In this document: one piece after another, positions 1 to 38,359 of the stretch
Position numbering within the stretch: the first letter of the stretch is position 1
Layout of the letters: every line of letters starts with the position of its first letter
Source: a virus
Taxonomy: Duplodnaviria; Caudoviricetes
Length of the DNA stretch: 38,359 nt
Reading direction: 5' to 3' (one strand)
IMG/VR virus record: IMGVR_UViG_3300033076_001014
Coordinates: 1-38,359 of that record
The notes under the pieces: model-generated
Seen by the model: only the letters and a program-made list of their open reading frames with translations
The model's database searches: none
What the model was told of the DNA's origin: nothing
Made by a program: the position numbers and the translations under genes

Positions 1-48
1 GGCCTTGGCGTAATGCGCACAGTAGAGAAAGTAAAAGGGGTAAACTAA
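1..48 (+). CDS. C-terminal end of a 3-TM (GTA-type) holin, truncated by the window edge
   Basis: Frame 1 reads [15 protein letters not shown], matching the GLGxxRTxEKxKGV C-terminal motif of 3TM holins. Not in the ORF track. Confidence 0.7.
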
Positions 49-182
49 TGCCACTCAAAAAAGGCAAAAGCAACAAAGTAATCTCGGCCAACATAAAAAC
101 CGAAATGAAGGCAGGCAAGCCGCAGAAGCAGGCTGTTGCCATTGCGCTGTCAAAAGCTGGCAAGTCTAAGACCAAAAAATAA
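48..182 (+). CDS. Small basic phage protein (44 aa, [44 protein letters not shown])
   Basis: Manual translation. ATG overlaps the holin TAA. The MPLKKG...ENI/ANI...[11 protein letters not shown] pattern is a widespread phage family found next to terminase genes. Confidence 0.8.
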
Positions 183-261
183 GCAATCTGGCGCGCAAAC
201 ATAGTCGAAAATCGCGTCAGTCTCAAAAATCACGGGGTTTATACCCGACAAACACCAAGTA

Positions 262-278
262 ATGTTATAAAGTAACAT
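262..278. promoter_or_regulatory. Palindromic site ATGTTA-TAAAG-TAACAT upstream of terS (candidate late-gene control site)
   Basis: Near-identical copy ACGTTA-TAAAA-TAACAT at 6498-6514 upstream of the scaffold gene. Confidence 0.5.
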
Positions 279-301
279 CCGCAAAAACACGAATTTACAC
301 G

Positions 302-739
302 ATGGCAAAAAAGACGTTTAGCAGCGAATACCAGCCAGACCCAAGCCGCAGAAGTGGTGGCCCTCAGTCTGGTGTTAAAAAACTGCGTGATGCTTTGGAG
401 CGAAAGTTCTCATCTGGTGACGTTGATGGCTTTGATACCTTCGATGATTGGCTAGTTCACAAAGCGCTTGAGGAAGGAGGCGTCTACTTGCAGATAGTTG
501 CAAGCCGGGCAGTCCCAACGTACAAGCCTACCCTTGAGCCGATTAAAATAGATTATGACAAGAACGGAACCGCAGTTGAAAAGGCATCGGCAGTTTACAA
601 TGCAGTGGCGGATGGCGAGATACCTGCAGACGTCGGCTCTATGCTTATAGACTCGCTCAGCAAAATGCTCAACATCGAAGAGCTGACAGACCTTAAAGCC
701 CGCCTTGAGCGGATCGAAGAAATTTTAAACAAACAGTAG
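302..739 (+). CDS. Putative terminase small subunit
   Basis: 145 aa, first gene of the packaging block, C-terminal coiled coil (ELTDLKARLERIEE). Call is positional. Confidence 0.55.
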   Translation: MAKKTFSSEYQPDPSRRSGGPQSGVKKLRDALERKFSSGDVDGFDTFDDWLVHKALEEGGVYLQIVASRAVPTYKPTLEPIKIDYDKNGTAVEKASAVYNAVADGEIPADVGSMLIDSLSKMLNIEELTDLKARLERIEEILNKQ

Positions 740-761
740 CCGCTCGCGGCAGGAGGAAAAC

Positions 762-2252
762 ATGGCAACACTAAGCGCGGGCAGTGCAATAACTATAACC
801 ATTGATGCAGGGAAAACTCTTTATGTCGATGGTAATGCAGAGGTATTCGGTGTCGGCTCTCCACAAATTGTAAATGGAGATGGTAGGTTTGGGCCTTACA
901 CTTCTGCTGTAGATGTGACACTAAGAGCATTAAGCCAGGTAACATATTTTGAAAATATTGGCGGCACTCCAATTGACCCATATTTGTTCAAAAGCACCCC
1001 GTTAAGCAAATACATGGGGTCGCAGATTTATGCGAATGTTACCGCTCAAGCGTCAACAGGAACAAACTTCTGCTATCACATGACGATAGTAATACCAACT
1101 GACGCTAAGCGGTTCCGTGTTGCTCTGGATAACGCAAATACGTCGTCACCTTTCCGCATTGCATCTGGGGCAATTGCAACTTCTGACAGCGTTGGTGCCG
1201 ATCCTACTTTTGGCGCTACCACTGGGCAAGCTCGATTCACGCCGACAAACGGGACAGCGTGGACGGCCATCACCTGGGGCGGTGCGTCTAGTATTGAAAT
1301 CGCTGCAGCTGAGTCGGCAACACTCAAGCGCCGCCGATGGTCGGACTGGATCACCGCCCCAACAGTAGAAAACACTGACGGCTCGCGCCTGCGCGTGGTG
1401 ATGATCCGCTTCTGGGTGCTAGGCACCGGCTCAAGCCCTGGAAACTCATACACAACCGGCACATACACTCAAGCGTGGCGCTGTTTGGCCGCCAATACGG
1501 CGCTGCATGGTGGGTTTTTATGGCAGTGCATACGCGGCACGGTTGATGGTGTTGCGGTTCCTGCCAACTTCCAGCCAACCACAGACCTGGGGGCATCGCC
1601 GTTTGTTACTTCTATCGAGTACGAAACATACACTCCAGGACTGGTTATAAATGGTGCCATGGGTGATTCTTGGCTTGCCGGAGCTGTGAATGCGTCAAGC
1701 GGCAATTTCGGTAATGGTTGGATTTGGAAAACGGTTAAAGCGCTTCGAGAGCAAAACCCAGGAGTACCGATAGACTTAGTTAACAACGGCTATGCAGGTG
1801 CTGCTACAGCGTCAAGCTATAACTTGGCATTGTCCATGCTGAACTCAGCAACCGCCGTTGGCATACCCGTAATTATGTCAGGGTCTCAAAATGACGGCGC
1901 GCCAACTCAAGCATTAAGCGAGGCTCAGAGAGCTAGGGTTGACTCGCTGTTGTCTTTATGGCCTTACAAAGATCATGCCATTTTGACAACATATGGGCCA
2001 AACACGGCATTAGCATGGACGGCCACGCAAGACGCCGAGCGCTTACGTTATAACGTCGAAATATCCGCTTTAAAATCGTCTGCGGTAAATGTTGTTGACA
2101 TGGGTGTTGTGGGTGATGGGGCAACTCCTGAACGATTCGTTGCAAGATGGACGACGGACAGCAACCACCCTAACGAAAATGGGCACGCGATTATTGCTGA
2201 TAACGCCCTCACCAATATGTCAGCCATTTTAACGGTCAAAACCAGCGGTTAA
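762..2252 (+). CDS. SGNH/GDSL-hydrolase-domain protein, probably virion-associated
   Basis: SGNH blocks GDSWLAG, NNGYAG, SGSQND and DSNHPN in the C-terminal part. Beta-rich, Thr/Gly/Ala-rich N-terminal part. Strong RBS AGGAGG. Confidence 0.75.
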   Translation: MATLSAGSAITITIDAGKTLYVDGNAEVFGVGSPQIVNGDGRFGPYTSAVDVTLRALSQVTYFENIGGTPIDPYLFKSTPLSKYMGSQIYANVTAQASTGTNFCYHMTIVIPTDAKRFRVALDNANTSSPFRIASGAIATSDSVGADPTFGATTGQARFTPTNGTAWTAITWGGASSIEIAAAESATLKRRRWSDWITAPTVENTDGSRLRVVMIRFWVLGTGSSPGNSYTTGTYTQAWRCLAANTALHGGFLWQCIRGTVDGVAVPANFQPTTDLGASPFVTSIEYETYTPGLVINGAMGDSWLAGAVNASSGNFGNGWIWKTVKALREQNPGVPIDLVNNGYAGAATASSYNLALSMLNSATAVGIPVIMSGSQNDGAPTQALSEAQRARVDSLLSLWPYKDHAILTTYGPNTALAWTATQDAERLRYNVEISALKSSAVNVVDMGVVGDGATPERFVARWTTDSNHPNENGHAIIADNALTNMSAILTVKTSG

Positions 2253-2255
2253 TTT

Positions 2256-3926
2256 ATGGGCGCCCGACAGTCCCTAGCGCGGCTCGAAAAGCTCGAGCTG
2301 CGATTAAGCCAAGTAACCGGTGACTCATACTCATCGGTTTTTGGCATTGTGTCGGCGAGTGGTGAGCTGTTGCGATGTGTAAAGCGAGTTAACGGATCTT
2401 GGATTGAGGTAGACGAAAAGCCAGAGATTTACCTGGCCGAAAAGCTCGAGCTAGTGTTATACAGTAACAGGCGTTTTGTGGTTGTTATTGGTGGCCGGGG
2501 GTCTGCAAAGTCCGTTGGGGTTCATGACATAGTATTGAGCCGGGTGCGCGATAGCGGCGCCAAGGTAATGTGCATGCGGGAATTCCAAGAAAGCATCGCA
2601 GAGTCCGTTCACTCACTTCTTGAGGAAGAGATAGGCCGGTTATCTATGAATGGTTTTGAAGTGCAGGAGAAGGCCATTTACTCAAGCACAGGTGGCGAGA
2701 TTAAGTACCGTGGATTAAGCCGAAACCCTAGCTCTGTTAAGTCAGCGCACGGGTTCGATATATTCTGCTGTGAAGAGTCCGACAACCTTAGCGACAGGTC
2801 AATCAAGACGCTGACACCGACGGCTAGGAACAAGGCCAAGTTTGGAACGCCTGCTGAAATCCTGGCGGCCATGAATGACACCGAAGAGGACGAATTGGCA
2901 GGCGTTCAGATGTTCTTCATTGCCAACCCTAAGAGCGCGAATGACCCATTTAGTAAGCGGTTTATAAACCCGTACTTAGACGATCTGCGCCGCGATGGGT
3001 TTTATGAGGACGAGCTCCACCTAATCGTAATGATGAACTATGACGATAACCCATGGTACGGGTTGAGCGGACTAGAGGGCGAGCGCCAACACGACCTAGC
3101 AAACCTTTCTCCAGCCATGTACGAGCACATCTGGGAAGGCGGTTACATGGACGAGGTTGAGAATTCCATTATCACCCAGGAGTGGTTCAACGCCTGCATT
3201 GACGCCGACATTAAGAAGGGGTTTGATCCAAAAGGCTCTATTATTGTTTCGCTTGACCCGAGCGATGAAGGTAACGACCCGAAAGGCTTAACCGTTCGCC
3301 AGGGATCAGTGATACTTGACTGCATTGAGAATAAAGAAGGTGATGCATTTTCTTGCATCAAGTGGGCAGCAGATAAGTGCCGGGAATGGAAGGCAGACCA
3401 TTTTATCTGGGACGCTGACGGCATTGGCGCGACACTGCGCAATGAGGTGGCCCAGCAGTTGGCTGGCTTAAAGATTCAGATCCACCAGTACCGAGGTAGC
3501 GCGGCAGTAGCCAGCCCGAAAGGGGTTTATTCTTTTGAGAATAACGGCATGCCAATCCGCAACCCTGTGAGCAATGAAGACTTATTTTATAACCGCCGCA
3601 GCCAACGAATTTGGGGTATACGCGACCGGATTTACTTCACCTGGCGCGCGGTGACCTATAACGAATACATTGACCCTGCAAAACTGATTAGTTTTCGATC
3701 CACCATTAAAGACATAGGGGTTTTGCGGTCAGAAGCGTGTAAAATACCATTAAAAACAACCGGAAACCCAGGCGAGATTCAGATAATGAGCAAAGCCGAC
3801 ATGAAAAAAATAGGCATTAAATCGCCTAATATGTTCGACTCGCTAACCGCCGCCTTCGACGTTCCAGAAGTACCAGTATCAAAACAAGTAGTTATGCCAA
3901 AACCCATTCAAAGGTTGAGAATGTGA
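2256..3926 (+). CDS. terL: Terminase large subunit (PBSX-like)
   Basis: Walker A GGRGSAKS, MREFQESIAESV, Walker B CCEES, ANP coupling motif, nuclease LDPSDEGND and SPNMFDS. Confidence 0.92.
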   Translation: MGARQSLARLEKLELRLSQVTGDSYSSVFGIVSASGELLRCVKRVNGSWIEVDEKPEIYLAEKLELVLYSNRRFVVVIGGRGSAKSVGVHDIVLSRVRDSGAKVMCMREFQESIAESVHSLLEEEIGRLSMNGFEVQEKAIYSSTGGEIKYRGLSRNPSSVKSAHGFDIFCCEESDNLSDRSIKTLTPTARNKAKFGTPAEILAAMNDTEEDELAGVQMFFIANPKSANDPFSKRFINPYLDDLRRDGFYEDELHLIVMMNYDDNPWYGLSGLEGERQHDLANLSPAMYEHIWEGGYMDEVENSIITQEWFNACIDADIKKGFDPKGSIIVSLDPSDEGNDPKGLTVRQGSVILDCIENKEGDAFSCIKWAADKCREWKADHFIWDADGIGATLRNEVAQQLAGLKIQIHQYRGSAAVASPKGVYSFENNGMPIRNPVSNEDLFYNRRSQRIWGIRDRIYFTWRAVTYNEYIDPAKLISFRSTIKDIGVLRSEACKIPLKTTGNPGEIQIMSKADMKKIGIKSPNMFDSLTAAFDVPEVPVSKQVVMPKPIQRLRM

Positions 3927-5998
3927 AAAACACGATTGAGCTAGAAGACCTCAGAGAAGATTTCGAGTCGGATAAAAAGCACAATGCAGATACCCGCCAA
4001 GAGGCGCAGGATCTCATGTATTTCTACATGATCAGCCACTACACCGATGAGTGGCGCCATCAAATCCCGCTTAAATTCCAGGGCCAGTTCGATAACATCA
4101 AGAAGGCCGGGCGCAAAATAATCGCCGACCTAATCAGCCAAGAGGTACAGGCAGATTTCGCGCCTCGCTATGGTACACCTCCAGAACTATCCGAATTGGC
4201 AGACAAACTTTACCGAACCGACATTACCCGCAATATATCCATCGAGGCCCATGAGAATGCGATCATGGAGCAGGTGCCTTGCGGTATCGGCGGATGGCGC
4301 TGGGTTAACCGGTGGGAATCAAACCGCATTGGCGACCGCAACCAGGTACTTGAGCGAGTGCCTATTCACGAATTTAACGCCCGTGTGTTCTGGGATGAGT
4401 GCGCCAAGCTGCAGGACAAATCAGACGCTAAGCGCGTGCACATTGTTACCGGATACAGCGAGGAAGGATTCGAGGAGTTGAAAGAAGAATTAACGGGTGA
4501 GGAAGAGGAATACGACAACGAATCAGAATCAGATTGCGAAGGAGGCTATTCAAGCATTGCCCCAGAGCGCGGCAAAAATCAGGTTACATACGATTCTGCA
4601 GATCGCTATGTTGTTGAGTCATACTATAAATTCCGAGAAAAAATCACAGTACTATTTTTTGAAGACGACAGCGGGCAGGTTTCCGCCTATGAAAAATCTG
4701 AAGCCAAGAAGTTTGCTGCGCAACTAAAAGAAGAGGGCAAGCGCCAGTTCGACAGCCGCAAGATTGAAGTAGATAAAGTACGCAAGTTCACATGGACAGA
4801 AAAAGAAATCCTTGCAGAGGAGGATGTTGCCGGGCCGAATATTCCGGTTGTAGTTGCCTACGGCGAGCGCGCGTTTGTTAATGGCGTGGAACACTATGAG
4901 GGGATTACCCGTGGTGTTAAAGACCAGGCCATGCTCAGAAATACGTTATACAGTTACATGGCTGACATTGCCATTAACTCACCACGCTCAATCCCATCCT
5001 ATTTCCCTGAGCAGATTGCCGGGCACGAGTGGATGTATCAGGAGAACGGTGCTGACAGTAACCTTCCTTACCGCTTGCAGAATAGGAAAAGTGACGATGA
5101 TCAGGAGTTACCAATTGGCCCGGTGGCGTTAAGCCCACCACCTGAACTGCCACCGGCTCTTGTTGCTGCCATTGGGCTCACTAACGAAACAATTCAGGAC
5201 GCGGCACAATCCGCTGCCCCTAATTCAATCAGTGATGTTTCATTGTCCGGCAATGCTATTAGCGAAATACGGGCAATGCTGGACGAAAACGGTATTATAT
5301 TCCGCCGTGGTGATAAAAATGCGCTGCGGCGCGATGCCGAGATCTGGATGGGCATGGCCCCTGCAGTTTATGGCATCGAGCGCCAAGTAGTCGGCACAAG
5401 CAAAGACGGCAAAACAGAGGAAATTTGGGTAAACCGCACGCGCTACAACATCGAGACCGGTAAAGAGGAGGTTTTAAACGACCTCAGCGCCGCCACCTTT
5501 GACGTTACTGTTGAGCTTTCACAGGCCTTCGGATCTCAGCGCCAACAAGAGCGCCAAGAGCTGGCCGCAATGCTCACTAGCGTTCCTCCTGGAACTCCAG
5601 AATATAGAATGCTGTTGTTCAAGTATTTCACCCTGACAGATTCGACCAACTTCAGCGACATTAAGAAATTTGCACTCAAACAGCTTTTGATTGACGGCGT
5701 GCGCGATCCAGAAAACGAGGAAGACCAGGCGATATTGGCCAATGCACAGCAGGCGCAAGGTCAGCCAGATGCAAATATGGCCCTGGCAATGGCAGAGCAA
5801 GCTAAGGCCGAGAACCAAGCCATTAAAACGCAACTTGATCACGAGGTAGCCGTTTACAATGCTGAGACACAGCGCATTGATGTAATTTCAAAAGCGGAGC
5901 AGGGCGGCGCCACAATAGCTTTGAAGCAAGCTGAATTGGTTGGCAAGCAGATCGAGTCAGCCCACAAGATGACTACGGGAGGTTCGCAGGCGGCTTAG
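3923..5998 (+). CDS. Portal protein (P22 gp1-like)
   Basis: 691 aa after terL. Motifs GIGGWR, VFWD..AK..DKSDA, IPVVVAYGE and GITRGVKDQ, with a long helical C-terminal barrel. Confidence 0.88.
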   Translation: MKNTIELEDLREDFESDKKHNADTRQEAQDLMYFYMISHYTDEWRHQIPLKFQGQFDNIKKAGRKIIADLISQEVQADFAPRYGTPPELSELADKLYRTDITRNISIEAHENAIMEQVPCGIGGWRWVNRWESNRIGDRNQVLERVPIHEFNARVFWDECAKLQDKSDAKRVHIVTGYSEEGFEELKEELTGEEEEYDNESESDCEGGYSSIAPERGKNQVTYDSADRYVVESYYKFREKITVLFFEDDSGQVSAYEKSEAKKFAAQLKEEGKRQFDSRKIEVDKVRKFTWTEKEILAEEDVAGPNIPVVVAYGERAFVNGVEHYEGITRGVKDQAMLRNTLYSYMADIAINSPRSIPSYFPEQIAGHEWMYQENGADSNLPYRLQNRKSDDDQELPIGPVALSPPPELPPALVAAIGLTNETIQDAAQSAAPNSISDVSLSGNAISEIRAMLDENGIIFRRGDKNALRRDAEIWMGMAPAVYGIERQVVGTSKDGKTEEIWVNRTRYNIETGKEEVLNDLSAATFDVTVELSQAFGSQRQQERQELAAMLTSVPPGTPEYRMLLFKYFTLTDSTNFSDIKKFALKQLLIDGVRDPENEEDQAILANAQQAQGQPDANMALAMAEQAKAENQAIKTQLDHEVAVYNAETQRIDVISKAEQGGATIALKQAELVGKQIESAHKMTTGGSQAA

Positions 5999-6240
5999 TA
6001 TTGGGCGCTGTTAATTAAGTCTTTTTCATTTAACGGCGCCCAGCAAATTAGTTCTGTTTCTCTCCAATTAACAATCGGAATTTCATTTTTAAAACCAAAC
6101 CATCCGCTGTATGTTTTGCCGTGGAATCGCGGAGATAAAAACTTAACAATTGACGTTTTGTCTATCTCATCAAGCGCACGATGATCTAAGTAGATTGTTT
6201 TTACTCTTATCGCGGTTCCGTCTATGGGAGCAGACGACAT
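5995..6240 (-). CDS. Hypothetical protein (81 aa) in a counter-oriented insert
   Basis: ORF just downstream of 6247..6438. Its N-terminus MSSAPIDGT resembles common phage 'APxDGT' proteins. Confidence 0.55.
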   Translation of the reverse strand: MSSAPIDGTAIRVKTIYLDHRALDEIDKTSIVKFLSPRFHGKTYSGWFGFKNEIPIVNWRETELICWAPLNEKDLINSAQY

Positions 6241-6246
6241 TGGTTG

Positions 6247-6438
6247 TCATCTCATTTCAGCATCCTTTGGCTCTGGCTGCTCAGAAAACCCAGACCTGGG
6301 CCGGTAGGTCAACTCAAACACGCCAGCTTTATAGGCGTCGTTATTGATTAGAACTTGGCGCCCATCTGCCGCAGCGGCGAAAACCTCAGCTGCAGCCCGG
6401 TTGAATTGCGTTGCTGTGAATACTTTTTTCTCGGTCAT
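6247..6438 (-). CDS. Phd/YefM-fold small DNA-binding (antitoxin-like) protein
   Basis: FTATQFNRAAAEVFAAAADGRQVLINN fits the beta-alpha-alpha-beta Phd N-terminal pattern. Confidence 0.55.
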   Translation of the reverse strand: MTEKKVFTATQFNRAAAEVFAAAADGRQVLINNDAYKAGVFELTYRPRSGFSEQPEPKDAEMR

Positions 6439-6467
6439 TTTGCGATTCCGTATCTATACGTAACCAA

Positions 6468-6496
6468 AATATAGCCGCAACTCAAAACTATTGCAA
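6468..6496 (-). promoter_or_regulatory. Sigma70-like promoter for the leftward insert
   Basis: Minus strand TTGCAA-17 nt-TATATT. Confidence 0.55.
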
Positions 6497-6497
6497 T

Positions 6498-6514
6498 ACG
6501 TTATAAAATAACAT
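6498..6514. promoter_or_regulatory. Second copy of the palindromic late-gene site
   Basis: ACGTTATAAAATAACAT, 15/17 identical to 262-278. Confidence 0.5.
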
Positions 6515-6582
6515 TACGCGGCGGCGGATCACGCAAGCCTACCGGGGGCTACTCGGGTTTATCGTTCATAGCGAGAGAAACT

Positions 6583-7605
6583 ATGTCAGAAGCACAGTCA
6601 CTAGCGGACTTAAAAGCCCAAATTGAGGCCGAGGAAGCGCAAGCCAATGCGGTACAAGCCGAAGCAACCGAAGCCGAAGAGGTTGAGGAAATTGAGGCGG
6701 AGGATGTAGAGCAGGAATCGGAAGATGCTGAGCAAGAATCCGAGCAGGAGGACGGCGAACCGGCATCAGAAGAGGAGGAGCTACCAGACTGGGCGAAGCC
6801 AGAAAGTGACAAAGAAAAGGGCGCTGTCCCTGTTGCGAAACACGTTGAAATTAAACACAAGTTGCAAGGCAAAATTGCTGATAAAGACGCTGAAATTGCG
6901 GCGTTAAAACAGCAGCTAGAGCAAGCGCAGGCAATACAACCTCAGAACGTAGAGGATTTGGAAATTGCTAAAGAGGCCTGGGAGTTTGACGGCACAGCCG
7001 AAGAATACCAGCGCTACAAAGCGCAAATCGACGCCCGCAACGCGATTAAATTGCAACGAGCAGAGCAGCAAAGACAAGCCAACGAACAACATCAGCGCGA
7101 GGAAGCGGCGAGAGTCGAGGCCGAGCTTGATAAACACTATGAACGAGCAACAGAACTAGTAACAAGCGGGATAATTAAACAGCCAGAACAATTCAAAGCA
7201 GCAGAGCAAACGGTTATTAAATCGGTTGATTCTATTGTTCCTGGCGTCGGTTCGGAAATTGTCAAAATGATGATTTCTAGATTAGGCGTAGGTTCTGAGA
7301 AGGTTATTTTTCACCTTGGTACTAATTCTGTAGAACGGCAGAAATTTGAAAATGAATTAAGGTCAGACTCGACAGGCTTTAAAGCGGCGATGTTTTTAGC
7401 TGAAAAGAAGGCCTTATTTAACTCAAAACCTGTTGTTAAACCAAAACCCGTCCCTAAGCCAGATGTGCCACTGCAGGGCAAAGCGCCGAAAGTCACCAAC
7501 CACAAAGCCGCATATTTAAAAGCGGAAAAGTCTGGTGATTACGAAGCCGCAAGTGCTGCAAGAAAGGCCGCCAGAGCTGCGGGAGAAGATCCCTCTAATT
7601 GGTAG
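6583..7605 (+). CDS. Capsid scaffolding protein
   Basis: Acidic N-terminus, coiled coils, basic C-terminal helix-turn-helix, directly before the coat gene. Confidence 0.8.
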   Translation: MSEAQSLADLKAQIEAEEAQANAVQAEATEAEEVEEIEAEDVEQESEDAEQESEQEDGEPASEEEELPDWAKPESDKEKGAVPVAKHVEIKHKLQGKIADKDAEIAALKQQLEQAQAIQPQNVEDLEIAKEAWEFDGTAEEYQRYKAQIDARNAIKLQRAEQQRQANEQHQREEAARVEAELDKHYERATELVTSGIIKQPEQFKAAEQTVIKSVDSIVPGVGSEIVKMMISRLGVGSEKVIFHLGTNSVERQKFENELRSDSTGFKAAMFLAEKKALFNSKPVVKPKPVPKPDVPLQGKAPKVTNHKAAYLKAEKSGDYEAASAARKAARAAGEDPSNW

Positions 7606-7615
7606 GTAAAATATT

Positions 7616-8899
7616 ATGGCAACTGCAAGTACCTTGAAAACAGTTCTCGCTTATATGGAGAGCGCTGTAGAAGGCTTTGAATCTCAATCGAATATGATTG
7701 ACAAAGTCAAAATCACAACCCCAGACGCTGCTGATATGCAGAATGCTGGCAACTTTGTTGTTAAGAAAATCCAACAACACAGCGCCAGCATTTCAGGCTT
7801 TGATTTAACTGGATTAGAAACCGGCATGACCGCCGAGGCCGTTATTCTTGGCTTAGGAACTCCTGAAAACGCCTTTGTAAGCCTGCGCGCGGATGACCTA
7901 CGCGATATGAGCTATATCCGCGACCAAGGCCGCGCCGATGGTGAGAAGCGAGCATCAGTTTTAAATAAGGCAATCGTTGACTCTATCCGCTTAACCGGAT
8001 CTTTAGCTTATCGCACCAACGTAACTAGCGGTTTTGATGCTATCAGCCTGATTCAGGCAGGTATGAACAAGCGCCAAACTCGCGCCAGTGGTCGTTATGT
8101 TGCGCTGAATGATACCCATTTGCAGGCGTACGCTAAAGACTTAGCAGGCCGCCAAACTCTCCAGGGCCAACCTGGCGACACATACCAAAAAGGCGTTTTG
8201 TATCCTCGTGTTGCAGGCTTTGATGTTATGTCATCCAGCTCAATCAGCCTGCTTACCGGTGGCGCTGACCCCGCAACTACTGTTACCGGAACCCAGTCAT
8301 TTAGCCCAATCCCTGTAGGTTCCGTGTCCGCTTCTGGTGGCACCGTTACTAACATCGACTACCGAACAGCGACTATCCCGGTAGCTGCATCTGCGTCTTA
8401 TAACGTTGGCGACCGCGTTACATTTGCAAACGGCGGTGTAACTGTTAAAGCCGTTGGCCGTGATGACAAAACAGTTACCGATGAGGCGATGAGCTTTGTT
8501 ATCGTTTCCAAACCATCAGGAACTAGTATTGAAGTATGGCCTAAACCGATCGCGTTCGATGATCCAGCATTGAGCACATTGGATAAGGCATATGCGAATA
8601 TCAATACTCGAATCCTTAACGCTGCCACTGTAAACCGCGTAAATACCGACGCCAGTACTCAACCGTCTATCGCCTGGCAAAAAGACTCTATTGAGGTTCT
8701 TGCCGGTGAAATGCCAATGGAAAAACTTGGTGAATGGGGCGGTATGAAAGTAGCCAAAGAGCGCCTATCTAACGGCATGGTTATGTACATGCTTTATGAT
8801 GCAAACATTGCCAGCCTGCAAGCAAGATGGCGTATGTTCATTTGGTACGGCGTGAACAACGTGCGTCCAATGGATAACGGCATTCTCATCAAGTACTAA
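7616..8899 (+). CDS. Major capsid protein (P22 gp5-like)
   Basis: 427 aa, P22 coat-like motifs LRADDLRD, YAKDLAGRQTL, VAGFDV, insertion domain VGDRVTFA and C-terminal IWYGVNNVRP. Confidence 0.9.
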   Translation: MATASTLKTVLAYMESAVEGFESQSNMIDKVKITTPDAADMQNAGNFVVKKIQQHSASISGFDLTGLETGMTAEAVILGLGTPENAFVSLRADDLRDMSYIRDQGRADGEKRASVLNKAIVDSIRLTGSLAYRTNVTSGFDAISLIQAGMNKRQTRASGRYVALNDTHLQAYAKDLAGRQTLQGQPGDTYQKGVLYPRVAGFDVMSSSSISLLTGGADPATTVTGTQSFSPIPVGSVSASGGTVTNIDYRTATIPVAASASYNVGDRVTFANGGVTVKAVGRDDKTVTDEAMSFVIVSKPSGTSIEVWPKPIAFDDPALSTLDKAYANINTRILNAATVNRVNTDASTQPSIAWQKDSIEVLAGEMPMEKLGEWGGMKVAKERLSNGMVMYMLYDANIASLQARWRMFIWYGVNNVRPMDNGILIKY

Positions 8900-8907
8900 G
8901 ACTCGCC

Positions 8908-8930
8908 GGGGGCTTCGCGCCCCCTTTTTT
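8908..8930 (+). terminator. Intrinsic terminator after the coat gene
   Basis: GGGGGC-TTCGC-GCCCCC followed by T6. Confidence 0.8.
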
Positions 8931-8944
8931 CATTTGGAGAATTT

Positions 8945-9205
8945 ATGGCCATTTCGCTTTATAAAAAAGGTGTTTCGCATGTTGTTGATGGAGTGCATTG
9001 CACGGTCGTAACCGTTCAAACTGTTGACGATATGAATGCTTTGTTAGCAGGCGGCGAACACTTTCACACCGTTGAAGAGGTTTATGCTGTTGCCGCCAAG
9101 AAAGGCCGCAAAACTAAGCCTATTGAAGAGGTTGCAGAAGTAGTAGAATCGGCTGAATCTGAACCAGCGGCGGACACAGATGAAGACGAAAATCGAGCTG
9201 ATTAA
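8945..9205 (+). CDS. Small conserved protein after coat (P22-like cluster)
   Basis: RBS GGAG, LYKKG...V.GV.C pattern, acidic tail, typical position. Confidence 0.7.
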   Translation: MAISLYKKGVSHVVDGVHCTVVTVQTVDDMNALLAGGEHFHTVEEVYAVAAKKGRKTKPIEEVAEVVESAESEPAADTDEDENRAD

Positions 9206-9890
9206 TGCGGCGTTTTCTGAGCTAAGAATTTCCGGGATAACTTCTGGCCCGAGCGCGGATGATATTGAGCTGGCGCTTGAGGCGCTGGAAGATATGATGC
9301 GCCCGTTGTGCGATAAATACCCGACGCTTGGCTACAATTTTGAAGAGGTGCCTGATCCTAATACCTTATCAGGCATCCCCGCTTGGGCGAATAACGCTAT
9401 TCAGCTAAAACTTGGCGATACTATTGGATTTCGCTATGGGAAAGGAGTTGATTTAAAGCGCCTTGGCGGTGCTATGTCGCATCTGTCAACAAAGCTATCG
9501 CCTACACCGAACTATCAAAACTCCTCGCATATGCCTTCAGGGCGCGGAAATTCGTGGTGGAATACTTTCTCGGATCGTATGCCGCCTTATGAAACCGCTG
9601 ATCCGTCGTCTATTGTTTTGGCGATTGGTGATACCAGGCTTATATCGGAAGACCTCTCCAATTATTTCCGACCAGGGGAGACGCTGCTTAATGTCGTTTT
9701 AACATCAGACCCGCAGTTGGTATTTACTTCCCTGACTACATCCGGCAATACTGCTTCATTCAATGTCGCGGCAAATGGTGTTGTTGGTGTCAATTTTAAA
9801 GTTAATATCGCCGTAACCGGCACATTGGGCAGCGTATCTAAGCGAATCCTATTTTTTACTGTCGTCGATCAATTGCCGGTAGGTGAATAA
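9180..9890 (+). CDS. Head-tail adaptor (P22 gp4-like) with extra C-terminal beta domain
   Basis: MKTKIELINAAFSELRI, ALEALEDMM, LGYNF and MPSGRGN are gp4 motifs. About 85 additional C-terminal residues. Confidence 0.8.
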   Translation: MKTKIELINAAFSELRISGITSGPSADDIELALEALEDMMRPLCDKYPTLGYNFEEVPDPNTLSGIPAWANNAIQLKLGDTIGFRYGKGVDLKRLGGAMSHLSTKLSPTPNYQNSSHMPSGRGNSWWNTFSDRMPPYETADPSSIVLAIGDTRLISEDLSNYFRPGETLLNVVLTSDPQLVFTSLTTSGNTASFNVAANGVVGVNFKVNIAVTGTLGSVSKRILFFTVVDQLPVGE

Positions 9891-11293
9891 TGGGGCAGAT
9901 TCCAGTACCAATTATTCGCGGTGATCGAGTGCTAGATAATGGCGACTATGGCGATTCGATTCCAATCAATATGACCGCTGTTGCCAAAGAGATTAAAGGC
10001 GCAGCAGGGTATTTGATTTCACACGATGGCTTAGCGTTGGCTTACACCGGGCAAGGCATTGATCGCGGCTCCATTTACAACGAGCGCTGGAAAAGATCAT
10101 TCAGGGTATCTGGGCAGAAGTTGATTGAAATAACCGGCGCTGGCGTGGTTGTCATTGGAGACGTTTTGGGATCGGCGCGCTGCCGTTTTTCCTATTCATT
10201 TCAATCAATAATGATTGTTTCAAGCGGAAATGTGTACCGATACGACGGCACCACTTTAACGTTAATGACCGACCCAGATTTTGGCCGCCCGATTGACGTT
10301 TGGTGGGCCGATCAGTATTACCTATTTACCGATGGTGAGTACCTATATCATACAGATGTAAACGATGAGACAAGCATTAACCCGCTCAAATTCGCCACGT
10401 CAGAAATTAGCCCAGACCCAACGCTATCCGGTGGACGTACCCAGGATAATTTAGTAATCGCCCTTAACCGATACACATCTGAGTATTTCATCAACCAAGC
10501 AAACGATAATTTTGCCTATTCGCGGATAAATCAAAAGGCGGTTAATGTAGGAATTGTTTCAACCGGAGGATGGGTTGAGATTAAGGGCCGTGTATACCTG
10601 CTAGGCGGGGCAAAGAATGAAGCTGTTAGCGTTCATGTGCTGGGGGCTGGGCAAGCCGAGAGCATTTCTACCCGGTACATCGACGGAATTCTTGAAAGTT
10701 ATTCAGAGGCCGATTTAAGTGTTGCTTGGCTTGAATCACGTGTGTCAAAACAAGATCAGTTTTTGTATTTGCACCTTCCAAACCATGTTTTTTGTTTTTC
10801 CATTTCAATCGCTGAAAAATTAGGAAAGGACGTGGCCTGGAGCGAATTGCGCAGCCCAGGGGATACCCCGTGGCGCGGGTGTAATGGTGTTTATGATGTA
10901 AACCGAAATGCGTGGTATTACGGGGATAAGCTAGGCCCAAACATTGGGCGTCTGTCAGATACTACCGCTGGGCATTATGGTGTTGCAGTTACATCGCAAT
11001 GGGAAACCCCGCTAATCCCGATGGAAGGGCTAAGCATTAACCAGATTGAAATCAATAATGTGTCTGGGTTTGGTGCGTCAGATACGGCAATTTTTGTTAG
11101 CCGAACGCTGGATGGCATAACGCACGACACTGAATGGAGCCGCTACGTCTCAATGGATCTAAATTATTCAATGCGCTATGTCGTGCGCCGATTAGGGCGC
11201 GTTAGTAAGCAGATCGCTTTTAAATTCCGCACTCTAAACACTGAAAAAATCAATGTTAGCGGTTTAATGGTCGAACACGATGGCCCAGGTTAG
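9890..11293 (+). CDS. Tail hub / packaged DNA stabilization protein (P22 gp10-like)
   Basis: 467 aa, DYGDSIPINM, GIDRG, FRVSGQKL, ATSEISPDP and C-terminal RRLGRV...FKFR. Confidence 0.88.
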   Translation: MGQIPVPIIRGDRVLDNGDYGDSIPINMTAVAKEIKGAAGYLISHDGLALAYTGQGIDRGSIYNERWKRSFRVSGQKLIEITGAGVVVIGDVLGSARCRFSYSFQSIMIVSSGNVYRYDGTTLTLMTDPDFGRPIDVWWADQYYLFTDGEYLYHTDVNDETSINPLKFATSEISPDPTLSGGRTQDNLVIALNRYTSEYFINQANDNFAYSRINQKAVNVGIVSTGGWVEIKGRVYLLGGAKNEAVSVHVLGAGQAESISTRYIDGILESYSEADLSVAWLESRVSKQDQFLYLHLPNHVFCFSISIAEKLGKDVAWSELRSPGDTPWRGCNGVYDVNRNAWYYGDKLGPNIGRLSDTTAGHYGVAVTSQWETPLIPMEGLSINQIEINNVSGFGASDTAIFVSRTLDGITHDTEWSRYVSMDLNYSMRYVVRRLGRVSKQIAFKFRTLNTEKINVSGLMVEHDGPG

Positions 11294-11981
11294 CACCCGA
11301 TATTACATAAGCGAGACCGACGTTGCCCAATTGATTGGATTAGGTAATTTCCCTGCTCAGTTTTCTACCCTGTTCACCCGCGACTATGCAGCGTTAAAAA
11401 GGGATGTTGGAAGTACGGAAGACAGGCTAAAAGATGCCGAAACCCGTTTAAATGGAATTGATGATGAAATAGCGATAATTATTGTCAGATTAGACGATCA
11501 TGACTCATATCTGGCCGGCCTAGACTCCAGGCTTGATGCGGCAGAGGCTACGATTGTTAATCACGAATCAAGACTTGACTCTGCAGAGGCTACAATTCTT
11601 GACCATGAATTGAGAATTGATGCAGCTGAAACAAATATCACAACGCTGCAGGATGGCTTAACAGATCACATAGCCGACAGGACTACTCACGGGGCAACCG
11701 GGAACATTGTTGGGACTGATGATTATTGCACAGCCGTAATCGGTGGGACTGTGTTACTTGCAAGCGCAGTGGCTAATGCGGTTCCTGTTTCTGTTTCGAT
11801 TGCGAGTACGCCAAACGCAGCCGGGGTGGCTTATTTGCAAGCCGACGCGGCTACATGGGTTGCAATGCTCAACGAGATTAAAACCGATTTTAATACGTTT
11901 GTAACTGAGGCTAACGCAGCCATTACGCAGCTCAATGCATTGTTAGCGGCAGAACGCGCCGCCAAGCAGTTGGCTCCATGA
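11280..11981 (+). CDS. Tail needle (P22 gp26-like)
   Basis: 233 aa, heptad repeats RLDAAEATIVNHE/RLDSAEATILDHE/RIDAAETNI, position after gp10. Confidence 0.8.
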   Translation: MAQVSTRYYISETDVAQLIGLGNFPAQFSTLFTRDYAALKRDVGSTEDRLKDAETRLNGIDDEIAIIIVRLDDHDSYLAGLDSRLDAAEATIVNHESRLDSAEATILDHELRIDAAETNITTLQDGLTDHIADRTTHGATGNIVGTDDYCTAVIGGTVLLASAVANAVPVSVSIASTPNAAGVAYLQADAATWVAMLNEIKTDFNTFVTEANAAITQLNALLAAERAAKQLAP

Positions 11982-12415
11982 TTAAAAAAATCGATCACAT
12001 AGATGATGTGGAAATGGCGGCGATATTAAAGCTCGCTCTGATGGAAGATCAAAGCCCGCAGACTTGGGAACCGCCTGTTAGCGATGATTTTATGGTTGTA
12101 CAGTATGGGTATTTTAACGGAAATGAATTGTGCGGCGTTATTTTGCTACTAAGAGCAAATGGCGTGATGTGGGATGCCCACATAGCATTTAAGAGAAAGG
12201 CCTATGGAATGGCGCTGGACACAGCAATATTTGTTATGTCGCAGATGTTTAAACGAGACGATTGCCTAAAAATTAAATCAGAAATACCTAGCAATAAACC
12301 GCACGCAATAAGCCTTGCAAAGCGTTTAGGATTTAAAATGATTGGTATTAACGAGCGCTCTATAATGAAGGGCGGCAGATTGCTAGATTTAACCATTTTT
12401 ACGAGAGGTGCCTAA
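11978..12415 (+). CDS. P22 gp14-like GNAT-fold protein (DUF2824-like)
   Basis: WDAHIAF, AISLAKRLGFKMIG, synteny between gp26 and gp7. Confidence 0.75.
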   Translation: MIKKIDHIDDVEMAAILKLALMEDQSPQTWEPPVSDDFMVVQYGYFNGNELCGVILLLRANGVMWDAHIAFKRKAYGMALDTAIFVMSQMFKRDDCLKIKSEIPSNKPHAISLAKRLGFKMIGINERSIMKGGRLLDLTIFTRGA

Positions 12416-13050
12416 TGGGCGGCGGTGCTAGTTTTATAGGTAAAGGCATTCAAAGTTTTGGTGTCACAATGGGGGCTCTTGCTAGAGGTAAGGGCGAGCG
12501 ATCGGCAGAGAGAGCTGCGCAGCAAGGATCTCAGCAATCAGACGAGCAACTTAGGCAGGCCCAGGTTGAGGCGTCTGGATTATATAGCCCATATCGAGAA
12601 ATGGGTCTAAATGCTTTTGCAAAGGCAATGCAGATGGCGCAACAGCCACGCGATCAAAACCAGTTTTTGCAGAACTATTTTCAGGGCCCAGAGTATCAGA
12701 TTTTAAATGATCAGGCACAGCAAACATTGTTGCGAAACCAGTCGGCGACGGGAGGCTTTAGAAGCGGTGCTACCCAAGTTGGACTTGGACAAATTGCACC
12801 TATGCTTGGGATTCAGGCTTTACAGCGTCAAAATGCACTTGATCAACAGCAGTTTGGGAATCTTATGGGCATTGCCCAGCCTGGGTATAACGCGACCAAC
12901 GCTCAGGCGGCGCTTAGGTCAGGACTTGGTGAGCAGCTTGCGAAAGGTGCCATGTTCAGAGGTCTCAACAAAGCGCAATCTAAGCGCAATCAATACAACA
13001 ATATTGGCCAGGCTAATGAAGACCTTGGCGCCATTTGGGGGGACTTCTAA
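12415..13050 (+). CDS. DNA ejection protein (gp7-like)
   Basis: YSPYREMG, YFQGPEYQ and NQSATGGFRSGATQ are gp7-like motifs. Confidence 0.8.
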   Translation: MGGGASFIGKGIQSFGVTMGALARGKGERSAERAAQQGSQQSDEQLRQAQVEASGLYSPYREMGLNAFAKAMQMAQQPRDQNQFLQNYFQGPEYQILNDQAQQTLLRNQSATGGFRSGATQVGLGQIAPMLGIQALQRQNALDQQQFGNLMGIAQPGYNATNAQAALRSGLGEQLAKGAMFRGLNKAQSKRNQYNNIGQANEDLGAIWGDF

Positions 13051-14366
13051 TGCCTTTACGTGAAATGGTTCAGAACATGCAGGGGCTTGCTCAGTTAGCA
13101 GAAATGCGTCGGCAGGCAAAGAATCAGGAAGAGGATAGGGCTAGGCAAAAGGCCGGGATTGAGGCGCTTAATTCATACGTTGCCACAGAGCAGGCCGGGA
13201 ACCCTGATATGTCTCTGTTTTACAAAGCGGTTACTCAGGCACCAGAGGCTGCTAGCAATGTTTTAAAAGGCATCGGCATCGACAAAGAAAACAAGGCCCG
13301 CGATGCCTCTCAATTTATTCTCGAAGCGACCCCAGTTATTGACAATCGAGACGAGTTTTTGCGCCGCGTTGATAATCGAATTGCGATGCTACAGCAATCA
13401 GGTCGTGATGCGTCCGATACTCAAGCTTTAAAGCAGCAGTATTTAAGCGGTGATATTGCCGGGGCAAAAAAGAATTTGCAGGGCGTTGCTGCGGCTCTAG
13501 TCGGAAGCGGATACCTACAACCAAAGGCCTACGATTATGCATTTGGCCCTGCTCCCGGAAGTATGGACGAGTACCAAAAGGCTACTATTGGGCTGAAAAA
13601 TAAAGAGCTTGCGCTTGATCAGCAGAGGCTTGGCATTGAGGCTCAGCGCGTAAGTTCTGCCGCTGCGACTGGATTGGCGGGAACGTCAAACCAAAAAGAT
13701 TGGGCCACCTATCAGAATTTGTTAAAAACTGATCCAGAATCAGCAAAAACATTTGGCCGTGCAGCTGGTTTTCTTTCTAAAGAAGGTCAGCAACTTACAG
13801 GATTCAGCGAAAAGCAAATTGCCACTGCATCGGATGAATATAACTCTGCTTCTCAGGCGGCGGGAAGATATGCAACTTTAGCCGAGCAGATTAGGGCTAA
13901 AAGCATTGGAGGAGGATTGCCGTCAACTTGGGCTGAAACACTAAAAGATATAAGCGGAAATCAAGACGAAATAACTCAGCTTAAAAAGTCTGTAATGGAG
14001 GTCGTCAATAGCGAGGCTATCAAGGCATTGCCACCTGGGCCAGCCACCGATAGAGATATAGCTTTGGTTAGAGAGCCTTTCCCGACTGCCAGGGCAAATG
14101 GCGAATATATTGCGAATTGGCTCGGAGCCGTTGCTAGATTAAATGAAAAGCGCGCCCAATATGCAGAGCACAAGGCAAATTTTATCGCCCAAAATGGTGG
14201 GCAGCGTAATGCACAGGGCGAAACTGTTTTGAGTAGCTGGAAAAAGCTTCAGTCAGAGCAGGCACCCGCTCAAGATAACAAGAAGCAAGGAGGCGTTTTG
14301 CATGTTGATGCCAATGGCAATAAGGCTATTGTTTACCCAGATGGCAGCTATGAGGAAGTTCAATAA
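13050..14366 (+). CDS. DNA ejection protein (gp20-like)
   Basis: Helical Q/A-rich protein with LPPGPATDRDI motif. Likely start is ATG 13050 overlapping the gp7 TAA. Confidence 0.75.
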   Translation: MPLREMVQNMQGLAQLAEMRRQAKNQEEDRARQKAGIEALNSYVATEQAGNPDMSLFYKAVTQAPEAASNVLKGIGIDKENKARDASQFILEATPVIDNRDEFLRRVDNRIAMLQQSGRDASDTQALKQQYLSGDIAGAKKNLQGVAAALVGSGYLQPKAYDYAFGPAPGSMDEYQKATIGLKNKELALDQQRLGIEAQRVSSAAATGLAGTSNQKDWATYQNLLKTDPESAKTFGRAAGFLSKEGQQLTGFSEKQIATASDEYNSASQAAGRYATLAEQIRAKSIGGGLPSTWAETLKDISGNQDEITQLKKSVMEVVNSEAIKALPPGPATDRDIALVREPFPTARANGEYIANWLGAVARLNEKRAQYAEHKANFIAQNGGQRNAQGETVLSSWKKLQSEQAPAQDNKKQGGVLHVDANGNKAIVYPDGSYEEVQ

Positions 14367-16312
14367 TGGCATTTGATCTATCCACTGCCAAGCCGATAAA
14401 AGGCGGGTTTGATTTATCGACCGCAAAGCCTATTGGCCAGCAGCAAGAGCCTTCCGCCCTGTCACTTGAGGCGCCAGGAACGCAAATGCAGGAGCAGGCT
14501 CCAGCTCAGCCGGAATATGGGATTGGCGACCGCTTAAAAGGCGCTGCAGAGGCCGCCGCTACCATTGGCACTGGAATGACTACCGGACTTGTAGGTGCAG
14601 GTCTTGGAACTATACGAGGCCTTGGAGAATCGGTTATGTCAGGGCAATTTGGCACCCAGCAAGGAGCTGATTTGGTTGAGCGCCGTGCTCAGCAAGGGAT
14701 GGAATCGCTCACATACTCGCCAAGCACGCAGGCCGGTCAACAATACGCCGCAGAGGTTGGGCAAGCATTACAGCCATTGGCTAGCATTGCGCCGGTTTTT
14801 CCGGGGGCGTCGGGTGCTGCTGCCGGTTCTATTGGCGCGGCCACTCAGGCGGCAGAAGCCGCTGCAAGAGTTGGAGCGCAGCGGTTAGGACAAGCCGGAG
14901 CGTCGGCAGCTAGATCAGTTGGCTCGTTGCCAGGCCGCGCACTTGAGGCGGTCGGACTTCGAGAGGCAGACGTTGCTGATCAATTCGCAGGCCCTGCTGG
15001 CGGTTCCGCAGCCGCCAACCTGTCAGGAATGCGTGAAAACGTGGCCGGTCAATTGCCTGTTCCAGTGAACCTAACGCTTGGCGCCCGCACTAGAAACCCA
15101 AACCAATTGTCGTTTGAAAAAGAGCAGATGAAAACCGCTCTTGGTCAGCCATTGCGCGACCGCGCAGAGCAGAACATTACCGAGATTAACCAGAATTTTG
15201 ACGCCCTGGTTGATATGGTTGGAAGCCAGGAAACAGCAATAGGGCCTAGCGCTATAGGCCGACGAGTTGTTGATACATTGGCGCAAGGCTACGACATAGC
15301 CAAAAAGAAAACAAACGAGGCCTACAAGCGAGCAGAAAATTCACAAGAGGCTTTGCTTCCTGTTGATATTTCGCAGCCTGTAACGATTGGGCAAGGAGAG
15401 CAGGCGCTAACCACCTCATTAATTGACAACCTTAATTCATACCCTATTGGCCTGCCGACTACCAAGCTGGTTACTCATGCGCGAGAGTATGCAAAGCGCT
15501 TAGGTATAGCTGCGGAAGATGACGCTGGGAATTTGGTTCCGTTGCAAACTAACGTCAGAAATTTGGAGGCGTTTAGAAAGGAAATAGTGGCCGCCACCGG
15601 TTATGAACCAACAGACGTTCGCCAGGCCACCATAATTAAAAAACTAATTGATGCCCAGGTTGAGCCGTTGGCTGGCCCGCTTTATAAAAAAGCGCGAGAG
15701 CTTAGAACGCTGCAAGCCAAGAAATACGAAAACCGCGCCATTGTCGCTGACCTAATCAATAACAAGCGTGGCACAGATGACAGAAAGGTTGCGATTGATC
15801 GAGTTTTTAACGAAACGATTTTAAACGGTTCGCCGGATGAGATTGGTTTTCTGCGCGGGGTTATCCTTACTTCTGGCAAGGGCGGGCGCCAAGCGTGGAA
15901 AGAGTTGCAAGGTGCAACCATTAAGCACCTACAGGATGAGGCGACAAAAGGAATGAATACAACCTCAACCGGTGAGGCTGTTATAAGTACGGCAAAGCTA
16001 AACAATGCTGTTAATGCGCTGGATAAGAACGGGCGCCTAGATTTGGTTTTGGGCCGAAAAAATGCCGCCATTGTTCGCGACCTTAACGACGTTGTGAAAT
16101 ACGTAAACACTGTGCCGCCAGGAACTCTTATAAACAGCTCAGGAACAGCCGCGACATTGATGGCCGCCATTAGCGAGGCTGGGCTAACCGGAGCTGTTAC
16201 AGGGCTTCCCGTGCCGGTATTGAGCGCCCTCAAAATCATGCGCAAGCAAGTGCAAGACAAGAAAATTAAAAACAAAATAGACAGAGCTTTAAACAGTAGG
16301 CCGAACCCATGA
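14366..16312 (+). CDS. DNA ejection protein (gp16-like)
   Basis: Third ejection position, A/G/Q-rich, N-terminal FDLSTAKPI repeated twice, INSSGTA near the C-terminus. Confidence 0.75.
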   Translation: MAFDLSTAKPIKGGFDLSTAKPIGQQQEPSALSLEAPGTQMQEQAPAQPEYGIGDRLKGAAEAAATIGTGMTTGLVGAGLGTIRGLGESVMSGQFGTQQGADLVERRAQQGMESLTYSPSTQAGQQYAAEVGQALQPLASIAPVFPGASGAAAGSIGAATQAAEAAARVGAQRLGQAGASAARSVGSLPGRALEAVGLREADVADQFAGPAGGSAAANLSGMRENVAGQLPVPVNLTLGARTRNPNQLSFEKEQMKTALGQPLRDRAEQNITEINQNFDALVDMVGSQETAIGPSAIGRRVVDTLAQGYDIAKKKTNEAYKRAENSQEALLPVDISQPVTIGQGEQALTTSLIDNLNSYPIGLPTTKLVTHAREYAKRLGIAAEDDAGNLVPLQTNVRNLEAFRKEIVAATGYEPTDVRQATIIKKLIDAQVEPLAGPLYKKARELRTLQAKKYENRAIVADLINNKRGTDDRKVAIDRVFNETILNGSPDEIGFLRGVILTSGKGGRQAWKELQGATIKHLQDEATKGMNTTSTGEAVISTAKLNNAVNALDKNGRLDLVLGRKNAAIVRDLNDVVKYVNTVPPGTLINSSGTAATLMAAISEAGLTGAVTGLPVPVLSALKIMRKQVQDKKIKNKIDRALNSRPNP

Positions 16313-18495
16313 GCTACACAGCAGAACAACCTATTCAGTACACGCCAGACCCGTCAAAGCTCGGCGCTTTAGCCGGTGGCAAAGTATGGTTTGGAGTTCC
16401 AAACGGAAACCCTGCATCAGTACCTGGAGACAGGATTCAAGTTTATCTGGCGCGCCAAGGCCTTTCAGATTTAGCCATTGCGCAGCCAATTGATATTGGC
16501 CCAGGTGGCGTGTGGTACTATCAAGGATCACCAGCGCAAATAAAAGTACTAGTTCCGTATTCTGTGCAGGTTATGAACAGCCTAGGAGTACAGAAGTATT
16601 ATGCGCCTTTATCTGGAGACGAAATATTAGCTTTTCAAAATATGCAGTCAGACATTGATAATATTACTGCATCATTGAATGAACGAATTTTAATAGTTGA
16701 TAATTTCGCGGCGCTTGCATCTGCGGCAGTGCAAATTGGTGATCAAGTTTCGACTCTTGGCCATACCGTTTCCGGTGTTGGTGGTGCTGTATATTCAGTT
16801 GTTTCTCCTACGGGACTTATATCTGACGGCGGTTATATTCTAGTTGATGGGCCAATAGCATTTGTGGCCCAAGGAATTGAGAACTTTCCTATTACATTAT
16901 TTGGCGCGCAGCCTGGCGGACTGGTTGACGCTATTTCGGCTATAAATTTAGCGAAAGCAAAAACAGCTTATCCATTTGTCCCGGCGGGTACGTTTTTGGT
17001 CTCTACGCTTGATAATTGTCACGGTTTGTGGGGTGACGGATCAATTAAATATAACGGGGTGACCTATCCGCTGCCAAAATATCCACGAGAGGATAATTTT
17101 GTTATTCCAGACTTCACTCGCTATGCGTGCGCTGGTACGACTTGGCACCCCCTAATTCTTGTTGGCGACAGTATCACAGAGGGCTCGAACGCGATTGATT
17201 GGAAAGAGGACAACTATGCGTCGATAATTAAAAAAGCTTGGCAGAACAAGTACGGTAATAATAATTTAGGTTTTGCGCCGTTTGATATGGTTGTATACGA
17301 CAATATACCGTCGTCCACTAAATACCCGCATTATGTAACTCGATCAGGGTTTAGCATTTACTATGCGTTCAAAGACGATTATTTTGGCGGGTGTGCCATC
17401 CGTTCAAACACCATCGGAGAGTGGGTGGAGACCACATTTACCGGCAAAGACACCGTTATTGTTTATGAGCAAGACTCATCAAACGGTTCAATTCTTGAGG
17501 TATTCCTGGATGGCGTTAGCGTCGGCACAATCGACACCAAAGCCGCTTCAACAAATTTCCTTTCCGGCCCAGTGGCAAAGGCTAGCTTTTCAATTCCGAT
17601 TACTGCGGCGAATTACGGGCTCCACACAATTAGGCTGGTAAATACCCAGGCGAAAACCGCAACGCTGTGCGGAGCTGTATATCTTGAAGACTCCGCAAAT
17701 ATCGCCCCACTGGTGTTCAATTGTGGGCGCTCGTCAATATCCTTATCTGATATTCCGAATAATATTCTGGATATTTATGCTGGATCGACTGGTCTTAGCG
17801 TTCTTGCTCTTGGCGTTAATGACCAGCTGAACTCCAAGCCGCTCGCCACGTTCAAATCCAAAATCGAATATTTTTTAAGCCGAGTAACTACGGTAGAAGG
17901 CAAGTGCATTTTGCTTGACTTTATGTTTAGCTTGCCTGAAAGCAATGCATATAAGACCGCCCTGAGAGATAGGGCATGGGTATACGGGTATCCGTTCGCC
18001 GACATCGGCAAGCAGTGGCTGCAAGGCACAACGGAAAACCAATTTCTATCTTATCTTGATGCCGATGGTATTCACCCGACAACCCCAGGGCAGGCCTACA
18101 TAGCGTGTGAAGCGTTGCGCATGATGGCGATGCCATACACCAAGGGGACTGCAGCTGCCGGAACTTTCGCGATCCCTATCAAGCAGCCAGCCCTAGTGGC
18201 GGACTGGGCAGAATTTAATGCCAGCTATGACACTGCTAAATATGCTCGCGGCCCCGGAGGAGTGGTTACACTATCAGGTACGATTAAAACAACTACTGGA
18301 AAAGCTGCGTACTCGACAATTTTTACGATTTCAGAAGCTTCTGCACGGCCTGAGAAAACTTTGATATTTAATTGCAATATGAACCACCTCTCGACAGAGA
18401 TTGAGGTGCACCCGACAGGAGAAGTTAAAGTTGGTAACACCGCTATTCCTGCTGGAGGTTTCCTATCTCTATCAGGGATTAGCTATATGACCTAA
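16309..18495 (+). CDS. Tailspike with P22-like head-binding domain and SGNH esterase domain
   Basis: N-terminal GKVWFG..NP...QVY...AQPIDIGPGG...YSVQV head-binding pattern. SGNH blocks GDSITEG, NCGRSS, LGVND and DGIHP. Confidence 0.85.
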   Translation: MSYTAEQPIQYTPDPSKLGALAGGKVWFGVPNGNPASVPGDRIQVYLARQGLSDLAIAQPIDIGPGGVWYYQGSPAQIKVLVPYSVQVMNSLGVQKYYAPLSGDEILAFQNMQSDIDNITASLNERILIVDNFAALASAAVQIGDQVSTLGHTVSGVGGAVYSVVSPTGLISDGGYILVDGPIAFVAQGIENFPITLFGAQPGGLVDAISAINLAKAKTAYPFVPAGTFLVSTLDNCHGLWGDGSIKYNGVTYPLPKYPREDNFVIPDFTRYACAGTTWHPLILVGDSITEGSNAIDWKEDNYASIIKKAWQNKYGNNNLGFAPFDMVVYDNIPSSTKYPHYVTRSGFSIYYAFKDDYFGGCAIRSNTIGEWVETTFTGKDTVIVYEQDSSNGSILEVFLDGVSVGTIDTKAASTNFLSGPVAKASFSIPITAANYGLHTIRLVNTQAKTATLCGAVYLEDSANIAPLVFNCGRSSISLSDIPNNILDIYAGSTGLSVLALGVNDQLNSKPLATFKSKIEYFLSRVTTVEGKCILLDFMFSLPESNAYKTALRDRAWVYGYPFADIGKQWLQGTTENQFLSYLDADGIHPTTPGQAYIACEALRMMAMPYTKGTAAAGTFAIPIKQPALVADWAEFNASYDTAKYARGPGGVVTLSGTIKTTTGKAAYSTIFTISEASARPEKTLIFNCNMNHLSTEIEVHPTGEVKVGNTAIPAGGFLSLSGISYMT

Positions 18496-18915
18496 TTCTT
18501 TGGTGATACTTATGCAAGCAATTCCATAATATCCATACTCAATGCAGTCTTTAGTTTTAACTAATGGAATCACGGACGATTCTATGAACCCTGCCGCCAG
18601 TTTAAAGCTGGTTTTTTCTCGAAACACAGGCAAATAACGGTTGTACTGCATGCCGTTTAGCGTGGTGCAGTACAGCGTTATATAAAATTCCCAATCGACT
18701 ATTGTATCCATGGCGAAATTAAACGCATGCTTATTGCTTTTGTAGTGCTCTGCCAATGCTTCTAGCCCGCGCGTTTCATAGTGCATCTGGGCCTTGCTTT
18801 TCTTGCCCCACCTGGCCTTTTTTACCTCTATCCAGGTGCTGTTATGGGCGATAGTAACCCCATGCAGTAGGTGCACAGGGTTAGCCTTTGGCATTCGTAA
18901 AAACATATTACTCAT
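18472..18915 (-). CDS. Hypothetical protein
   Basis: 147 aa, last gene of the leftward operon, overlaps the tailspike 3' end by 24 nt. Confidence 0.6.
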   Translation of the reverse strand: MSNMFLRMPKANPVHLLHGVTIAHNSTWIEVKKARWGKKSKAQMHYETRGLEALAEHYKSNKHAFNFAMDTIVDWEFYITLYCTTLNGMQYNRYLPVFREKTSFKLAAGFIESSVIPLVKTKDCIEYGYYGIACISITKELGHIANP

Positions 18916-18992
18916 TTGTTTCTGGACTTCACGACAAAAGCGATTGAAAGGATGATTAATGCCAGCGTTGACAGTGCTATAACGTCGTTCAT
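18912..18992 (-). CDS. Small single-TM peptide (26 aa, MNDVIALSTLALIILSIAFVVKSRNK)
   Basis: Manual translation. ATGA overlaps with both neighbours. Confidence 0.6.
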   Translation of the reverse strand: MNDVIALSTLALIILSIAFVVKSRNK

Positions 18993-19465
18993 TTTTTATT
19001 ATTCCCGTAGTGATCGGCTAAAAGTTCAAGATTGCGGCCCTTCATAACAACAGCTTTTGCCTTCTGCCGGTCTTTAATGCCGCGATTCTTTATGGCCTTT
19101 TCGGCAGCTGTAACTGTCTTGTGCAGTTCGCCTAGCTGCTCCCCGTGATAAAACGCCTTGAACTTACCGCTTTGCGGATCTTGCCTAATGCTGATCTGTT
19201 TTCCGAACGATGAGCGCAGGTTAGAAACAGTAACCTCCAAAAAATTGAGCTCTGCTGATGACATTGAGCTGATATAGGTTGGCGCCATCGAGTGTCCGGC
19301 TGGCGGCAGAACTTCAATCTCCCGGCCTCGTTTTAAGAACTCCTCAACCTGGAGCGCTATCTGCTCCCGTTCCTCATCTCGCGCCTTGTGATCAGCTATC
19401 GCGTGGTTTGTCTCCTGGCCGCGTCGGACTATTAAGACATTAAATTCATTTTGGCTTAAGCTCAT
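18989..19465 (-). CDS. Protein with SutA-like RNA-polymerase-binding motif
   Basis: KARDEEREQIALQVEEFLKRGREIEVLP resembles the SutA core helix motif (EEFLxRGGxI/V). RBS CCTGGGGAGG. Confidence 0.55.
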   Translation of the reverse strand: MSLSQNEFNVLIVRRGQETNHAIADHKARDEEREQIALQVEEFLKRGREIEVLPPAGHSMAPTYISSMSSAELNFLEVTVSNLRSSFGKQISIRQDPQSGKFKAFYHGEQLGELHKTVTAAEKAIKNRGIKDRQKAKAVVMKGRNLELLADHYGNNKK

Positions 19466-19479
19466 AAAACCTCCCCAGG

Positions 19480-20136
19480 TTATTTGATGTAGTTGTCATG
19501 CTCTTCTGCAAATTGCTTAACCGCATTTTCAATCCAGGCGTTTGCCTTGGCGCACTTGTCTAGCATTTGCTTTTCCAATTCCATATCGCGCTCATACCGG
19601 CAAATTGTTATGCGGTGGTGCTGCGGTATCTCTGGGTCAATGATGTGAATAGACCTGTCGTCATAGTCGCGCAGCAGGTTTTCAGGCGTGTCTATGGCGC
19701 AATAGGCTATCTCCCACACAGGCACATCGAATAGGCACATATATCCCCTTGCTTGCCACTCATAGCCCTTCTTGTCGCACATTTCGGCGCTGAGCGGGAA
19801 CGTCAGCAGCGAGTAAGCCACCTTAATGTCTACGCCCTTCTGTGAGCCTACAGCGGCGATTAAATCAGGTTCCCCTGTGATAATGCCATTGCTGCGGCGG
19901 CCTTCTGGCGGCACCTTCTCAAGCGAGTACATGAACACGTCGTTATAAAGCTCAATCCCGGCGTCCTCGCATGCCCGGCCCTTCTGGATTGCGCGCATGT
20001 CGTCAAGGTTTTTCCGAACTCCAAACAATTGCTCTCGCACCATTTCCATCATGGCGCCCTTTGCCGTTTCCGACCATTCGGCGCCATTCTCGCGAGGGTT
20101 TGTCATAATGCTTGCGATAGATGAACAGCGGATCAT
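19480..20136 (-). CDS. Phage exonuclease (YqaJ/lambda-exo-like PD-(D/E)XK)
   Basis: IRCSS, KGRACED, TGEPDL, DIK and YEWQARGYM motifs. Confidence 0.82.
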   Translation of the reverse strand: MIRCSSIASIMTNPRENGAEWSETAKGAMMEMVREQLFGVRKNLDDMRAIQKGRACEDAGIELYNDVFMYSLEKVPPEGRRSNGIITGEPDLIAAVGSQKGVDIKVAYSLLTFPLSAEMCDKKGYEWQARGYMCLFDVPVWEIAYCAIDTPENLLRDYDDRSIHIIDPEIPQHHRITICRYERDMELEKQMLDKCAKANAWIENAVKQFAEEHDNYIK

Positions 20137-20783
20137 TGGGAGGCCTCGTCAAAGGTTTCTTGAAATAGAATGTACTGAACGTCAGTCAATTCAACACGGC
20201 TTAAAAACTTGTCTTTATCAAGCTCGCCATCCTGTATTTTTTTAATTGAGGCATTAAATCCTTCGTCAGATATTGGGCGCTTGGCAGTTGTTTTTTGTTC
20301 TGGCTCTGGCTCAATGTATGGAATGGTTTTGTGCTGGTTTAAATCGCCTTTGTGCCAGAATTCTAGGGCACATCCAAACCGCATAGCTGCGTTACGTAAA
20401 GCATCGCCAATTCGCTCTTTGGTAGCGTCAGGGCCTTTTTTGGCGCCCGCATCACCATAGCCTAGGCGAGTTATCCCCAGTATTGTTAGCTTTATCCACA
20501 TGCCGCCATCTTGATCCATTCGCGGTAATCCGCGCTCATCAAAAGCAAGAGGCTCCCAAGACCAAAGCGGATCAACATCAAGCAGTCTGTCAGTTAAGGC
20601 CGCGTGGCCAACATAGCTAAGGTGCATTACCTTATCGCGAGCATGCCATTGCCCACATACTGGGCAAGTGTGCTTTTGTATCTTGTCCATTTCCTCTTTT
20701 TTTAGCATCGGCTTTGGCAGCCAATTAACTAGATTTTCTGGGAATGGCTCGCGCAGTTTTGCCAGTTGTTTGTTGTCGCTCAT
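20133..20783 (-). CDS. Single-strand annealing protein (Sak / Rad52-like)
   Basis: LSYVGHAALTDRLLDVDP.W, WIKLTILG.TR.GYG and KERIGDALRNAAMRFG. Confidence 0.8.
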   Translation of the reverse strand: MSDNKQLAKLREPFPENLVNWLPKPMLKKEEMDKIQKHTCPVCGQWHARDKVMHLSYVGHAALTDRLLDVDPLWSWEPLAFDERGLPRMDQDGGMWIKLTILGITRLGYGDAGAKKGPDATKERIGDALRNAAMRFGCALEFWHKGDLNQHKTIPYIEPEPEQKTTAKRPISDEGFNASIKKIQDGELDKDKFLSRVELTDVQYILFQETFDEASQ

Positions 20784-20932
20784 TTTTTAATTCCTGCCAT
20801 TTTGTGAAGGCCTGGGATGATACGAAAATGATCCCGTGCGCGGTAGTCGTAAGTTTTGCCCTTGTAGACAAGGGTTCCGTGATAAGTATTTTTTACTTTT
20901 GATATTATTAAATCCTGATGAGATTTTCTCAT
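20780..20932 (-). CDS. Hypothetical protein (50 aa, MRKSHQDL...)
   Basis: RBS GGAGG before ATG 20932, ATGA coupling to sak. Confidence 0.6.
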   Translation of the reverse strand: MRKSHQDLIISKVKNTYHGTLVYKGKTYDYRARDHFRIIPGLHKMAGIKK

Positions 20933-21024
20933 AGCGTAGCCCTCCAAGATAAAAATAGGCCGCACAAAGCAAAAGAAATGGCGCAGGAAATAAAAAGCGC
21001 CAGAAGGAATAAAAAACGTCTCAT
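20929..21024 (-). CDS. Small hydrophobic peptide (31 aa, MRRFLFLLALFISCAISFALCGLFLSWRATL)
   Basis: Manual translation. ATGA overlaps at both ends. Confidence 0.55.
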   Translation of the reverse strand: MRRFLFLLALFISCAISFALCGLFLSWRATL

Positions 21025-21344
21025 AGTCGCCCCCATTGCGCTGCAAGATTTTCCAAGTCGGTTAAATTGTCCACGCCTTCTGAGCAGCCGTCGCCAACAA
21101 CAATGAATTGGTAATACTCGGGGCGAAAATTTGGCCTGAGCACGTAGTCGTATTCCTCGCGCTCGGAATTTTCAGCCTGGTGCTTAATAAACTCTTTGCG
21201 CGTGTAGATCTCGCCAAAAGGAGCTTCAACAACTCCAAAAAGGCAAGCGCGCTCTAAAAGCTGCTCGCACTCGTTTATGTCCACAAAGCGCGTTGCTGTG
21301 CGGTCATCGTCAAGGTCGTGTTCTTTAATATCGAAAATGCACAT
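21021..21344 (-). CDS. Hypothetical protein (probable start MCIFDIKE)
   Basis: ACTGGGGA RBS at 21350-21357 places the start at 21344 rather than 21368. Confidence 0.65.
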   Translation of the reverse strand: MCIFDIKEHDLDDDRTATRFVDINECEQLLERACLFGVVEAPFGEIYTRKEFIKHQAENSEREEYDYVLRPNFRPEYYQFIVVGDGCSEGVDNLTDLENLAAQWGRL

Positions 21345-21357
21345 AACTTTCCCCAGT

Positions 21358-21639
21358 TTAATCATCAACTAAATTTAATTCTCTAATAACAATATCCATC
21401 CCTGGACGCGCTCTGTATGTCACAAAATTTCCATCGTACAATCCTTTCACGCGCCTATAAAACTGCCCCGGTTTTATTTTGTATTTGTCAGCAATTGCGG
21501 CTTCCACATACAGTCTTTGGTCTGCTGTTTCGCAATCTTCAATGCTGTACGATGATTTAAGCCACCAGTGGCATGCGTCGCATTCGTAGTGCTTTCTAGC
21601 TTGCACTAGATTGTCTTCTAAGATTGTATCCATATTCAC
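21358..21639 (-). CDS. Hypothetical protein with ARKxxxCxxC motif
   Basis: ARKHYECDAC...IKPGQFY is a common phage pattern. First gene of the leftward operon. Real start is probably a few nt downstream. Confidence 0.7.
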   Translation of the reverse strand: MNMDTILEDNLVQARKHYECDACHWWLKSSYSIEDCETADQRLYVEAAIADKYKIKPGQFYRRVKGLYDGNFVTYRARPGMDIVIRELNLVDD

Positions 21640-21659
21640 CCCAGGTTTTTGGCATGGCT

Positions 21660-21730
21660 TAAGTATGCGCGCAACGCAAAAAAAAGCAAGAGTTTTTTAT
21701 TGACTTTTTTGCGCGGCAGGCATAATCTGA
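21660..21730. promoter_or_regulatory. Divergent PL/PR-like promoter pair
   Basis: Plus strand TTGACT(21700)-17 nt-TAATCT. Minus strand TTGCTT-16 nt-CATACT. Both halves share TTG..TTTTTTGCG. Confidence 0.65.
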
Positions 21731-21734
21731 CCTT

Positions 21735-21885
21735 GTTGTGAATGCGCAGGCTGATGCGCTAACTCGCATGGCACGCCCCAGATCCGTAACTGGGGGCCGT
21801 AGCAGACAATCACGGTAACCCTCCATGGAGAACTGCATGCCGGGATCAGCTCCGGCCACAACACAGCCCCTTCGCAAGAGGGGGC
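21735..21885 (+). ncRNA. Structured RNA unit 1 with kissing loops (resembles my recollection of the Proteo-phage-1 motif)
   Basis: GTTGTG/CACAAC closing stem, GCGCA-GGCTGA-TGCGC and GCCGG-GATCAGCT-CCGGC hairpins with complementary loops. Starts at the predicted PR start site. Confidence 0.65.
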
Positions 21886-21961
21886 AACCTAAGTCACCTT
21901 GCAAAGATGCGCTCGCCCATGGGGCGCTCGTCGTGGGACGGTATGCAGGGTGACTCAGGTT
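21886..21961 (+). ncRNA. Intervening long stem RNA domain
   Basis: AACCTAAGTCACCTTGCA pairs with TGCAGGGTGACTCAGGTT. Confidence 0.5.
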
Positions 21962-22148
21962 GTGAATGCGCATTAGCGCAAAGTGTGGGCTTGGAGTGGG
22001 TGACGTTTGGCTGCTATTGGACAAGTCAGGTAAACAAGAGGTTAAGCAGTGCACCCATATAAATTGCGTGAAATTACCACTGTCCCAGTTTCTGGTGCTG
22101 ACTAACGCGCAAATATTCCTTCACAACACTGCCCCTGGCAACGGGGGC
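21959..22148 (+). ncRNA. Structured RNA unit 2 (paralogous ends to unit 1)
   Basis: Same first 14 nt GTTGTGAATGCGCA, closed by TTCACAAC (22120-22127), followed by GCCCCTG-GCAA-CGGGGGC. Confidence 0.5.
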
Positions 22149-22169
22149 TTTCAATCAACCGGAGGCACA

Positions 22170-22643
22170 ATGCAAGACTACCTAGAAAACGCATATAGGA
22201 AGGCGCAAGAAATGGAGCTTGAGAATGTTCGTTTTCATTCAGAAATGCAGCGATTTGAATTCATTAACAAAGCTATTTCTAATGCGCTTTTAATATACGC
22301 AGGTTGCCATGCAGTTTTGGCGTGTTCAGCTGTTTCAATCAACCAACCATCAACCAACCATCAACCATCAACCAACCATCAACCAACCATCAACCAACCA
22401 TCAACCAACCATCAAGCAAATTGGGGAACAATCATGCGAATGACAAGACAAGAAGCCGAACGCCGCCGAGCTGAATATGAGCGCCGTTACAATCAACTTA
22501 TTAGCTTAGCTAAATTCATGGCCGAGCAAAGCATTGAGATAATTTCCGACAGTATTAGTTCGTCAATATCAAGCTCAAGTTCTTGCAGCGACAGCTACAG
22601 CTCGTCTAGTTCGTTTGACAGTTCAAGCTGCTCAAGCGATTAA
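22170..22643 (+). CDS. Hypothetical protein(s) spanning the 11-bp repeat, with an internal start at 22434
   Basis: GGAGG before ATG 22170 and TTGGGGAA before ATG 22434 in the same frame. Ser-rich tail. Confidence 0.5.
   Translation: MQDYLENAYRKAQEMELENVRFHSEMQRFEFINKAISNALLIYAGCHAVLACSAVSINQPSTNHQPSTNHQPTINQPSTNHQANWGTIMRMTRQEAERRRAEYERRYNQLISLAKFMAEQSIEIISDSISSSISSSSSCSDSYSSSSSFDSSSCSSD
22338..22420 (+). repeat. Tandem repeat ATCAACCAACC
   Basis: Six perfect 11-mers, one 7-nt unit (22360-22366) and one degenerate final unit. Confidence 0.95.
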
Positions 22644-22855
22644 AGGTTTCCCACCTGGGGGACGGCGTAACCCGTTTAACGTGGTAGGGCGGGCCAAGCG
22701 GCCTGGGTGGCTCTAAATTATCCGTGGCACTTCGGAATAGCGCCAAGCGATCCAAATGGGCGGCTTACAAATAAAGTGCAAGTGCGGGCTTTTACGTGCC
22801 TTTTTACCCGGCCCCCAAGGGCGCGCGAACGGGGATTTTTAACTAAGGGGAAACC

Positions 22856-23065
22856 ATGCTTTTATCCGAATACCTTGAAAGCCACACGCAGACCGAAGTT
22901 GCTGACAAAACCGGTTTAAGCCCATCTGCAATTTGCCGGGCAAGACACCGTAATGTGCATGTAATTCATAACGGCAAAACGCTGGCGCTGTACGAGGTTA
23001 AGCGCATAGACATGAATGACGTTGAGTGCAACACCGTGTGCCTCATTAAGAGGGCTAGGCCATGA
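22856..23065 (+). CDS. Cro-like HTH regulator
   Basis: LSEYLESHTQTEVADKTGLSPSAICRA...LYEVK parallels lambda Cro (HTH plus C-terminal beta strands). Confidence 0.7.
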   Translation: MLLSEYLESHTQTEVADKTGLSPSAICRARHRNVHVIHNGKTLALYEVKRIDMNDVECNTVCLIKRARP

Positions 23066-23280
23066 CCGAACAAACCAAGCAAATAACCTTCGAGGGCCAA
23101 ACCTACACTGTGCCGGTTTGGGTTAATTGGGTGGCGCGTAACTATGATGGTGAAAAGAATGGGTTTGACCATAAGCCAAAAATATTTGGCGGGTTCTTTT
23201 TTCCTGTGGAAGGTTAAAGATCTATCGTTATTTTTCCTGATAAAGACGATAGCTGGCGCGACTCTCTAACTGAGGTTTAG
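23062..23280 (+). pseudogene. Small phage gene interrupted by an in-frame TAA (23215-23217)
   Basis: MTEQ...PVWVNWVARNYDG...KP...EG* continues in frame to ...SWRDSLTEV*. Confidence 0.55.
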
Positions 23281-23282
23281 TC

Positions 23283-23310
23283 TTGCGCCCTATCCAAGAT
23301 ATGCTATAGT
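23283..23310 (+). promoter_or_regulatory. Sigma70-like promoter upstream of the replication operon
   Basis: TTGCGC-16 nt-TATAGT with extended -10 TG. Confidence 0.6.
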
Positions 23311-23316
23311 AACAAC

Positions 23317-23465
23317 TGCCGAAAGGCACCCCTTGTGGTGGGGGGAAATTCCAAAATAATATGACAAACCTAGAACGTCTAGGATTGCTGGTGTTTTATT
23401 GCTTGGGTCGTCATACCCTTTGGAGGCTTTAAAACAGACCACCCAGCAATCCTAGGCGTTTTTTT
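23317..23465 (+). ncRNA. C4-antisense-like / attenuator leader RNA
   Basis: 18-bp stem 23374-23391/23443-23460 followed by a T-run. Its loop holds three segments complementary to upstream sites. Confidence 0.55.
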
Positions 23466-23478
23466 ATGGGTAAATTTT

Positions 23479-23919
23479 ATGAATACAGATCACGGTAAAG
23501 AAGTCGGATCAATTTGCAATAGAAATGGATGCCAGGGAACAATCGTGGAGGCTAGTGATGATAGAAGCTGCTATTGCCATATTTCACCGCCATGTTCGGT
23601 TTGTGTAGATGACAGACGCTATTGCACAGACTGCGACTGGAATGCGGCGGATGAGCAGCATGCCAGTTATATATCGGCCAATGAAAGCTATAAAAGCATT
23701 TTTGTTTGGAAGTCAAAACAAGAAAGATTGGCAGAAATGGATCACTCAAAAATAGAATGGATTAGTGAATCGCATTCTAATTCTAGCATGAAGAAAATTG
23801 GAAAGTGCCCTTTAGACGCTAAATCGTCAGAAGTTTTTGAAGTTGTCAAGGGTACGTTTGGAGGTAGGTTTGAGAGCTTTGCAAATGGACATTTTACATT
23901 CATCGCTTACACGGATTAG
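23479..23919 (+). CDS. Cys-rich hypothetical protein (possible Zn-binding)
   Basis: CNRNGC, CYCHISPPCSVC and CTDC motifs. Confidence 0.7.
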   Translation: MNTDHGKEVGSICNRNGCQGTIVEASDDRSCYCHISPPCSVCVDDRRYCTDCDWNAADEQHASYISANESYKSIFVWKSKQERLAEMDHSKIEWISESHSNSSMKKIGKCPLDAKSSEVFEVVKGTFGGRFESFANGHFTFIAYTD

Positions 23920-23930
23920 GGAGTTAAAAA

Positions 23931-24698
23931 ATGTCAATGATTTTGATGGTCAAGGCCATGACCTTAAAGCTAGGCAACCCTTTAAGAAAATTAGTGTTAA
24001 TCAAGCTGTGCGACCAGGCGAACGACCGTGGCGAGTGCTGGCCTAGTCATTCCTCAATTGCCGATGCCTGTGAGATAAGCAAGCGAAGTGTGATAACACA
24101 CATTGAAGCGCTTGAGCAGGCAGGAATCCTTAAGATCAAACATAGGAAAGTTGACAACGCTAAGACCTCAAACCTTTACACAATATGCCTTGATAACGTT
24201 GATCTAGGTAGTGCAACTGCTGCACCAGGTAGTGCAGGAGATTCACTAGGGGTAGTGCAGGAGATTTACCAGGGTAGTGCAGGAGATTCACTAGGGGTAG
24301 TGCAGGAGATTTACCAGGGTAGTGCAGGAGCTGCACATAAATCAGTAAATGAATCAGTCAATAAAGATATACATGGTAAAAAATCAAAATCAAAAACCGA
24401 CCTAACATTTAGCCAGTGGGCAATCCAATGTAAGGAAAACGGGGAAACCTTACTTCCAGCCGATAGCGGGGTATTTGCCTACGCTAGAACTATTGGGCTT
24501 CCAGAAGAGTACCTGCGCTTAGGCTGGGAGACCTTCAAGCGTGATCACCTGATAAGCGACAAGAAGCAAAAGGACTGGCGGTTGACGTTCCTAGTTTACG
24601 TTCGCAAGGGTTATCTCAAGCTTTGGTACATTGATCAACAAGATGTTTATCAGCTAACGCAGGCTGGCAAGCAGGCCATGATGGAGCTGGCTGCATGA
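23931..24698 (+). CDS. Replication initiator (lambda O-like, N-terminal HTH)
   Basis: RKLVLIKLCDQANDRGECWPS..IA..CEISKRSV, internal iterons, upstream of DnaB. Confidence 0.88.
   Translation: MSMILMVKAMTLKLGNPLRKLVLIKLCDQANDRGECWPSHSSIADACEISKRSVITHIEALEQAGILKIKHRKVDNAKTSNLYTICLDNVDLGSATAAPGSAGDSLGVVQEIYQGSAGDSLGVVQEIYQGSAGAAHKSVNESVNKDIHGKKSKSKTDLTFSQWAIQCKENGETLLPADSGVFAYARTIGLPEEYLRLGWETFKRDHLISDKKQKDWRLTFLVYVRKGYLKLWYIDQQDVYQLTQAGKQAMMELAA
24207..24400. repeat. Iterons and AT-rich tract (replication origin)
   Basis: Six GGTAGTGCA cores at 24207, 24228, 24251, 24273, 24296 and 24318 (21-23 bp spacing), then an A-rich stretch. Confidence 0.85.
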
Positions 24699-26026
24699 AT
24701 CACTCCATCGAAGCCGAGCAGGCAGTTATTGGCGGACTGATGTTAGATCCAGAGAAGCTGCACGATGTTTTAGACCTGATTACCTATCTTGATTTTTACG
24801 TGGCCAGAAACCGGATCATATTCCGGGCAATACACATGCTGGCGTCTGCCGGTCATCCTATTGACGCGGTGACGGTTTCTGAGAGCCTGCAGGCTGGCAA
24901 CAAGCTGGACGAAATCGGCGGCATGGGTTTTATCATCCAGTTGGCCGAAAGCGTATCGAGCACCAGCAACTTGGTTGCCTACGCTCGGATCATTGGCGAA
25001 AAGTCCCTACAGCGCAAAATCGTTGAGAGCTGCCAAAACGTCATAGACGCCACAAGTTCTGGCCAGTACACCACGCAGGAGCTAATTACCCACGCTCAGA
25101 GCCAAATGGCCATCATCGACGGAACAACCAGGGCGGATAAATTCGACACTTTCAAGGAGCTAATCAAAGGCCGATTTGAGGCGCTTGACAGGCGAGCCAA
25201 TGGGAATGTGCCAACCAACATAACTTTCACCGGATTTCAGGCCCTGGATGAGCGCTACGGTGGGATGGAGCCTGGGGAAATGATCATAATCGCCGGAAGG
25301 CCTGCAATGGGTAAAACTACCTTGGCGCTCAACATCGTTGCTGCGGCGGCCAAACAGGGTGACGTTCTGGTGTTCTCGCTCGAAATGACCAAAGAACAAC
25401 TTGTTGACAAACTGATATGCGCAGCTGCTGCGATTAGTTATGGAAAGTACAAAAAAGGCGAGCTAGGGGAACGAGACTGGCCAATGCTTGAAGCGGGCGC
25501 CCGCAAGCTGATTGGCCTAAACGTCATCATCGACGATAGGGGAGGCATGGATGTTGGCCACGCATTCAACATCGCACGGAAGATTGCCAAAAATGGCAAC
25601 CTAAAGCTGATTATGATCGACTACCTGCAGCTTATGCGCTGCAAGTCAGCGACCAGATTTGAGGAGGTTTCCGAGGTTTCGAGACAACTTAAAGCCATGG
25701 CAAAGGCCTGCGCCTGCCCGGTGCTAGTTCTTAGCCAGCTTAGCCGGAAGTGCGAGGAGCAAAAGCGGCGCCCAATATCATCCGATCTTAGAGAGTCCGG
25801 CCAGCTTGAACAAGACGCCGACATTATCAGCTTTATCTACCGGGATGAGGTTTATAACCCGGATTCAGTTGATAAAGGAATTGCGGAAATAATTACCACG
25901 AAAAACCGTGAGGGCGAAGTTGGAACCGATGGATTAGGAGCGCGCTTGCACGAGTCCAGGTTTGTCAATTTAGGCTACGCATTCACGCCAAAAGAAATTA
26001 AACACTCAAACATAGGTTATGACTAA
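24695..26026 (+). CDS. dnaB: Replicative DNA helicase DnaB
   Basis: HSIEAEQAVIG, AGRPAMGKT, FSLEM, IDYLQLM, LSQLSR and SDLRESGQLEQDAD. Confidence 0.95.
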   Translation: MNHSIEAEQAVIGGLMLDPEKLHDVLDLITYLDFYVARNRIIFRAIHMLASAGHPIDAVTVSESLQAGNKLDEIGGMGFIIQLAESVSSTSNLVAYARIIGEKSLQRKIVESCQNVIDATSSGQYTTQELITHAQSQMAIIDGTTRADKFDTFKELIKGRFEALDRRANGNVPTNITFTGFQALDERYGGMEPGEMIIIAGRPAMGKTTLALNIVAAAAKQGDVLVFSLEMTKEQLVDKLICAAAAISYGKYKKGELGERDWPMLEAGARKLIGLNVIIDDRGGMDVGHAFNIARKIAKNGNLKLIMIDYLQLMRCKSATRFEEVSEVSRQLKAMAKACACPVLVLSQLSRKCEEQKRRPISSDLRESGQLEQDADIISFIYRDEVYNPDSVDKGIAEIITTKNREGEVGTDGLGARLHESRFVNLGYAFTPKEIKHSNIGYD

Positions 26027-26163
26027 TGAACGAAAAATTATTAGAGATTATTGAAAAACAGTCTGAATTCAATCTTGTTCTTTTGAATCATCTTGATGCA
26101 GTAATGAATAGGCTTGATGAAATCGAAAAACGATTAAATGCAGAACCGATCCAATCCAGTTGA
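26026..26163 (+). CDS. Small coiled-coil protein (45 aa, MNEKLLEII...)
   Basis: Manual translation. ATG overlaps the dnaB TAA. Confidence 0.6.
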   Translation: MNEKLLEIIEKQSEFNLVLLNHLDAVMNRLDEIEKRLNAEPIQSS

Positions 26164-26173
26164 GGATAAAACA

Positions 26174-26386
26174 ATGCACTCAGACTACATAAACTACCTG
26201 GCTGATCAGGCGGCTAAGCGTGGTCTAAAGGCTAAAATAGATTGCTACGGTGAATTAGATTTTGAAGGAGTTGAATTGTTAATAAACAACAGAGATAACA
26301 AGATATTATCGCTAGAGATAGCAAGGCACATCATGGAGCTAACCGAGTTCTACCGCAAGCGGCTTGAGCCAGCAACAACTACTTGA
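26174..26386 (+). CDS. Hypothetical protein (probable start MHSDYINY)
   Basis: GAGGA RBS before the second ATG of ORF 26138..26386. Confidence 0.6.
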   Translation: MHSDYINYLADQAAKRGLKAKIDCYGELDFEGVELLINNRDNKILSLEIARHIMELTEFYRKRLEPATTT

Positions 26387-26436
26387 CACGCTAACAACCA
26401 TAGCCCACAATTAGGCAACCTGGGGAGGTTAATATC

Positions 26437-26700
26437 ATGGCGGCACCAATAAACCCTGCACACGCAGAAGCATTACCGCACTCTAAGTTCACCATAAAAC
26501 AAGCACAAGCCATCCGCGCTCGTATTGAGTTTAAGCGCGCACGACTTGAAAATCTCCGTGAAGAGCGTGACAAAATTGAAGCGGAAATAAACGAGCTGAT
26601 AAGGAAAGACACTCAACAGCAATTATGCTTTGAATTCGGTGTTTCTCCTACAACTATCCAGCGTATATCCAATTACACAACATACTTTAGGAGGAAATGA
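26437..26700 (+). CDS. Small DNA-binding protein with C-terminal HTH
   Basis: HSKFT...IR and QQLCFEFGVSPTTIQRI. RBS CCTGGGGAGG. Confidence 0.7.
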   Translation: MAAPINPAHAEALPHSKFTIKQAQAIRARIEFKRARLENLREERDKIEAEINELIRKDTQQQLCFEFGVSPTTIQRISNYTTYFRRK

Positions 26701-28073
26701 TGGACTACTCTGAATTCATCGGAACAAAAACATTCAAGCCAATTAACGCCGGGTTTAGATCTGACGATATATGGTCTATTTATCCATCTGTGGCGAAACC
26801 TTTTCAAATAAATATTGCTCAGTTTTGCACTGTGCGAGGAAGGGCAGGATTGTTTGCTGATACTGGTTTAGGAAAAACTCTAATGGAATTGATATGGTCT
26901 TCATGGGTTGCTCAGTACACTAAAAAACCGGTTTTAATTGTAACTCCACTATGCGTTGCTCAGCAGACAGTACGCGAAGGCGCTAAATTTGGCATTAACG
27001 CTAAATTTATGCGCAGTCCTGAAAATACAGAATCACGCATACACGTAACAAATTACGAAATGCTGAAAAACTTTTCACCTTCTGAATACGGTGGTATAGC
27101 TTTAGACGAATCAAGCATTTTGAAAGGTATGAATGGAGCATATAGGAAGCAGCTAACAGAGTTTGCGGCGTCTATTCCATATCGACTTAGCGCAACTGCG
27201 ACCCCAAGCCCTAACGACTTTATGGAGCTAGGAACTCAAGCTGAGTTTTTAGGGATAATGAGCCAGACAGAAATGCTCGCAACTTTTTTTATTCATGACG
27301 GAAGCGACACTAGCAAATGGCGGTTAAAAGGTCATGCTCGCAGGAAGTTTTGGGAATGGCTTGCAACGTGGGCAGTTTTTATCAGCAAGCCTAGTGATTT
27401 AGGTTATGAGGACTCAGGGTATGATTTGCCAAGGCTAAATATCGTTGATCACGTAGTTGATACTGAGGCGACAAATGGACTTTTTGTTGATGTTGCTCAT
27501 GGGTTGTCAGAGCGACTAAAGGCAAGGAGGGATACCATAGATATAAGATCTGAAAAGGCCGCTGATTTAATGCGCGGTTTTGAATGTGGTGTATGTTGGT
27601 CAAACCTAAATGATGAAAGCAAGCTAATTACTAAGTTAGTTGATGGTTGTGAGGAAATAACAGGATCAATGGACTACGAGGAAAAGGAGAGAAAACTAAT
27701 AGGCTTTTCAGATGGTGAAATTAAGAAAATATCAACAAAGCCGAGCATAGCTGGGTTTGGGTTGAATTGGCAGCATTGCCATAACACCGTTTATTTAGGG
27801 CTATCTGATTCGTGGGAGAAGTTTTATCAGTCTGTAAGGAGATTTTACAGATTTGGACAGAAAAAAGAAGTAAACGCGCACGTAATTATATCTGATCGAG
27901 AAATAGCTGTTCTTGATAACATAAGGAGGAAAAAGGCTCAGGATGAAGAAATGCGCTCAGAAATGCAGTCTATTATGAGTGAAATATTAATAAACGAAAT
28001 TAGGCATGCTACAGTCAATAAGACACCATATAATCCATCCAAAAAAATCATTATTCCTGGGTTCATAAAATGA
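26697..28073 (+). CDS. SNF2-like superfamily 2 helicase
   Basis: ADTGLGKT, LDESSILK, SATATPSPND, GFGLNWQ and QSVRRFYRFGQ. Confidence 0.9.
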   Translation: MMDYSEFIGTKTFKPINAGFRSDDIWSIYPSVAKPFQINIAQFCTVRGRAGLFADTGLGKTLMELIWSSWVAQYTKKPVLIVTPLCVAQQTVREGAKFGINAKFMRSPENTESRIHVTNYEMLKNFSPSEYGGIALDESSILKGMNGAYRKQLTEFAASIPYRLSATATPSPNDFMELGTQAEFLGIMSQTEMLATFFIHDGSDTSKWRLKGHARRKFWEWLATWAVFISKPSDLGYEDSGYDLPRLNIVDHVVDTEATNGLFVDVAHGLSERLKARRDTIDIRSEKAADLMRGFECGVCWSNLNDESKLITKLVDGCEEITGSMDYEEKERKLIGFSDGEIKKISTKPSIAGFGLNWQHCHNTVYLGLSDSWEKFYQSVRRFYRFGQKKEVNAHVIISDREIAVLDNIRRKKAQDEEMRSEMQSIMSEILINEIRHATVNKTPYNPSKKIIIPGFIK

Positions 28074-29026
28074 AAGTACTAGATCAAAAAATCGGTGAGA
28101 ACTACGCAGTATATAACGCTGACACTGTAGAGGTGGCAAAGTCATTGCCTGATGAGTCGGTAGACTTTTCAGTTTTTAGCCCGCCATTCAGCTCTTTATA
28201 TACTTACTCAAATTCAGATCGCGATATGGGCAATGTAAAAAACGATGCTGAGTTCTGGGAGCAATACAGGTATTTGATTAAAGAGCAATTCAGAGTAATG
28301 AAGCCAGGCAGGAATATAGCTATTCACTGCATGAACTTGCCAAGCAGCAAGCAAAACGATGGATTCATAGGGCTTAAAGATTTTAGGGGCGATATTATCC
28401 GCGAATACCAAAAAGAGGGGTTTATTTATCACTCAGAGGTATGTATTTGGAAATGCCCGGTAGTTGCTATGACTCGCACAAAGGCGCTTGGACTTTTGCA
28501 TAAAACCATCAAAAAAGACTCTGCAATGAGCCGAATGGGTATTCCTGATTACATAGTAACCATGCGTAAACCTGGGGATAATCCTAAGCCTGTAGCTGGC
28601 GAGTTTACTTATTACGTTGGTGATAATGCCCCGCATGGATTTATCAAGCACCAGCGCAATGATGGATCGTTTTTTTGTGTCCCTGGTGAATCTAATACTA
28701 GCGTAGATGTTTGGCAAAAGTACGCCAGTCCAATATGGGACGACATAAACCAAAGCGATACGCTGAATTTCAGAGAGGGCAGAGACTCGGATGATGAGCG
28801 CCACATTTGCCCACTTCAACTAGATGTTATTGAGCGATGCTTACAATTATGGAGCCTTCCTGGCGACTTGGTTTGGACTCCTTTTATGGGAATCGGAAGC
28901 GAAGTTTACATGGCTTTAAAAACAGGAAGAAAAGCCATTGGAGCAGAGCTGAAAACTAGCTATTTTAATCTTGCATTGCGCAACATAGAAATGGCCGAAA
29001 AAACTCAATACGATATGTTTGGTTGA
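28070..29026 (+). CDS. DNA methyltransferase (N4-C/N6-A, beta class)
   Basis: FSPPF catalytic motif precedes the TPFMGIGSE SAM-binding motif. HICPLQLDVI also present. Confidence 0.9.
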   Translation: MKVLDQKIGENYAVYNADTVEVAKSLPDESVDFSVFSPPFSSLYTYSNSDRDMGNVKNDAEFWEQYRYLIKEQFRVMKPGRNIAIHCMNLPSSKQNDGFIGLKDFRGDIIREYQKEGFIYHSEVCIWKCPVVAMTRTKALGLLHKTIKKDSAMSRMGIPDYIVTMRKPGDNPKPVAGEFTYYVGDNAPHGFIKHQRNDGSFFCVPGESNTSVDVWQKYASPIWDDINQSDTLNFREGRDSDDERHICPLQLDVIERCLQLWSLPGDLVWTPFMGIGSEVYMALKTGRKAIGAELKTSYFNLALRNIEMAEKTQYDMFG

Positions 29027-29029
29027 TTT

Positions 29030-29689
29030 ATGTTTGATAGAGAACTTGAGTCTCGCCTAGTGTTCGAGGACACAGTAAGCCGCCCGCCGTATGAGTTCGA
29101 CGTAACGATTCACAGCGAGGATTCAGCGTGGCCAAACTGCTATCGAGATTACCATGTGCATGTTGGGTTTGACTGTTGGGTTGAGTCAAGAAAGCAGCTT
29201 TTAGGCGGCCAGGTAATAAAAGAATCCGAGACAGTTATTAATTCTTTCGCCGCTTTTCGTTCTGCCATTAGCACCATCTGGGCCTTGTGGTGCGAGCACA
29301 AATACATCCGGCTAAGGTGGAGCACCAGCAAGAACCGCACGTTGGACCAGAATGCACTTTGGGCGGCTATGTACCAGCGAATCAGCCAGGTTATGGGAGA
29401 CGGCTCAGCAAACTACGCCCAGGAGGTTAAATCAGAATGCAAGCTGCTGTACGGCGTTCCTATCCTGCTGAGCGAGTCTGAGCGATTCAAGGCTGGCTGG
29501 GAGCGTTATTTCGCAAAGGAGAGTTACCAAACGCAGCTTTTTTTGATGGGGCCAAATCCGCTATTCGGAAAAGATGGGTTTCCCGTAACAAGGTTGCTCG
29601 ATACTAAAACCGGCGCCGAGTACACAGATACTTTGGCAAAAGTTTATTCGCAAAACGGGGTCGATTTTTCAGACCTACTTAAAAACTAA
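29030..29689 (+). CDS. NinB-like protein with N-terminal extra domain
   Basis: RTLDQNALW.AMY..IS, CKLLYGVPIL and FPVTRLL...EY.D patterns. Confidence 0.65.
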   Translation: MFDRELESRLVFEDTVSRPPYEFDVTIHSEDSAWPNCYRDYHVHVGFDCWVESRKQLLGGQVIKESETVINSFAAFRSAISTIWALWCEHKYIRLRWSTSKNRTLDQNALWAAMYQRISQVMGDGSANYAQEVKSECKLLYGVPILLSESERFKAGWERYFAKESYQTQLFLMGPNPLFGKDGFPVTRLLDTKTGAEYTDTLAKVYSQNGVDFSDLLKN

Positions 29690-29702
29690 ACTGGGGAAGT
29701 TT

Positions 29703-30047
29703 ATGCAAGAACTAATAAAAAAATTTGTTAAGGCCAAAAAATCGGCGACCAAGGCCCGCCGCGAGCTTTCAAAAGCTGTGCTTGATAGCACCAGCGGTCT
29801 AAGCGTTGAGCAAGTGCTTATACTTGAGTCGATAGAACTTGAAGCTATAACCGTTAGCGACATAGCCAGGCGCTGCGCAATGCACGTCCCCTCTGTATCT
29901 CGGGCGCTTGTTGAGCTTGATGGTAAGGGAATTTTTGACAGGCTGGCCAATGACGACGATATGCGGCGCTGCATGATCGGGATCACCGCACACGGCAAAA
30001 AGCTGTTGGCCAGGGTGTATGAAGCGCATGAAGCCAAAAAAGCCTAG
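29703..30047 (+). CDS. MarR-family winged-helix regulator
   Basis: LSVEQVLIL, VSDIA...PSVSRALVEL..KG, DDMRR...ITAHG. RBS ACTGGGGA. Confidence 0.8.
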   Translation: MQELIKKFVKAKKSATKARRELSKAVLDSTSGLSVEQVLILESIELEAITVSDIARRCAMHVPSVSRALVELDGKGIFDRLANDDDMRRCMIGITAHGKKLLARVYEAHEAKKA

Positions 30048-30588
30048 GCTGTGCAAGATTTGCAAGCGAGAGTTTGTTCCGTTTAACTCGCTGAATGGAA
30101 AGGTTTGCAGCGTTGAATGCTCTATTAAATACGCCCGCCAGGAGGCCAATAAGGAGGCCGACCGGGCGCATAGGGAGCGTAAGAAGGCATACAATGAAAA
30201 CAGCCTCAGTTGGCTTGCCAAGGAGGCAGAAAGGATTTGCAACAAGTTCATAAGGCTTAGGGACAAGGACGAGCCCTGCATTAGCTGCGGCACTACTAAG
30301 ACCGATATTCAGTATGCCGCCGGTCACTTCATCCCAAAAGGACGATGCAAGGCGCTGCGGTACGATGAGGCCAACATTCACAAGCAGTGCAACAGCTATT
30401 GCAATTTGCACATGAGCGGCAATTTGATTGAGTATGAAAAGCGGCTGAGGCTAAAAATAGGCGATGCAGAAGTTGAGAGGCTGAAAGGGCCACAAGCACC
30501 AGTGCGATACCGAGCAGAGGATTACAGACGGGTTATTGCGCACTACAAAGCGAAGATTAAAGAACTACCTACTGGGGGAAAGCTATGA
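30028..30588 (+). CDS. ninG: NinG/Rap-like recombination endonuclease
   Basis: CKIC, CSVEC, FIRLRD..PCISCG, AGHF, LRYDEANIHKQC..CN and SGNLIEY. Confidence 0.9.
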   Translation: MKPKKPRLCKICKREFVPFNSLNGKVCSVECSIKYARQEANKEADRAHRERKKAYNENSLSWLAKEAERICNKFIRLRDKDEPCISCGTTKTDIQYAAGHFIPKGRCKALRYDEANIHKQCNSYCNLHMSGNLIEYEKRLRLKIGDAEVERLKGPQAPVRYRAEDYRRVIAHYKAKIKELPTGGKL

Positions 30589-30827
30589 ACGCAAATGAAG
30601 CAAGAAAAATTACAAACCAAAACAAAATCAAAAATTCACGAGCCCCAAAGATTCAAGAAGGAATTTTAGAGAGCGCCAGCAAAGGATTAGATAGTTATAC
30701 ACTGCTTGGAAAGCTTTCAGAAGATGATGCATTTATGCTTCGCGGCATGGGTTACAAGATTGTCTACTATCCTCAACCTGATTCTCGCGATCCTCGCGAA
30801 AGCGATTACACTACTATAAGTTGGTGA
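30585..30827 (+). CDS. Hypothetical protein
   Basis: ATGA-coupled, ACTGGGGGAA RBS, common pattern L..GY.....ISW. Confidence 0.7.
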   Translation: MNANEARKITNQNKIKNSRAPKIQEGILESASKGLDSYTLLGKLSEDDAFMLRGMGYKIVYYPQPDSRDPRESDYTTISW

Positions 30828-30845
30828 ATTAAAGAGGATTTAGCT

Positions 30846-31043
30846 ATGCTACACACAAAAGAATACTACGAGCAAAAGGCAAAAACTCTACTGGCCGAAA
30901 TACGAGACCTAGAGAAGTACGTTCACGATGATTTGTACAATGGAGAAGAGTTGAGGACTCAGGCTAAGGTTAGGATAAACCTCCTTATTTCTGATATGAG
31001 GAGGCACCACATTAGCCTGCTAGAGCTTATAAGTTTAATTTGA
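30846..31043 (+). CDS. Hypothetical protein
   Basis: AGAGGA RBS, followed by a terminator. Confidence 0.65.
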   Translation: MLHTKEYYEQKAKTLLAEIRDLEKYVHDDLYNGEELRTQAKVRINLLISDMRRHHISLLELISLI

Positions 31044-31054
31044 CCCAGTGCTTT

Positions 31055-31077
31055 CCCGCCTAGTGCGGGCTTTTTTT
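31055..31077 (+). terminator. Intrinsic terminator between convergent operons
   Basis: CCCGC-CTAGT-GCGGG then C and T7. Confidence 0.7.
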
Positions 31078-31318
31078 ACCATCTGCATAATGGCTCGCCA
31101 CTCCACCGCCTCCAAATTCCAGCGCAATACATTTTTCTGTTACCGGTTGGCGGATCAAATGCAACGATTTGAAATGATGTAATATGGCATCCGCCTGCGC
31201 CTCTTGGCCCAGCAGTAGTTGGAAAATTCTGAGGCCATGAATACCACTCTATCTCATCCGGCGAACATTTTTCTTGTTGAGCAACTTCAGAAAGTAGTTC
31301 ATCAATATTCATCTGCAA
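31076..31318 (-). CDS. Hypothetical protein
   Basis: ORF at the end of the leftward cassette, WPQNFPTTAGP.G.GG motif. Confidence 0.65.
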   Translation of the reverse strand: MQMNIDELLSEVAQQEKCSPDEIEWYSWPQNFPTTAGPRGAGGCHITSFQIVAFDPPTGNRKMYCAGIWRRWSGEPLCRW

Positions 31319-31449
31319 GTAACCTCAAAAAAACGCTCGCTCAAAGGCGGCGCGATGTTGTTCATGATGTACCAGGTAACATCCATACCGTTCTGCCAGT
31401 ACCTGTAGGGCGTTTTGTACGCAAAGTATGTGTTAGGATCAAAGGTCAT
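31309..31449 (-). CDS. Small hypothetical protein (MTFDPNTYF...)
   Basis: C-terminal part of ORF 31309..31512 fills the gap between neighbours. Start uncertain. Confidence 0.45.
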   Translation of the reverse strand: MTFDPNTYFAYKTPYRYWQNGMDVTWYIMNNIAPPLSERFFEVTCR

Positions 31450-31693
31450 CGTCGTCAGATCCATGAATCCGCTGAAAGGCAGCTTGTGCATTATCGCTAG
31501 CCAGTTGAGCAAGCTCGGGCGCTAAAGCATTTAGAGCATCCCAAGCCCATGCGCGGTGCTTATGTTTTTGTTCGTGAAAATACTGGATCTCGGTTAGGCT
31601 TTCCAGACACCTTTTTAGGCGTTTGTCTGTTAGTTCTGGTATTTCAGCGCGAGGAACATATTCAACCCCGTCAATTATTACTTTAGATGCCAT
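31439..31693 (-). CDS. Hypothetical protein
   Basis: KVIIDGVEYVP N-terminal motif is common in phage proteins. Confidence 0.7.
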   Translation of the reverse strand: MASKVIIDGVEYVPRAEIPELTDKRLKRCLESLTEIQYFHEQKHKHRAWAWDALNALAPELAQLASDNAQAAFQRIHGSDDDDL

Positions 31694-31931
31694 TGCAGAC
31701 GCCCTCTAGCATAGCCACAGATTCATCAACTTCTGAGACATCAAGTTCAAACAAGCGCGGCTGCATCGACATAGCCGTGAACCAGTCTTGCTCGAAGACT
31801 GCTCCCCAAAACCGGTCAGTCTCTGGCGTTCCATCAAACCGGAAGGCTTCATCAAGCTGCTTGTCTTTGCCGCCGCTTAGCTCATAAGCCCTGGCGCGCA
31901 GCCGGGCGGTTGGTAGTTCTGAAATTAACAT
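31683..31931 (-). CDS. Hypothetical protein
   Basis: ACTGGGGA RBS at 31938-31945. Confidence 0.7.
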   Translation of the reverse strand: MLISELPTARLRARAYELSGGKDKQLDEAFRFDGTPETDRFWGAVFEQDWFTAMSMQPRLFELDVSEVDESVAMLEGVCNGI

Positions 31932-31968
31932 AGTGTTTCCCCAGTGTTAGCCCCTTGCGGGGCGTTTT

Positions 31969-32427
31969 TTATTTTGGAGTTGACTCAAGAAGCATTTTAG
32001 AAATTTCTTCCTTTAGCATTCCATTTTGATTCAAGTTCATAACTATTGCGGTTGCAAATGCTACGTCATATCTTGATTTCAATTCTGCTCCAATTTCTTT
32101 TGCCCTACTTTTAATAAAGTCATGCGGGCTGTTCCAGCCAGAGTTTTCCATAAATATTGAGGCTACATGATCGGAAATTTTAACGGTCTTATTGTGTCTG
32201 ATAATTTCCCCAGCAGACAACAATTCATTCATCCGATCTTGTATTATTGAATCAACGTCGTTTTTCACTTTATCAACAACAATGGCTGTTATTTGTGAAT
32301 CAACCTTTGATTTTATTCTTTCCCATATTTCATTCACTACGCGTGAAGTTACGTGTCTGCTCAAACTATCTCGCAAAGACTCTTCTTCGTCTTGGTAAAA
32401 ATCTTCTAAATCAACAACAATTTTCAT
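31969..32427 (-). CDS. Hypothetical helical protein, first gene of leftward cassette A
   Basis: ACTGGGGA RBS at 32435-32442 downstream of a strong promoter. Confidence 0.75.
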   Translation of the reverse strand: MKIVVDLEDFYQDEEESLRDSLSRHVTSRVVNEIWERIKSKVDSQITAIVVDKVKNDVDSIIQDRMNELLSAGEIIRHNKTVKISDHVASIFMENSGWNSPHDFIKSRAKEIGAELKSRYDVAFATAIVMNLNQNGMLKEEISKMLLESTPK

Positions 32428-32505
32428 AATATTATCCCCAGTTCAGCGCCACCCAGTGTGCCGCCGTTGAGGTAACTATAGCAAAGGTGTCATGACACTG
32501 CAAGC
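32421..32505 (-). promoter_or_regulatory. Duplicated promoter-operator-leader, copy A
   Basis: TTGCAG-17 nt-TATAGT with perfect palindrome GTGTCATGACAC (32487-32498). Similar to 37175-37261. Confidence 0.8.
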
Positions 32506-32538
32506 TCAAAAATGCAAAAAGTTGAAAATTTTTAGACC

Positions 32539-32563
32539 AAAAAAAAGCCCCTCGAAAGGGGCT
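32539..32563 (-). terminator. Intrinsic terminator of the minus-strand sRNA
   Basis: Minus strand AGCCCCT-TTCG-AGGGGCT followed by a T-run. Confidence 0.85.
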
Positions 32564-32696
32564 GTTTTCCCGCGCTGCTGGCGGCATGTAGCTCTTGACT
32601 GGGGAGAACAAGAGGTCTAACATGATTCTGCTGCTTGAGATTAACGGCCTCAAGCAACTTGATCGGATTGTGATTACGACACGAAACCGACCCACG
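32539..32696 (-). ncRNA. Candidate ~160-nt sRNA with anti-RBS loop UUCUCCCCAGU
   Basis: Bounded by a sigma70 promoter and a terminator. Three internal hairpins, one with stem CTCTTG/CAAGAG and a loop complementary to ACTGGGGAGAA. Confidence 0.65.
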
Positions 32697-32702
32697 GCAT
32701 AA

Positions 32703-32731
32703 ATTCTACATGCCACAAGTCATTCTCGCAA
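32703..32731 (-). promoter_or_regulatory. Sigma70-like promoter of the candidate sRNA
   Basis: Minus strand TTGCGA-17 nt-TAGAAT. Confidence 0.7.
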
Positions 32732-32809
32732 GCTCACATCCACTTTCAGGTCATCGCATCTATGCGTCTGCGCTCACGCGTGCTCGATTTGGTGCGACCG
32801 GCAACCCTG

Positions 32810-33040
32810 GCAAAATGGTGACGATCAACACCCGGGTGGGAGAACAGGGCTTAAAAGCCTGGAGCGACCCCAGATCGGCGGGGCAAACCCCGTGAACGCT
32901 CCTTAGTTACACAGTTTGTTTGAGGTAACCGCCCAAAGTGACGCCATGGCTCCGCCGGGAATGTCGGGTAATGCTCCAACCTGATTATTATTGGGTTAGG
33001 GTAAACATTGCCCAATCGTTCAACCATTCACCACCGGGAA
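32810..33040. ncRNA. Candidate structured non-coding element
   Basis: Many nested inverted repeats and two long-range complementarities. No convincing ORF. Strand unresolved. Confidence 0.4.
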
Positions 33041-33087
33041 TTAATAGTTCTAATTAAATCTATCTAACTTATATAATGGGGAAATTT

Positions 33088-33306
33088 ATGCTTAATGAAG
33101 AAATGCAAAAATTAGTAATCGCTGCACTTACCGTTATTATAATTTGCGCAACGGTTGCGACATGCTCAAGCGCTCAGAACATATCTGACAACAAAGCGGT
33201 TGTAAGCATGGTTGAAAAAGGCGCAGATCCAATGATTGCCGCATGTTCTATAGGACGCGGAACCGAACTAAAATGTTCATTGGCAATATCTAACCAATCA
33301 AAGTAA
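33088..33306 (+). CDS. Small membrane-anchored protein
   Basis: TGGGGAAA RBS before ATG 33088, N-terminal TM helix, MVEKGADPMIAACS motif. Confidence 0.7.
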   Translation: MLNEEMQKLVIAALTVIIICATVATCSSAQNISDNKAVVSMVEKGADPMIAACSIGRGTELKCSLAISNQSK

Positions 33307-33330
33307 TTAACTAACCAACTGGGGAAATTT

Positions 33331-33714
33331 ATGAGTCACACACCTGAACCATGGTTCATCGCAGAAGAGCCGCTAATTTTACTAAATGAAATTTGCGGAA
33401 ATGATGAAAACGGTGATCCTTTTATAATTGCATCAAAAAACTATAATTATCCCGATCTTTCAAATGCCAACGCTCGCCGCATAGTCGCCTGTGTTAATGC
33501 TTGCCGTGGACTATCCACAAAAGAACTTGAGGAAAACGGCCTAGTGTCAGCTGTTGGGCATGAGCTTCTTAATCTTGATGCCCAGCTAGCCACCGTCACC
33601 GCCCAGCGGGATGAGCTGTTAAAGGCGCTTAAAGCTACATTAGGCCCGGATTATGAGCATGCGTATAACTTGGCAATGGACGCGATAGAGAAGTGCGAGG
33701 TGCAAAATGGTTGA
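33331..33714 (+). CDS. Conserved phage hypothetical protein
   Basis: MSHTPEPW, ANARRIVACVNAC and QRDELL motifs. RBS ACTGGGGA. Confidence 0.8.
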   Translation: MSHTPEPWFIAEEPLILLNEICGNDENGDPFIIASKNYNYPDLSNANARRIVACVNACRGLSTKELEENGLVSAVGHELLNLDAQLATVTAQRDELLKALKATLGPDYEHAYNLAMDAIEKCEVQNG

Positions 33715-34456
33715 TTTAGATGATTTGAAGGCTAAGGCTCTCGCGGCTACCGATTGTAATCTTGATACAGCTCAAATAGTTAGAAACAATCCAGGAAATG
33801 AGTATGAATGCCCTGTTTGCGGTGGTGAAGGGTATGTATCTGGCGTGGTCGATTACTGCAATATTGATGGCCTTGCCATTGGTGTCATGTTTTACGGTAT
33901 TGGGAATGAGTTTGGCGCTGATGAGGAGTATTTTCGTGCTGCAAGTCCGGCTGCAGTTCTTGAGCTAATCAAGCGCCTGGAGACCGCCGAGTCCGAGCGA
34001 GACCGCCTGCGCGCAGAGCTTGGCGCAAAGGCACGGATGTCGATAGAGCTTGGTATATTCGAGCGGATGCTAGACCCTGAGTGGGACGGAGAATTTAGCG
34101 CTATCGATTCTGAGTATATGCACCATGTGCACGAGCGGTTGTATTCCGTGCTGAAAGAAAACTGCAATCTAAAAGCAGAGCTTGAGTCATTGCGCGCCAA
34201 GAATGCATCCCTAAAGGCGCAGATTGATTATCCAGAAAGCGTACTACTGCAAGAGCCTTATTGCTGGGTATGGCAGCACGCGAACGGCAGTCCAGGTGTT
34301 GGAATGTTTAGTTCCGAGCAAGCCGCGAAGGATGCCTGGGATATTATAGCGCCCAACGGCAAGGCTATTCCGCTCTACGCCAGCCCGGTACCGGCTCAGC
34401 AACCGGCAGATGTAACGCCAAACACATCAAAACCAACTGGGGAGCAAAACCAATGA
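33707..34456 (+). CDS. Ead/Ea22-like protein
   Basis: LKAKALAAT...AASPAAVLELIKRLE, coiled coil, C-terminal IPLYASP. Confidence 0.75.
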   Translation: MVDLDDLKAKALAATDCNLDTAQIVRNNPGNEYECPVCGGEGYVSGVVDYCNIDGLAIGVMFYGIGNEFGADEEYFRAASPAAVLELIKRLETAESERDRLRAELGAKARMSIELGIFERMLDPEWDGEFSAIDSEYMHHVHERLYSVLKENCNLKAELESLRAKNASLKAQIDYPESVLLQEPYCWVWQHANGSPGVGMFSSEQAAKDAWDIIAPNGKAIPLYASPVPAQQPADVTPNTSKPTGEQNQ

Positions 34457-35094
34457 ACATTAACGAAATGACAACTCAGCATATCATTAGCCAAATGCTG
34501 GTAATACAGGACTCACTGAACAAGCATATTCACCCGGAATGGGACTCGCAGGGCTGGGACTGGGACTTAGCCATCATGGCCGAGTGCGGCGAGATTTTGG
34601 AGCGCTGGCAGGGCTGGAAGTGGTGGAAGAAGGCGCCGGATATTTCCGAGCTTAGCGAGTACGAGCGGTTTCAATTAGCGCTTGAATTTATTGACGTGCT
34701 GCATTTTTGCCTTAGCCGTCATATTGATAAGTATGGCTATTTTTTTGACAATGACGTTAATAATAATTTGTCGCACTTCTACCGATATCCTGTAGCAAAC
34801 GCCATCAAGGCGCCTGGAGTTCTGCCAATAATGGGCGCCCTTTACACGCATTTCGGATACGACGAGCGCGACGTTTACCGGCTATATTTGGCCAAAAACG
34901 CACTAAACCAGTTCAGGCAGGAAATGGGCAGCAAGGAAGGAACATATAACAAAATATGGGGCTGCAATGAGGACAACCATTATTTGATGTGGGCATTTAA
35001 TTCATTGAAAAACGAGACTTTAAATTCAAGTCAATTAATCGAATCAATAAAGGAATCGCTGTTAAAAGACTATCAAAATTTGGGTCTATTATGA
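34453..35094 (+). CDS. Dimeric (all-alpha) dUTPase
   Basis: Q..LN, AECGE, WKWWK, EFIDVLHF, YLAKNALNQFRQ, Y.K.W..EDN motifs. Confidence 0.88.
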   Translation: MNINEMTTQHIISQMLVIQDSLNKHIHPEWDSQGWDWDLAIMAECGEILERWQGWKWWKKAPDISELSEYERFQLALEFIDVLHFCLSRHIDKYGYFFDNDVNNNLSHFYRYPVANAIKAPGVLPIMGALYTHFGYDERDVYRLYLAKNALNQFRQEMGSKEGTYNKIWGCNEDNHYLMWAFNSLKNETLNSSQLIESIKESLLKDYQNLGLL

Positions 35095-35105
35095 ACGCAG
35101 ACACA

Positions 35106-35123
35106 GTGCGGCAAAAGCCGCAC
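35106..35123. terminator. Hairpin between convergent genes
   Basis: GTGCGGC-AAAA-GCCGCAC with weak U-tracts. Confidence 0.5.
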
Positions 35124-35128
35124 GATGT

Positions 35129-35587
35129 TTAAAGATTTTCCCACCATTTAAGCGGGCTAGTTTGCATATATTCACGGTTTCCAGCTTCGTCAATGAAAAA
35201 CCACTGCGGTAGTCGAGAAGTGCCAACCAGCATGTGTGTCCAGCAGTACGGGGAGACACAAACAATCCGGTGAATATGGCTTGGCGTTATTATGTTGGTA
35301 TCGCCAGGCTTTAAATCTCTGGTTTTCACATCGCCATCATCAAGATAGGCCTCTATGTATCCTCCTACCAAAATTGAGCTTTGAGCGTTCCATGGGTGGC
35401 TGTGCAAGTGCCTATCGCCATCAGCGATCAAGAACTGGTGAATCCACTCTTGGGAGCCATCCGGGTGTTCGCACACTAAATAGCGGGTCAGGTAAGGTTT
35501 GCCGCCAACTTCAATAGTTTTGCGCGGCATATTGGCCACATAGGCAAGCATTGCTCGGTTTAGAACAGTCTCGCTAGTTATATTCAT
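35129..35587 (-). CDS. Cupin-fold phage protein
   Basis: YLTRY, IHQF..D.DRHLHSHPW, GGYIE and HIHRI metal-binding cupin pattern. Confidence 0.75.
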   Translation of the reverse strand: MNITSETVLNRAMLAYVANMPRKTIEVGGKPYLTRYLVCEHPDGSQEWIHQFLIADGDRHLHSHPWNAQSSILVGGYIEAYLDDGDVKTRDLKPGDTNIITPSHIHRIVCVSPYCWTHMLVGTSRLPQWFFIDEAGNREYMQTSPLKWWENL

Positions 35588-35709
35588 TTTTTCCATTCCC
35601 CACATTCTGTTTTAGGTTTTATTTGGCCAGTGTACTTCATAGGCCGCTCTTTTTCGCCAGCTGAGCAGGCAATCCAGACGATAAGCAGGACTATCACGAA
35701 TCTAAGCAT
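35584..35709 (-). CDS. Small protein with hydrophobic N-terminus (41 aa, MLRFVIVLLIVWIACSAGEKE...)
   Basis: Manual translation. AGGAG RBS and ATGA coupling to the cupin gene. Confidence 0.55.
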   Translation of the reverse strand: MLRFVIVLLIVWIACSAGEKERPMKYTGQIKPKTECGEWKK

Positions 35710-35861
35710 GGCACGCTCCTCTTTGGCTTCCTGAGCCGAATTTCCGCCTTTTCTAGTTCTTCCATGCGCTCAGGCAAAACCCAGCAAAGGCGCTGCTTAA
35801 GGCCCTGCGCTTTTAGCCGGTTGTGCCTTTCGGCTCTAATCACGTTTTTGTCTTTTGGCAT
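35694..35861 (-). CDS. Small basic protein, DUF3018/MazE-like ribbon DNA-binding candidate (55 aa)
   Basis: Manual translation [31 protein letters not shown].... ATG overlaps the upstream TAA. Confidence 0.55.
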   Translation of the reverse strand: MPKDKNVIRAERHNRLKAQGLKQRLCWVLPERMEELEKAEIRLRKPKRSVPCLDS

Positions 35862-36589
35862 TAATTCACCCATTTCCCGGCTGTTAATATTTGACGCAGT
35901 TTTTCTTTTTGTGCGGCCCCGGCAGCGGCCCTGGCAGCGTCCCAGGCAGCGTCCCAGGCAGCGTCCCAGGCAGCGTCCCAGGCAGCGTCCCCGGCAGCGG
36001 CCCTGGCAGCGTCCCAGGCAGCGTCCCAGGCAGCGTCCCCGGCAGCGGCCCTGGCAGCGTCCCTGGCAGCGTCCCTGGCAGCGTCCCAGGCAGCGTCCCA
36101 GGCAGCGTCCCCGGCAGCGGCCCCGGCAGCGTCCCCGGCAGCGTCCCTGGCAGCGTCCCAGGCAGCGTCCCAGGCAGCGTCCCCGGCAGCGGCCCAGGCA
36201 GCGGCCCTGGCAGCGTCCCAGGCAGCGTCCCAGGCAGCGTCCCTGGCAGCGGCCCTGGCAGCGTCCCAGGCAGCGGCAAGCTCTTCATCTGTCGCCAATC
36301 CGTTAGCATGATTTCGAGCAACCACCAGGGCATTTAAGCTGCGCTCGTCGGTCATTAGGTGCTTTATTTGCTCTGCGCACCAAACAGCATATAGCCGCCA
36401 CAAATTAGCGTACTCCGGCAGGCATTGTAGGCACCAAAAGGTGTCGTTTAATCCGTTACTATCCAGAACGTCTGTTAATGGAAATTCAATATCATCAGCA
36501 GATGTTTTGCCTTTGCTCGTTAGCAGTTTTTGCCATCCTTCGGCGCATGGTGACTTTTCGCGTATTTTGTTCAGTGTAATTAAGATCAT
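35861..36589 (-). CDS. Phage protein with AA[WRG][DA] tetrapeptide repeats
   Basis: ACTGGGGA RBS before ATG 36589 ([15 protein letters not shown]). N-terminal domain RLYAVWCA..., then 30 repeats. Confidence 0.8.
35913..36274. repeat. 12-bp tandem repeat, 30 units, GGCAGCG[T/G]CCC[A/T/C]
   Basis: Read directly. Only two positions vary. Confidence 0.97.
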
Positions 36590-36651
36590 GGTTTTTCCCC
36601 AGTGTTTGCCCATTGCGGGTCGGTGGTTGTTAGGACTATGTGCTTGATGGT

Positions 36652-36858
36652 CTAAGCGTAAACAACTGCACTGGCAACTTCCCATGCAGATTCTCTGATA
36701 GCGGAAATAGCTTTATCTGTAGAAACTCCGTTAGCATGATTTCGAGCAAGCGCCATAACATTAAGATTTCCTGCTTCTACTTTAACTGAGCAGCCAGCAT
36801 TAAGTACAGACGCTGATTTTTCGTTTAATAATTTATCTTCCAATTGCATATTGGTCAT
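36652..36858 (-). CDS. Hypothetical protein, partial paralog of 35861..36589
   Basis: ACTGGGGA RBS. Shares ARNHANG and 23 identical nt with the neighbouring gene. Confidence 0.65.
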   Translation of the reverse strand: MTNMQLEDKLLNEKSASVLNAGCSVKVEAGNLNVMALARNHANGVSTDKAISAIRESAWEVASAVVYA

Positions 36859-36929
36859 AATCTTATCCCCAGTTCCGCGCCGCCCATTGCGGCGTCATTT
36901 AATTAAAGCCCCTCGCGGGGCGGTGGTTG

Positions 36930-37181
36930 TTAAGCGTCTAAACTTACCCAAGACCATGGGCAGCGATCCCACAGGCGGCTGCAAAATTCTTCCGCTTCTT
37001 CCTGGCGGTTTTCGTCTGTGCAGTGAGTGGTTTTAATGCTCTGCTCGTCTGAAACTTCGATTTCGGCTTCTGGAAATTCTTTAGCCAGTTCAGATAATGC
37101 CCAACCCCGATAGCCCTCCGCGTCTGATTCGGTAACGTTATCGCCCATGTTTTCAATCGGTGCAAAGTAAGTGATTTTCAT
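36930..37181 (-). CDS. Acidic hypothetical protein, first gene of leftward cassette B (MKITYFAP...)
   Basis: ACTGGGGA RBS at 37190-37197. The upstream extension in the ORF track is promoter sequence. Confidence 0.75.
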   Translation of the reverse strand: MKITYFAPIENMGDNVTESDAEGYRGWALSELAKEFPEAEIEVSDEQSIKTTHCTDENRQEEAEEFCSRLWDRCPWSWVSLDA

Positions 37182-37261
37182 AATATTATTCCCCAGTTTT
37201 AGCCGCACCCAATGTGCCGCTGTTGAAGTAACTATAATATAGGTGTCATGACACCGCAAGC
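37175..37261 (-). promoter_or_regulatory. Duplicated promoter-operator-leader, copy B
   Basis: TTGCGG-17 nt-TATAGT with perfect palindrome GGTGTCATGACACC (37242-37255). Confidence 0.8.
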
Positions 37262-37337
37262 GCTTTATCAATATTTTTTGCAAATCGGCAAAACGTGGTA
37301 GAATGCGGCTTATTACATTTGTCAATAGGGCTAGACC

Positions 37338-37460
37338 ATGCGCATAACCAAGCCAAGCAAACCCCGCACGCGAGACGTTGAAAAAGGCAAGTCTAAGCCG
37401 CCTACTAAGACCGCCTACGGCCCGGCAACCCGCTCAGCTCCAACCCGCAAAGGGCGCTAG
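37338..37460 (+). CDS. Small K/R/P-rich protein (40 aa, MRITKPSKPRTR...)
   Basis: Manual translation. Stop lies 2 nt before the next ATG. Confidence 0.5.
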   Translation: MRITKPSKPRTRDVEKGKSKPPTKTAYGPATRSAPTRKGR

Positions 37461-37462
37461 TC

Positions 37463-37885
37463 ATGAGGTGGCTTCCGTTTTTATTGGTGCTGCTAAGTGC
37501 GTTTGCCCCGGTTGAGCTTTTGGCCAGTACAGTATGGGCAGAGTTGGGAATCCGCTCGACATGGTCAGTTATGCTATGCCTAGCCCTATACTATTGCCTT
37601 AGCGCCAAAACATTGTCGGTCATACTTATTTGTGAATCGCTGTCAATCGCATATAATTTAGCCATAGCGCTTGGGTATTATTTCGCAGACAAAGACCTAT
37701 CAGCGCTGTATGAGCCCTTGATGATTGTCTTGTTCTTCATCGAGCTATATAGCACCCTGCCCTGGCGTACCCGACGTGACAGCAGACCCCATGGAAGTAG
37801 CAGCGATAGTATACGTGGTAGCGCATTTAGCCATCACGATATGGCTGTTGTCGATGAAATGCAGGTGGCTTCATGCAAGGTATAA
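37463..37885 (+). CDS. Multi-pass membrane protein
   Basis: About four hydrophobic segments, upstream of the lysis genes. Confidence 0.65.
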   Translation: MRWLPFLLVLLSAFAPVELLASTVWAELGIRSTWSVMLCLALYYCLSAKTLSVILICESLSIAYNLAIALGYYFADKDLSALYEPLMIVLFFIELYSTLPWRTRRDSRPHGSSSDSIRGSAFSHHDMAVVDEMQVASCKV

Positions 37886-38223
37886 ATCATATCGACAATC
37901 TAAGCGGGGTCGGTGAAGTGCACCAATCTATGATAGCCTGGTTTTTACATTCAAAGGCCCTCACCATAACCGCTACTACATCCGCAGTCACATATCTAAC
38001 AGCCTACAGCACAGACATAGGCCATGCAGCCGCCGCAGTCCCCCAAGTAATCAATTTTATCGGCACACATGGGCCAGTTAGTGGATTCTCCTGGGCTGAC
38101 GTTATGGCCGTTGGCAGCTTTTTATTGGTAATAACCAATTTGATAATCGGCATTCAAAAGATCGTATCTGGCTGCCGCGACTGGCTCAAAAAGCCGCGCA
38201 AGAGGGCAAAGCGCAATGTTTAA
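37873..38223 (+). CDS. Holin-like membrane protein
   Basis: TM segment WADVMAVGSFLLVITNLIIGI, basic C-terminus, overlaps the endolysin start. Confidence 0.55.
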   Translation: MQGINHIDNLSGVGEVHQSMIAWFLHSKALTITATTSAVTYLTAYSTDIGHAAAAVPQVINFIGTHGPVSGFSWADVMAVGSFLLVITNLIIGIQKIVSGCRDWLKKPRKRAKRNV

Positions 38224-38359
38224 GCTGGGGTCAAAATCACTTGAAAGGCTAGAAGGCGTACATCCTGATTTGGTCGCCGTGGTTAAACTGGCCATCCAGA
38301 AAACAGAAATTGACTTCACCGTGCTTGAAGGCCTGCGCACCAAAGAGCGCCAGGTGCAG
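38216..38359 (+). CDS. Endolysin, M15-family peptidase (truncated by window end)
   Basis: Manual translation MFKLGSKSLERLEGVHPDLVAVVKLAIQKTEIDFTVLEGLRTKERQVQ, the typical N-terminus of L-Ala-D-Glu peptidase endolysins. Confidence 0.9.
   Translation, partial: MFKLGSKSLERLEGVHPDLVAVVKLAIQKTEIDFTVLEGLRTKERQVQ

Follow-up and report, generated by a model that had tools for sequence, protein, structure and literature searches.

C-rich loop seeds directed against G-rich Shine-Dalgarno (SD) sequences are established in small RNAs such as RNAIII, RsaA, RoxS and CJnc190 (PMC12205990). A second precedent is the start-associated sequence (SAS) of the Cluster K mycobacteriophages, an asymmetric motif in the ribosome-binding site (RBS) position of non-structural genes; four phages have, besides these, one lone copy in the reverse orientation (Pope et al., PMC3203893). 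SAS-like motifs are also present in Microbacterium cluster EF phages (PMC7302621). Small RNAs with convergent promoters are represented by Sar of P22 and by OOP and aQ of lambda (PMC12197685), and the P4 CI RNA and the P1/P7 c4 RNA (Rfam RF01695, listed in PMC2864571) are phage RNAs whose loops pair at separate sites (PMC4825925). T4-like phages carry PeSL cassettes, in which a unit of promoter, stem-loop and SD recurs ahead of variable small genes (PMC2839356), and the face-to-face pR and pL promoters of coliphage 186 form a switch in which pR interferes with pL (PMC7708051). Searches of the openly accessible literature found no RNA with which a phage targets a tag common to its own RBSs, and none is described in the parts covered of a review of phage sRNAs from 2025, which exclude its table of 38 uncharacterised sRNAs (PMC12197685).

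The locus described here is well supported, by sequence comparison, as a real and conserved small-RNA gene with an accessible anti-RBS loop, set within a two-promoter arrangement. The window analysed is the entire 38,359-bp record of an uncultured phage, a P22-like podovirus by its ORF matches. Among 58 scanned ORFs, terminase, portal, coat, tail and ejection proteins occupy 302-18495, and recombination genes, an O-like initiator, DnaB, NinB/NinG, a MarR-like protein and a dUTPase were also matched. The same scan gave no match to an integrase or a CI-like repressor, and analysis of the window showed no sign of a latent state or lysogeny and no tRNA. Cultured relatives are distant, with terminases at 45% or less, and their listed hosts are Gammaproteobacteria; a GTDB scan returned two loci at 44%, a NinG search recovered distant relatives only, and a search found no relatives of the 152-aa gene that neighbours the locus. 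Contigs of close relatives come from soil, freshwater, river and wastewater, and at least 15 terminase sequences group in a single 90% cluster. The most informative homologue, L025, has a terminase at 94% to that of the window and was compared over 7.7 kb; cultured phages matched the window or the L025 region over stretches of terminator size only.

On the minus strand, a predicted sigma70 promoter, TTGCGA-17-TAGAAT (32703-32731), is followed by an intrinsic terminator (32539-32563) whose stem spans 32563-32546 and whose U-run extends to 32539, and a 5' end placed from the -10 would give a small RNA of ~157 nt (32539-32695, minus strand). Consensus promoter matches in this region are at chance level (15 against 13.8 expected), so the promoter call rests on conservation. 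A sequence-only reading of this DNA had described three hairpins between promoter and terminator, and folding bears this out: the 166-nt minus strand forms three hairpins and the terminator with a z-score of -3.68, and none of 200 shuffles folds as well. Hairpin 1 (32661-32692) keeps its stem around a variable loop, with eight of 11 pairs invariant in A3, pairs being counted on a thin, register-shifted alignment of three rows. Hairpin 2 (32630-32658) contains a conserved U-G pair that favours the minus strand, shows compensatory changes, and folds better on the minus strand (z -4.9 against -3.4 on the plus strand), as does its L025 counterpart (-2.4 against -0.8); minus-strand folding is favoured for hairpins 1 and 2 in both genomes. 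Hairpin 3 (32585-32624) exposes an 11-nt loop, UUCUCCCCAGU (32598-32608, read from 32608), at an opening cost of 0.62 kcal/mol, and this loop is the candidate seed. There is also a fourth, small hairpin (32584-32570). The terminator, originally read as UUCG-capped, retains its stem and U-run, but the UUCG loop is closed by a U-A pair and is not kept in contigs X2, X4 and X9 or in L082 and L083; in relatives the stem is conserved and the loop variable. Rfam gave nothing at gathering threshold anywhere in the window, the weak matches being terminators. An inverted repeat around the minus-strand -10 (32696-32714) is preserved in X12 through a double change (32700/32710) and in L025 as a longer hairpin; it could be part of a plus-strand leader or of a longer minus-strand RNA.

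The RNA has homologues in L082, L083, L025 and Logan contigs, and was compared in contigs X2, X4, X9, X8, X12 and X15 and in L082, L083 and L025 (X3 stops before the loop), which amount to about three related lineages and are not independent samples. No RNA run figured among the sequencing runs listed as containing this sequence. Changes within the RNA in X2, X4 and X9 are limited to the terminator loop and 32578, and the differences in X4 and X9 (the latter probably a DNA run) are those of L082/L083. The more divergent contigs, X8, X12 and X15, carry 17-31 differences; no -35 change is listed, the -10 is TAAAAT, and the spacer is altered yet of the same 17-bp length. Their changes in hairpin 1 fall nearly all in the loop, hairpin 2 has two double changes in X15 (32635/32653 and 32638/32650), and in hairpin 3 the double changes 32594/32612 and 32589/32620 preserve pairing in all three contigs. 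L025 carries the same anatomy, namely TTGCGG-17-TAAAAT (1347-1319), three hairpins and a terminator. The promoter that the sequence-only reading proposed is present with its -35 and 17-bp spacing kept in relatives, and its discrete, structured minus-strand RNA gene is well supported by the comparison. Counted from listed differences, with one difference per contig left out in X2, X8, X12 and X15 and with indel placement inflating loop variability, none of the 11 positions of the hairpin-3 loop varies, and the three remaining loops together vary at 15 of 22 (Fisher p 0.0002). The p-value becomes 0.002 when three letters shared with a plus-strand -35 are removed, and 0.065 when the loop is set against the whole-RNA rate. 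The exact hairpin pattern had no matches in IMG/VR, and three degenerate patterns returned 21, 1 and 8 stretches, among which the only true homologues were L025 and the L027 record. A covariance model built from three sequences, whose automatic structure lacked hairpin 3, recovered only the window, L082, L083 and L025 from 83 sources.

The loop is matched by an RBS tag, ACTGGGGA, which occurs 11 times in the window against 0.61 copies expected, a count that none of 100 shuffles attains. The sequence-only reading had placed the motif before at least nine start codons, and exactly nine copies precede an ATG by 5-9 nt; the remaining two are a copy in a coding region (20481) and the hairpin itself. 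On a list of 60 starts, which we divided into classes ourselves with two genes left unclassed, the tag marks nine of 38 non-structural starts and none of 20 virion or lysis starts (Fisher p 0.02); for the looser CUGGGG the corresponding counts are 13 and none (p 0.002). The tag is the top start-associated 8-mer in the window and in L083. G001-G003, L026 and three cultured relatives have no start motif of comparable prominence; the incomplete genomes G001-G004 (terminase 62-70%) contain zero or one tag and share no common start motif, as is also true of the three cultured relatives. The standard anti-SD of the 16S tail can pair with the GGGG core of the tag only, the ACU and the last A being left out, and the hairpin-3 loop can pair with all eight tag letters.

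Five minus-strand tags lie before a 107-aa gene starting at 21344 (21350-21357), an 82-aa gene at 31931 (31938-31945; kept in L082/L083), the 152-aa gene at 32427 (32435-32442; lost in L082/L083), a 68-aa gene at 36858 (36866-36873) and an 83-aa gene at 37181 (37190-37197; kept in L083). A sixth minus-strand tag (36596-36603; lost in L083) precedes a 242-aa gene starting at 36589, and three plus-strand tags precede a MarR-like winged-helix gene at 29703 (29690-29697; lost in L083), a 127-aa gene at 33331 (33318-33325) and the dUTPase-family gene at 34453, where the match is of 9 nt (34436-34444; kept in L083). The 242-aa gene (35861-36589) contains a long 12-bp tandem repeat, and its L083 orthologue is 137 aa. 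The window holds several duplicated cassettes (D4, D7, D13 and D14), and five of the nine tags are found in related hairpin-leader cassettes, so that copying may explain much of the tag enrichment; the other four lie in unrelated A-rich flanks. One such unit, the early promoter/palindrome/leader cassette D7 (32442-32505, minus strand), has a second copy at 37198-37261 with 84% identity. The duplicated early leftward promoters each have in their spacer a perfect 12-bp palindrome (32487-32498 and 37243-37254) that is likely to be an operator; L025, L027 and L063 have different palindromes in its place.

Loop and tag are exactly complementary, and ~0.002 such matches would be expected among 219 loop positions in 2,715 non-coding bases. 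By predicted pairing, including the opening of the target, the tagged starts rank 1-3, 6-10 and 18 of 60, and the dUTPase start, for which 9-nt complementarity was confirmed, ranks first. The match is not private to tagged genes, since the start of an ejection protein, a virion component (13050), ranks fourth of 60, and duplex scans of the genome with the whole hairpin or whole RNA gave long, imperfect, chance-like matches and no ranking. Relatives qualify the picture. The loop had been expected to persist wherever the motif does, and this is so in L083, where it is identical to that of the window, and not in L025, where one start among the few early genes in its 7.7 kb carries ACTGGGGA but the anti-ACUGGGGA loop is missing. 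The seed is invariant in two close lineages and absent in L025. Of six orthologous tags in L083, three are intact and three altered, one altered form being still able to pair with the loop's 5' half, and the covariation of loop and RBS motif that might have been anticipated was seen in no lineage. The interpretation given in the sequence-only reading is supported in part, and a regulon role is a plausible hypothesis that both L025 and L083 weaken.

A feature overlooked in the sequence-only reading provides the chief rival explanation. Over hairpin 3 lies a predicted convergent sigma70 promoter on the plus strand, TTGACT-17-TAACAT (32595-32623), with a counterpart at the aligned place in L025 (1210-1238, TTGACT-17-TAAAAT) whose spacer is unrelated. 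It is predicted to transcribe a long non-coding leader (32630-33087, plus strand), without a conserved ORF, of the rightward operon 33088-35094, and the first 65 nt of this leader are antisense to the 5' 65 nt of the small RNA, which form hairpins 1 and 2. Because this conserved promoter overlies hairpin 3, the RNA is probably also cis-antisense to the start of the leader. Of the eight loop letters, three (the loop's AGU) fall in the -35 hexamer of the plus-strand promoter and five in its spacer, so constraint at the DNA level may account for the invariance of the loop. The leader is homologous to L025 up to ~33050 and is replaced past 32881 in L082/L083. Within it, a structured module (32748-32800, plus strand) adopts the same fold in the window and L025 (~1389-1444), its internal segments being invariant and its outer stem fully changed yet still paired; it has no Rfam match and is a candidate antitermination or protein-binding RNA. 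Matching in X8, X12 and X15 ends just past it. A second conserved non-coding block (window 32881-33050, L025 1520-1690, L027 1-116) is replaced in L082/L083. An HK022 put element, which depends on a 5' AGACG/CGUCU duplex and two neighbouring stems (PMC9378689), was considered for the leader and rejected, there being a CGUCU in an invariant block and, by eye, no upstream AGACG partner.

We regard the reading of this RNA as a trans-acting anti-RBS small RNA, probably with an additional cis-antisense activity, as the best available explanation, tentatively held at a probability of roughly 45%. Host polymerase would produce the RNA early on from the host-type promoter, and hairpin 3, as its predicted fold and compensatory changes suggest, would present the seed. 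Some 8-9 bp would then form in trans over the SD of ACUGGGGA-tagged mRNAs and block ribosome loading, by analogy with the C-rich-loop sRNAs, such that accumulation of the RNA would damp the tagged early accessory proteins as a group, presumably alongside protein repression at the palindrome of the two early promoters. The trans and cis activities are compatible, and the anti-RBS loop, which may be a recent addition, looks like an address peculiar to this lineage that was set on an older antisense scaffold. If the reading is right, the phage has made a translational regulon out of marked RBSs and a single RNA that reads the mark. The role of SAS-type motifs and their lone reverse copies, a question open since 2011, would then have a concrete and testable answer, the SAS idea would extend to a P22-like lineage, and synthetic work would gain a small repressor made of RNA only.

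By this analogy the RNA would work like a C-rich-loop anti-SD sRNA on targets that resemble SAS motifs. With the former it shares an accessible C/U-rich seed exposed in a loop, several targets (nine exact 8-nt sites over an SD) and an intrinsic terminator (PMC12205990), and it differs in being phage-encoded, in its predicted action on the phage's own genes through an extended tag, in having no Rfam match and in overlapping a convergent promoter. The tag resembles SAS in its asymmetry, RBS position, association with non-structural genes and ATG starts, letters unable to pair with 16S rRNA, and one opposite copy away from gene starts (32598-32605), although the window has a further stray copy in coding sequence. 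It departs from SAS in its length of 8 nt, its unrelated sequence, which is not the 13-bp Cluster K consensus, and the likely Gammaproteobacterial host; the parts of the two SAS papers covered here do not describe the reverse copy as an RNA loop and leave its function open (PMC3203893, PMC7302621).

A less probable explanation, and on balance a somewhat unlikely one, is that the RNA serves mainly as a cis-antisense regulator of the convergent promoter and leader, in the manner of Sar, OOP and aQ or of P4 CI, through pairing and transcriptional interference, with the RBS match secondary or incidental. Both promoters keep their hexamers and 17-bp spacing in the window and L025 while their spacers have diverged, start sites ~65 bp apart produce a perfect overlap across hairpins 1 and 2, the leader has a conserved plus-strand fold of its own, and it is the convergent anatomy, not the anti-RBS loop, that is common to both lineages. 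Furthermore, hairpin 3 of L025, which has an unrelated top and shares little with the window beyond the two hexamers of the plus-strand promoter, pairs with a leader site at 1564-1584 (two of 200 shuffles as good), and the homologous site in the window can still pair with this hairpin at 11 of 12 nt. The window's own match between hairpin 3 and the leader (32838-32849) is however at chance level, being equalled by 39 of 200 shuffles, and a second C-rich stretch (32836-32850) forms no stable loop on folding. The plus-strand -10 of the window matches at only four of six positions, the overlap includes no RBS or coding sequence, and both the exact 8-nt match, with five letters beyond the -35 (~1 in 1000), and its invariance would go unexplained. 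The likeness to Sar, OOP and aQ lies in a small RNA with a convergent promoter in a P22-like genome (PMC12197685); unlike those RNAs, the predicted overlap is with a non-coding leader and takes in no gene start, RBS or conserved ORF, and an extra hairpin outside the overlap bears a candidate trans seed.

Coliphage 186 pR and pL are spaced ~62 bp apart. The present pair resembles them as two convergent promoters with start sites ~65 bp apart, and differs in that the leftward product is a terminated non-coding RNA and not the CI mRNA. It is possible, but we think unlikely, that the locus is a protein-free switch in which face-to-face promoters yield either the rightward leader or the small RNA, the 5' hairpins silence the leader, and hairpin 3 is a swappable address, directed here to the private RBS tag of 9-13 early genes and in L025 to the leader site. 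If so, the RNA would act as a CI-like repressor or as an early shut-off timer at the level of translation. Possible control without protein, by a phage RNA whose loops pair at separate sites, and the leader match of the L025 hairpin 3 also recall P4 CI and c4, although P4 CI is processed from a transcript that contains its targets (PMC4825925) and the RNA here is served by a separate promoter on the other strand. Membership of the c4/P4 CI group was rejected: the window has no c4 match at gathering threshold, nor does the locus at E up to 5 and 3, and the candidate sites sit on transcripts other than the RNA.

Still less likely is the proposition that the tag is a lineage-specific RBS spread by recombination of PeSL-like cassettes, with hairpin 3 a promoter-overlapping stem-loop or a relic and the minus-strand unit doing no more than insulate the early promoter. 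The duplicated cassettes, the hairpin leaders common to five of nine tags, the ACYGGRGA-like drift of tags in L083 and L025, and the frequent position of PeSL stem-loops between -35 and -10 (PMC2839356) are in its favour. The unrelated flanks of four tags are not, nor is a hairpin copy upstream of the plus-strand start site with no start codon at SD distance, and the conserved minus-strand promoter, wobble asymmetry and compensated stems would be left without explanation. The likeness to PeSL extends to the stem-loop between -35 and -10 and otherwise concerns the leftward leaders only; PeSL is the counterpart of the target leaders and not of the antisense RNA, and the main text of its description, as covered here, contains no antisense term (PMC2839356). 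The hairpin-3 unit was rejected as a PeSL cassette, its ATG lying inside the -10 and its ORF not being conserved. By the tests run, the locus belongs to none of c4, put, PeSL or type I toxin-antitoxin.

It is very unlikely that the tag is the site of a phage or host translational repressor protein with the hairpin as DNA operator or decoy, or that it is the RBS of a type I toxin-antitoxin peptide: Pope et al. left open whether SAS has RNA or protein partners (PMC3203893), and an ATG with an SD-like sequence stands at the aligned place in the window and L025, but the sense copy is upstream of the predicted plus-strand start and so would not be transcribed, the window's ATG lies within the -10 hexamer, the peptides of the two genomes are unlike each other and not hydrophobic, and type I toxin-antitoxin was rejected for want of a conserved small hydrophobic peptide opposite the RNA. 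The related alternative that the site is simply the RBS of the plus-strand 26-codon ORF at 32622 fails, as codon 9 of this ORF reads as a stop in X8 and X12 and its frame is shifted in X15.

Several further features of the genome were recorded. Between the divergent early operons, at the place where a CI gene would sit, is a 530-bp structured non-coding region (21640-22170), in which 21881-21960 gives folding z-scores of -3.9/-5.8 and no Rfam match. An imperfect 11-bp tandem repeat (22327-22428) lies inside or before the 157-aa/69-aa genes, and five 19-bp direct repeats within the O-like initiator gene (24228-24336) are lambda-type origin iterons. A 158-aa protein (18989-19465) has a weak match, below the Pfam cut-off, to the SutA RNAP-binding domain. 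No obvious Q homologue was present among the scanned ORFs, and a conserved extended -10-type promoter (37277-37304; L025 ~1735-1751) stands directly before the lysis/late cassette. In L083 the lysis genes are followed by a terminase module unlike that of the window (~8899-13476), which marks that record as mosaic or chimeric.
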